A stretch of DNA of 64,000 bases from positions 6,076,001 to 6,140,000 of the forward strand of contig CM102287.1 in assembly GCA_046563655.1 (NCBI GenBank). Reading direction: 5' to 3'. Positions 1 through 64,000 of this stretch are shown piece after piece. Within the stretch, counting starts at the first letter, position 1, and every line of letters starts with the position of its first letter. The notes under the pieces are model-generated. The model did not search any database and was not told where the DNA came from. It saw nothing but the letters and a program-made list of their open reading frames with translations. Source of the DNA: Yuukianura sp. NJ FZ-2021. Its lineage: Eukaryota. The translations under genes were made by a program, and so were the position numbers.

Positions 1-1030
1 CGAAAATGGAAGTAGAAATTAGAAATATTCTATGCAATATTTTAATATTAAAATGTGTTTAGTACACCTACTAATTTCACTTAAAAACAGGCAATGAAAA
101 CGTTCTTCCTCCTGAGTATTTAAAGTGCACACAGACGCAACTCCTCATGATGCGTTCGCGTAGTCTATTTATCTAGCGTATCAATATTTATACAACCGTT
201 AAGTTCATCTTATGATCAGCCTTGACTTTGTCTTTTAAAATACAAACTATTCTAGTGACCCTATGAAAATGCATTTGAAAATTTCCAACGCCTACAAAAT
301 TACAACCTTTTTGAATTGTTACGTTTAAAAGTTTAAAACAAAGTTGACGTTTTGATTCTGACTCTACTGGAAGTATAAGATATTGTAAACAGGAAACAAT
401 AAATCGTTTTCTTCAATTTATTGCTAGAATAGTCAAGGTCAAGGTCAGGGCCAAGCTCCAGTTCCATAAAATGTCGTCATCTGTCTCCTTCTTCCACTGT
501 CGTTGGAGCGCACATCATTGTAAATTATAGCTATTAATTTAGTATTTTATTACAGTATCTGTGACATTAAAATGTAAGTTACATATTACAATGATGAGGT
601 CAGATCAAATCAAATTCAACAGTTTTGAAACTGAGAATCACTGGCATTCATTTAGATTAGATTAGAGTGAATGCTGCCTAAGGATGCACTATATTGAGTT
701 AGTTAGTTAATACGGACGATTCCAACTAAACAAGCTTAGAGAAACTAGATAAAATTAGGAAAGGAGATTAGTAGTCGTGTTGATAATTATGAATACTTAT
801 CATTTTCTGCTTTTCTAGTATATTGTTTTCCATTCTAGATACAAATTGTGCATTAACAATTAACAATTTCAAGATTAAAAGTGCCAAGCACTCATCCCGC
901 AAGGGAAGTACGCTCGTTGTACTTACAAAATGCATCATTGAAGGCATTTAAAAAGCTTAGCTTTTTCTGATTCCGAAAGGTCAGTTGTGCATTTCCAGTG
1001 ACATAGAAAACAACACCAAGCGTAACCAAA

Positions 1031-2888
1031 ATGAAATTTCACATTGTTATACTCTTATCCCTGCTAGTTTTAAGATGTGAAGCCAGAAACATTCCAAATT
1101 TTGGAAATGTAGATGAGGATCCCGGGGTAACGAGATTTCGAGAATATCTAAGGATTCGCACTGACCATCCTAACCCCGACTATGGTATGAGAAAGAAACA
1201 TAACCTTAAGGCTGTTGCAATGTTAACAATATTGGCTTAACCACTTTTTCATAAACATCTAGAATCCGCAATTCTTTGGCTCCAACAGCAAAGTGTTGAA
1301 CTTGGACTGGAGTTCCATCGATTAGATTTTGAAGCTCCGGCGGAGTTTGCCATTTGGATGACATGGACTGGAACCAATCCTACGCTCAAATCTGTTCTCA
1401 TCAATTCGCACATGGACGTCGTCGCAGTAGATGAAGTATGGAAACTGTCCAATCATAAATTATTGTTAACATATTTTCAGTGTTTGAGATATTTGCATTT
1501 CAAAATTTGTATTTTCACAAATCTGAACTCTAATTTTTGTGGTTTTCGTTTTTCAGTCCAAGTGGGAGTTCGGTCCCTTTGATGCCCACAAAGACGAAGC
1601 AGGAAACATTTATGGACGAGGAGCAAGTGACATGAAATCGTCAACTGTTGCAACACTAGAGGCAATTCGAAGACTAAAATCAACTGGATTTGTGCCACTG
1701 AGAACAATTCATATTTCTGTCTTGCCAGGTATTTGCAATTAAATTTCACTGTTGTCCTTCGACGCATTTTTAAATTAAGCCGCCATAATTTTTTGAATAG
1801 ACGAAGAGAATGGTGGACACAAAGGAATGAAGCCATTTGTTGAAAGCGCGGAATTTCAAGCTCTCAACGTTGGATTCGATATGGACGAGACTTCAGTTAA
1901 TGGCGGTGCAGAAGTTCTCTTTGAATATGGACAAAAGTCCGTTTGGCGTAAGTGAGGGATATGTTACGATAGTACCTACTAAATTATTCAGCGTTTGAGT
2001 AGTTGTTATTTATTATAATGTAGTTATTATTTTTTACTGCGTTTTCTAATATAGAACCATTTTTACAGAGTTCAACTATACTGCCTTAGGCACAGCCGAA
2101 CATGGATCTAACATGCCGGAAGAAACAGCGGCCCATAGGATCGAACTAGTCATTCAGCGACTTATGGAGTACAGAGCTACGCAGTATGAATTGATGAACC
2201 AACCTGGCAACACTATTTCAGACTGCACTTCAGTCAACCTTGCCAGAATGGGGGTAGGTTAACCCTAACAACCTAATTCAATATAAAATAACCTTTTGTT
2301 CTGTATTTTCAGGGCGGAATTGGTGACAATACAATTGCTGGAGAATTGTGGGCATCGTTTGACATGCGCATCCGAGTCACTCCTGAATGGACATTTAGTA
2401 ACGTCGAGGCTATGCTGGATGCCATTGCAGAGGAGGCGGGGCCTGAAGTGTCGTATGTCTTCTTATCCAAAAACATGGAGACGGGGGAAACGACTCCTGA
2501 CGATTCAAATCCCTGGTGGAGAGCACTCCAGGACGGTTGCGCTGAACTGTAAGTTTCAAAAATAAGTGCTCAGACAATTTATAAATTTTCGTTGACCTTG
2601 GGTTATGCTATTGACATGTTCTAACAGAATCCGAGTTTCTATAATTAAAGTTTCTTTTCTAACAGAAGTGTGACTTGTGAGCCAAACTTTCTCAAGGGAG
2701 CCACCGACGGTAAGTTTGTGCGTGCCCTTGGAATTCCTGTTTTTGGTGTGAATGCTTTCATCAATTCACCAGTGATGGCCCACATGGACAATGAACACAT
2801 CAACGAACAGCAGTTTTTGGCTGGAATTGACCGCTACGTCACTTGGATTCAGAAGGTGACCGCAGTCTCTGAAACTGAAAATCCCTGA
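1031..2888 (+). CDS. ACY1: Aminoacylase-1-like M20A metallopeptidase, copy 1, with signal peptide (7 exons, ~429 aa)
   Basis: Exons 1031-1184, 1263-1435, 1557-1728, 1801-1947, 2069-2253, 2313-2548 and 2666-2888 join in frame with GT-AG introns. Motifs: RFREYLRIRT, NSHMDVV, GRGASDMK, DEE, DMDE, SVNL, FDMR, C-terminal H..NE. Confidence 0.93.
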
Positions 2889-3159
2889 AGAAGGCTAATT
2901 TTCAAGGTTCCTTAACAACGAATAGCGAATCTTCTTTAATAGATTGGGTACTACCACGCTTGTTAAAAAAAAAACGAAAAAAACAACAACTAATTTTAGT
3001 GAAAAAAATGGTACCAATTTATATGCAAAATAATTTTAAAAATTCGGATGTATTGTTATGACTAGGATGCCCTGATATGAAAGGTTACTTTTTGCAAAAT
3101 AAAAAAAACTTGAGCTAATACTCAACCTCTTAAACAAGGTCAAAGTCAACAAACCTTGG

Positions 3160-3596
3160 CTAAGCTTAGACCAAGCTTAGGTCTAAGCTTAGGTGAAGTT
3201 AGGCTTAATTTTAATTTTCTTAGTTGAGGCTATAGTCTAGGTGGGGCTAAATTAGGCTTAAGTTTATTTTTCTTAGTTGAGGCTATAGTTTAGGTGGGGT
3301 GAAGTTAGGCTTAAGTATATTTTTCTTAGTTGAGGCTATAGTTTAGGTGGGGTGAAGTTAGGCTTAAGTTTATTTTTCTTAGTTGAGGCTATAGTTTAGG
3401 TGGGGTGAAGTTAGGCTTAAGTATATTTTTCTTAGTTGAGGCTATAGTTTAGGTGGGGTGAAGTTAGGCTTAAGTTTATTTTTCTTAGTTGAGGCTATAG
3501 TTTAGGTGGGGTGAAGTTAGGCTTAAGTTTATTTTTCTTAGTTGAGGCTATAGTTTAGGAAGGGTTAAGTTGGGTTTAAGTTTATTTTTCTTAGTT
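3160..3596. repeat. 53-bp minisatellite (~7-8 copies) preceded by a 13-bp hairpin
   Basis: Unit TTAGTTGAGGCTATAGTTTAGGTGGGGTGAAGTTAGGCTTAAGTTTATTTTTC; GAAGTTAGGC recurs at 3301, 3354 and 3407. CTAAGCTTAGACC (3160-3172) pairs with GGTCTAAGCTTAG (3180-3192). Confidence 0.92.
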
Positions 3597-4518
3597 ATGG
3601 TCTAAAGCTCAATGGCTGCAAGCGGCAAGAATGGTTTGGTATTTTCAAAATGAATTTTAAATTGCACTTAATAATTATTTTCAATTATATGTATTTATGT
3701 GAAATAAATATTTGCATATATTGTAGGGATTAGGTCTCTATTCGTTCTCAATTTCATCAGATACGCGTGGCCACTCCCTCCCCCAATTCTTGGTAGAGTT
3801 GATAACTATGCTGTGTTGATCCAAAGTTTTGTGCAAATGTATCTGCAGATAAAAGCCCGTGACCTCTTGTGACCTTCAAATGTCAAATTTATTTTGTTCA
3901 TATGATAGTAATAGACTTTCGAATATTCAAAAATTTCGTTTAAACAATATTATTATTCTTTTTTTTAGAGATCATATTTTTGATTTATTCAAGTTAAAGT
4001 TTCATTTATCATTCATTTCTTACTTGTACCAACTTAAGTGGTCTTACACAAATAAGATCAGTAAGATCATTCGAATACTAAAATTTTCGAATTATTCAAA
4101 TTTCGAATATTAAAATTAAAAGAATTAAAACAAAGAAGCAAAAATTCGAAAATTAAAAAATAATTTTAAATTTTCTAAAATAAAAATACACACACAGACC
4201 AGCAGTCGCAATTTTTTTAAAGTACATTATGGAGTTCCATTTTACAATAAATTATAACTCTCCACATCAGGAGTTATACTGTTATCCGACACTTGATTTT
4301 TACTGCAGCGAATATGATGTCAATATGTCAAATCAATCGAGGACTTGCAAAACTCGAACTAAATCAAAACCAATTCAGATGGAGATATAGATAGACTAGG
4401 ACAAATAATCAGTAACATTGTTTTATTACCCATCTGAAACCTCTGGAACCCGCTATTTCGTATTTTAATACTAAGTCACAGTTACCTCGTTTTCGAAATT
4501 TGACAATTGGCACCCAAA

Positions 4519-6691
4519 ATGAAATTTTTCGAAACCTTCATTCTTTTGTGCTTCTGTATTGCTGCATTCGAATCTAGGCAACTAGCCTACTGCCTTTCAG
4601 ATGTGGAAGACCCTGCTGTAACTCGTTTCCGGGATTATCTAAAAATTCAAACCAATTATCCAAATCCAGACTACGGTAAAAAAAAACCCTTAACGTTTAG
4701 GCTACTTGTCAAACTCGAACAAAGTTAACATGACCATTTTTCAAAAAAATAGAAAGTGCTATTGCTTGGTTTCAACAACAAAGCAATGAAATTGGACTGG
4801 AATTTCATCGATTAGACTTTGAACCTCCAGCGCTGTTTGCCATTTGGATGACATGGACTGGAAGCGACCCTACGCTGAAATCAATTTTGATCAATTCACA
4901 CATGGACGTTGTCGAAGTTGACGAAGTACATAAGTCGACTATTATAAAGCGTTAAACTATTGACGCCTTTTGCGTTTCGAGAATATGCATTTCATGATAT
5001 TTTTCGCTTTTCAGAGCAAATGGGAGCATGGTCCGTTCGAAGCATACAAAGACGAAGCAGGAAACATTTATGGACGCGGAGCTACAGACATGAAATCTAC
5101 CACCTCTGCCGCTTTGGAGGCAATTCGCAGACTAAAAGAATCTGGATTTGTACCGCTCAGAACAATCCACGTCTCGATAATGCCTGGTACATACTTCATA
5201 TGAAGAAATCTTGCTCATGAACAAGCGCAAATCCGAAATCACTTTCTTTACAGACGAAGAGGACGGCAAGCACAGGGGAATGAAACCATTTGTAGATAGC
5301 GCGGAATTTCAAGCGCTTAATGTCGGATTCGACTTGGACGAAGGCAGCGTCAGTGAAACAGGAGAAGTCTTGATTGAATATGGACAAAAACAGGTTTGGC
5401 GTAAGTGATTTTTAGGTTAACTAAATTTTATGTTTGATAATCCACTTGACTGATCGAACTAGCATGTTAGGCAGAAAACGATAGTTAGTGTCTAACTGTA
5501 CTAACCTATTAATTAACTAAACACTTTTATGTGCGTCAGATTTCAACTACACCGCTCTTGGCGTTTCTGAACATGCATCGAACATGCCCAAAGAGACAGC
5601 AGCTCACAGAATTCAGTTCGTCATTGATCAACTCATGGAGTACAGAGCGAGTCAGTATGAGCTCATGCACCAACCTGGAAATACCATTGCCAATGTAACT
5701 TCTGTTAACCTGGCCAGAATGGGAGTAAGTTAATCTGCAAAACCTTATACAACAACCTACCTAACAAAAAAATATTTTTTCTTCACTAGGTTGTCCAATA
5801 ACTCGATATTTTTCAATTTGTTAAAAAATTTGAAAAACTTCTTTTTCTATGGTAGTGGATTCTCTAAATAAGGGAAAAAATCACGATTGGAGGATTGGTA
5901 GTAGGCGCCTCCCCCAGTACCGTAAGATTTCTGATAAACGGTCAGTTATATGGAATTTAAGGCTAGGAACACCATTCTAATGAAAATTTCCTGTTTCGAA
6001 GTTCAGAGTATATAATTAATATTAATATACATAATATTCATATATTAATGCTAATTATATGTGATATCTATACGAATCAATATTATATGGTATATTATAT
6101 GCAAATTACGTTGTGAATGTCACCCTTATTAAACAGGTTATATAATATAATATATTATATACAGTGCGGTGTTGCGCAGTTTGCGCTGTTGCGCAGTTTG
6201 TGCGCTATTGCGCAGTTTGTGCGCTATTGCGCAGGTTGTGCGCTGTTGCGCAGTTTGTGCGCTATTGCGCAGGTTGTGCGCTGTTGCGCAGTTTGTGCGC
6301 TGTTGCGCAGTTTGTGCGCTGTTGCGCAGTTTGTGCGCTGTTGCGCAGTTTGTGCGCTGTTGCGCAGTTTGTGCGTTATTGCGCAGGTTGTGCGCTGTTG
6401 CGCAGTTTGTGCGCTATTGCGCAGTTTGTGCGCTGTTGCGCAGTTTGTGCGCTGTTGCGCAGTTTGTGCGCTGTTGCGCAGGTTGTGCGCTGTTGCGCAG
6501 GTTGTGCGCTGTTGCGCAGTTTGTGCGCTGTTGCGCAGTTTGTGCTCTGTTGCGCAGTTTGTGCCCTGTTGCACAGTTTGTGCGCTGTTGCGCAGTTTGT
6601 GCGCTATTGCACAGTTTGTGCGCTGTTGCGCAGTTTGTGCGCTATTGCGCAGTTTGTGCGCTATTGCGCAGTTTGTGCGCTATTTGTGCGC

Positions 6692-6734
<43 letters not shown>

Positions 6735-7598
6735 TTAGTTCCATTTAATTATCTAATTACTTTTGTTTCGCACCAAAAAAAAAAGCCGATAAACAGAACC
6801 ATACGTTCCCTCCAAAATTAAAACTTTACGGTACCGCGACTTCGAGTGAAAGTGAGAAAGAGGAGGAGCTCCTGTCCCTTATTTAGAGAATCCACTGTAA
6901 TTATTTTCGTGTAGTGCAATTGGAATTGGAGTAAAATTGGGGTAAAAAATTATTTGAAGCGAAATTTTTGCAAACCCCGAGTTATTGAACAACCTGTTGT
7001 AGGAAATACAATTCGGTTGTCACGGAGCCTTGATTTACTCAACTATTTGTTGTGTCCGTAGGGTGGATTAAGTGACAACGTAATTGCGGGTGAACTGTGG
7101 GCGTCTTTTGACATGCGCATCAGACTTACTCCTGACTGGACCCATAGCGACGTAGAGGCTTTTCTGGATTCTATCGCTGAGAAGGCGGGGCCTGAAGTGT
7201 CGTATGTCTTTATGGCTAAGGACATGGAAGGAGGAGAAACGACTCCTGACGACTCCAACCCTTGGTGGAGAGCTCTCCAAAGAGGTTGTGATCAGTTGTA
7301 AGTTCAAAAATTTACTTTAACTGACTAGGTTAACCTAAGAATTAACCTAAATTAGTAAATTTTGATTTTTTTTAGGAATGTAAGTTGCATACCGCTTTAC
7401 ATGCAAACAGGAACGGATGGACGATTTTTGAGAGACATTGGGACGCCGGTGTTTGGAGTTGCTCCATTCATCAATACAGTTATAATGGACCACAAGGACA
7501 ATGAGTACATAAATGAGCAGCAGTTCCTGGATGGAATTGACCGCTTTGTTGTGCTAATTCAAAGCGTTGTGGCTGTACCAGCAGATGAAAGTCCTTGA
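4519..7598 (+). CDS. ACY1: Aminoacylase-1-like M20A metallopeptidase, copy 2, with signal peptide; intron 5 expanded to 1337 bp
   Basis: Same exon structure as copy 1. Motifs NSHMDVV, GRGATDMK, DEE, FDMR, TDGRFLR. Intron 5 spans 5725-7061. Confidence 0.92.
5788..6995. mobile_element. Nested non-autonomous inverted-repeat (MITE-like) insertions in intron 5 of aminoacylase copy 2
   Basis: Outer inverted repeat 5788-5805/6978-6995 (17/18 match). Inner 22-bp perfect inverted repeat 5854-5875/6875-6896. Confidence 0.7.
6171..6730. repeat. 19-bp GC-rich minisatellite (~27 copies) followed by (TA)n
   Basis: Unit GTTGCGCAGTTTGTGCGCT with minor variants, 6171-~6692; (TA)n at ~6693-6730. Confidence 0.96.
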
Positions 7599-7844
7599 CC
7601 TTCCCTTTTCCAAAAATAGAATAAACTCAAACCTTTCCTGTGCTAAATTTAAACTAAAACGTGAACGTGACTCCCTGCAAAGAGTATAAAAATTCACTCA
7701 CGAAGTCGTCAAGCATTGGGATACAATGGATAATAATTTTCATTGAATAGTTAATTGAAGCCTAATTTAAGCGCTAAAATTTAATTCTTCCTCACTACGA
7801 TTACATCTAGTTTTGAAGAAAGGCGCACAGGGTTTTGGCGTGGA

Positions 7845-9559
7845 ATGGCTGCCAAATCACTTGCGTTCGGAATTTTCTTGTGCTGTTTTGTATCTCGATT
7901 TCAATGTATCAAAGCCTACTGTTTTCCACATTCGTATTTTGACCAGGAAGATCCAGCCGTAACACGTTTTCGAGCGTACTTACGAATCCAAACCAACCAT
8001 CCACATCCAGACTATGGTTCTTATTAAAAAAACGTAAAATTAATGCTAGATCTCATAAACCACCAACTAACCAACATTTCATAACATTATTAGAAAGCGC
8101 CATCGCTTGGCTACAACAACAAAGTGACGAAATTGGACTGGAATTCCACCGATTGGACTTTGAGCCTCCCGCGTTATTTGCAATTTGGATGACCTGGCCG
8201 GGAAGCAACCCTACGTTGAAATCTGTTCTCATCAACTCGCACATGGACGTCGTCGCAGTAGATGAGGTTTAGAAAGTAACCAATCGAAAATTGCCAACCT
8301 ATTTTCACGTTTCGCGTTTTCACGAATCACGTTTTTGTGTTTCTCAGAGCAAGTGGGAACACGGTCCGTTCGAAGCTTACAAAGACGAAGCAGGAAACAT
8401 CTATGGACGTGGAGCTACCGATATGAAATCGGCTACTGCTGCAACTTTGGAGGCAATTCGAAGTCTAAAAGAGACTGGATTTGAACCACTCAGAACAATT
8501 CAAATTTCTGTTATGCCAGGTAAAAAGTTTTTCGCAATGATCATGCGCAATTTGAAATCTGGAATAATTCCAATACCGTGTAGACGAAGAAAATGGCGGT
8601 GCCAAAGGCATGAAACCATTTGTGCAAAGTCCAGAATTTCGTAGTCTCAATGTTGGATTCGACATGGACGAAGGTGGCGGTAATGGATCCGGAAAACTGA
8701 TGGTTGAATATGGACAAAAGTCCGTTTGGCGTAAGTCCCCAAGATACGAAAATCCTTAAATGTAAAAATTCAAACTCCTTTTTTAAACCAAGGATTCAAC
8801 TTTACTGCTCGAGGTGTATCTGGACACGCATCAAACATGCCGGAAGTAACAGCGGCCCACTTGCTTCAATTTGTCATTAATAGACTTATGGAATACAGAG
8901 CGACTCAGTATGAGCTAATGAACCAACATGGTAATACCCGGGAAGATGTGACTTCAGTCAACTTAGTCAAAATGGGAGTAGGTTAATCAAACATGAACTT
9001 AACCAAGCCTAGCATGATTCTAAGCATTTTCATTTATAATTTCAGGGTGGAGTTGGTGAAAATACTATTGCAAGTGAATTGTGGGCTGCTTTTGACATGC
9101 GTATCCGAGTCCATCCAGACTGGAATTTTAGCGATGTCGAGGCGTTGTTGGACGGAATTGCAGAGGAGGCGGGGCCAGAAGTTTCGTACGTTTTCTTGGC
9201 AAAGGAGAAGTCGACGGGTGAAACTACTCCCGACGACTCTAACCCTTGGTGGATGGCTGTACAGAACAGTTGTGATGAATTGTAGGTAAAATTATTTAAG
9301 TTAAATACCATGAATGATAACCTAACCTAATACATTTTTGGGTGCTAGAAACTTAACCTGCGTACCAAACTTCGTTTCAGCGGTGAGCGATGGACGGCAT
9401 GTGAGGAGCATTGGAGTTCCGGTGTTTGGGATTACTCCATTTGTAAATACAGTATGGATGCCGCATGTTGACAACGAACATATCAACGCACAGGACTTCC
9501 TCGACGGAATTCATCGCTATACCGTTTTCATTCGCAACTTCGCAAAGCTGTCGGGATGA
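7845..9559 (+). CDS. ACY1: Aminoacylase-1-like M20A metallopeptidase, copy 3, with signal peptide
   Basis: Same 7-exon layout. Motifs RFRAYLRIQT, NSHMDVV, GRGATDMK, DEE, GHAS, FDMR, SDGRHVR, H..NE. Confidence 0.92.
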
Positions 9560-10179
9560 ACATAAAACCTTTGGCGACTATTAAACGTGACTAAAATGTA
9601 GTAATTCTAGCCAACAAAAAAGTGGAGGGAATTTAGGTGAATTTGAAAACTAAACACATTGCATTTTGTAAAAGAATTAAATGGTTCATATTAAAACATG
9701 TTTTAGTTGATTACAATATAATATGTATATAGTAATAATACATATAATAATATATATAATAATAATTATAGTATAATTTAATTATAATTATAGTATAATA
9801 TCGACTTCAATTACTTGTTTTGAAGTTGAGTGCAATTGACGAAGGAATAAAAAGCAAAAGCCATAATCCTATCCAGCCTGAATTAAATTTTTCATGAAAT
9901 TACTGTGTTTAGTTCTTTTTTCTTTGGCTAGAAAGCAACTATAAAATTTTAGCGTAGCTTTTTAGTTTTTTCCTTCACATATTTTAATTTTTAACTTATG
10001 GATTATGTGGCTTTATATGGGACTTCAAAACACAATTTCCACTTTTAGCTCATGAAAGATGCAAGTTTCATTCTCTACTGCTTTTTCTGCCTCAAAATTT
10101 CTTGTTTAGTTTTAAAACTAGCAGCGTTGTGTGAGTATCAGTGTAAAAAAAATCTTTTCTTTTTAAGACAGAACGGAAG

Positions 10180-11689
10180 ATGAGTTTTTATTTTTGGTAC
10201 AAGTGTATGTTGTGGCTGGGGTTTTTGAGTGGATCGCTTTTAATGAAGCATCCAAACAGAGTTCCTGTCGTAACTTGGCTATCGCCGCAAACAGGCTATG
10301 CCGCGCTGATTTTCATAGGTCAACTCTCTAGTGCAATATTGGTGAACTTCGACAGCAGCGCATGCTCACCTGACTTCGACTTTAGTAACAGCACAAACTC
10401 AGCGTCTAAGGCTGTTGCTCATGCTAAAGATGTTCGAGTCGTTGTGAAACAGACTTTGGGCTTACTGTTAGTACTTTGCGTCATCACGGCTCGCGTGTAT
10501 GCCTACGCACGTGGAAAGCGCATAGCGAATTTCTTGGCTCGACTTCAACTGCACAAATATGAAGCAAGTCGGGCGCGAAGCTATGAAAATCTCTGCGCAG
10601 CCGTAAACTGGCCATGCTCAATCGGAGCCTCTTTGCCACTTTTGTTCATCGTACTTGCTCTCTTTTTGGTAAAAGATGCAATCACGTCTGAAAAATATCC
10701 GGATCTGCCTTTCATAATCTTCTGGATTTTCAAAATTTTCTTTCGCATGCTTACGGCAGCTAATTGGGTGTCATTTTTCGTAATCTCTTCACTTGTCATC
10801 ACCAGCTCAATTCAAATTTTGTACATTTTTCATGACTTTTGTGATGGCTTGGAGGACGAACTCAGCGGAAAAATGAGCTCATTTTTGAAGCGGGATGACA
10901 GGCATGAAAAATACAAACTGGAAACTGCGCATGAGCGTTCCGTTGCGAAGTATGACGACCTGGCTGAAAAATTAACAGATGTCAAGACCCTCTGCGATGA
11001 GTACAGCGCCATCTTCGGTCCTGTTTATCTTCTGATTATGTTCACAAGTTTCCTCGGCTTACTCGGCAACATCAATGAGTATATCGTTGAAGACAGGTCA
11101 GAAGGTGACCTGCTTGTTGGGGCTTTTCGTCTGATCATTGACTCTTCGTATGTTCTGTACTTGGAAATGGGTCAGCGCATGCACTCTGAGGTAAGAACAC
11201 TAAATTGATTGGTTGAAGTACGACGGAATTGTCTCGGTTGTAACCAAAATACCCATTACGCTAATTTCGTCGGAAAAAATACTTATACCTTATACATTTT
11301 TTTTACAGTTATGTTTATGTATCTTTTGCTAGATGGCGCAACGAAAAGCGTCAGTGTGGAACACTATTACGGTACACGCTAGAGCGCATGAGCGAAATGG
11401 ATTAGTTGCCAAAAATTTGCTGGCGTGGGATTGGAGAGTTACGGCTTGCGATTACTTCACAGTGGATCGATCATGTGTGTCTGGGGTGAATGGATTCTTT
11501 GTCTTTATATATTAATTTAATAGATTTCTGTATTTTTTCTAAACCTTGTTTTAAAAAACCATTTCAACATGTTTATTACATTTTTAATAGATTTTGATGT
11601 CGCTCGCCTCATACACTATTCTCTTAATTCAAATTAATGGTCCACAAACACCCATCAACGAAACTGGAACGAACATCACGCTATCATAA
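10180..11689 (+). CDS. Gustatory receptor (7tm_7 chemoreceptor family), pair copy 1
   Basis: Exons 10180-11190, 11333-11485 and 11591-11689: one long multi-TM exon plus two short 3' exons. TACDYFTVDRS and SYTILLIQI match the GR TM7 TYxxxLxQF-type motif. Confidence 0.85.
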
Positions 11690-12188
11690 TGGGAATATTT
11701 TCTCAATACGATACAGTCACCTGACTGTGTTATTAGTCATTTATTAGTCAGTTTAGTCAGTCACGCACAATTCATACACGGTAAAGGATAAGTAAATACA
11801 ATCGGTGAGGAGAGATGGTAGACCTTTGACCTCCATTTGCCCGTCCGAACAGCCATTCCGGGTTCTAACTTTCCGGCGTTTCTTCCCGAATTCTTCTACA
11901 ACCACTTGGAATCAGTCCATGAACTCCGATACTGTTGGAATGATTTGATAGGCGGGAAGAAGAAAACCAAGTATACCATGGTCACGCAATTCAAAATTTA
12001 GCGATATAAAAATATCGAAAGTTCCAAAGTTCCCGTGGCCCATAGCCAGCCCTGGATAAAGTCATCTCCGTCACTAGATCCACACTCTGAAACAGCGCAA
12101 CACATAGAGTTGTCAAGACGATTTGGCGTTTTTTTCTTTTAACTAGAGTGGACATTAGGCATTTTTTAAACAAAATTTTTGAAGCAAA

Positions 12189-12781
12189 TCCAAAGAGGCT
12201 CAAAGAGGCAAAAAAACCGATTTCATCTGAGCTTTAAGCCCGGTTCTCACGACGAAGTTAGTACGTTAGATTTACAAACAGCAGATGAGTAGTTGACTAA
12301 CTGCGCACTAAGTAAATTCTGTGACATACTGCGCACTAACTGCTACTAACTGCAGTCGTCGTTTATTGTTTTTGCAACAAATCTTCCAGAAATTCCCATT
12401 TCTCAGAATCAGCTTTTCAAGCCCTTTCCAACAAGATATTGCTTGCATAGGGTTGCCTGTCATAAGCAGTGACCTCAGAGGTCAATGACCACAAATCACA
12501 AAACCATTTAAAGCTAATCACGTTTGAAATAATAATAATGGTTTCTGGCATTCGTTTAGAATTCCATTTTTTCTATTTTGGGTAAACTGTTCCCTTCGTT
12601 AACTTCCGCAAGACGTAGAAGGAAAGTTGTACTGCACCGTAGACGATTTCAACTCCTCTATTATTTTATTGACAATTTCAGAATTTTTGAAACTTAACGT
12701 TTAAATTTCATTATTCGTCGTGAGAACCGTGCTTAAACTTGAGGTGAAAGCGGTTTTTTTGCCTCTTTGAGCCTCTTTGGA
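12189..12781. mobile_element. MITE-like element with ~68-bp inverted repeats
   Basis: 12189-12256 (TCCAAAGAGGCTCAAAGAGGC...GGTTCTCACGACGAA) is the near reverse complement of 12714-12781. Weaker inverted similarity extends to ~12130/12833. Confidence 0.75.
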
Positions 12782-12972
12782 CCAGCATATAACCCTGTTT
12801 ATAAAGTCATGTCCACTCACTAAAAGAAAAAAACCACACTCTGAAACCGCGCAACATTCTACTTATCCGAAAATTTGAAGTTCATTTTTGAAAATTTAAA
12901 AACTGAGCTTCATACGCATCCACTCGTAACCAAAATTTCGATTTGGATCTGCTACAACTTCGAAATAAGTAA

Positions 12973-13113
12973 GGTTCGAAAGTTTCAACTCCGCAATTTA
13001 CAAGGTTGGAAAGTTTCAACTCTGCAATTTACAAGGTTGGAAAGTTTCAACTTCGTGAATTGCGTGTTGAAAGTTTGGACCTCGTAATTTTCGGGATTGG
13101 AAAAGTTCGACCT
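12973..13113. repeat. ~31-bp degenerate tandem repeat (4-5 copies)
   Basis: GGTTGGAAAGTTTCAACTCYGCAATTTACAA-type units start at 12973, 13004 and 13035, then decay. Confidence 0.75.
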
Positions 13114-13512
13114 CGATATTTGCGAAGTTTTTAGAAATAAGAATAAAGTGAGTCATCGAAAAAGCCCCATAAGCCGTTGCAGAGTTAAAGCCCCACCCAC
13201 CTACCCATCCCCTTAATAGACTTTTTTTTTCGCTAGAAAGCAATCATAAAACTTTACTGGATCTTTTAAAAACTTTTTTAGTTCTTTTCTTCACATTATT
13301 TCAAGTTTTAAATTATGGGTTATTTAAGTTATTAGAGTTCAAAACACAAGTTTCCACTTCCAGCTCATGCAGTTTGCGGGTTTCAATATCTACGGCTGTC
13401 TCTACTTGAAAATTTCTTGTGCAGGTTTAGTAGTATCAGCGTTTTGTTTGTGTCCTTGTAAAAGAAAATTCTCTTTTTAAAGTTTTTTTTTTTAAAACGT
13501 TGAGAACGGAAG

Positions 13513-15021
13513 ATGCGTTTTCATTTTTGGTACAAGTGTATGTTGTGGCTGGGGTTTTTGAGTGGATCGCTTTTACTGAAGCATCCAAATAGAATTCCTG
13601 TCGTATCTTGGCTATCGCCGCAAACAGGCTATGCCGCGCTGATTTTCATAGGTCAACTCTCCATTGCAGTACTGGTGAACTTCCGTAGCAGCGCATTCTC
13701 ACCTGACTTCGACTCTAGTGACAGTACAAACTTAGGTTCCAAGGCTGTTGCTCCTGCTAAAGACCTTCGAGCTGTTGTAAAACAGGCTTTTGGTATACTT
13801 TTATTACTTTTGGTCATCACGGGTCGTGTCTACGTTTTCGCACGCGGAAAACGCATAGCGAATTTCTTGGCTCGACTTCAACTGCACAAATATGGCGGAA
13901 GTCGAGTACGAAGCTATGAAAATCTCTGTGCAGCCTTAAACTGGCCGTGCTCAATCGGAGCGTCTCTGCCACTATTGTTTATCGCAGTTGCTCTTGTTCT
14001 GGTGCAAGACCAAGTCACTTCTCACAAATTTCCTGAGCTGCCCGCAGCCATTCTTTGGATTTTCAAAATTTTGTTTCGAGCACTTAGAGCTGCGAATTGG
14101 ATGTCGCTTTTTGTAGTCTCTTCACTCATCATCACAAGCTCGATTCAAATGTTGTACATTTTTCAAGACTTTTGTGATGGCTTGGAGGATGAACTCAGCG
14201 CAAAAATGAGTTCATTTTTGAAAGAGGATGACGGGCATGAAAAGCATAAACTGGAAACGGCACATGCGCCCTCCGTTGTGAAAAATAACGACATGGCTGA
14301 AAAACTAGCCGAAGTCAAAGCAATCTGTGACGAGTACAACGTGATCTTTGGTCCTGTTTACCTTCTGACTATGTTCACAAGTTTCTTAGGCTTGCTGGGA
14401 AACATCAACGAGTACATCGTTGAGGACAGGTCAGAAGGTGACATGCTTGTTGGAGCTTTTCGTCTGGTCCTAGATGCTTCATATGTTCTGTACTTGGAAA
14501 TGGGTCAGCGCATGCACTCCGAGGTACGAACACTAAATTGATTGGTTGAAGTACGACGGAATTGTCTCGGTTGTAACCACAATATTCATTACTCTAATTT
14601 ACTCGGAAAAATACTTACACCTATATATTTTTTTACAGTGATGTTTGTATATCTTTTGCTAGATGGCGCAGAGAAAAGCGTCAGTATGGAAAACTCTTAC
14701 GTTATACGCCAGCGCGCATGAGCGAAATGGATTAGTTGCCAAAAATTTGCTGGCGTGGGATTGGAGAGTTACGGCTTGCGATTACTTCACAGTGGATCGA
14801 TCATGTGTCTCAGGGGTGAATGGATTCTTTGTCTTTATATTTATTAATTAATAGATTTCTGTACTTTTCCTAAACCTTGTTTTTAAAAACCATTCCAACA
14901 TGTTTATTACATTTTTAAATAGATTTTGATGTCGCTTGCCTCATACAGTATTCTCTTAATTCAAATTAATGGTCCACAAACACCCATCAACGAAACTGGA
15001 ACGAACATCACGCTATCATAA
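13513..15021 (+). CDS. Gustatory receptor, pair copy 2 (recent tandem duplicate)
   Basis: Exons 13513-14523, 14663-14815 and 14923-15021; closely paralogous to 10180-11689, introns included. Confidence 0.85.
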
Positions 15022-15818
15022 TTTCATAATGGGAATATTTTCTCAATATGACACAGTCAGGTCAAGCCAGAATTCATAAACTGTAAGGATGAGTAAATGC
15101 AAACGGTAAGGAGAAATGTCACGCTGATTTGCCTTTGGCCTTCTTCATTTCGCCTGTTCAAATTCAAATACAAAAATATTTAAATTAATTACAGCAAATA
15201 ATTAATAGAGATAATTTCAGTAATTTCTTTTAAAAAAAAAACTTTCATTTTTAAATTCCAGCCAACTTCAAAAGTTCCACTTCTCCAGCCTTCGCTTATG
15301 TGAGGGCTAATTTAGTAATCGGTAATCGCTACGTTTCATTGAATCCATACTACTATTAAACAGCGTAACATTTTACTTATCCGAAAATTTCTTGCGGTTT
15401 TTTTCGGAAAATGCAACCGGACCAGCGTCGGTTCGAGATCAAAAGTCTTTCTTAACTAGAACAGAGCAAAGGTTAAGGAACTTGAGGAAATAATTTATTG
15501 ATTTTTAGGTTATAATTTAGTTTACTGTTACGTTAGGCTTGTTTGCTGGAATTAAATTAGCGGAAAGTTGAAAGTGTTTTATTCAATCAAACCTGAAAAG
15601 TCCATCCCGCTAATGAGTTCGGTCAGTATCAAATTACCTTTGTTGTTCGAGAATTTTGAACTCTTTTAATTGGTCAAAACCACAATTTCAATTTAGGAAA
15701 CTAGGAAACGTTTAACTAATAAATTTTAAGGGAACTTTTAAGTAAAAGCGGAGCACAAACGCATTCGTCTTTGGCTGTTTCAGAGTTCTCCTGGACATAT
15801 CTTGAATTTAAAACTAAA

Positions 15819-17183
15819 ATGAACACAACCGCTAAAGTTTTTGAAATTTTTGAAAACGTTTTGTCAGTCATAAATGAGACTAAAGGAGATTTGTCAACTG
15901 AATTTGAAGTAATTGATATATTTGAATATTTTATTGAAGGAATCGCTACTTTATTAGTATCAATTCTCGCAATTTGTGGAAACATTGCTTGTATCTCCGT
16001 GTTAAGTCGGCCTACTATGCGATCCGCTTTTCACAAAATTTTGCAAATTTTGTGCTGCTGTGATTTGATCAAGGTCAAGCAAGCATTGCTCATGTGGGGT
16101 ATACATAGAGTGCTTCAATGGCACGACGTTTTTTATGGCTACACGCACTGGTTTCGACCGCTCGGTACTCCCATCATGTTTCCAATTGGAACAGTCGGTA
16201 ATCTTTTAAAATTTTGAAAATAGAAAAGCATAATTTTCTCTTCGACAAGGGTTTTTTTAAATGCGAATTTTTGTAGCCCAAATGGCTTCAACACATCTTA
16301 CTGTCCTTGTAAGTTTCGAGCGATTTCTGGCAGTTCGTAAACCGCTCGAGGCGAGAGGCTCGTTATCGAGGAAACAAGCACAAAAATTTTGTTTCATCAT
16401 CATTTTCATTAGCTTCTGCTACAATTTTCCAATGTTTTTTGAGTTACGATCTGACCCAGTTTATGTCAACGGAGAAGTTGTCGGATACAAGCTAGAAGAC
16501 ACTGAATTAGCAACAAACGCCTCATACCACTTCTACGTAATTCCATAGTATAAAAATAATGATATACAATAATAATGCATTTAACATGTTTTCTTAATGT
16601 AATTTATGCAGTACGTCAACTTGGGATCGTTTCTGCTCATGCGCTTCATTCCCTTCTGGGCTTTGTTGATTCTCAACGTTTCCACGTACAGACAAGTAGC
16701 TAAATATTTCTTTTCATTTCGTTTTTACTTTCCTTTTACTTCAATACAAATTTTTATAATTTAGAACAATTATATTATAATATAAAAATGTTTCAGATCT
16801 GCAAGTCTCAAGTTGCCCGCAGGTCACTTACCCCAGAGAGTCGTCAGATCAACATTGATTGGTCCATCGCCCGGATTTTGTTCGGAATTGTTATAATGTT
16901 CGTTATATGCAACATCCCCACAATTCTGCTACACATGAGCACTGCTTTTCGAACTGCCACGTCAGAATTGGACATGAGCACTGCTGTTGAAACTCATCCT
17001 ACGTCGGAACTGCTTAGGACCATTTCAAATTTTATGATTCTTCTAAATGCGGCGCCAAATTTTCTGTTCTATTGCGTCCTTAGTAAAAGTTTTAGACAAG
17101 AACTGGTGATGTGTTTGCAGAGGAAGAAACGCAGAAATTCGTCCGTTGTCGCTTCTGAGCTTGGCTATCTTCGTAACGCATAA
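15819..17183 (+). CDS. Rhodopsin-like peptide GPCR, FMRFamide-receptor-like
   Basis: Exons ~15819-16197, 16277-16536, 16612-16695 and 16797-17183. GN in TM1, SFERFLAV (DRY-equivalent), YNFPMFFE, FVICNIP, NAAPNFLFYC...SKSFR. Confidence 0.85.
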
Positions 17184-17328
17184 AATCTTTTTACACCAAA
17201 TTTTTCAAAAATAAATTCTCTTATCTTTTTCTTTTTTTGGCAAATTGTTGAATTAAAATAGCATTTATTTGAACATCTTAACTTATGTCTTAATTCAAAA
17301 AACTCTCTAAGCTGCATGTGTTCCTTCT

Positions 17329-18981
17329 CTAAGAAATTTCGTTAAAGTATGGGTCGGTGACGGAGTGTTCATACAGGAAAAACTGCTTCCCCATTAGCAT
17401 ATGCGCAGTAAGGTGACAATGGACCATCCACACACCAGGATTGTCTGCCACAAAGCGGATTGCCACCCACCCACATGCCGTTCCTGTCACGTTGCTCTGC
17501 GACTGCGCTTGGCTGGGGAAAAGCGTCACGACATCTCTGAATTGATTCTGATTTCGTTGCACGTTGTCTTCAATAATAGGCTTAGCTTTGACAGGGTCAT
17601 AGTCATCCGGACCTTGACCAACGACATGAAAGGCATGTCCATGCATATGCCACGGATGCTGCTCACATTCTCCATCGTCACTCATGGAATTTACAAAAAC
17701 AATTTGCACAGAATCTCCAAGTATAATTTCGTAGAGGTGTTGGTCCTGTCCTAGTGTTCGGAAGTCCAGTCCATGTCGCAGTTGGTGGAGCAGAGGCGGG
17801 TGGAATTCTTTAAAAATACGACCATTAATGTCAAATTGCGTCCGTCCTGCGATGTTAACTTGGTGCGACTTGATCACAAATTCTTTCGTTACAGAAGTCG
17901 GCACAGGGTAGACGTCTGAGTGCTTCTGGGTTTGACTCGGGTGGAGTTTATCCAGGATCCATTCTGTCAGCTCCACTTCTGCCGTGGGTTCTCGGATAGT
18001 TTCGGTTCTCATGGCAACTGGATCAGGAGCTCCTTCGTAATGTAGAATCGCTCGTCCGTTTCCTGGTCCCGGTCCGGGTATCATTTGGGACCGAATCCAG
18101 TAGTTCCCAACAGGTTGATCCATTTTTACCAAGACAGAGTAGCGTTGAGCGGCATTGATTTCTAAGTGATCAGTTGTTACTGGAGTTGTGAGAATCGAAT
18201 CCATTTCAATGACTGTTAGGTGCGTGTGATTGTCCACTGACCAACTGAGCATCGTGTCAACTGCTAATGAAATGACACGAAATCTGTACGTCTTTCCTTT
18301 TTTGACGTTAATCACTACGTAACCTCCGGCTTTTTCATCTGAAGAGTTCCAATCACCATGGGAACGTCCATTAATAAGAATACTGTCAGTATCTGGGACG
18401 TCTTGGAACGGGTTGCCAAGAATGCCCGCAGCGATTTCAGAAATTGGCACATGCCAGCACTGGGATAGGATGATAGTTTCTTCGTAGTCGTAGCTGTAAG
18501 CACCGCGCAGACGCTGCTGCTCCTCTACAACTAGTGCCCCCATGGCCCAGTTCTGGTCAAGCCCAGTGTGAGCGTGGTACATGAACGTACCACTCTGCGG
18601 TCCAATTTCCATAGAGTAAGTGTAACTTCCATTTGGCGGGATTTCATACTGCGTGATGCCAGGGACACCGTCGGAGGCCACTGTGCCCTTCTGGAAAATT
18701 CCGTGGAAGTGAATGGTCAAACCACTAGGCAGCAAATTTTTCACTTTGACGCGCAGCAACTCTCGTTGGCGCAGACGCAGAGTGGGGCCAGGAAATTGTC
18801 CGTTGACTAAGATTCCATCCTGCGGAAATCCATCCGGAGCGATGCGTCCATGTTGAAACACGAGATTGAAAGTGTGTGAGTTGTGCGTTTGATGAAACTG
18901 GGAATCGTTGACAACTGACGTAAAAATTGCCGAATTGAGCAATTGGAAGAAAAGGATGAGGAGGTACATGTTGGTATACAT
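17329..18981 (-). CDS. Intronless secreted multicopper oxidase (laccase / L-ascorbate oxidase-like), 550 aa
   Basis: All four Cu-binding motifs (HFHG, YHAH, HPWHMHGH, HCHLTAH); hydrophobic N-terminus; NGQFPGP, SDGVPGITQ and ADNPGVW signatures; single uninterrupted ORF. Confidence 0.95.
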   Translation of the reverse strand: MYTNMYLLILFFQLLNSAIFTSVVNDSQFHQTHNSHTFNLVFQHGRIAPDGFPQDGILVNGQFPGPTLRLRQRELLRVKVKNLLPSGLTIHFHGIFQKGTVASDGVPGITQYEIPPNGSYTYSMEIGPQSGTFMYHAHTGLDQNWAMGALVVEEQQRLRGAYSYDYEETIILSQCWHVPISEIAAGILGNPFQDVPDTDSILINGRSHGDWNSSDEKAGGYVVINVKKGKTYRFRVISLAVDTMLSWSVDNHTHLTVIEMDSILTTPVTTDHLEINAAQRYSVLVKMDQPVGNYWIRSQMIPGPGPGNGRAILHYEGAPDPVAMRTETIREPTAEVELTEWILDKLHPSQTQKHSDVYPVPTSVTKEFVIKSHQVNIAGRTQFDINGRIFKEFHPPLLHQLRHGLDFRTLGQDQHLYEIILGDSVQIVFVNSMSDDGECEQHPWHMHGHAFHVVGQGPDDYDPVKAKPIIEDNVQRNQNQFRDVVTLFPSQAQSQSNVTGTACGWVAIRFVADNPGVWMVHCHLTAHMLMGKQFFLYEHSVTDPYFNEIS

Positions 18982-19856
18982 ACTGACAGAACAATTCTAA
19001 AGTAACTTTTGTTGTGAGTTTTGCTTTCCTGTCCATGCATAATTAAATGTCGTTACTGAAAGTGAGTGTGGGTAGACTCTTAAAAAGTGAAGAGGCTGCA
19101 GTGGATTTACATAAAGTGAACGCGGTGACCTTCTAAACATGCAAAAGCAAATATGCGTCGGATGTTCAGCGTTGTGGAAAGAAACAGATTTTGAATGAAG
19201 AACAAAAAAATTGAACAAAAAAATTTAAACATAAAAAAAAGACACAAATAAAATCTTGTGACAAAAAAACTCTGATTTTGGAACGAAAGAAGCCAAGAAG
19301 AAGTTCCGAATTTGACTATAAATTGACATTTCAAAGGAAGTTCGTAAGAAAATTTGGTGACACGGACACACAGACATTAGTTGACGAGTTTCTAGTAAAT
19401 AGCTGTGTTTAGTTCTGAACTAGGAGTTCCAAGGAGTCTAATTTGGCATGCTCTTTGCAAGGTTATCTTGGTTATAGTGCATAAACGGTTTGCTTGTGGC
19501 GTCACTGGTACACAAAAACTGTTCTGGGAAGCGGCGTGAATGATTTTTAAATTGAATGAAGCATTGTCCTAATGTACTGTGTACTCCAGAATTTCCATAC
19601 GTAAGCATTGCTAAACTGCTGGAGGATCTGCTTCTGATACTGGCAACTTCTTGGGAATACTAATTTGCAACAAAAGTCAGAACTATTTAATATAAAACCT
19701 CAACAAAATTCTACAAAAGTAGAAAGTCCGGTAGAAAATCTGTGATGAAAAAAGACTGTTTTTAAACTTAAATTAATTTCAGAATTTATTAAAACTTGAC
19801 TCTTAATTTTGAAAAAATTATTACATTGTTGATTCTGCCAATGGAGAAATCTTGAT

Positions 19857-20154
19857 TTATTTCCAGCCCCATCCGCCGTTCCAACCGCCCCACCCACCGC
19901 CACCTCGTCCCCACCCTCCACCCCATCTTCCACCGTATCCACCGTTTCCCCATAATCCACCGCCCCACCCTCCACCTCCCCACCCTCCATCGCTCCAGCC
20001 TCCATAGTCAGAATGAGCACATCCAATCAGCGCTAACAGAACAACTGCAACGGCTAACTAAAAGTATTGAGAACATGGTCAATTGCAACCAGTGTTTAAC
20101 CTAGAAGATCATGGAGAAATATAATCAATCACTTACGATTCCTTGGAGTTGCAT
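19857..20154 (-). CDS. Small secreted Gly/Trp-rich peptide (72 aa), candidate antimicrobial or structural peptide
   Basis: Exon 1 20154-20137 (MQLQGI, then GTAAGT donor). Exon 2 20057-19857 follows a TTTTAG acceptor and reads LAVAVVLLALIGCAHS-DYGGWSDGGWGGGGWGGGLWGNGGYGGRWGGGWGRGGGGWGGWNGGWGWK*. Confidence 0.8.
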
Positions 20155-20658
20155 CTTCGTATGCATCTCTTTATCTTACCAAAGTCAAAGTCCAAGCTAC
20201 TAATTCTTTGAAAGAAAAAACGTAACCAAAATTGTGGTTTTTGAATTAGGCAGGTCTTGCACAATCTTATGGAGCTCCGAAATACAGACTGTTTAAAATC
20301 AGCAGTGAACTTGAAAGTTTTAAAATCTTTTTGGAATACAGTGTATTCCAGTTTAAGCAGCAAATAATAATATGGTCCATTTTTCCTGGAAAATGCCATT
20401 TAGCTCCACTTACCACAACAATTATTCTGCAATAATTCATAGCTTAATAGCACTCGAACTACTTTTGAAAATTTTTAGAACAAATTAATTAGCATAATAT
20501 TTATATTTAAGTTCAGAACGCAATAATATCAGAGGAAAATTATATGTACTTTACTTCACAAAACTACTGACATAAATACCAAATAATTCTAAACTTCTTG
20601 TTAATACTTAAAATTCTTGGAATTCTAAACTGGAATTGCTGGATTTATTAACTTCGTT

Positions 20659-22212
20659 TCAAATTAATCCATATTCAACAAACTCCTGAGTAATCTCCAA
20701 TAACCTTTTCTTTGCCGCTGGACTCCGTTGCATCCATTTCCTGGAAATTTTGAATCGTATAAGTGAAAATCTTTTTCAATTTAATTTCAAAATTCGTATT
20801 TATTTTTATTTTACCGAAATTTGGCATGAAGCGCAGCAAAAATCATGTCCCAATCGGGCATTCCTTCTGGATCTGGACGCTCTGGAAGTGGCTCCTCAAC
20901 TTCTCCATCAAGCGGAGTAAAAATTCCAAGTTGAAATGGAATTGCAAAATACATGTAGACGTAACCAGGCAAGAAACAATTCCACATTTCTTCAATGAAG
21001 TAACCGCGTGTAAAGTTGGTTGGAATAGAACAGTTTACACTTTTCAGTGTTTCAGAAAAAGAAACGTAGTAGGTTTCGAGCCATTGGCTTAAGAATTTTT
21101 TACGATCTTCAGGAGTGGTGCTTGTTAGGAAAAAATATTGTAGATCTTCATAAATATTTCCCTGTATGACAACACAAATGTTAATTTCCAACTTAATTTT
21201 AACTTTTGTTAATTTTTTAACCAAGCTAACTTCAATTCATACCCTTCGAGCTTGTTGGAAGTCTAAAAACATCAGTTCTGATGGTTTCCCGTCGACGTAT
21301 TTGAACAAAATGTTGTTTGTCCACAAATCTCCATGTACAATGCACCGAAAATATTTCGAATCCGTTTTCATTGTTGTCGATTTCCAAATTTTTCCAGCAC
21401 TTTCCGCATCTCCTAGAGCCAATCGAACTTTTTCAGCCAACTTAGGATCTTGTTCTGCAACAAACTCTAATACAACGGTTGTAGCGCCCCCTATCAACTT
21501 TGTACAAGTTTCCCAATCCACAGTGTCTTTTGTCCATAAATTGGAGCCTAAATATCCAATGTCGCCTTCTCCTTCAAAGTACTTTTCTCCCTCGTATTGA
21601 AGAAGGCAGTAAGTAAGTGCATGGAATCTTGCCAGTTCTTTCAAGACCAAAGTCGTTTCCAAGTGACCCAATCCAACATGCTTGTCCAGCATTTTGAATC
21701 CCGCCGGTCGTACGTCTTCCAGACACAAGAAATCGTTCACATCATCATTGTGGGCGGCAATAAATCTTGGAATTGGCAGATTTGGTGGTTGACCTCTTTT
21801 GACTAACAATTTTTGTAAAGACGGAACGATAAATCTAAGCAGAATAAAAATTCAAAAAAACTTCCATAAGTATACTATCAAAAATTTTAAATTCGGCCAC
21901 TCTGTAGAGAAATAGAGCCTAACAAAAACTATTTTCTTTTTAAATTCTGTACCTGTACACGGAGGTTTCAATTCTAAAGACTTTGTTAGCCACAACATAG
22001 CCCAACTGATCTGGATCGTCCGGAAATGTTTTGAAAACGAGATGAACAACGCGACCTTTGTCAGTTGTGACAATAAGGCTAACAACTTCCCCTGCGACGT
22101 TGTCACCAGCATTTGAGCCTTGACCGACCTTAAATTGTGCAATTGGCTCTTGCAGCAATTGTTTTTCGATAGACTCTTTTGTAAATTCAAAAGGTTTTCT
22201 TATTACTTCCAT
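20659..22212 (-). CDS. Ecdysteroid kinase-like (EcKL / CHK-domain) protein 1
   Basis: Four exons (22212-21953, ~21834-21243, ~21163-20815, 20740-20659). Motifs GDNVAG, LCLEDV, ELARFHA, HGDLWTNNILF, FLDFQ. Confidence 0.9.
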
Positions 22213-23770
22213 TTTGAAATTAAGACCTTAAGTGCCTGAAGCCTGAGAGTACCACTAGCCAAATAAACTCAGTTTTTGGATGCCTGAATGAACTATATGT
22301 ACTGTAGTACTAACGATAACCATAATCAATGAAGATTTTTCTTGTTAGTTAATGGCTTGTAAGGCATTAGGTGAAGACAGTCCATTATCGGAAAACAATT
22401 GACTTTTAGTGAAGTGTTGATCCTTGAACTCCAGTTATCAGCTAGTTCAAATAAGTTTCAGGTTTCTCTGATATTCTTACAAGTGAAAAAAGAAGCCAAA
22501 TTCTTGTACGATTTTGCTTTTCGATTTTTTATGTAAACATTTTATGTATACAGTTTATGAAATACTGTATTTTCACAATGGATTTGCGATTGGTCATGAA
22601 ATAGGAACGTCAACTTTTGGCATTTGTATGCATAATTAGATCGTAATTTCATTCATCTCAATGTCTCTTCCTATTGCTAAAACAAATTATTTCAATATTG
22701 CATCATGAAACAATTTTAAACCTAACAAAGAGATTTTGTAGGTAAGCAAATATTTTGCATATCTGATTGCAGTAGAGTATGAGGGGGGTAAAGTTTGCAA
22801 AATCCAAAAAAAAAAAGTTCTCTTACCGAATTGCTCCTATTTTTATTCATTCTGAAAATATTTTACAGATTATGTTCAACAACCAATTTTGACAGTACCG
22901 GTCTCTTGATGATTTTTGCAACCGAATTTTCTGGATTTAAGGACGGCTTATTGTTGACTAATTTACACCAATCGTTTCCGTTAACAACTGCAAAATTGGT
23001 TTTTGTTTGACACCAGAAGTCGGCATATTTGTTCGTTTTCACTCAAATCTTAATTATTTATTCCCCGCGTTTTCACCGCGGGGATTCGTTGTGTCTTTCG
23101 TGCAAACATATAAACAATTGCAGATGTCTTGGTAATTTGCGTCGATTCGCAGTCAAACTTCGAGAATTTTCGGTCAGTTTGTAAAATGAGTGCCAGAGCA
23201 CGCTAGGATGGACATAGAAAGACGATTAATGGTATCAAAATTTGTGAAAAGCGATTGCGGAATTTTCAACGGTCTCAAAACTTAGAAATTCCCACGTTGA
23301 AAAAACAACGATTGTTCGCGACTACTTTTCTTAGATCGGCTATAACTTTTAAACGGATTAAGATATTTTAAATCCGAAACGGCTGAAAACCCCGCCACGC
23401 CCTTTCGCAAATTTTGATGCCTTACTTCACGTTCTACATTGATCCTACCATTTTTAACTGATTTTAGAAAATGGTCAATTTTCAGTAGTTATCAGACCTC
23501 TTCGTTGCCGAGCTAACATGACCTTAACCAGACAAGAAAATATCTCAAGTTACTTTCATAATTTTTAAATGCAAGACACGCTGTTAATAATAACAGCGGC
23601 GGTTATCCCCTCATGACGAATCAAATGCTGAAATCGAAGCAGCGGTATAAATGTGGAGCATCAACATCAGTCGGATTTGGTGATCTGCGATCTTGGAGAA
23701 GTTCTGGAAGAACTAAACTTCTGCAATCTGAACGTTAACTTTCTGTAACATTTTTTGTTCGATAGCAAAC

Positions 23771-24967
23771 ATGAGAGTCAGTGACCTGGTGCAGAGGTTG
23801 TTCATCAGTTGTCTAGTGACTTCGGCTTTGTTAAATAGTGTCACATCGTTCAATTTATTTGACTTTGGATTCGGAGATGACGATTCGGGTAAGCGCATGA
23901 CCGGTTTGCCTTTTGATTCAACACTCAATTCAGCCATGCATTAAGAATATCCCTAAGTTTAATTTGAGCTTGAGTCGGCTTTTACCTAATGTCTCAAATT
24001 GTTATAGTGGATGAAGGAGAGTCAGCTTCTGTCGCTGCAACCAAAAGTGGCTCGTTTAGTGTCGATGGGCCACTCGGAAGCATAAGTGAGATCAAAATAA
24101 TAAAACTACGGTTATCAAAATTAAATTCACAATGAAACAACTTTCCTGGAGGATTTGAGAATGTAGGGTATCATCGTAATCTTTGACTTTCTTAATCTTT
24201 TTAATGCGTTCCTAGGTGCTGGCGGATCAGTTGGTGAAGCAGGATCTGTATCCGTTGGAGATGAATCCGGGCAACAGTTCCAAAATGGCGGTGATCACAA
24301 CGAATTTATGGGAAATTCAGATGGTGGGGCGTTTACCGGAGCAGGAGCGGGACCAAATGGTGCTGAAGGATTTGCCGGCGCAGGACCGAACGGTGCTCAA
24401 GAATTTTCTGGTGCAGGGCCAAATGGTGCAGGGGGCTTTGCCGGAATTGGTAGAGGTCAAGGTCAACAGTTTCATCAACAACATATGCAGGGACAGCCTG
24501 TACAGGGCCAGTACTATGGAGGCTCACCAGCCCCACCATCACAGTTTCGTCATCAATCACAACAAGGCTTTGAGCCAACAAGGTCACAAAAAGAATTCCA
24601 CCAGGCGCCTTCTACACAGCAATACAAAGGTTATGCCTCCGCGTCACCAGGGCAGGCCTACAACGGTTATGGCTCTCCTTCTACTCAGTCGTACAACGGC
24701 TATCCTCCTGCCTCACCAGCACAGTCGTACAACACTTATGCTCCTTCGTCACACGCGCAGTTGTACAACAGTTATGGCTCTCAATCCCAAACGTATCGGT
24801 CACCGCAAAACCCACCGAGAAACCCAACGCCCTATAGTACCAACAAACTGCCGTATCAAGACGCTACTCAGCAAAAGTATGATTACCAATCTTATTCGCA
24901 GCAGAAGCCAAGCAACAATCAGCATCCTTCACAAGGTTGTCGACCTCAACCTCAACGTCACTGTTAG
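23771..24967 (+). CDS. Secreted low-complexity Gly/Gln/Ser/Tyr/Pro-rich protein (structural, cuticle or glue-like)
   Basis: Exons 23771-23888, 24008-24085 and 24216-24967 join in phase 1. Hydrophobic N-terminus, GAGPNGA repeats, then QxYNGY repeats; TATAAA at 23646. Confidence 0.7.
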
Positions 24968-25400
24968 TCTTCTAGTTATTAAGTATCCGCAAAATTTAAT
25001 TAACTTATTAGCATAACTCATTATGAGCAATGTTAGTTTTCAGTCTCATATTTTCGAAAATTTTATTTCAAATTCAAATTTTTTGCAAAGTAAAGATTTC
25101 TATCATTTCTCTGTTGAAATTGCTGTCAGGTCAGTTGGCAATTACAGTTTTATTCTACTCATTTTTACATCTACCAGATATATCTGGTGTACCATAAGTC
25201 CGTTGGATGTTTCTCTGCACTAAACTCATAATAAGCTCCAAAAACTCTACAGCAGTGGTAGATGAGAGATGAGATGGACTTATAGTACACCTGATACAAT
25301 ATTTGCATTGCGAATTTAACTTGCGAAAAAATTGGTTGAACTTTTTTTTTCAATCCATTTACAAATTGAGGAAATAGTCAGGCTTCTTTATAATTCTATC

Positions 25401-26791
25401 TCAAAATATATCTAAATCCACCATTTCTTGTGTCAATGTCTCCAGGCGATCTACTGCCTTGACGCTCGTTTCCATTTGCATTCTCATAATTGGGAGAAGC
25501 ATTTCATCTTGTGTCATTGGCACAGCTTCTTTTGGTTGAGCTTCAGGATTCTGTGGATTCAGTTTCTCCATCATAGCAAGTACTTCTGGAATAGAAGTCC
25601 CAAGTTGCAGTGGAATTGCAAAGGCCATGTGACGATATGCGAAAGGAATGTTTTCATTGAATGTGTCCACAAATGATCCAAAAGTAAATCCAATTGGTAA
25701 ATGGATTTTGAGTTGCTTCAACATTAAACTGAAAGAGTCGTAATACTCTTTGAGCACTTGAGTGAGATGGCGACGTCTCAAGTCTGGCGTTGTGGAAGTG
25801 TAGACGGTGTACATTAAGTCTTCATAGATGTTTCCACGTCGCGTAAATTGAAAATCCAAAAATCTTATGGCGATGGGTTTTCCATGCTCGTTGTATTTGA
25901 ACAGAAAATTGTTTAGCCAAGCATCCCCGTGAATGATGACTGGGAAATATTTTGTATCTGTGTTGGCTATTGAGCCAATTTGAACCTCTGGATTTTCAGC
26001 TCCTCCGACCGTTCCCTTCAAATGCAATTTCAATCTTTGGTGTAAAGTTGAATTTCGTTTTTCTAATACTTCCAGTGCAATTTCCAAAGATTGCTGGATG
26101 ATACTACAAAACATAGGAATTTGGGGGTTGGGGGTTGAATCAAACTTGCTGTATCTGAAGTACTTAAATAGAAGTGCAAAAGTGCCATCAAAGATCTTCT
26201 CGCCTGTTAGTTAAGCATACAGAAAAAGTTTAAAATAAAAAAATTTTGAAGTAAAAAACAACGAAAATTTTAATAATAGCGGAATGAGATAGATTTCTTA
26301 CCTTCCCATTTAATAAACGCGTATGTCAAGGCATGGAACTTCCCCAGCTCTCGTATGGCCATCACCATTTCATCCACCGTCAGCCCAGAAAACTTGTCAG
26401 TCATTTGGAATCCTTGAATTCGAAGATCTTCCATACACAAGTAATCATCCAGAATTTCATCCCCTTTGTAGGCGGAATACAGATATGGAACAGGTAAATT
26501 GGCATGAACTCCCCGATTTTTAGCAAATTCAGTTAGACATGGAATCAGCGTCGAGTAGACCAAATTTTCGACTTTGAATGTTCCATTTTCCAGTGCCGTT
26601 TGTGTTACGCCTGAGGAGTTCTTGTCAATGTCCTTGAGAACAACATGAATGTCTTTTCCAGCAGTGGTTTTGACATGGATTGATCTTAGGCTTCCAGCCA
26701 TTCCATCTCCAGCTTTACATCCAGCAGAAACAGCAAATTCCGAGACGGATTCACCCACGAGTTGTTCGACTTTCGATTTATCTAATTCCAT
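25401..26791 (-). CDS. Ecdysteroid kinase-like (EcKL / CHK-domain) protein 2
   Basis: Exons 26791-26302 and 26203-25401. Motifs GDGMAG, LCMEDL, ELGKFHA, HGDAWLNNFLF, FLDFQ. Confidence 0.9.
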
Positions 26792-28499
26792 GATTCAGCG
26801 GCAGAGTTAAATCCGTGTTAATTTTCTGAAGATGAGTCACTCTTCCGCTAGCAAAACCAAATTAGGTCAAATTAACATTCGGAAACATGCACGTATTGGG
26901 CAAAACTAAAACTAGGCAATTACAATTATTTTAGTTGTAGCAAATGTTGAATAAAACTAAACCTTGCTGATAACCATTTTCACTTACATTTAACAAAAGG
27001 TATGTCAATCCAAAGTATAACAAAATTTTGGAGCCGACTTACAAAATAATTCGAAATCACGAAAAAGAATGAATCTGAAGTAAGATATATATGTGGATGC
27101 TGGTATGGTTCTGATGAAAGGATAGTAGATAACTGGAACAATTTAGTTAGAATACTAGAAAATGAAATGCAAAATCAGTTTGACCTTGTCACTTTTTTTT
27201 TCTACTGGACAAGACAATTTAGCTTGAATGGAATCATCTCTCTGTATACCATTTTTTGCCCTATAGATCCATTGTGAATCTTTTTTCTCTAAAAAGTACA
27301 AGCTCCACAACATCACATTTTTGCGATTCAAATATACAATTAAAAAATTTACGCCACGCACACTCTGCATTTTCTTTTTGAAATTAAATTGTCACTTCTT
27401 TGCCTTGTAATTGACACTTACTCAGTCTTAACTAAACTTTCAGTTTTTCAAAAATAAAATCGAAGTTTGGACGCTTGGAATTTCAATCAATAATTAAATC
27501 AACCAAAACAAATTTCTCACCTTATTATTGGTGCTTAACGCTTATTGTAATGTGAGAATTTAAACTTCTTCAGTATAAACAAACGAACTTTCAAGACTAA
27601 AAAGGTTCCGTCCGTTCAGTTTCACACTTTTAAAATAAATCTTGGTTCCTCATAACCTTTCCTCTTGAAAAACCTGTTTTACAAACATAATCCATTACCT
27701 TTCCAAATCACAGTTGTCTTACTCCGTGAAGGTCATACCTTATTCATAATAACATTCAAAAAACACATAAGATTACATACAGGAAACAATTTGACCTCTT
27801 CAGGTCATATGTCCCATCATCATTAAAATATCATTGGTTTGGGTTTTACGCTTCTTAAAAAGCAAAGCACCATGAAAAGTCTACTTTAGTTTTAACTAGT
27901 CAGTAGAAAGTTTATGTAAATCTAATAAGATTTACTTTTCTGATCTCGAGATAAACACTGTTGTTGATTTTAGCACTTTTCTTTTATTTAATTAATTGTT
28001 TGTGCGAAATATTTGCAAAAGCTGCTCAGAGCCAACGGCTTAAATCGCATGAGACCCAGCGACGCATAAAAACTGAAAGGAATTAAGTAGTTGATTTTTA
28101 GCAAAAACATTTTTTGGCACTTCCAGACGTCCATGTATTAATGGCGGCGAGAAAGGAAGGAAGTTTGCCACAACAGAAGTGTAGCAAAATGCTTCGGTTC
28201 AACGACGGAACTAAATGGACGAAATGAATGCGTTCGGAATGGCAATAACTCTGGCTGCCGCAATGCCAAATACTAAAAGGACTCGCTTCAATAATATTTG
28301 TATCTCAGCTTACCTAACTATGATCCCAATTAATTTCCGCTAATCTATGTCTAATTAACACTTAACATTTAGGAAGTCAAGTTGAGTCCATTTTTGTATA
28401 AAAGCACAAGTCCAATATCCAGTCAGCATCACATTTCAAACACCAGCAGCTCAGTTGACTAAACTAAAAATTTCAATCAGAGTTCAATTTAGCTTGATA

Positions 28500-29510
28500 A
28501 TGAAGTCCATTTTGGGATTGGTAAGAAACAAAGAGTGAAACGTCTAAAATCGGAAACCTATGAGTTTACTCCTAGCACAGAATTTTAGTGAACTTTCAGT
28601 TTTAAAGAATGAACTAAAGCAATATAAAAAGAATTCAAGGTGTAAAACAATGCAACAATTTGAAATTTTTTTAAATGTTTCAGTCCGCCCTAGCTGTGCT
28701 GACCTGGGTCAACTTAGTTTCAGGAGGAGGGCATGGACATGGTCACCATGGAAACGCACTTTCCTACCAGCAACAGCTTGGTGGTGTAGCTGGACATGGA
28801 CATGGACATGGGTATGGACATGGACACGGACATCATGGACATGATTATTATGTAAGTTCCGGTGAATGACTTTCCATTTCCTGCATTTACGAAAAAATTC
28901 AAAACCTAAAAAGAAAGTCAATTTCAGTTCGTGGTTGAAACTTGAATTGAACGTAACATTAATTCCATTAATTAATTGCACAATGTTTTCCACGTTCTAG
29001 GCTAAACCACATTACCAGTATAGCTACGGTAAGTGAAATAAAATTTAACTAAACTAATCAAATTATTCTAAATCTAAATATATTATACAAATTTTGTTAA
29101 AATTAATTATAATTTTAGGTGTTAATGACCACCACACTGGAGATGTTAAGAACGCTGCTGAGCAAAGGTAAGTAAAACACACTGAAGTAACAACTTTTCA
29201 CCTTTGGTTTCAAAGATGACCTTTGACCTAACAAATAACACTTTTTGTTTTACTTTCATCTCAGAGACGGTGAGAACGTGAAGGGACACTACGCTCTCCG
29301 TGAACCTGATGGATCATGGCGAACGGGTAATTTTCTAAAAAAAAAAAAAACAAACAGCAAAATTCGCTTTGAAATTAAAATACTTTATCATTTTTTTTCT
29401 TTTTCACAGTTCACTACGTTGCCGACTACGATGGATTCAGAGCCAACGTTGTACGGACTGGCAATGCGCACGGTCACGGACATGGATATGGACATGGCAT
29501 TGGCAAGTAA
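28500..29510 (+). CDS. His/Gly-rich cuticular protein, RR-2 chitin-binding (Rebers-Riddiford) family
   Basis: Six exons encode a signal peptide, GH repeats, then [65 protein letters not shown] at 28397. Confidence 0.92.
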
Positions 29511-30263
29511 ATGCCAAAACATGTTCAATTCAAAACTTCTCTGAATACTCAACAATCTTAGTCATTTCGTTACGGTTGTGGGAACTCCTCTTTAAATAAG
29601 TGTCAAATAAAACGCAGTCGTACTTAACAAAAATACTAAACATAATATCTGTATAGTAAGCAGTTAAATTCAATTTCAAAACTAAAATTTAAAACGTGGC
29701 TCCATTTTAAACTTTGTTTGTCGAAATCCTCTTTGTGACAAGCCAGGATGAAAGTATACAAGTTAAAAATCTTCTCGGAAGAAAGATTTTGTTAAATGCA
29801 TTTTTTGTGCATTATGAAATTATGATTCACATGCATGTGAATATGACGCTTGAAGATGAGCTATTATTTAATGAAGTTAGGTTGAGTGGGTGACTATTGT
29901 GTTTGACGTTCGGCCTTCGAAAACAAAGCTGAGTGTGGTGATTAGTGATGGGTATCTAATGATGATAGTCCATGAGTCCATCGTACATCGTCCAAAGTTC
30001 AGTTAACGTCTGTCACCTTGGTTGTCAAGAGGAGGAATCATTTCATTTCTACTGGACAAATTCCATAACAATTTTACTCGTTAGGGAGTTGCTGCCTTCC
30101 TGGTTTAGCATTGGCAGAGGGATTGCAGGCTCGTATAAAAAGCAAAACCAATTTGCGATTTTTTTTTCTCGAATATAATCTCTGAAGGCCACGCACTTTC
30201 AGTTTCAGTAAAAGAGAGAATCACTACATTACAACGTCTCTGTAGCATTGAGCTGCAGAAATC

Positions 30264-31563
30264 ATGATGGAGACAATTAAAAAGTACTTAAAAATTGTAC
30301 TTATTAAAATAGTGATTTTAAGTATTGCGGCATTCTACGGTTCCATCGTTGCCCTTAAGTTGTTGTACTCCAGACTCAGGTTTGGACCAGAGTACTTTCG
30401 TGTCAAGGAACGCACACTTCCGCCGGCATGTCTACAGGACCCGGCATTTAAGCACTCGTACATCAAAGTTAAAGTAAGTTAATTAGCTTTCTCCTCATTT
30501 CACACTTCAAATAACTTCTCCGAAGAAAAAATATTTTGAAGTAATTTGTTTTTATAAATTCTACTTTAGGATGTCAAACTCCACGTGGTTGAGGCTGGAG
30601 ATCGATCGAAGCCGCTAATGCTTTTTGTCCATGGATTTCCAGAATTTTGGTTTAGCTGGAGACATCAGTTGAAGCATTTTTCCAAGGACTATTGGGTTGT
30701 GGCCTTTGACATGAGAGGCTATGGAGACTCTGACAAACCTAAAGGAGTTTCCAGCTACAAATGCGACAATTTAGTCGGCGACGTTGTCAACTTAGTCCAA
30801 GCGTTGGGCAAGAAAAATTGCATTTTGGTGGGACATGATTGGGGTGGAGTTGTGTGCTGGCTTACTGCAGCGACATCTTCAAGTGCCTCAGTAGTTGACA
30901 AACTTATTATCCTCAATGCTCCGCATCCGAGAGCCTTCCAGGAGAAAATCCGAAGCAGCTGGAAACAGTTTTTCAAATCTTGGTAAATTATAAAGATAAA
31001 GATTTCGCCTGAATTATAAATGAAAACATGAATAATATTTTAATTCAAATTTTAAAATATTCCAGGTACACGTTCTTCTTTCAATTGCCAATCTTGCCAG
31101 AGATCTTTGGATTGCAAAATGATCTAGAGATATTCGATAGGCTATTTGTTAAAAGTGATGGCTCACCGCTTGAAACGGATGTACAGGAAGCTTACAAGTA
31201 CACCTTCTCGAAATGCGGTGAAATTTTTTTTACCTTAATCAAACAAACAACCAGAATTTGAAAAGTAAACTAATTTTGTCCATTACAGAGAGCTGGACAC
31301 CTCCAATCAATTTCTACCGAGCGAAATTGACTGCAACCGAGGTGTATAATCAAGAGGTTTTAAAAATGCCAAAGATTGGACAGCCAACGTTGGTTATTTG
31401 GGGCGAAAAAGACGTGGCTTTGGAACCTGACTTTCCTGAGCGATCCATTGCTTACTGCACAGGAGTGACTGAAATTCATCGAATCAAAAATGGAAATCAT
31501 TTTATCCAAACTGATCGTCCAGAAGAAGTTAACGCTGCCATTGCAAAGTTCTTAAAAGTCTAG
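30264..31563 (+). CDS. EPHX4: Epoxide hydrolase 4-like alpha/beta hydrolase
   Basis: N-terminal anchor, HGFPEFWFSWRHQ, DMRGYGDS, nucleophile GHDWGG, IWGEKD, catalytic His in GNHFIQ; 4 exons. Confidence 0.9.
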
Positions 31564-32288
31564 AACTACGCGCTAAGGATTACATAGTAAAGAAAAGTAA
31601 AGGATAAATTGTGCCGAAATTTATTATCCATTAAAACAATTTTATTGTCCAAAGGTCAAAATGGTGCTGATAATTGTCTACATTCTAAATTCAGCTAAAA
31701 GTCGAATAAAATTTGAATAAAACAATATTACCTAAATCTAGGTTGTGCTATAATAGTTTATTAACAGTGAATTCTGACAAATAAATAGTTGTCATAAATT
31801 TATATACCAATTTGATACGGGTAAATTTAACGCTTTTCGTACAAAGATAAACTTATAGTTACATATAGTTCGTTATTATGTTTTAGGCTGTCTTATGGAG
31901 TGTATTCAAAATTAAAAACAGTTTACTAATTTTCTAACTTTTTGTATTTGAGAATTGAGAATTGGAAAACGCGTATTACTATATGCGAGAAAATACGGTA
32001 GTGTGTGAGCGATGAGATAGACGATGAGAGAACCAACGAATACAATTGTGGGACATCTACCTTAGGTCAACCCGCTTCAAAATTAGACGTAAAGAGATAA
32101 ACTTTTGAAAATAAACTGGATCAGCTGGATTGGATTTTGTGTGACTCAATTTAATTTACATATAGTAAATTAATTTGACAAATTAAACTAAACTTAAACT
32201 TTAGTAAAACCAATTAATATATCGCGATTGTGTTTGATACTTTGTTCGAGTTTGAGGTTGCAACAATTCAGTATTTTTAGGATTTACG

Positions 32289-34012
32289 ATGTCGTACCTA
32301 AGATTTGTCATCCTAGTTCTTCGTAAGTAAATCAAGTATGACACATTCTTTCGTGTGATATTGATGATGTAGTTAATTAATCTTTGATGTTTTTAAGTTC
32401 CACAACAACTGTTTTGCCTGGGAGAAAGACTCGTTTTGACCTCAGACTCTCCCGCGATACGTGGAGCACCGGTCACCTTCATGGCGCAGTTAGAAAATCC
32501 GTTTTACAATGAATACACGATCGTCTTTCAAGAGAATTACCCTTATAGTCAATATAATAAGGTTTGAAAACGTTTCCGAAAACAGTTTTATTCCTCACAT
32601 TTGAGAAAACAGCTTTATGAATGGGGTATCATCTAATAAGTCATGTTTTTATTTATTATTTTATTAGACGACTTTGGCGAGTTTAAATGACTTCCGTGCG
32701 AATTGGACGCTAGCATATGAAAATGCCAAACCTGCAGGAACCTACACCATTACGGTCACGGTGACGTACAAGTTTCTGGTCGAGATCCCTGTGGCGTGGG
32801 GACTGTGCACCTATGAAATTACTCGTACACGAATTTAATTTCTTAGTATATTTTGGTGTGAAATCTTGCTGTTGTATCCGTTTAATAATTATGCAGTATT
32901 ATCTTGAAGGAAACTTCACCGGAGAACTTGAAGTTCATCAACCCGGAGTGCCTAGGAAGCAGCCATTGTCTGTCTCGACACTGAATGAAACCGAACTGTC
33001 TTTGAAGATCCATGATCCATCAAACTACTTGGACACGGCATTAGATGTGAAGTACACATGGATTCTTAATAATACAGTTCTTGCCAATTTCTCTTCTTCC
33101 ACATTGAATACGAATTTCACGAAGGAATTTACCTATCCAGTAACCGTGAATGTCACAGCAATTTTCAACGAGACAGGGAAACCGATAATCAAGTATGGTT
33201 CGTTCTCCCAAAATATTAGTGCCAAAGGTATGTGACTTACAACAAGGTATTATCAAAATCTATTTTGTTACCAGCGAAGATGATAACTAATTTCACTTAT
33301 TTCAGTGCCTATAGTTAATTTCACTGTTAATGGAGCTACGTGGTTCCGCCATGGCAAATTGCTTGATCTCACGGTCACCTGCGATGGAACTCCACCCTAC
33401 GAATACTGCTGGATGTTCAAGTACGGTCCATACAACCACACGGGGAACGAAACTTGCGAACCAACTGTAACAACAGATTGTACAATTCATATCAGTCGTT
33501 ACTTTGAAGCTGGGACGTACAACTTGATTATGTTGATCAACAATGATGTTGGAAAGATCTTGAATCAAACGGGAATCCATGTATACAAAACTACGAGGAA
33601 GCCTCAACTCTCTGTCATCATTGTTCCCATTTCTTTCACGTTAGTTGCCATTGTTCTTGTCATCTTTGGAGTTGCCTACTACTGGGAGAATCACATGAAG
33701 TAAGGAAAACCTAAAATTCGTAATTTTTAAATGAGAGTTTTTAGCTGATGAGCATTCCAAAAGCCCTAATTTTCTGCAACATCGCACTTACTGATCTCTT
33801 CATTGTGTTTTAGGTATTCTGTGGAAGTTGCAGATTTCGATTTTGGTCAGTTCGAAGAATCTCAATATGTTCGATTTTTGGATCGCCTTCGAGATGCAGT
33901 ATCGACGTCTATGAGATTACGTGCGGGAAGTGGAAGAGATCCACTCATTTCTGCAGACAGCGACTCAAACGTCTATGATTATGGAGCTACTAATAACGAT
34001 CCCAAGTTCTAG
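32289..34012 (+). CDS. TMEM130: TMEM130-like PKD-domain type I membrane protein
   Basis: Signal peptide exon, SDSPAIRGAPVTF, LKIHDPSNY, CDGTPPYEYCW, one TM segment, then cytosolic VEVADFDF; 6 exons. Confidence 0.75.
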
Positions 34013-35036
34013 CAATGAAAAACCGATGACACTTGGCAACATTAATTTATGGTTTCTAAGTTAATTAGGTTAAATATTTAAAGACTGAAACATGTTTTCT
34101 AGTTTGTAATGTTGATTGTAAGGAATCATCCTTCTCGGACACAGATCAGTTAGCATTGTTTGATGGCAAAAAGTTTCTTACACAAGGTTGAAGATTCCTC
34201 AAATAAGGCAACATCTGACGTTCAGATGCTTGTAGCGCTATATTGAAGCAAATTGCTTAAAACTCCATGACTTTCATTTAGACTTTTGGTGACATCAAAT
34301 TCTTTTTTCAAACAAACTTTGTACTCAACTCTCAGTCAGAACAGAATAGAATGAAAATCGGAAATAAACCAAAGACGCTAACTTTCACGCTAAACTTTTA
34401 GTTGTCCACTTACCATTTTTTGGTGCTAGTTCAGCGTTACTGAATTACTTCTTTTAAATAAAACTTTGTTAAGTTTTACAATTTTATTTTGAAATCACTC
34501 GATGAAGAGTCAATACTTACTTTATACGTTTTGAAAAACTTTGAGAATTGAATGAGTACACGACCTTTCCTAACATTAGTAACGCTGAATTTGAACTTTG
34601 ATTTCCTTCAGTTGTGATGTTGACCTTTTAAGCAATTGAATTCGATACGGTTAAGTAGCGCCTCGCCTGGCTTCAATTTAATTTGATTTCCTTCTCTTAA
34701 ATGTGTCGCTCCTTTCAAATGTTACGCAAAGTTTAATATGCCTTTTTGCAATCACTACAAATTCACTGAACCGAAAACACAGACGCGTGCTAAAAACCTT
34801 CAGTAGCAAAGCGGACTAAATCACGCTTTTCTGCTAAGAAAAAACAACAAAAGTTTGAATTGCAATGCGAATGTTATGTAAACTTTGATGTGAATTCACG
34901 CTTGATTGAAACAGGTCGAAGAGCTTATGTCAATCTTGATTGATATAAAAGGTGTTAACTCCATGTTTCACTTCAGTAACAAATCTGAGTCTGGTTAATA
35001 ACTAATTCAAAACTTTGCATTTAAATAAGCAGCAAA

Positions 35037-35673
35037 ATGTTTAAGGTATTTTTGAAAACATTTTTAAATTGAAACAGTTTCAGCATTAAATTTATTTTGG
35101 TGTACTTTGCAGATTTGGATTTTGTTGGCGATTTGTGGAGTAGCGTCAATTCCATCGGCAACAGCCAAAGGCGCATATTCTCACCAAAATCAGAATTCGT
35201 ATGGTGGGCACGGTGGCTATTTAGGTGGAGGAGGCGGTTATGGTGGAGACTATGCAGTAAAACTTTTTCAAAATTTTGGGTGACAAGACATTTTCGATAC
35301 AATCTTTATGTTTTGACTTTAGGCTTACCCTAAGTACCAATTTGGTTATGCCGTAAATGACCACTACACTGGAGATGTGAAGCATCATAAAGAAAGTCGT
35401 GACGGTGACAAGGTTACGGGCGAGTACTCCTTGATTGAGCCAGACGGAGGCAGACGGACAGGTTAAATAAATTAATATAGTTAATGTAAATAATATAATT
35501 TAATTAACGGTTTATGCAATTTTGGCCCATGCTGAAAGGACATAAGCGGCATTTTTTTAAATGTTCTTTGAAATTGTTTTCCAGTGACCTACGTTGCAGA
35601 TCATACGGGATTCCACCCAACGGTGCATCGCAGTGGCCATGGGCATGGACATGGTGGTCACGGTGGATATTAA
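35037..35673 (+). CDS. Cuticular protein, RR-2 family
   Basis: Four exons: MFK / signal peptide plus GGY / [45 protein letters not shown] / [10 protein letters not shown]...GH tail; TATAAAA at ~34944. Confidence 0.92.
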
Positions 35674-36015
35674 TTTACGTTTTTGCTGTATGTATGCAGT
35701 TTAATCTGTGATACCGTCTCAGCGAAAATATTTTTTTAGTAGCGGTGGTGGTTCGTAATAAATGAAATGCAAAACATAAAGTTAAATTGAGCGTGAAGGA
35801 AAGGGAAACCGAGCCTGCAAATGACAATTTTTAGCATAGATACATTTAACAGATTTGCGGCTGAGCATTCAGTATTAATTAAAACGTTTAATCTACAATC
35901 TTTGAGTTATATAGTGTACACTACATCGGAATGCTCGAAAGCAACGGCTTTTATAAAAGGTTCCTTCTACCGCCGCGTAACAAAACATTTTCAGTTTCAC
36001 CTTGTACATTTAACA

Positions 36016-36984
36016 ATGAAAACTTCAGTGATAATTTTGAGTAGGCAATTCATTGGTCCCGTTTTGACAAGTTTTGTTTTAGTACTATGGACAGAAGCCA
36101 TTTTAATTCGCGGCCCGTTTTTAAGTTTTTTACAAAACCCATTTGGAAATAGTGAACAAAGTACGTCACCGGCGCCTCCGCCTGCTAGTAGTTATCAAGC
36201 AGATTCTCGAAAGACGAAATGGATTTTGGGCAATAGTTTTCCAATGGAGTCACAGTCGTATGCTCCGTTCCGAAGTCAAGGTCAAACTCAAGGTCAATCC
36301 ATGTCGGACTTCAATCGGAAACCAAAAATGGAAAACCCGTTGGCGAATTTGATGCGGAAATGGACCGGGCAGTCGGCAAAAGCAGAACAAGTTCCAACCC
36401 CAGTTCAAGTACAGTGTTGTCTTAGACAAACTGCCTCGGGCTTATTTAAGCAAGAAACGCCTGGAATTCAGGTATTGATGCCAAAACAAACACAAATTTA
36501 CAAGCCACCATTTTCAAATGTCAACAGCATTCGCAGCACTGGTTCTGTCAAAGATTTTGAGCCGTCCTACAACATACAACTTCCTGAGTATAAATGTAAA
36601 CGTAAGTTCAAAATAAGGAAGGCTAGTTTCACAAAATACAGAGAATTCAAGGGACTTGATAAAGCGAAAGTTTACACTAGTTCTTGCGACCGTTTTCACG
36701 TGTAATTAATTTCAGATCGGCAAAGTGATCGGTCCAGTAGCCCTGCCAAACATCAATCGCAGGCTGCAAGGAAGCCTAAACCGTCTGAACTTGAAATAGT
36801 TCCCAGGCATATGCAGCCAAAAACCAGTTTTGCAGAATTCTATAGCTCTGAAAAGAAAAATGATGCTGAAAAACGCTTCAAAAATGAAATTGAGCAACTC
36901 AAACGCGAAGTTCCTAAACCAGTGGAAGATATTCCTGAGCCTTTTAGATCATGGATTCTAGACTGGGATAGTAAAGCTGCTTGA
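36016..36984 (+). CDS. Uncharacterised, probably secreted Ser/Gln/Pro/Lys-rich protein
   Basis: ATG 36016 lies downstream of TATAAAA (35952) and TCAGTT (35991). Exon 1 runs to 36601 (GTAAGT donor); exon 2 36716-36984 is open in phase 1. Hydrophobic N-terminal segment. Confidence 0.6.
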
Positions 36985-37399
36985 TTTTTATTAAGCAAAG
37001 TGTTGTGTTGTGTTGGCTATGTTGTTAAATTTGTAAGACTGTAAATTGTTTTTAATACAGCTTTTTTTTTGGTTGATTTCGGTAGAAATTGAAATAAATT
37101 CTCGTGCTTGTATTATACATTAATATAATTATAATATTTACTGTACTATATTCATATTCCAGTATATATATATTACCACATAATATATTTTACTACATAT
37201 TTTACTATACGCTAAAGGGATTCGTAAAGCGGCAAATTGAACTGAAGGTTGTCTTGAACCAAGGCGACGAAATATTACATCCTATACTACAGAAATACGT
37301 ATACGATAATGTAATATTAGAATTATTTCTAAAAGCGCAAAAATAATAATATTAGACATAGTACATTTTAAACTGAATTTTTACTGATGTTACAGTAAC

Positions 37400-38854
37400 T
37401 TAATTAGAATTGAATTGGATTAGCACAATTGTATAGGTGATGATAATTCCAAGAATCTGTAAAAATACAACAAATTTCAACAAGTCAAGTTACTATTTAG
37501 TTGTTCGAACACAGTGTACAATTTTTAAGATTGTCGATTACTGTTGTCAGCGTTGATTTTCCCAGGACAAAGTAGCCGCACGGAGAAATTTGGAAATTGA
37601 CATTTGAAACGTACAGCTTTAAATCTTTCAACAAATTTCCTTCACTCTTTGGTTCTACGTCAGAGCGCATTTCAAGAACGATTTCCTTTAACTTGTTGTA
37701 CTTTAAAAACCAGCACAATCAGTCTAATTAGTCGTCGATTATGAAACCAATAAATAAAAAATGGGTAAAAAAAATCAAATGCATGGACAACTTACTGCGT
37801 CCTGTATCATTTGTCCACAATTTGCCAATACAATTAGTCGACAGATAGTGGTTGCTGTAAAAGGTGGAATTGCTATGAGAAACGCCGAAGGGAACTCGAC
37901 TCCGTTGACAACCATACGCAACGTAAGGAATGACAAGTTGCAAATAATGGCAGCTCCAAGTGCCATGTATATCAAGAATAATCTTTCGGTTCCAGCAATG
38001 AATTCAAAAAATACATGTCTGAGCGCCTTTAATTTTTCAAAAACGACAAGTACGTTATTAGATTGGCATTCGCCTATAGGTAAACGTTCTGAACTGGACC
38101 AAGCAAGGATTGAAGACGTAGTCTCGAATAGTTGTGTCTTTTGATCATTACCCCCTCTTATGACACCACTCTTCAAATGTTGTCCAAGGTCTTCAAAACG
38201 CTTGGAAATGACTAGTGTTGACATCAAAATGGCAATATGAGCAAGAGTAGTGGTGGATGTGACTAGCATATAATGGAATAAGATCACTACTCGAAGTATG
38301 GTATTCCATGCAGCGTTTGCCAAGTTTTCTGGAAGCCTCCAACCGCCGTTAGTCACACCGAGCTGAACAGTGACCTCGGACTGTGCAAAGTTCATGATCC
38401 AAGTTACGATCCACGTGAGCAGAATGACTGTCTGATTCCAACCGACCAATTTGATGTTGTTGTTGATGTTTTCGTTTTGTAGTCCGAAGACTTTGTCGTA
38501 ATGTTCCAAAGATTTCCAAATCTTGACTAGTTTCGGAATTGATGAAATCCAGAGAACGTAGTGCATTTCGTAAAACACTTCACCAAGTAATACCAGCATG
38601 CCAAACACTTTGGACTGGAATTCAACGTTTTTAGTGAGAAGAGCATCTTGGAGAACCATTATTTGGAGCCTGAACCCTAGAAATGTGCAAGCTAGATTGA
38701 AAGATGTAAGTAGAAGCCACCAGAGCAAGTGAACGTTGCTGCGGATCCACTTTAAACAGAATCTTGGGTACATGTACAATTCGGATTCTACTGGAAACTG
38801 ACCAAGGACTTTAAGAAGCTTCCACAGAGCGTCAAAAAATTGCAAATCTTTCAT
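37400..38854 (-). CDS. Gustatory receptor, array member A
   Basis: Exons 38854-37796, 37700-37542 and 37456-37400; ISPCGYFVLGKS and ILGIIITYTIVLIQF. Confidence 0.9.
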
Positions 38855-39503
38855 TTTTGATACAAAAGCGCTCACTTTTAGTTGTTAACAGTCAACCATT
38901 CAAGCTGCAAGTGCGCCTAGAATTTTAATTCAGTTCGCCGTAATTGTTATATTAAATGAGTTTTTTTTTGAGAAATGTAATGTTTGTTACTATACTTCAT
39001 GTAACCATTCCAAGAAGGGCTGCGAATGTACGCAACGAAATGGAACCAGTATAGGGTTTGCTTTTCCATTGTTAGTTTTATCAACAAAGTGGGAAGAAAT
39101 TGAAATTTTGTTCTATCAATTTAATTTTTAGTGAAGAGAGACACTGACCGAAAATGAAAAACCATTTTTGATGTACTTCAGCAGAGCACTTAAATTTTTT
39201 GTTTGGGTATCCATCCATTTTGGAAATTGTTCTCATTTTTCTCTTTCACTAGTTATTCTTTCCATTAAGTATTTAACATCTTTGCACACTAATATCAAAG
39301 ATTCATTTCCCTTATTATGTGGTAGTGGTAATTTTTTTGTTGACACGTTATGATGTTTAATGGTTTCCCGTTGAAATCCCAAATTCAAATTTGATAAACA
39401 TTGGATACATCTTAACCGGAATTTAAATTTAAACTAATAATAAAAATTAATCCGTACAATGCAGCAGAGAAGGAAATTTAGCGAAGATAACTTTTAAAGA
39501 TCT

Positions 39504-41230
39504 CTACACTGTGTTAAACTGAATCAACACAATTGCGTAGGTGATGACAGTTCCAAGAATCTGGAAGTTAAAAACATGAAAACTAAAGTGAATAATGTTT
39601 AGCGTCACGATTCAAAATGCAATTCGAATATTAGGTTACCGTTGTCAACATAGACTTCTCCAGGGTAAAATAACCGCATGGAGATATTTTGAAATTGAGG
39701 TTTGCAATGTAGTGGAGCTCTAAATTTGTTAATAGTTTCCGCTCCGCTTCATAAGTACACGGTTCGGTTAGATTGTCGTTGTTGGGGCCATGAAACTTTT
39801 TTCTAAGTTTTTTGGTCAAAAATTTCGTGGTTGTAGCGTCATAGTCCATAGGGCAAAAAATACTCCCCTCATGATTCTGAACAACTTTCATAAGGGTCAT
39901 TTTTGAGATTGTCAGGGGTCACCACTTCAGTTTTTGTACTTTGAAAATTTTCGAGTCCCGATTCTCAAAAAAATGGGAAGGGGGGACCCTTGGGGTCAAA
40001 AATTTTTTTTTGCTCGAAACGTTCCAAAAACGTTTGAAACGTGATAAAAAGTGAAAAAAACGAAAAAAAAATTTTTCGAAATTTTTGACCAAAAAACTTA
40101 GAAAAAAGTTTCATGGCCCCAACAACGACAATCTAACCCACGGTTCGAGAATGGTTTCCTTCATTTTTTCGTACTAAGAAACAACCTTTACGTTAATCGT
40201 TAGTTACAGTTAAACCTTGATTGTAGTTGGTATATGAACTTACAGTGTTTTGAACCATTTCTCCACAATTTGCAAGCACACTGACTCGAACAATGAGAAT
40301 TACTGAGCTAAGGGAAAATGCGGCATGAAAAGCCGGTGGGAAGCTTATCCCGTGGACAATACTTCGGAATACGAAGAACGACGAGATTGAAATTAAGAAT
40401 GTTGCAAGTGCCATGTATGCTAAAAGGAGTTGTTGAAATCCAGAAAGGAATTCCAGAAATATTTTTCTGAGCGCTTTTAATTTTTCCACAATCGCTGAGC
40501 AGCTCGTTCGCTCGCCTTCGTCACTATGTAAAAGTGTCCGAATCTGAATAAATGGTGTGCCACTGCAAGGTTGTTCTTCAAGTCGTCGCGAAATTGCAAT
40601 GGTAACCAGCAATACTGCGAATATGCTCGAAGCAGTAGCAGTAGACAGTAGCATAAAATGTAGCCAAATGGCTCCTCGAATGATGCAACTTGTAGCTCGA
40701 GTGCCGATAATGTTAGCCAGTTGTTCTATAAGGACCAATCTTTGAGTCACTACGTATTCCGCAAAGTAGCCCGACCGAGCAAAGTCCATTACACATGCCA
40801 TACTCCATACAGCAACAAGTGCTGCTTGACTCCAACCGACCAATAGGAAACTCCCGTTTTGGCTTTTTAGTCCAAAAGTTTTGTCGTAGGTTTCCAAACT
40901 TTTGCAGATTTTGATTATTTTTGGAACTGATGAAATCCATAGAACGTAGTAGAGCTCATAAAATACCAAACTAAAACAGCTCAAGATTCCGAAAACTCTC
41001 ATTTGAAATTCAGCATTCCCATTCAAAAGGATATTTTGGAATACATCCAATGTACTCCTGGAAATCAATATGACGAAGATTATACGAAACGTTGTTACCA
41101 GAATAAACCAGACGGAACAAAGGTTTACACGACAGAACCGAAATTTTGCAAATCTCTTAGATTCGAAAGGGAATTGGCCCAGCATTTGCACAATCGTTAC
41201 AAAAATTTCCAACACTTGTATATCATTCAT
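39504..41230 (-). pseudogene. Gustatory receptor, array member B, exon 2 interrupted by a MITE
   Basis: Exon 1 (41230-40243) and exon 3 (ILGTVITYAIVLIQF) are intact. Exon 2 carries a 373-bp insertion that introduces an in-frame TGA after EPWVRLSLLGP. Confidence 0.85.
39766..40138. mobile_element. 373-bp MITE with 62-bp perfect TIRs and an 8-bp TSD (Merlin-like)
   Basis: TIRs 39766-39827/40077-40138 with GG...CC termini; TSD CACGGTTC at 39758-39765 and 40139-40146. Confidence 0.93.
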
Positions 41231-42260
41231 GTTTGCAATTCACAAAGAAGAGATCGCTCTGCGAACAGTACGGTAGCTACTAATCAATTGGCATTTCATT
41301 TGTTATTCTATCACTTTTGTTAAATTGAAATAAAGTAGTATTTCAATAAAAAGCTTGAACTTGTATACAAGCGGTTCATACTTCATACTCGAATCTATAT
41401 TTGCTTCTCAATTGTTAATACACTGAAAGACAGAGAAAAGTGTTGTTTGAAAAAGTGTGTTAGGTTAGGTTAAGTTTGTTCAAGTACTATTGGAATGTGT
41501 ATTCTATCGGAATACTTCAAAAATGGAATTGGAGTGGAAAACGTTTTGAAATTCTTTCTATTTGATTTTAAATGGCGCAGTTTTCCACTTATTTTTTGTC
41601 ATTGTTAAGTTATATGATAGGTTTTCATTAATAGAGTACTGGGTCCATGCCAAGACATAAAAAAAGACCTCAACTAAAAACGTTACACGGCTTATGTTTT
41701 TCTGTTGATGTCTTTTTGTTGTTGTCTTTTGTCTTGATGTATTTTCTGCTGATGTCTTTTTTTATGTATATTGGCGTGCTTCGCATCGAGAGTACTACGG
41801 AATTAGTACATATATAGTTTCTATAACGTTGATTCAATGTAAAACGTTGTGTCAGTATAATACATGACTTCGTATATAACCTTAATATAAATAACATCTA
41901 AAAATTCAACTATTTAAAGCATGTCTAAGTTCAAAGGACACATTTTTTGGATCATACAGTTCTTAGGTTTAGTGAGCCCTTGGAATTAGCTCTTTTGCCC
42001 GCGAAGTTCATACCACACTTGTCTTCAAAATTGCAAAGGGGAAGGCACAAAGTCCATAAGAAAGTGTCCTTGGTGGTATTCGAACGAAATTTTTACCAGT
42101 TGCTATGGTCAATACTGGGAGCATATGTGTAAATTTTCAGCCCCCCAGAAACGATAGGCCAAGGGTAACTGGGGGTCAAAGGTCACCATGTCATCCTATG
42201 ACGACCCCATGCAAGTAGCATATCGTTGGAACCGGCTTGATCTCCTGATTCAGAAAATAT

Positions 42261-42645
42261 TGTTCGGACTTTGACCTCGTGTCAAACCCGAGCTGAGAGT
42301 CTCCTTATGAGACGTACGACTCAAAACACGGCAAAAAGAACGGAAGGCAAAAGGCAAGACAAGAAGTCCAATTGTTTCAGCTTTATTTTGGACTTGACTT
42401 GTCAACGGACAAAAAGCAACTTACATACTAAAGGTCACGGTGGGTTTCTTCGTTGACGTTGGGTTGGTTTGGGCGGGAAAATGCTTGTTTCTTAAAGCTA
42501 AAAATACACACAAGTTACAAACTAAAATCATACATGCTAGGAAATCATAAGCTAAAATGGAAAATGTAAGAAGAAAAAGGCAGTAAAAAATGGTAAAATG
42601 CATGAGTAATTATGTGCTAAAAATAATCACTGTTCCTTCGGAACA
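42261..42645 (-). repeat. 3' LTR of the BEL/Pao element
   Basis: Direct repeat of 48194-48578; contains the polyprotein stop codon. Confidence 0.95.
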
Positions 42646-45600
42646 TCTTCCGAGGCCGGGAGAGCTGGTGGGACCAGGGCATCTTTGGATCCATCTTGGA
42701 GAATTGGCGCATGCTCAATTGGTAGGGGGGCAATTCTGGTAATCGGTCGGCGTAGAATCTTTCCTTGGGGTGTCCGTATGTCAGCTACACGAACCTTTCC
42801 ATCTGCTCCTGGGTAGACGGCTTCCACACGGGCTAAATTCCAGTGGTGACTGGAGAAGGTGTCATCCGAATCTTGAACCAAGACGAGGACTCCGGGCTCC
42901 AAATTCGGTTGTGGTTGGCACCATTTTGGACGAGATTGGAGAGTGGCGATGTACTCCTGCGTGAATCGTTGCCAAAAATGTTGCGCAAACTGTTGAACAA
43001 TCTCCCATCGATCCAAGCGATTGAGGGGAGTCTTCATGTGGTTGTAGGCTGGGATGGAGTGTAGAGTATCTCCGATCAAGAAGTGCGCAGGCGTAAGTAC
43101 ATCGAATCCGGTAGGCTCAGAGTTCAATGGCACTAGTGGACGGGAGTTGAGGGCTGCTTCAACTTGCACTAAAAGTGTACCAAATTCCTCTAATGATAGG
43201 TGGCGGTCACCAACAATTCGTCGGAGATGAAGCTTGGCACTTTTTACCGCAGCTTCAAAAAGTCCTCCATGATGAGGCCCATAGGGGGGGTTAAACCGAA
43301 AGTCGATTCCTTTTTCTTTAGCAAACGTGGTCACTTGGCTTTGAAATTCCGTTGAGTCGATAATCTTTTGAAGGTCATCAAGCTCATTTTTGGCTCCTAC
43401 AAAGTTGCTACCATTGTCGCACACTATGGTGCGAGGGAGTCCACGACGCGACACAAAACGAGTGAGTGCAGCGATAAACGATGGAGTGGAGAGGCTGCCA
43501 ACTAACTCTAAGTGCACGGCCTTTGTCGCTGCGCAGACCAGTACACAAAAGTAGTGTTTCTCGAGGCGTGGTCTTCTTCCTGGAACTGTTGCGAGGACGA
43601 ATGGTCCTGCAAAATCCAATGCGGTGGTAATGAAAGGTCGAAGGTTAGAGGTCACACGATACTCTGGCAATGGTGCCATGAGTTGGCGGAGTGGTATGGG
43701 GTTAGCCCTGTGGCACTTTACACATTTTCGCACTATTCTTTTTACGGTAGTAGGTCCATCAGAAATCCAAAACTTGTCACGCAGGATGCATAACAGTAAG
43801 GTGGGACCGGCGTGTAAGTGTTCTTGATGGATGTGACGTATGAGTACTTCTGTGAAGTGGTGGTCCTTTGGGAGAAGCATTGGATGTTTTTTGTTGAAGT
43901 GGAAGTTACTTTGACCTAAACGTCCCCCCACACGGAGGATGCCTTGGTCATCGAGAAACGGAGAGAGAAACTTAACTCTTTTTGATGAGGGGGCACTTCC
44001 ACTACTAATGAAACGAATTTCATTAGAAAAGGCTTGACCTTGGATGACCTTGACGATGGCCAGGAGTGCATCTTCCAATTCCTGGGCTGTTAAGGGGGAG
44101 TTGTCTTTCACTTTAGTCATTGCACATTTCATAAAACGCTGACCTGATGCCACGAACGTTTTCATCTTATGGAGAGAGGATGTGGAGTTGATGAATTCCA
44201 GAAGTGGTGGTAAAGGTGAGTTCACACCGACTGAACAAACATTCACTATGGGTGGCACTTGAACGAACTTGACCCACGGTGGTCCATTGAGCCAAAGTGG
44301 GTTGGTTAGGAATTCCTTGGCGGAGATTCCACGAGAAGGAAGGTCGGCTGGATTCTCGGATCCAATAACATGGTTCCACTGGGCGGTCGGAAGTAGTTGT
44401 GTAATAGTACGCACTCGGTTCAACACAAAAATTTCGCGCTTGCGCGGTGAGTCGGAACCGGGCTTTAGCCAGCCAAGGACACTGGTAGAGTCAGAAAAGC
44501 ACATGACACTGTTCACTTTCACTGGGAGGGCATCAATGACGGTTTTCAAAAATCTGGCGAGTAATTTTGCTCCTTCCAGTTCTGACCTTGGAGTAGTTTC
44601 ACCTTTGACGGGGGTAACTTTAGTTTTTGACCCTATGAGGGTGACAGTGACATCGGAGGGGGTCTGTACACGAATGTAGACAACTGCAGCTTGAGCTCGG
44701 TTAGATGCATCGCAGAATCCAAAAAGTTGGTACTGCGCATGCTCGCTGCTACTTTCGTCTGGACGGAAGTAGCACCTTGGGGCCACGAAATCAGCAAGGC
44801 AGGGGAGGTCAGAAACGTAGTTGTTCCATTTTTTCAAAAGATCACTTGAGATGGGGTCATCCCAGTTGACCTTGGACTTCCACACTTCTTGGAGTAGGAT
44901 TTTTGCACGAATAGTCACTGGAGAGAGAAAACCTAATGGATCGTAGAGTTTGGCTACGGCTGAAAGGATTGACCTTTTGGTGACCTTGGATGGGTTAGAG
45001 ATGGGTGGCACCACTACAGTCATTGTATCGGTTGAGGGTACCCACCTAAGTCCAAGAGTAGGGAGGCCTTCGGGGTCACAAATGAGGAGTGGGGAGTTGA
45101 CCTCTCGCTCTTCCGGTGGAATGCTGGACAGCAAACTTGGGACATTCGATGCCCACTTGCAAAGTGGGAACTGGCCTTTAGCCATCACTTCATGTAAAAC
45201 ACTTTGCACATGCGTAGCGCGCTCTAGGGAAAAGGCACCAGTCAACACATTGTCAACTAAAATGTCTTTTTTCACAATGTCGGTTATGGTGGGGTCACAG
45301 CACTCATCTTCAAACAATTTGTGCAGGGCACGTATTGCTAGGTATGGGGCGGGAGACACTCCGAAACACAAACGACGGAAGCGTAGATGCTGTAGGGGCA
45401 TCTCAGGAGACTCACGAAACACTAGGCGCTGAAAATCCTTGTGCGCATGCGCAATCCAAATTTGCGTAAAAAACTTGGCGATGTCAGCAGAAATGACATA
45501 GGGGAAGGCACGGAACCTCACAAGTAGTGGAATTAGATCCACTTGTAATTTTGGGCCTGGGTACAAAATGTCGTTAAGGGAGGGGCCCTTAGTTGTTTTG

Positions 45601-48122
45601 GCGGAACAATCAAAAACGATGCGTAGTTTGGTGGAAGTGGATGTCTCCTTCACAACATGGGAATACGGCATGTAGTATGACGTTTCTGGCGAAATGCGAA
45701 TTTCATGGGGGGGGATGACCTCCATGACCCCTGAGGTCAAGTTAGCCTTGAAGTACTCTTTGTAGGCAGTACACACTTCACTGTTCTGGTGGATTCGTCG
45801 TTCCGTAGAGTGGAAACGGCGAATGGCATTGGCGAGGGACCCACCCATGGGGGGGTGAACATCACGAAATGGCAATTCCACGGTGAATCTGCCACTGAGG
45901 TCACGGGTTGTTGTTGCGAGGAAACGAGATTCACAAATTGAGTCTTGGATTGACCTTGGTACACTCACTGTATCAGGTTCCTCTGATTCCCAGAACTTTT
46001 GAACAAGTTGTTCCAAATCTGGTTTGGTGGGACAGAGCACGCTAGAACCTGGGTGTTGAGCGGGTAGGGATTCCCTGGCGGGTACCAATCTGCACTCTCC
46101 GCTACTGGGCGAGCCGACTCCGGCACCCTCCCCAGGGAGGGGGATCCCGCTCACTACAGTAGCGTTGCACTTGGGCATTTGGGTGGGCATTTTGGGTACA
46201 CTGGGTACTGGGTACTCACCGGTTAGGATCCACCCGAACGGAGTGTTTTCTGCTGATGGCATTCCTGGTGGTCCGTGGATTAGTCCACCGGACTTGATTT
46301 TGGTGGCGAAACGGTTGCCCAGTAGAATATCCACTGGGTGGGGATCGAAGAACCCTGGATCGGCAAGATCCAAATCTACCAAATGGGGAAATGACCTTTG
46401 ACACTTCACTTGGGGCATGTTTCCACTTGTTATTTTGTCCACTACATCAGCTTCGATGGGTAGGGAGTAACCGTTAAGGCGGGACACTAAGGTCACTTTC
46501 ACTCTACCATGGGTGGTGGGGCCTGCAACTCCACTAATTCCAGTAACTGAAATGGGGGTACCGTAAGGTTTGAAACCGAGACGGCGGGCTAAATCACTCG
46601 AAATAAACTCCACTTCACTACCATTGTCAACAAACACACGGGCGGGGTGGGGTTGACCTTTGAGGTCAAGGACGTTGACCTTGATGGTAGCGAGTAGAAC
46701 ATGAGAAGAGTGGGTGATTCCGAATGAGCAGTTTGAGTAACTGACAGTATCTCTAGGTGGAGGTGGGTGTGACCCTTGACCTGGTGGGGCATTGGTGGGG
46801 CGGGAACGATCATGGTGGAGTAAGGTGTGGTGGCGTTTACTACACTTTTGGCACACAAACTTGGAGGTACACTCATTGGCAGAATGCTTGGACGAAAAGC
46901 AGTTGAAACACAGGCGGGACTTTTTCACAAGGTCACTGCGGTCATTTGGAGAAAGTGACGAAAACTTTTGGCAACAATTCAATGGATGAAATGGTTCCAT
47001 GCAGCAGACACACTGTCCACTTGGTGGGGCGGGAGCGGCGGTGGCCGCGAACACTTTTCCTTGCATGGTGGGACGAGGTGGGTTTGACCTTTTGACCTCT
47101 GAGGTCGAATTTTGTTGTTTTTTGGATCTACCTGCGTTGTCATCCAGTGCGCATGCGCGCATCTCCAAAAATTCTAGAAATGGTTCTAGGGTGGGTAGGC
47201 TAGTGTCCTGGGTGAGGAGCCACTCACGGCGGGTGTCCTCGTCCAACTTCTTAAATGTCCAAAATACTAGAATGACATCCCAGTATTGAACGGGAATTTC
47301 TTGTGACTTGAGAGAGCGGACAACTTCATTGACGAGATCCACCACAGCACGCAAATCAGTGGCGGAGTCGGTTGCTCTTCTCAACTCATACAATTTGCGT
47401 AAATGTGCAAAAGCTATTTCACGTGGATTTGCATACCTTTTTTGCACAAGTTCCCAAGCGTCTGGATAGGAGTTGTTGGACGTTGAGAAGTTCTGGATTA
47501 TGGCTAGAGCGTTTCCTGTGAGCGAAGTACGCAAATGAACCATCTTCTCGGCGTTGGATAGGCTTGGATTGTTGTGGACTGCTGAGGTGAAGAGGTCACG
47601 GAACTCTTCCCAGGCGGCAAAGGATCCATCGAAGGTCGGCAGCTTGACTCGTTCAAGCTTAAAGTTGGACTTGGAGGATTCGGACTGTTGCGCATGCGCT
47701 TTACGAGTTTTATAAAGTAATTTTGTACCTGCATCTAAGATGTCCTCTACAGCGTCGAAGCGTCCGATGTTGTTGGCGTAGATCTGTTTGTAGTCCTTAA
47801 GAGCAGCTACGGCGGTAACAAACTTTTGTTTCCAGTCACTGCACTGGAGTTCCATTGCTTTAAACTTTTTGTCGTATGTTGCTAAGTCGGAATCGTCGAA
47901 CACTGCATCGACACAGGCGACGAACTTCTCGTGGAGACGTTTGGCGTCATGGTGTAGCACTCCGATGCCAAACACACAAGTCTCCATATTAGGAATTGGC
48001 ATTGGGACTTCACCGGTGTCACTAGTTACTTTTTCTGTTGTTTTCACCACTTTCTCGATGGCTTTCGGCACTTTTTCTGCGGACTTTGGGGCACTAGTGC
48101 TGGATTTGTCTTGATCCGACAT
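42627..48122 (-). CDS. BEL/Pao Gag-Pol polyprotein (1831 aa): Gag, 3 Zn knuckles, aspartic protease, RT, RNase H, integrase
   Basis: LPTFDG gag motif; CFNC..H...C and CQKC...HHTLLH knuckles; VDNGS protease; ADIAK/FGV/LVDN RT; GFCDAS RNase H; H-H-C-C plus LDFAGP/CDNG/FEAAVKS integrase. Confidence 0.96.
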   Translation of the reverse strand: MSDQDKSSTSAPKSAEKVPKAIEKVVKTTEKVTSDTGEVPMPIPNMETCVFGIGVLHHDAKRLHEKFVACVDAVFDDSDLATYDKKFKAMELQCSDWKQKFVTAVAALKDYKQIYANNIGRFDAVEDILDAGTKLLYKTRKAHAQQSESSKSNFKLERVKLPTFDGSFAAWEEFRDLFTSAVHNNPSLSNAEKMVHLRTSLTGNALAIIQNFSTSNNSYPDAWELVQKRYANPREIAFAHLRKLYELRRATDSATDLRAVVDLVNEVVRSLKSQEIPVQYWDVILVFWTFKKLDEDTRREWLLTQDTSLPTLEPFLEFLEMRACALDDNAGRSKKQQNSTSEVKRSNPPRPTMQGKVFAATAAPAPPSGQCVCCMEPFHPLNCCQKFSSLSPNDRSDLVKKSRLCFNCFSSKHSANECTSKFVCQKCSKRHHTLLHHDRSRPTNAPPGQGSHPPPPRDTVSYSNCSFGITHSSHVLLATIKVNVLDLKGQPHPARVFVDNGSEVEFISSDLARRLGFKPYGTPISVTGISGVAGPTTHGRVKVTLVSRLNGYSLPIEADVVDKITSGNMPQVKCQRSFPHLVDLDLADPGFFDPHPVDILLGNRFATKIKSGGLIHGPPGMPSAENTPFGWILTGEYPVPSVPKMPTQMPKCNATVVSGIPLPGEGAGVGSPSSGECRLVPARESLPAQHPGSSVLCPTKPDLEQLVQKFWESEEPDTVSVPRSIQDSICESRFLATTTRDLSGRFTVELPFRDVHPPMGGSLANAIRRFHSTERRIHQNSEVCTAYKEYFKANLTSGVMEVIPPHEIRISPETSYYMPYSHVVKETSTSTKLRIVFDCSAKTTKGPSLNDILYPGPKLQVDLIPLLVRFRAFPYVISADIAKFFTQIWIAHAHKDFQRLVFRESPEMPLQHLRFRRLCFGVSPAPYLAIRALHKLFEDECCDPTITDIVKKDILVDNVLTGAFSLERATHVQSVLHEVMAKGQFPLCKWASNVPSLLSSIPPEEREVNSPLLICDPEGLPTLGLRWVPSTDTMTVVVPPISNPSKVTKRSILSAVAKLYDPLGFLSPVTIRAKILLQEVWKSKVNWDDPISSDLLKKWNNYVSDLPCLADFVAPRCYFRPDESSSEHAQYQLFGFCDASNRAQAAVVYIRVQTPSDVTVTLIGSKTKVTPVKGETTPRSELEGAKLLARFLKTVIDALPVKVNSVMCFSDSTSVLGWLKPGSDSPRKREIFVLNRVRTITQLLPTAQWNHVIGSENPADLPSRGISAKEFLTNPLWLNGPPWVKFVQVPPIVNVCSVGVNSPLPPLLEFINSTSSLHKMKTFVASGQRFMKCAMTKVKDNSPLTAQELEDALLAIVKVIQGQAFSNEIRFISSGSAPSSKRVKFLSPFLDDQGILRVGGRLGQSNFHFNKKHPMLLPKDHHFTEVLIRHIHQEHLHAGPTLLLCILRDKFWISDGPTTVKRIVRKCVKCHRANPIPLRQLMAPLPEYRVTSNLRPFITTALDFAGPFVLATVPGRRPRLEKHYFCVLVCAATKAVHLELVGSLSTPSFIAALTRFVSRRGLPRTIVCDNGSNFVGAKNELDDLQKIIDSTEFQSQVTTFAKEKGIDFRFNPPYGPHHGGLFEAAVKSAKLHLRRIVGDRHLSLEEFGTLLVQVEAALNSRPLVPLNSEPTGFDVLTPAHFLIGDTLHSIPAYNHMKTPLNRLDRWEIVQQFAQHFWQRFTQEYIATLQSRPKWCQPQPNLEPGVLVLVQDSDDTFSSHHWNLARVEAVYPGADGKVRVADIRTPQGKILRRPITRIAPLPIEHAPILQDGSKDALVPPALPASEDVPKEQ

Positions 48123-48193
48123 GGTGGGACGAAAGCACTACTGAACGTTGGAAAAAGTTTTAAAAACTGGCTAGGTCACACAATTGGAAAAGA

Positions 48194-48578
48194 TGTTCGG
48201 ACTTTGACCTCGTGTCAAACCCGAGCTGAGAGTCTCCTTATGAGACGTACGACTCAAAACACGGCAAAAAGAACGGAAGGCAAAAGGCAAGACAAGAAGT
48301 CCAATTGTTTCAGCTTTATTTTGGACTTGACTTGTCAACGGACAAAAAGCAACTTACATACTAAAGGTCACGGTGGGTTTCTTCGTTGACGTTGGGTTGG
48401 TTTGGGCGGGAAAATGCTTGTTTCTTAAAGCTAAAAATACACACAAGTTACAAACTAAAATCATACATGCTAGGAAATCATAAGCTAAAATGGAAAATGT
48501 AAGAAGAAAAAGGCAGTAAAAAATGGTAAAATGCATGAGTAATTATGTGCTAAAAATAATCACTGTTCCTTCGGAACA
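48194..48578 (-). repeat. 5' LTR of the BEL/Pao element
   Basis: Direct repeat of 42261-42645; lies 72 bp upstream of the gag ATG. Confidence 0.95.
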
Positions 48579-48994
48579 AATATATATATGTCGCTATCTA
48601 TGACGTAAGGCAACAAAGTTACGGCGACTTTAATTTTGAAACCCATGTCGCACTCGATCTCCCATTTCCAACTTCGACAAGTTATATGCAGTAACTTTGT
48701 TGCCTTACGTCGTAGATAGCGACATATATATATTTTCTGAATCAGGAGATCAAGCCGGTTCCAACGATATGCTACTTGCATGGGGTCGTCATAGGATGAC
48801 ATGGTGACCTTTGACCCCCAGTTACCCTTGACCTATCGTTTCTGGGGGGCTGAAAATTTACACATATGCTCCCAGTATTGACCATAGCAACTGGTAAAAA
48901 TTTTGTTCGAATACCACCAAGGACACTTTCTTATGGACTTTGTGCCTTCCCCTTTTCAGATTTTTTAGCTCAAAAGTACATATAGTGAAAAGTT

Positions 48995-50462
48995 TTATGC
49001 AGGATTAAGTTGAATAAGGACAATTGTATAAGTGACGACGACTCCCAGAATCTGCAAATCAACAATTTCATAACTTTAATTTTGTGCATTGATTTTGAGA
49101 ATATAATTTTATAATTTAAAATGTAAGTTACTCTTGTTAGCGTTGACTTTTCCAAGGTAAAATAGCCATACGGTGAAATTTGGAAATTGATGTTGGAAAC
49201 GTAGAGTTTCAATTCCAAAATTAAAAGTTTCTGTTCAATGCTTGATCCCTCATTGGTTGACTTCTCAAGGATGACTTCCTTCAATTTCTTGTACTTTACA
49301 AAGTCAAGGAACACAGTAATAAAAATATTAAGTACTTAGTTTGTAAATGCTATGTATATTTTAATGTTGTTGTGATGTATTAAAAAATCTAGTATATAGT
49401 TGTACGTGGCATTAGTTTATGCAAACTCACAGTGCTTTGAACCATTTCTCCACAGTTTGCCAGAAAGACCATTCGAACAATCAGCATTACAGCGCCAGCA
49501 GGGAATGATACAAGAAATGGAACTGAGAACTGACTGAGGCCATTGACAATGGTGCGAAAGACGAAGAACGACGTAATGCAAAGCAGCGATGTCCCAAACG
49601 CCATATACAACAGAAAAAGCCGCTGAAGAGTAGCTACGACTTCACTAAATATTTTTCGTAGTGCCTTCAGTTTTTCAAAAACGGTCGCATGATCTGTACT
49701 TTCTATCATCCATCGAACTCCCGGATTGTTGCTAACTTCGGTAAATGCCTTGCTCTTGTTTATTTGTATACACTCATCTTTAGTTTTGCTGTTCAAGTCT
49801 TTTCCAACTTGTTCAAGTCTCCTACAAATTGAAGCTATAACGAAGAACACTGCGAATAGACTGAGAGCGGTAGTAGTCGATAGTAGCGTATAATTCAGCG
49901 TAATGGCTCCTTGAAAAATATTATTTGTTGGTTGAACTCCGATAAGATCAGCCAGTTTTTCCGTAAGGGTCCACCCCTTAGTAAAATTATGTCCCACCAT
50001 GTATTCTGAGCGAGTAAAATCCAAAAAACACGCAATAGTCCATGTAGTAAAAAGTGCTGCTTGACTCCAGCCGACCAATAGGATCCTAGCGTTTTGACTT
50101 TCAACTGCAAAGACTTTGTCGTACTGCTCCAAGCGTTTCCAGGTTTTGATTATTTTGGGAATTGAAGACACCCATAGGACGTAATAGAGTTCATAAAATA
50201 TGAAGCTTATGGAGGTCCGTATCATGTATATTTTCATTTGAAATGAAGCACTCTCATTCAAAATGGTAACTTGATATAAATTTGCTGTAGCTCTCAAAAT
50301 TATAATAGCGCCAATTCCAATAAAAGACGATACAAGGATCCACCACACATAGCGGAAGTTACGGCAGATACAAAATTTTTCAAATTTTGTCGATTCAAAG
50401 GGGAGTTGGCCCAAGATTTTTACAATTTGTACACAAATTTCGAACACTTGGAAATCCTTCAT
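48995..50462 (-). CDS. Gustatory receptor, array member C
   Basis: Exons 50462-49431, 49293-49132 and ~49051-48995; ISPYGYFTLEKS and VVVTYTIVLIQL. Confidence 0.9.
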
Positions 50463-51168
50463 TTTCTCCAGAAAAGCAAACACTGTGTCACTGTGTGACC
50501 AGTGGAGTAACTACGTCTATGTATCAAGTAAATTTTATCAGCGGTTTTTTAAAAGTTTCCGTTGAATTGAAATCAATTAGAACCTTGGTGTTATTGCATT
50601 TGTAGTTGAACCTTGAAGCTTGGAACATTCTACCCAAGCGTATCGAAACCGTGTTTGCATTGCAATTGTTCATTTCGTAAAGGAAAGGAAACAAAATTGT
50701 TTCTAAACCCATTTCTCAAATTAAAGTCATTCTTTACAAACAATTTCCAAAAGGCCTTTCTGTTTGCTTAAAAGTGTTTACCTACATGTGACTACTTGTA
50801 CAATTTGCCAAAGTTGACTTTATTATTGGAATGGAAATTTTTAAATTTTTAAAATGAAATGTGGAAATCATTAATAAATTCTTAAGTCTTAGAACCCTTC
50901 AGCGTTAGTTAATTGCACAGGAAAAATAATTATTCCATTTATTACATTTTTACTTAATTCAGAGTGTTTCATTGAAATACTTCAAAAGTGAGTTTGGAAT
51001 TGTTCCTTTCATTCTACTTAAAAAAAATTAATAATTTTACAACCAAATTTATGGACTACTTCTACAACTATATTTAAAGATTAAACTTACCGAAGTGGAT
51101 AAGTTATAAATTCGGAATTTGTACAGTTAAACTTGGTGAATCTCAGCCTAAAATCGACGTGAAAAGTT

Positions 51169-52615
51169 CTATGCAGGATTAAATTGAATAAGCACAATTG
51201 TGTAAGTGACGACCAGTCCAAGAATCTGGAAATCAACAATATCATTTCAGGACCAAAATTTCTGTATGCTTTCTGAAAATATAATTTTAGAATTTTAAGT
51301 TACTGTTGTTAGCGTTGACTTTTCTAAGGTAAAGTAACCGTATGGTGAAATGTGGAAATTTAAGCTGGACACGTAAAGTTTCAATTCCAAATTTAATAGT
51401 TTCCGTTCAATATTTGATTCTTCATTGGTTGGCATTTCAAGAATGACTTCCTTCAACTTCTTGTACTTTAGAAAGTCAAGAAAAGCATTATGTGAAATAC
51501 AACAAAAATATTATATAAGTCTGTCAATAATTGGTACTGGTGTGGATTAGTTCTATTTAGAAAAGTTTATACAAACTTACAGTGTTTTGAACCATTTCTC
51601 CACAGTTTGAAAGAATGATCATTCGAAGTGACATCATGAAAGCTGTAGCGGGAAATGCTACAAGAAATGTTGATGAGAAATGAGTGAGGCCGTTGACAAT
51701 AGTGCGGAACACGAAGAACGACATAAAACAAAGCAGAGATATGCCAAACGCCATGTACAGCAGAAATAGTCGTTGCAGGGTAGATACAACTTCAGCAAAT
51801 ATTTTTCGGAGTGCCTTTAGTTTTTCGAAAACGGTGGCAGGATCTGTACTTTCTATCATCTGTCCAACTCCCGGATTTTTGCCTACTTGGGTAAACATCT
51901 TACTCTTTTGTGATTGTTGCATACACTCAACTTTAGTTTTACTGTTCAAGTCTTTTACAAGCTGTTCAAGTCGCTGACAAATTGCAACTGTTACCATCAG
52001 TACTGCCAGTAGACTGAAAGTGGTAGCTGTCGTTAGTAAAGTAAGATGCAGCATAAGGGCTCCTTGGAGAATGCTGTCTTTTGGTTGAACTCCAATAACA
52101 TCAGCCAGTTTTTCCATTAGGGTCAAGCCTTTAGTTAAGTTGTATCCCACGATGTATTCTGAACGAGCAAAATCCAAAAAACACCCCGTAGTCCATGTAG
52201 CAAAAATTCCGGCCTGACTCCAGCCTACCAATAGGACGCTCCCGGTTTGTGCTTGAACTGCAAAGACCTTGTCGTAATGCTCCAAACGTTTCCAGGTTTT
52301 GATAATTTTTGGAATTGAAGAAATCCACAGAATGTAATACAGCTCATAAAATATGAATGTTAAAAAGCTCGGCATCACGAACATTTTGATTTGAAATTCA
52401 GCATTTTCATTCAAAATGGTAACTTGAAATATATTTATCGTAGCCCTTAACATTATTATGGCACCGATTACATGAAAGGACGTTACAAGGATCCACCATA
52501 CATAACGCATGTTACGGCAGAACCAAAATTTTTCAAATCTTGTCGATTCAAAAGGTAGTTGGCCCAAGATTTTTACAATTTGCACACAAATTTCGAAAAC
52601 TTGGAAATCTTTCAT
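51169..52615 (-). CDS. Gustatory receptor, array member D
   Basis: Same 3-exon layout; starts MKDFQVFE; last exon ILGLVVTYTIVLIQFNPA*. Confidence 0.9.
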
Positions 52616-53412
52616 TTTTCGACAAAAGCGGTCTGCAAACAGTGAAGCGGCTAAGTATCAAGTAGTAAATTTTACCGTCGGTTTCTTAAAAGTTTCCGCT
52701 AAATGTTGAAATCAATTAAACGCTTTGCTGTTATTGTATTTGTAGTTGAACCTTAAAGGTGGGAACCACCAAGCCAAGCGTATCGAAACCGTATTTGAAT
52801 TTCAATTGTTCCCTACTTTGTAGTGGAAAACAAACAAAAGTTCTTGTAAACAATTTCTCATTTTTTACCAAACAATTTCAGAAATGTTGTTTGTTGGCTT
52901 AAAATGTCGCCGACGTCTGTCGACTTTATATAATTTGTCGATGTTGACCTTATTTGTAGATTGAAATTATTTTTTCTTTGTTTTTCATCTAATGAATGTG
53001 TTTGAGAAGTTGTCGCCTCATAGGATTCATAAAACTTCTGCATAGATCCACCCATTTTGTAAACAGCTTTAATAATTCGTAAAAATAATGTAAACTAATT
53101 AACATTTAATGTCAAAGTCATTAAATTAAGTCTTACAACCTTTCAACATTAGTGGAGTATACAAGACAAAATATTCTATTTATTCCGTTTTTACATAAAT
53201 AATTACGATGCGTCTTTAAAAAGTAAAGAATTTTGTATTTGTCTTTTGCTTGAAAACAAATCACAAATCTATAACTGATTTAATTGATTACTGATTTATA
53301 ACTAAAAGATTTAAAAATTTAATTAAGGAGTGGATAAATTGTGAAATTTCTGATTCATGCACAGCAGTGATGTTCAGTTGTTGAAACTAAGCCTAATGCA
53401 AAGTGAAAAATT

Positions 53413-54858
53413 CTATATAGGATTAAATTGGATCAGAACAATTGTGTAAGTGACGACGACCCCAAGAATCTGCAAAACAACAATATCATTTCAGAACCGT
53501 AATTTTGTGTATTGATTCTGAAAATATGATTTTAATTTGCTGTTTGTTACTGTTGTTAGCGTTGACTTTTCCAAGGTAAAGTAGCCGTATGGTGAAATTT
53601 GGAAATTTAAGTTGGATACGTAGAGTTTCAATTCCAAGTTTAACAGTTTCCGTTCTATATTCGATTTCTCATTTGTTGGCATCTCAAGGACGACTTCCTT
53701 CAATTTTTTGTACTTTACAAAGTCAAGAAGATACATTGCGTCAAACAGAACAAAAACATATTAAATAGGTTGTAAATATTAGTATTGATGAAGTAGTCCT
53801 ACTTGACATAAGTTCATCAGACTTACAGTGTTTTGAACCATTTCTCCACAGTTTGCAAGAACGACCATACGAACGATCATCATTACAGCGCTAGCAGGAA
53901 ATGCTATGAGGAACGTAACAGAGAAATGACTGAGGCCATTGACAAGAGTGCGAAAGACGAAGAACGAAGCAATGCACAGCAGGGATGTCCCACACGTCAT
54001 GTACAGCAGAATCAGTCGTTGATTTGCTGCTACGACTTCAATGAAAATTTTTCTGAGTGCCTTCAGTTTTTCAAAAATGGTGGCAGGATCTGTACGTTCT
54101 TGCAACTGTCCAACTCCCGGCTTTGTGTCAATTGGAATAAACGCTTTACTCTTGTATGATTGTATAAGCTGACCTCTGTTTTTGCTGTCCAAGTGTTTTC
54201 CAACATGTTCAAGTCGTTGACAAATTGAAACCGTGGCCATGAAGACGGAGATTAGACTCAGACTGGTAGCAGTAGACAGTAGGACATTATGTAGCATAAT
54301 CGTTCCTTGAAGAATACTGTTTGTTGCTTGGACTCCAATAATATCATCCAGCTTTTCTTTAAGGGCCCACCCTTTAGTCAAGTTGTGTCTCACGATGTAT
54401 TCTGAGCGAGCAAAATCCAAAACGCAAGCCAAAGTCCATGTTGCAAAAAGTGCTACCTGACTCCATCCTACAAATAAACTCTTGGCCTTTTCCTTTTGAA
54501 CTGCAAATATTTCGTCGTACTGCTCCAGGCTTTTCCAGGTTTTGATAATTTTGGAAATTGATGAAATCCATAGGATGTAGTAGAACTCAAAGAATAAGAA
54601 GCTCAAGGAGCTCGGTATCAAGAACAATTTGATTTGAAGTTCAGCATGCTCATTCAGAATGGTAACTTGAAATAAATTAATCGTAGCCCTCAAAATTATT
54701 ACGGCGCAGATTACATTAAAAGACGTTACTAGAATAACCCAGATGTAACGAATGCTACCGCGGAATCGGGATTTTGGAAACGTTGTGGATTCAAAAGGTA
54801 GTTGGCCCAAGAGTTTTACAATTTGAACAAAAATTTCAATCACTTGGAAATCCTTCAT
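53413..54858 (-). CDS. Gustatory receptor, array member E
   Basis: Starts MKDFQVIE by homology with paralogues; 3 exons; last exon ILGVVVTYTIVLIQFNPI*. Confidence 0.9.
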
Positions 54859-55199
54859 TGTCTCGAGAAAAGCAAACGCTATGTGAACTGTAGAGCGACT
54901 ACGTAACAAATGAAAATTTTCAACTTTTTTTTCATTTCTTATTCGTTTCGTTTCCGTTAAACTGAAGCTAATTATAATTAACAACTTGTAACTGTTATTG
55001 TAAATTGTACTGGAATAAAAGGCTGGAACCGTGTAGCAAAGCGTATCGAACTGTTCATTCGGAATTTGCATTTCCATTGTTCGCTGTCATGCCGGAACGA
55101 AAACAAACTTCGGTTGGAATTTATGCTTTTCTCAAATTAAGAAATTTTTCACAAACAATTTCAGAAAGTTTTTTTTGTCGGTTCGCTAACAAGTATGGC

Positions 55200-55569
55200 C
55201 GACAGTTGATAGATCCGACGACGAAATACTTCCTGCTTTGCTACCCAAATACTGTTCAGGCTGTTCCAATTACTACAATTGCAGTAATCGACAATGCAAA
55301 AATCCAGTAATGCAATAGCATATAATGAATCCTTCCAGGATGACATTTTGTTGCAGGATATCCAACAAGAGTTGCGAATTTTACTGTTATGAGCTGAAGA
55401 GAACATTATGACAGAGTACATTAAAGAACGTTACCAGGATAAGCAGTACGTAGCGTATACTGCGACAACAATCAAAACAAAATTTTTCATATGTAGTCGA
55501 TTCAAATGGGAATTGACTATGGATTTCTTGGTCCCATGTAAAAAATTCCAACAATTGGAAATCTTTCAT
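55200..55569 (-). pseudogene. Degenerate gustatory receptor remnant
   Basis: MKDFQLLEFF...QFPFESTTYEKFCF...SIRYVLLILVTFFNV matches paralogue N-termini, then frameshifts and stops; no 3' exons found. The 3' boundary is approximate. Confidence 0.75.
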
Positions 55570-56042
55570 TTTGTGAAAAAAAAAAAAACTACGCTGTGTA
55601 CCGTGGATCAGCTACATCGAACCAAGCGATAGTTTATTAAATTTCCTTAATTGTGTTTGTTAAAAGAAAATCATAGAAACGTGTATAGCTATTGAACTTT
55701 TTAATGACTGAATAAATAAAGGAGAGAGGGAATCACGCGCAATTAACACACGTTCACCACTGTACAACACAAAGCAACTATCAAACAGCCTTGGCCGACC
55801 GACTGAGCGCCATTTACCAGTGACATATCAACGATTCCTGCAACAGAAGAAAAACACACTGGCGATATATGGTATAGCGATTGCATGACTATACCTATAG
55901 CGCTCCGAAGCACGAAACTGCCACTGAAAGTTGAGTAACCCCCAACTAAGCGTACCTCACTATAATCGTAATTTAGACACACAAAAGGCCCAGGAGTACT
56001 TTTATCTTTAATTTTCAGCAACAGCTTCAAGTAACCGCACCA

Positions 56043-56906
56043 ATGGAAAGAACTCCACCGAAATCAATACAGACGACACTTGATCAACACCTTTTTTCGC
56101 ACCACGGACAAACAGAAGGTACCCCATCAAACCGGAAGCGTCACCTTACACAAGAAACCGAAGTTGAGGAAGTCCGACAGAACAAAGTTCTGAGAAGCGA
56201 CCCAGTAGCCAACGCACTCACGATCGAAGCAATGGCCTCCTTGCTCCGGCCGCTGCAGAACACGATCCAATCAAACCAAGAACATCTGACAAACCAGCTC
56301 TCATCCCTGTCGTCAAACTTAGATGCCCTCAGATCCGATATCACACTAATCAATTCCCGTATCTCAAAAATAGAAGAGCACCAGGCAAATGCAGACAGCA
56401 AAATCAACGTGCTTGATTCGGAAGTTGGGGGACTCCAAGAAGCAATACACCAAATATCAAAGACCCAAGCCCTCCTCGACGACGAAACCCGGAAGCTTAA
56501 CATTTTGCTAATGTCTGTCCCAGAGAGTGAATCGTCCCTTGAAGAACTACGAAACGTCGCAAAACAACATATCCTCAGAACAACAGGTCTAAACATTCAA
56601 GTCGATCATGCTACCAGAATAGGACAACCTAACCAAGAACGTACCAGACCAATCAAAGCACGTCTGCACACACTGGCGGAACGCAACATGGTAATAGAAA
56701 AAGCAAGAGCTTCAGCTCAGAGTGGAAGCAGACCAACAATTAAGGCGGATCTTTGCCCTCAAACACGTAGACACAGACAACAACAATGGGCCTCACGCAG
56801 CAACTACGGAGTCCAAGGAACACAACAACCAATTGTCGCCCCTCAAGGCCAGGGAAGAGGCAGGCCGCTGTCAAATGGACCGTTTGTCCCAAACCTTGGA
56901 ATTTGA
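56043..56906 (+). CDS. LINE ORF1 protein (coiled coil plus RRM-like domain)
   Basis: Heptad-rich region followed by RKLNILLMSVPE...ATRIG...RPIKARL...IKADL, typical of L1-type transposase-22-like ORF1 proteins. Confidence 0.85.
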   Translation: MERTPPKSIQTTLDQHLFSHHGQTEGTPSNRKRHLTQETEVEEVRQNKVLRSDPVANALTIEAMASLLRPLQNTIQSNQEHLTNQLSSLSSNLDALRSDITLINSRISKIEEHQANADSKINVLDSEVGGLQEAIHQISKTQALLDDETRKLNILLMSVPESESSLEELRNVAKQHILRTTGLNIQVDHATRIGQPNQERTRPIKARLHTLAERNMVIEKARASAQSGSRPTIKADLCPQTRRHRQQQWASRSNYGVQGTQQPIVAPQGQGRGRPLSNGPFVPNLGI

Positions 56907-59900
56907 CTAACCGCCAAAAAGCAAACCAGCGCTAAACTTCTGTACTACAACATTACCGGAATCAAATCAAAAAATCAATCCTTCTTCGACGACATTGCTC
57001 AACTCCACCCAACAATATTCTGCTTAAGTGAGACCATGTACAGGTACGAGAAATTTACAAACTCCACACTAAATGAATATTTAATCGACGTTATCCCAGC
57101 CGAAACAAGACCAAGAGGTAGACCGTCAGGCGGCTTTATTTTCGGATGGACAAAATGCCACCCAATTCTTTCTATCAAAACAATCAAGAAAACACCCCAC
57201 TCTATTTTCATCGATTTAACACGCACCTCTCAAAAAACCCTAGTTGTTTTCTTTTATTTACCGCCAGACCATCTCTACTCCAATCGACTGCAGGCACTGA
57301 TGGAAGATATTTCCGAGTTCCGTCAAACCTACGCCCACATCATCCTAATGGGAGACACAAACGCCCATACCGGACAATCAAACACCGAGTGTGGCAGTAC
57401 CAGAAACGCAAAGGACGCACGGACAGACCATAAAGGCAAACTACTACTTAGTGCCTTAGCCGATACAGATTTTCAAATTGCAAACGGATCAATTAATGGA
57501 GACCAAGAAGGTGAATATACATTTCTCTCCAGTGCAAACAAAGGCATGAGCACAATTGATCTAATGATGTTCTCCCTGCAGGCCAGGCAACAAATAGGAA
57601 CATTCCAAGTACTAGATCTACCCCACAGCTCTCACTTCCCCATTATGACTACACTCAACTATCAAGTAGACTCCGGGACAAAAATAATGAGGCCAAGAAT
57701 ACTACTTCCGAAAGACCTAGAAACAACAAAACAACTCAAAATTTCTATCGAGAAGAGTCTGGTCGGCACCAACACACCAGACAACACAATACCCGAAATT
57801 ACCAAGGCGTTAGCAAATTTAAAATTGATACAACCTGCTAAAGAAAATACAGCTCCATTGAAACCAAAATGGTACGACGCCGAATGTACAAGCCTCAAGT
57901 ACACACAAAACAAACTACTCCGACAGTTTCGTAGAATACGAGGCCACGAAAACGAAAAATCCCGGCTGCTGTTGCAAGAGTACTTTACAGCAAAAGAAAT
58001 CTACAAAGCAACGTGCAGAACAAAAGCCGAGGCACACAGAATTCAACTCGAAAAGAAATTCTACGCTGTCAACAAACCGGACCAATTTTGGGCCTACATC
58101 CAGACATGCAAAGGCAGGAGGCCCAACGTGAAGAACACCATAAACAAGCAATGCTGGCAAAAACATTTTGAGGAAGTTTATAACCCACCTCAACAACCAG
58201 CCACTACCGCGCCTACGTTCAGCAATACAACCGACGACGAAATCCTAGACGCTCCATTTAATGTATTCGAACTGAAACTCGCAATAAAAAAACTGAAATG
58301 CAAAAAAGCCCCAGGGAGTGACCTCATAACGAACGATGTCTGGAAACTGATCTCGGGAACCAGCCTAACACGAATTTGCGAAACATTCCAGTCAGTATAC
58401 GATACGGGGGTAGTCCCAAGAAGCTGGTGTAACGCCACAGTTATACCAATCCATAAAAAAGGGGATCCAAATAACCCTTCCAACTATCGTCCTATATCGC
58501 TACTAAACACCATCCTCAAGCTGCTGACATCAATTATAACCGAGAGACTAAACAAATGGGCAAAGCACAACAACAAAATATCTCGATTCCAAGCCGGTTT
58601 CAAGAAAGGAATGTCCACACTTGATCACGTCTTTACGCTCTCCAGCATAGTACAGCACTACCTACAAAAAGGCAAAAAAATTTTCGCTTGCTTTGTCGAC
58701 TTAAAACAAGCATTTGACACCCCCAATCACAACCTACTATGGTCTACAATACTAAGAGAAGGCGTATCCAACAAAATGACACGAGTCCTAAAAAACATAT
58801 ACGATCAAGCCTCTGCTTCAATCAGCACCACTGAGGGCCTTACAGAAGAGATCAGAATTTCAAAAGGATTGCTACAAGGAGAATCAGCTAGCCCGACGTT
58901 ATTCAACTTGTTTATGGAAGGCCTCTCAAAAAAATTCAGCCAGATCAAAATCCTAGGCCCTTCCATAATGGGCACTCCAATCCACCACCTTATGTACGCG
59001 GACGATCTAGTCATCCTAGCGACGTCAGCTGAGACACTTCAAGACAAAATAAACCTCACGATGAAATTCTTCCGCTCAATGCATCTCGAAGTCAACCTCA
59101 GCAAAACCAAAGTCTTAGTTTTCCAAACTGGCGGACGAATCCCGAAAAAGGTATCATTCAACTGGGGTAATGAAACCCTCAGCATCTGCAAAGAATATAC
59201 ATACCTTGGCGTCAAATTCTCAAGTAACGGAAAATTTTCATCTCAAGCGAATGAAGCAGTCATCAAAGGTCTCAGCGCCGGAGCAGCCCTTAGTTCCGTT
59301 TTAAAGCGTCCGAAGACTTTCTGCAACAAAGCCACAAAGCGGCTAATGACGTCAATTGTACATTCGACTACATTATACGGTGCAGGAATTTGGGGATTCG
59401 CCCATGCAGATCAACTAGAAATAGTACAACAAAGGTACCTCAAGCGAGCTCTCGGCCTACCACGGGGAACCGCTAGATACTTCATTCGAATTGAAACTGG
59501 TACACCTCACATCCGGCTACAAATCGCAAAACTGGCGTACCTATTCTGGAAAAGAATTTTAGCGGCAAAGGAAGGAAGTTTACTACAGAGTGCTTACAAA
59601 CTACTGAGAGAATCACTCTCGAACTGTCCCGATCAAAAATCCAATTGGTGCGTATACCTGCGAGACGAACTCAACTCAGTTAACCTTGGTTGGGTCTGGC
59701 AGAAAAATAACCTAAATGTGTGCTCCAGTTATCTAAAACGATTCTTGTCAAAACTGCAGAAAAAACTCCTCGAAGACGACATTAAAAGAGCCAACTCATC
59801 CGCGACGAACATGAACTACAAAACCCTGATAAGCAACTCTCCAGCCTTCTATCTGAGAACCCCGACTCCGCGGTACATTGTCAGCACCATCGCCAAAATG

Positions 59901-60173
59901 AGACTCGACAACAACATCCTCCTACTCGGTACCCGTTGGATTAACCTCGGAGCATACAAGGAATACCAGTGCAAGTATTGCGGTAGCCAGCTATCCCTGA
60001 GACACGTCATACACGAATGCCCCGGATTTACACGAGAAAGAAACGCAGTGGTACGCTCTACCTGCTCGACTAATCTTGATAACTTAGTATACGAATTATG
60101 CACGAAAATCTTAGCCCCGGACACATACACAAAATTTTACGTCTTTCTTTTAAATATACTTTCGCAATTTTGA
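56907..60173 (+). CDS. LINE ORF2: AP endonuclease, reverse transcriptase and C-terminal CCHC finger; reading frame opens directly after the ORF1 stop
   Basis: EN motifs LLYYNITG, CLSET, MGDTNAH, TIDL, SSHFP; RT motifs KKGD..PSNYRPISL, QG..SPTLF, YADD, YLG; C-terminal CKYC...HVIHEC. First ATG is at 57036. Confidence 0.93.
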   Translation, partial: LTAKKQTSAKLLYYNITGIKSKNQSFFDDIAQLHPTIFCLSETMYRYEKFTNSTLNEYLIDVIPAETRPRGRPSGGFIFGWTKCHPILSIKTIKKTPHSIFIDLTRTSQKTLVVFFYLPPDHLYSNRLQALMEDISEFRQTYAHIILMGDTNAHTGQSNTECGSTRNAKDARTDHKGKLLLSALADTDFQIANGSINGDQEGEYTFLSSANKGMSTIDLMMFSLQARQQIGTFQVLDLPHSSHFPIMTTLNYQVDSGTKIMRPRILLPKDLETTKQLKISIEKSLVGTNTPDNTIPEITKALANLKLIQPAKENTAPLKPKWYDAECTSLKYTQNKLLRQFRRIRGHENEKSRLLLQEYFTAKEIYKATCRTKAEAHRIQLEKKFYAVNKPDQFWAYIQTCKGRRPNVKNTINKQCWQKHFEEVYNPPQQPATTAPTFSNTTDDEILDAPFNVFELKLAIKKLKCKKAPGSDLITNDVWKLISGTSLTRICETFQSVYDTGVVPRSWCNATVIPIHKKGDPNNPSNYRPISLLNTILKLLTSIITERLNKWAKHNNKISRFQAGFKKGMSTLDHVFTLSSIVQHYLQKGKKIFACFVDLKQAFDTPNHNLLWSTILREGVSNKMTRVLKNIYDQASASISTTEGLTEEIRISKGLLQGESASPTLFNLFMEGLSKKFSQIKILGPSIMGTPIHHLMYADDLVILATSAETLQDKINLTMKFFRSMHLEVNLSKTKVLVFQTGGRIPKKVSFNWGNETLSICKEYTYLGVKFSSNGKFSSQANEAVIKGLSAGAALSSVLKRPKTFCNKATKRLMTSIVHSTTLYGAGIWGFAHADQLEIVQQRYLKRALGLPRGTARYFIRIETGTPHIRLQIAKLAYLFWKRILAAKEGSLLQSAYKLLRESLSNCPDQKSNWCVYLRDELNSVNLGWVWQKNNLNVCSSYLKRFLSKLQKKLLEDDIKRANSSATNMNYKTLISNSPAFYLRTPTPRYIVSTIAKMRLDNNILLLGTRWINLGAYKEYQCKYCGSQLSLRHVIHECPGFTRERNAVVRSTCSTNLDNLVYELCTKILAPDTYTKFYVFLLNILSQF

Positions 60174-60590
60174 TCGCTTATGAAACACAGCAAAAGCTCT
60201 CTATTGATACACATTGTAATATATACTAGTAAAACAAATGATAATCCAGCATGCTTCGCCTAAGTTATAAGAAAACAATGTTGACTAGGGCCAAAGCCAA
60301 TTGTCAAATAAACACACTAATAATAATAATAATAAAATTGAACTTTTTAATAGAATATTTGAGAACCAATTTTCAAAGCTTATCAAAACAATATTTGGTT
60401 TTCAATTGAGAAAGGGGACCAAAAACCCTGGCCTTGTATTTTTAAATTTCCGAAATTAAATTTCTTTTCAAAATAACGAGAAGGGAAAACATTTAAATAC
60501 GGTTATCTGTTTGACCCGAAGCATCGCTGAAATCCACTGTGATTTTCCTATCCCTGAATTTAGTTTTTGGAAAGAAAATAATCTAAGCCG

Positions 60591-61154
60591 TTAGTCGCAT
60601 AGCTTAAGCGATGATATATTATCGTTGAGATTTATTTTGACGAGGGCATCTGTTCCGAAGTCGTGTTCCTTGAGTTTTCGCGGGCGTTCGGACGCTGGAC
60701 ACTTTTGACCTCTGAATACTTGGACACAAGTGCCTCGCGATGGGTAGATGGAGGAGATGTGGCCAAGAAAGCTTGGGTCAATGTCAACACATACGTACTT
60801 TGGCAGGCTGTAGGCTTCACTGGTACCTTTAGCAAATTGAGACAAATATTTAGTTCGATTAGATGCTATAATTCGGAATTGAAACGAAATCGGTTTTGTA
60901 AACCTGTGTAATGCTCCTCTGTGTATACAACAACTTCACCCACCGGTGGGAGGGTTCGTTTCCATCTACTAGCTGAAATAAATAAAAACAAGAGACATTT
61001 TTCTTTAAATAATTTGTGAATATAATTGAACTAGGCGTAATGTTGGTAACCATGCGTTTTATGTATCCTCACCTCCGCCTCTTTGGCCATACACATTAGT
61101 GTAGGGAAGCAATAAGCACCAAGTAACGACAAGAATACGGTTCAAGTTCAACAT
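60591..61154 (-). CDS. Secreted beta/gamma-crystallin-like prepro-protein (128 aa)
   Basis: Exons 61154-61073, 60972-60904 and 60826-60591 join in phase 1 with GT-AG introns. Signal peptide, RWKR site, then VVVYTEEHYTG...C...ISSI...CVQVF....C...NDNISSLKLC. Confidence 0.75.
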
Positions 61155-61811
61155 GCTAGAAGAGTTTGGAAATGCTAGTGAAGAAATAATTGATCTTAAA
61201 TCTTAAAGCCACAATTGGGTTTATATACCCAATTGACAATTTAAAATCGTAATTCCATTGAATTGCTTTTCATTTCGACCGCTTTAATTACCAAAAAGCA
61301 AAGCAGTAATCAAGAAGTCTACCAACTACTTGTATAGGAATTGAACCACACAGACGAAGAGAGCGTTATTTAGAGGGAATATATGTTTTGTTGGTCGACT
61401 AACCTAAAGCTTCTAAAACAGTTCATAAGTTCATTTTAATACAGTTAGTTTACCATTGTACCAAATCATTTCTTCCCGTCATAAAGTAAAGAACTAACTT
61501 TCTCTATTTAATACCAAAGAAAATTTTTGAAATGTCTTCTTTTTGTATTGATACCTAGAATTGTTTTCGGATTTTTGATTTTGATTTATTAGCTGAGTTT
61601 TACAATAATGCTTTTACTTTTAGCTAATGTGAGTTTATTTTTACCTCGAAGGGGAAAGGAGACGGGGTTTACTACCGTCTTGTGTTTCAAACTTTACCGG
61701 CAAGAGTTTTGTCAGCTACGGCGTGCTCTAAAGCTTTTCCGTTTTTATTTAACAGCGTCAATACCGTAAGGTTACTCCAGTCGCATCGTCGCAAACGACA
61801 AACAGACAGTT

Positions 61812-63219
61812 TCAGTTGACGTTGAATTGAAATAAAACTACGATGTAAGTGATGACCGTTGCTAAAATCTAGAAACCAAGAAGCATGACAATGTATATCT
61901 ACTTAATGCGTCTTAAAATATCTGAGCAATAATCATTAAAATAACAAAACGCTTGGCGTTATGTTGGCTAAATTTATCCTTACGGTTGTCATCGTGGACC
62001 GGCTCAAGGTAAAGTATCCACAGGGTGAAATTGAGTAATCCATATTTACAACAAAAGATTTCAAGTCCTTCAGGATTCCTCCAGATCTACAGCTACGATC
62101 ACCTTTCAGCTTGAAAACTTCTTCCTTCAGCGCGGAATGCTGGATTACGTAAATAACAAAAGCAGATTTTACTTTACAATATTTTTTAAGTTCACAAAGC
62201 AACTATTTATTTTAAACTTTTACCGATTGCTGTAATTTGTGGCAACTGTTTGCCAAAACCAACATTCGCCCACTCATGACCAAACCTGAGCTGATGAAGC
62301 CAAGACTCCTCAAGTTCATTAATTCTACTCTGTCAAAAATCATTCGACAGACTAAAAATGATGACATAGAAAAAACTGCAGTGCCAAAAAAAAAATAGGA
62401 AAGAATGATAAGTTCCATCGCAGCTGAAAAGTCGAAGAATATTCTTCTCAGCGTTGTTAGAGGCTGAATTACGGCACGTTCGATTCCAGCAGTTTTCCAA
62501 TTGGTTGTTGCCCAACAACAATCAGAGGTATTATCTAACTTTTTCGCAATTTCCTCGGTACGAATGCTTATGGCGGCAGCGGTAGTGTAAAAGAACATTG
62601 GAATTAGAAGAACTGTCGTATTGGCCAAAAATGCATGGAGAAGTGACAAAATTCGCAGAACCAGTTGGCCCCGTTCCACCCCGAAAATGGCGTCCACGGT
62701 GTCTGCAATCGCTCGCACTGTTATAGGTGCGCTTGGTGAGGTGATTGAATCCAACATGAGTAGGCTATCTGTCCAACCAAAATCCAGCACTCCAGTGAAT
62801 AGCCAAATCACAACAATGAGCGCCTGATCGTACCAGAAAGCTCTGCCATGAGAGCTTTGGAAATTGAAAACTCGGTCATACTGTTCAAGATTTTTCAAGA
62901 TTTTGATACATTTTGGAATGGAAAGTGTCCAAAGGATGTAGTGCAGATAGCCAACAGGCAGACTTGTACCGTACATAACGGCGAGCGCTTTAGATTCAAA
63001 TTTGACGTCAGATTGGAATGTTTCTGGTAATGAAACTGCGAATGCTGGTAGTGCAAAACTTGCACAAAAAAAGTTGTATGCTCCTACAAAGCAGCACCAG
63101 GCGACACATAGCTTGCGTAATACGTGCTTGTATTTACCTCGAATTCGAAGAGTTGGAAAATGACCAACGATTTGGGTCAAATAACGCAGTTCCACCGTCA
63201 ATATAGTCAAATCCTGCAT
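61812..63219 (-). CDS. Gustatory receptor, divergent array member G
   Basis: Exons 63219-62224, 62139-61984 and ~61868-61812; ISPCGYFTLSRS and ILATVITYIVVLFQF. Confidence 0.88.
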
Positions 63220-64000
63220 GTTTTGATTGCGAATTTTCTTACAATTTTTTTTTTAGATTTTTAGATTTTTTTTTATTACCGAACATTAGAACATTACAAC
63301 AGAAATACGAATGCTACATAGTCCGAACCGAATTTTCTGGAATGATAATTTCTCATTATTCAATTTCTCATTATATAAGTGAACATAAGAACAATAAAAT
63401 GAATGAACATTAATGTGCTTAAACGAAGTGTGAAACTCTTTGTTAAAAATATTAAAGCATTTGAATTTGACTAAAGCAATTTCGTAAAGTAGAGGTTTGG
63501 CGATGGGTGGCATGCATAATTTCACTTAATAAAAATGGATAAAATCCAGATAGCCATACTAAATTAGCAAATATTTGAAGTAAACTTAAAATTCTTTTTT
63601 AAGCTTTTTCCTACTGAAGAAACAATTCCATAAGCCATTTTGAATTGGTCGATTAAAAAAGAATGACTCATGTGTCAAACCCTAAATTGCAAAGCGAGGC
63701 GGAAACAATACATCAGCAGAATTTACATAAATTAAGTATCTATAAAAGACTTTTAGTCAAGTACAAAGCAATAGAAAAAATTAACCTTGAAAAAAGGGCG
63801 GTAACAGCGTAAGGTAATTATAGACTTTTCCTTGTTCAATTTTTCTTTTTAACCAAAATGAAGAATTTACTGTTGTATTTAATATGTTTAAAGTGAAATA
63901 AACTTTCATATCCCACGCCGGAGTTTGAAGCAAAACATAAAGTACATGACAAATGTATTGGGCAAGCGTAACTAGCGGTTAAAATGTAATAGACGTAATT

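Follow-up and report, generated by a model that had tools for sequence, protein, structure and literature searches.

An in-frame TGA-CTA junction between ORF1 and ORF2 of a Yuukianura LINE, and its probable readthrough

Main finding

The window, a 64,000-nucleotide stretch of contig CM102287.1 (assembly GCA_046563655.1) of Yuukianura sp. NJ FZ-2021, contains an intact LINE, flanked by target-site duplications, in which ORF1 and ORF2 share a reading frame that is interrupted only by a TGA-CTA. This in-frame TGA layout exceeds chance: it recurs in 22 of the 27 LINE lineages compared. We regard it as probable that the stop is a site of programmed UGA readthrough, by which a 1376-residue fusion of ORF1p, endonuclease and reverse transcriptase would be made.

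The way in which ORF2 of LINEs is translated is a long-open question, for which the relevant sections of reviews give only reinitiation (L1, SART1) and 2A StopGo. The idea of readthrough in LINEs is itself known, having been proposed earlier for Paramecium in the section cited (PMC5405496). A literature search over the titles and first parts of abstracts of openly accessible papers returned none that shows readthrough in a LINE. If true, a readthrough fusion would explain the ratio of ORF1p to ORF2p and, by tying the enzyme to the trimer of ORF1p on the RNA that encodes it, would provide a physical basis for cis-preference. In annotation, an ORF2 taken from the first AUG loses catalytic residues, and four database entries (P0003, P0004, P0025 and P0026) begin within the endonuclease. 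The element in the window, intact and present as a single copy, lends itself to testing, as the effects of point mutations in it are clearly predicted.

Organisation of the element

The element, on the forward strand, is bounded by an exact direct repeat of 15 bp, with the 5' target-site duplication at 55691–55705 and the 3' copy at 60337–60351. The 5' untranslated region (55706–56042) is delimited by the duplication and the first ATG, and its extent is thus inferred; contigs of the element start at 55707 and 55731. ORF1 (56043–56903, 287 amino acids) begins with the ATG at 56043 and ends at a TGA (56904–56906) followed by CTA ACC GCC, the stop and its TGA-CTA-ACC context occupying 56904–56912. 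Beyond the stop, the same frame stays open from 56907 to 60173 (1088 amino acids). This region, ORF2, encodes an AP endonuclease, a reverse transcriptase and a carboxy-terminal Cys/His cluster, the last recognised in the translation, and ends in TGA-T. The first in-frame ATG after the ORF1 stop is located at 57036, leaving 43 AUG-less codons (56907–57035) that contain the start of the endonuclease and an in-frame CTG (56940–56942), a possible near-cognate start. Downstream of ORF2, a conserved 3' tail element (60281–60298) is predicted to fold locally into a hairpin (-8.7 kcal/mol) or else to enter a long-range duplex, and a (TAA)6 tail follows at 60318–60335. Both the target-site duplication and the simple-repeat 3' tail of an APE-type LINE are therefore present.

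The earlier note on this DNA had described the end of ORF1, the open frame and the 43 codons to the ATG at 57036, and every coordinate was confirmed. Its suggestion of a young copy agrees with the exact duplication, the intact ORFs and the existence of near-identical contigs with 2–3 differences, although the runs containing these may be from the source sample. A DNA search of the element's own genome with the junction and the 3' end matched the copy in the window alone; same-family comparison was made with a diverged copy found in sequencing run X4.

Proteins encoded on either side of the stop

ORF1p matches human L1 ORF1p (PDB entry 2yko) by profile (E 2.7e-10) and also gives a fold match (E 1.7e-6); a Pfam search assigned it to no named family. 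It contains a coiled coil, a single RRM and a carboxy-terminal domain, the features that define type II (L1-like) ORF1 proteins in the section cited (PMC4120745). In ORF2, Pfam matches were obtained to RVT_1 (E 1e-36) and Exo_endo_phos_2 (E 7e-8), and the combination of an AP endonuclease with a non-LTR reverse transcriptase is that of an APE-type LINE.

The 43 codons before the first AUG comprise a nine-codon linker followed by strand 1, which carries the motif I asparagine, then helix 1, and finally strand 2, which bears the metal-binding glutamate. In the AlphaFold2 model, a strand (residues 10–15), a helix (24–33) and a second strand (37–41) are predicted in this segment, with pLDDT values above 90 from residue 11 onwards. 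The stop itself is in a variable, predicted disordered linker. In the endonuclease profile, the YYNI and LSET motifs align with N14 and E43 of the human L1 endonuclease (PDB entry 1vyb; E 8e-11). The residues matching both precede the AUG at 57036, and a protein starting there would, as had been proposed, lack catalytic residues.

Conservation of the junction

The 27 lineages compared, from the element's own genome and five metagenome contigs, span two clades that are about 25–30% alike in the reverse transcriptase. A single in-frame TGA junction is present in 22 of them (including that of the window), 13–40 codons from motif I. The base after this TGA is C in 21 of the 22 in-frame families; 12 continue with CTA and five with CAA, all five of these followed by YYA. 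Among background TGA triplets of the same elements, the next base is C at a frequency of 0.246, CTA follows at 0.021 and CAR-YYA at 0.004; the families share kinship, so binomial P values overstate their independence. With the exceptions counted, the junction stop is TGA in 23 of 26 lineages, compared with 5 of the 15 stops that close ORF2 (Fisher 5e-4). From position +7 onwards, the bases are not conserved across families. Distances from the stop to motif I take 12 values in clade A/B and nine in clade C, all in frame.

Wider searches gave the same picture. For the 25 endonuclease matches in the genome (the window included, and two being pieces of one copy), the first in-frame stop upstream of the endonuclease is TGA in 24, and in 14 of these 24 at least 230 open ORF1 codons are in the same frame. 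Three of the five metagenome loci share the layout, and in the second clade (clade C) an in-frame TGA-C is found in 24 of 32 loci. A quick reverse transcriptase tree separates clade A/B both from clade C and from the genome's own L1-like and R2-like elements; among named proteins, the nearest belong to Folsomia candida and Orchesella dallaii and carry generic reverse transcriptase annotations. The layout was not seen in other LINE clades of the same genome (L055/L060 and L071–L073), and a scan of viral contigs yielded 22 pattern matches with no relative among them.

In the diverged X4 copy, the stop and its context are unchanged and five of the six substitutions before the AUG are synonymous, where a share of 0.21–0.27 is expected (P 0.002–0.006). 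Purifying selection acts on the pre-AUG extension, which shares the frame of the upstream ORF.

Five of the 27 lineages depart from the shared layout. L031 has a sense codon at the stop site and a TGA inside motif I; the junction of L032 reads TAA, then TAG, and that of L148 TGA-TTA; in the L113 group and in L134 the endonuclease frame differs from that of ORF1. Group B (14 copies, one family) has kept an ATG located six codons upstream of motif I; its context is mostly weak, TGA-GGA. Its spacers differ by 15, 18, 27 and 42 nucleotides, and 10 of 10 copies are free of frame-0 stops there. These spacers stay open although they carry their own ATG. Most of the observations that the earlier note had said would count against readthrough failed to appear, as relatives keep the frame and the TGA and the stop is not private to this copy; a sense codon or a frame mismatch does occur in some lineages.

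Readthrough and alternative explanations

The hexanucleotide UGACUA at the in-frame stop matches that of the type II readthrough signals, a class that the section cited describes as UGA-CUA or UGA-CGG, with a downstream stem-loop that is stimulatory in several viruses to varying effect (PMC13517186). The families switch between UGA-CUA and CAR-YYA, both described there as readthrough contexts (PMC13517186). A local stimulatory stem-loop at or downstream of the stop is not supported in the window (z +2.39), and no family of the 22 falls below z -2 at the junction. Since such a stem-loop is not predicted, the signal in the window's family is likely to be the linear context alone.

The kept frame, TGA and context, together with pre-AUG codons that evolve as protein, support the earlier proposal of ORF1p plus a fusion of about 1376 residues. 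Most ribosomes would halt at the UGA and release the 287-residue ORF1p, while a few percent would insert a near-cognate residue and carry on into ORF2. Many ORF1p chains would then be made per enzyme molecule, and the fusion could be incorporated into the trimer of ORF1p on the RNA that encodes it. As no protease domain was found in the element by the Pfam search, the fusion would stay whole unless cut by a host enzyme.

Termination at the TGA followed by AUG-independent reinitiation, at CTG 56940 or another near-cognate codon, would instead yield free ORF2p. Such reinitiation has reportedly been proposed for human L1. The CTG is located three codons before the motif I asparagine, is replaced by ATG in L029 and L032 and by TTG in X4, and a start there would, on the model, clip just two residues of strand 1, at the start of which group B has its conserved ATG. 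Yet reinitiation needs neither the ORF1 frame nor the TGA nor the C at +4, all of which have been kept over 12 and nine spacer lengths in the two clades, and a leaky stop would reduce the termination it depends on. No ATG precedes motif I in 19 of the 22 in-frame families, and five clade A families (L028, L033, L034, L035–37 and L038) have neither ATG nor CTG, GTG, TTG or ACG there. The codon just upstream of the CTG is probably translated, because it encodes Ile or Leu in all 10 A/B clusters. Termination-reinitiation is the route described for SART1 and L1 in the section cited (PMC5972666), and a predicted pairing site upstream of the stop (see below) may recall reinitiation elements. Overall, we consider reinitiation unlikely.

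Removal of the stop from the RNA, either through splicing over it or through A-to-I editing that turns UGA into UGG, would let ordinary translation give the fusion. The sequence TGACTAAC resembles the branch-point consensus, and L087, a decayed clade C copy, has TGG at the stop site. Spliced or edited copies should nevertheless accumulate, since LINE RNA from which ORF2p is made is favoured as the template, as established for L1; no junction examined looks spliced and L087 alone has TGG. The lack of conservation from +7 onwards also argues against this explanation, as do the contigs (DNA only), which align to the element without joints. It is very improbable.

Decoding as selenocysteine, host reassignment of UGA, or a nonsense mutation private to this copy of an element with one ORF is likewise very improbable and is largely refuted by conservation, the TGA being common to 22 families and the X4 copy. 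Fused forms may exist, as in L031 ORF1, linker and endonuclease start run on in an uninterrupted frame, the homologous site being a sense codon. But TGA ends ORF2 in the window element and in 5 of 15 families, Rfam, SECIS included, gave no match in 55600–60450 at E up to 1, and the stop falls within a variable linker that is predicted to be disordered.

Predicted pairing between junction and 3' tail

In the window's clade, base pairing is predicted between the junction and the 3' tail, 3.4 kb apart. The site in the window element (56859–56874, 14 bp, -19.8 kcal/mol) ranks first of 107 sites along the element and precedes the stop, while in most lineages of the clade the predicted site is just after the stop. 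Pairing 3' of the stop is predicted in L030, L033, L036/37 and group B (synonymous-shuffle p 0.001–0.03). The best site of L029 is 3 nucleotides outside the preset bin of -75 to +45 (in-bin rank 82), and at the L034 junction no pairing partner was found (rank 30). The same pairing was rejected for clade C, where the junction ranks 5–70 of about 100 (in the 10 of 11 loci whose tail could be located). In the window's lineage, stop and site appear to have changed their order. A movement of the stop past the site was considered and rejected as a specific claim; only the changed order is proposed, because distances from the last ORF1 motif allow either to have moved.

Where the site follows the stop, pairing may tune readthrough. 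In the window, pairing would more likely loop the tail to the junction, because the site precedes the stop, and so might serve protection from nonsense-mediated decay (NMD) or cis-preference; this is the weakest step of the mechanism. More tentatively still, and with some doubt, LINE readthrough could be general in invertebrates and rebuilt repeatedly: it would then occur in two distant clades of one genome, with alphavirus and TMV contexts swapped and, in one clade, a hairpin-switched bridge through which full-length RNA alone would make or retain its enzyme, the reversed order in the window's lineage, with a strong UGA-CUA context at the stop, pointing to a separate job for the bridge, such as NMD escape.

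Comparison with known systems

Human L1 and silkworm SART1 are likewise bicistronic LINEs with an APE-RT ORF2 (PMC5972666, PMC10275272), and the ORF1p in the window is of L1 type. According to the same sections, they use termination-reinitiation with an ORF2 AUG, after a 63-nucleotide spacer in L1 and at an overlapping UAAUG in SART1 (PMC5972666, PMC10275272), whereas in the window element the first ORF2 AUG comes after catalytic residues. A SART1-type stop-start AUG was not found, ATG being absent from -23 to +12 around the stop.

Group 3 non-LTR retrotransposons of Paramecium tetraurelia also carry ORF1 and an APE-RT ORF2 in a shared frame that a stop interrupts, for which Guerin et al. (2017) suggest translational read-through (PMC5405496). 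These form a ciliate-specific clade, and the suggestion, in the section cited, is made from sequence, without context motif or test (PMC5405496); our element is from an animal with the standard code, and the layout occurs in two distant clades with defined viral-type contexts.

In the tombusvirus CIRV, readthrough involves an RNA-RNA interaction over about 3.5 kb with a switchable 3' replication element (PMC3234231). Similarly, the junction site in the window's clade is complementary to a 3'-terminal element 3.4–3.6 kb away that may alternatively form its own hairpin. The CIRV partner is carried by a large stem-loop located 3' of a UAG, in a proven interaction (PMC3234231), while the LINE bridge is a predicted, linear site, absent from clade C. 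An element of tombusvirus type 3' of the stop is lacking in the window, where the predicted site is 5' of it.

The gag-pol of MoMLV uses UAG with a pseudoknot, and a protease frees its enzymes, but it shares with our proposal a structural, RNA-binding protein in excess and enzymes made as a readthrough fusion (PMC5009743, PMC13517186). Two matches in context are viral, whereas our element is a retrotransposon. In TMV, the type I motif CAR-YYA follows UAG; five LINE families have CAA-YYA after UGA (PMC13517186). At the nsP3-nsP4 junction of Sindbis virus, an extended 3' stem-loop is present that is not predicted in our element, while the sequence UGA CUA ACC, with the polymerase downstream of the stop, is identical to the nine bases in the window (PMC13517186).

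Organization of the element

The LINE extends from 55706 to 60336, is bounded by an exact 15-bp direct repeat and has (TAA)6 as its 3' end. Re-reading of the sequence bore out the arrangement described in the earlier note: ORF1 runs on the forward strand from the ATG at 56043 to the TGA at 56904–56906, and the ORF2 frame continues in the same frame and on the same strand for 1088 codons past this junction stop, to the TGA at 60171–60173, with its first ATG at 57036. With the junction stop read through, the full frame has 1376 residues. The ORF1 product is an L1-type coiled coil-RRM-CTD protein, of which tail residues 257–279 are modelled with low confidence. In the accessible text of PMC10294476, PMC3905857, PMC5753468, PMC11203168 and PMC4120745, no RTEX definition applicable here beyond this ORF1 type was found. 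ORF2 contains RVT_1 and endonuclease (EN) domains according to Pfam. Folsomia candida and Orchesella dallaii supply its nearest named relatives, which makes a springtail host probable. When eight EN domains are combined into a profile and aligned with the human L1 endonuclease (1vyb; E 8e-11), YYNI (motif I) and LSET of the window element fall on N14 and E43; both catalytic motifs lie upstream of the first AUG, as had been claimed. The AlphaFold2 model of this pre-AUG segment contains a strand (residues 10–15), a helix (24–33) and a second strand (37–41), all with high confidence.

Contigs of the element fork at its 5' end, and a contig from sequencing run X2 has different flanks (window positions 55705–55731 and 60307). 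This suggests near-identical copies elsewhere or a polymorphic insertion at this position; the runs possibly derive from the source sample.

Conservation of the junction

The genome assembly (G000) contains one copy of the window family. A diverged copy from run X4, which belongs to another study, differs over 501 bases by 18 listed substitutions and one deletion of 2 nt, with positions 56889–56939 unchanged. From the stop to the first ATG, five of its six substitutions are synonymous, versus an expected fraction of 0.21–0.27 (P 0.002–0.006); the region ahead of the AUG is under coding selection.

The layout itself is conserved. A protein search of G000 with the window EN gave 26 candidates and 25 matches, counting the window element itself and two fragments of a single broken copy. 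Going upstream from EN, the frame first meets a stop at a TGA in 24 of the 25, preceded by at least 230 open ORF1 codons in 14 of these; most of the other ten end in the same ORF1 tail and are broken farther upstream. The 25th, L026, is a separate lineage with a TAA stop. Three of five metagenome loci share the window layout (L028 with TGA-CTA, L029 with TGA-CGC and L030 with TGA-CAC). The fourth, L032 (420–560), has two in-frame stops, TAA and, 35 codons on, a TAG two codons ahead of an in-frame GGC; an ATG precedes motif I, making this an L1-like layout within the window's clade. In the fifth, L031 (1–2121), ORF1, linker and EN start share one open frame, with the sense codon ACA where group B, a family with its own ATG before motif I, has TGA, and with a TGA in place of the conserved motif I Gly. 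It may represent a fused lineage that has acquired a nonsense mutation, or else be a dead copy.

A second clade with the same layout

A reverse transcriptase (RT) search yielded 108 candidates and 92 matches, and 32 stretches around longer frames were retrieved. They revealed a distant clade, clade C, with RT identity of about 25–30% to the window's clade (A/B), an ORF2 of about 950 amino acids, its own branch in a quick tree and the same layout. After three further searches, the EN start could be read at 32 clade-C loci, and TGA-C is in frame at 24 of them. The remainder comprises one TGA-TTA, one TGG, two decayed loci where a private stop lies nearer, and four sister-group loci, in which ORF2 is out of frame with ORF1. 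Such a two-clade census within one genome is new. In L087 (G000:C3:5118055-5121540), a decayed clade-C copy, the junction TGG fuses ORF1 to part of EN.

In the sister group (L069, identical to L113, near 5834900 of G000:C7; L139; L142), ORF1 overlaps the start of ORF2. The ORF2 of L069 lies in the +1 frame at ATT-TAA-C and lacks an ATG before motif I, making the junction a candidate site for +1 frameshifting at a stop. Other LINEs of G000 do not have the layout: L055 and L060 have TAA with an ATG five codons later, while L071–L073 have a separated ORF1 and an ATG of their own. A further non-LTR element, L053 (G000:C8:14667500-14675500), has a single 1380-aa ORF with a long N-terminal region.

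Stop context and reading frame

When 90 EN residues were clustered at 75% identity, 26 clusters resulted, or 27 lineages with L031, which had been set aside beforehand. In 22 of the 27, the junction has just one in-frame TGA, followed by C or G, and contexts were counted on these (L031, L032, L148, the L113 group and L134 being left out). The junction hexamers are TGACTA (12), TGACAA (5), TGACAT (2), TGACAC, TGACGC and TGAGGA (one each), and YYA follows all five TGACAA. Among 1127 background TGA triplets of the same elements, CTA follows at a frequency of 0.021 and CAR-YYA at 0.004. TGA is the junction stop in 23 of 26 cases, exceptions included, and ends ORF2 in 5 of 15 (Fisher 5e-4; nominal P values are too small, the lineages being related). 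In the relevant passages of PMC13517186, UGA CUA/CGG is a type II and CAR YYA a type I readthrough context, and the Sindbis sequence is UGA CUA ACC, to which the window junction is identical over nine bases.

Between the stop and motif I, 12 different distances occur in clade A/B and 9 occur in clade C, always with the frame kept, and in 19 of the 22 families motif I is not preceded by any ATG. In group B, spacers differ by 15, 18, 27 and 42 nt, with a frame-0 stop in none of ten copies. The interchange of two known motifs within two clades is poorly accounted for by inheritance alone; this switching between CUA and CAR-YYA from family to family is new.

Predicted pairing between the junction and the 3' tail

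No local stem-loop was found 3' of the junction stop. Each A/B element was scanned for pairing with its own 3' tail, locatable in 18 of 26 elements, with a bin fixed in advance from -75 to +45 relative to the stop. The top in-bin site ranks first of about 110 in the window element, in L033 and in all but one of 12 group B copies, second in L030, L036, L037 and L043, and only 30th in L034; in L029 the element-wide top site lies 3 nt beyond the bin. Position-fixed sites, with an in-frame GGC six bases past the stop, are predicted to form a better duplex than synonymous recodings of the same peptide (p 0.001–0.03). Across four lineages, the cognate tail pairing is the best among 24 permutations, with single cognate pairs often beaten within their own row, so covariation is modest. 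The clade C scan found no junction-tail pairing.

The window site (56859–56874, forward strand) is 30–45 bases upstream of the stop and that of L029 about 70 bases upstream. Both start with an in-frame GGC, and both were chosen as best, which makes their shuffle p values non-independent tests. X4 has one change within the site, at 56871, which would break a pair unless the tail compensates. The quick tree suggests that the older order is stop, then site, and that it was reversed in the window's lineage, where either the stop or the site may have moved; this reversed order is a new observation. As an alternative, the tail is predicted to form a hairpin (-6 to -10 kcal/mol). The predicted bridge resembles the tombusvirus case, in which a switchable 3' element is contacted over 3.5 kb (PMC3234231). 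Since the window site is upstream of the stop, it has no role as a classical 3' stimulator. In human cells, a tail folded near the stop suppresses NMD (PMC2689704), and the bridge could hypothetically be an NMD suppressor, workable on either side of the stop.

Production of the ORF2 protein

For viruses and gammaretroviruses, readthrough is an established mechanism. The junction is real and probably serves programmed readthrough, and leaky UGA decoding is, on sequence grounds, a likely source of excess ORF1p and a 1376-aa fusion: ribosomes at the UGA would release ORF1p as the main product and the fusion as the lesser one. For LINEs, ORF2 is described as made by reinitiation or StopGo in passages of the reviews PMC5972666, PMC10275272 and PMC5009743; Guerin et al. 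2017 suggest readthrough for Paramecium Group 3 LINEs. No experimental demonstration of LINE readthrough was found in the literature searched, beyond whose reach much repeat literature lies.

Non-AUG reinitiation as the origin of the ORF2 protein is rather improbable. In the window, a CTG lies in frame at 56940, at the same spot as an ATG in L029 and L032 and a TTG in X4, and a start there would cost just two residues of strand 1; however, Ile or Leu precedes this position in every one of the ten A/B clusters, and in five clade-A families the stretch before motif I contains none of ATG, CTG, GTG, TTG and ACG. Removal of the stop in the RNA, by splicing or editing, is very improbable, as spliced or TGG copies would be expected, whereas no spliced copy was seen and TGG occurs in one decayed copy. 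Least probable of all is a recoded UGA, for which Rfam found no SECIS, or a mutational stop: the earlier note had taken a sense codon in other copies as the mark of a private mutation, and TGA is kept in relatives and in X4. The ACA of L031 speaks for such a reading, in that fused forms may exist; L087 (TGG) and L032 (TAA/TAG) also deviate at the site.

Surroundings of the LINE

The LINE is located within an array of tandem reverse-strand ORFs of 345–435 aa (at 37775, 40193, 49389, 51557, 53779 and 62212, within 37775–63252), with further ORFs of the same kind on the forward strand at 10147 and 13504. By sequence they look like chemosensory (gustatory-type) receptors; the ORF at 62212 has a weak 7tm_7 match (E 0.004), and none was found for that at 53779. 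A single reverse-strand ORF of 1836 aa (42627–48137) resembles a Pao/BEL LTR retrotransposon polyprotein, judging from its motifs. At 6117–6748, a low-complexity tandem repeat gives spurious ORFs in every frame. An uninterrupted 555-aa ORF on the reverse strand (17329–18996) resembles a multicopper oxidase, and its missing introns may raise the question of a horizontal origin.
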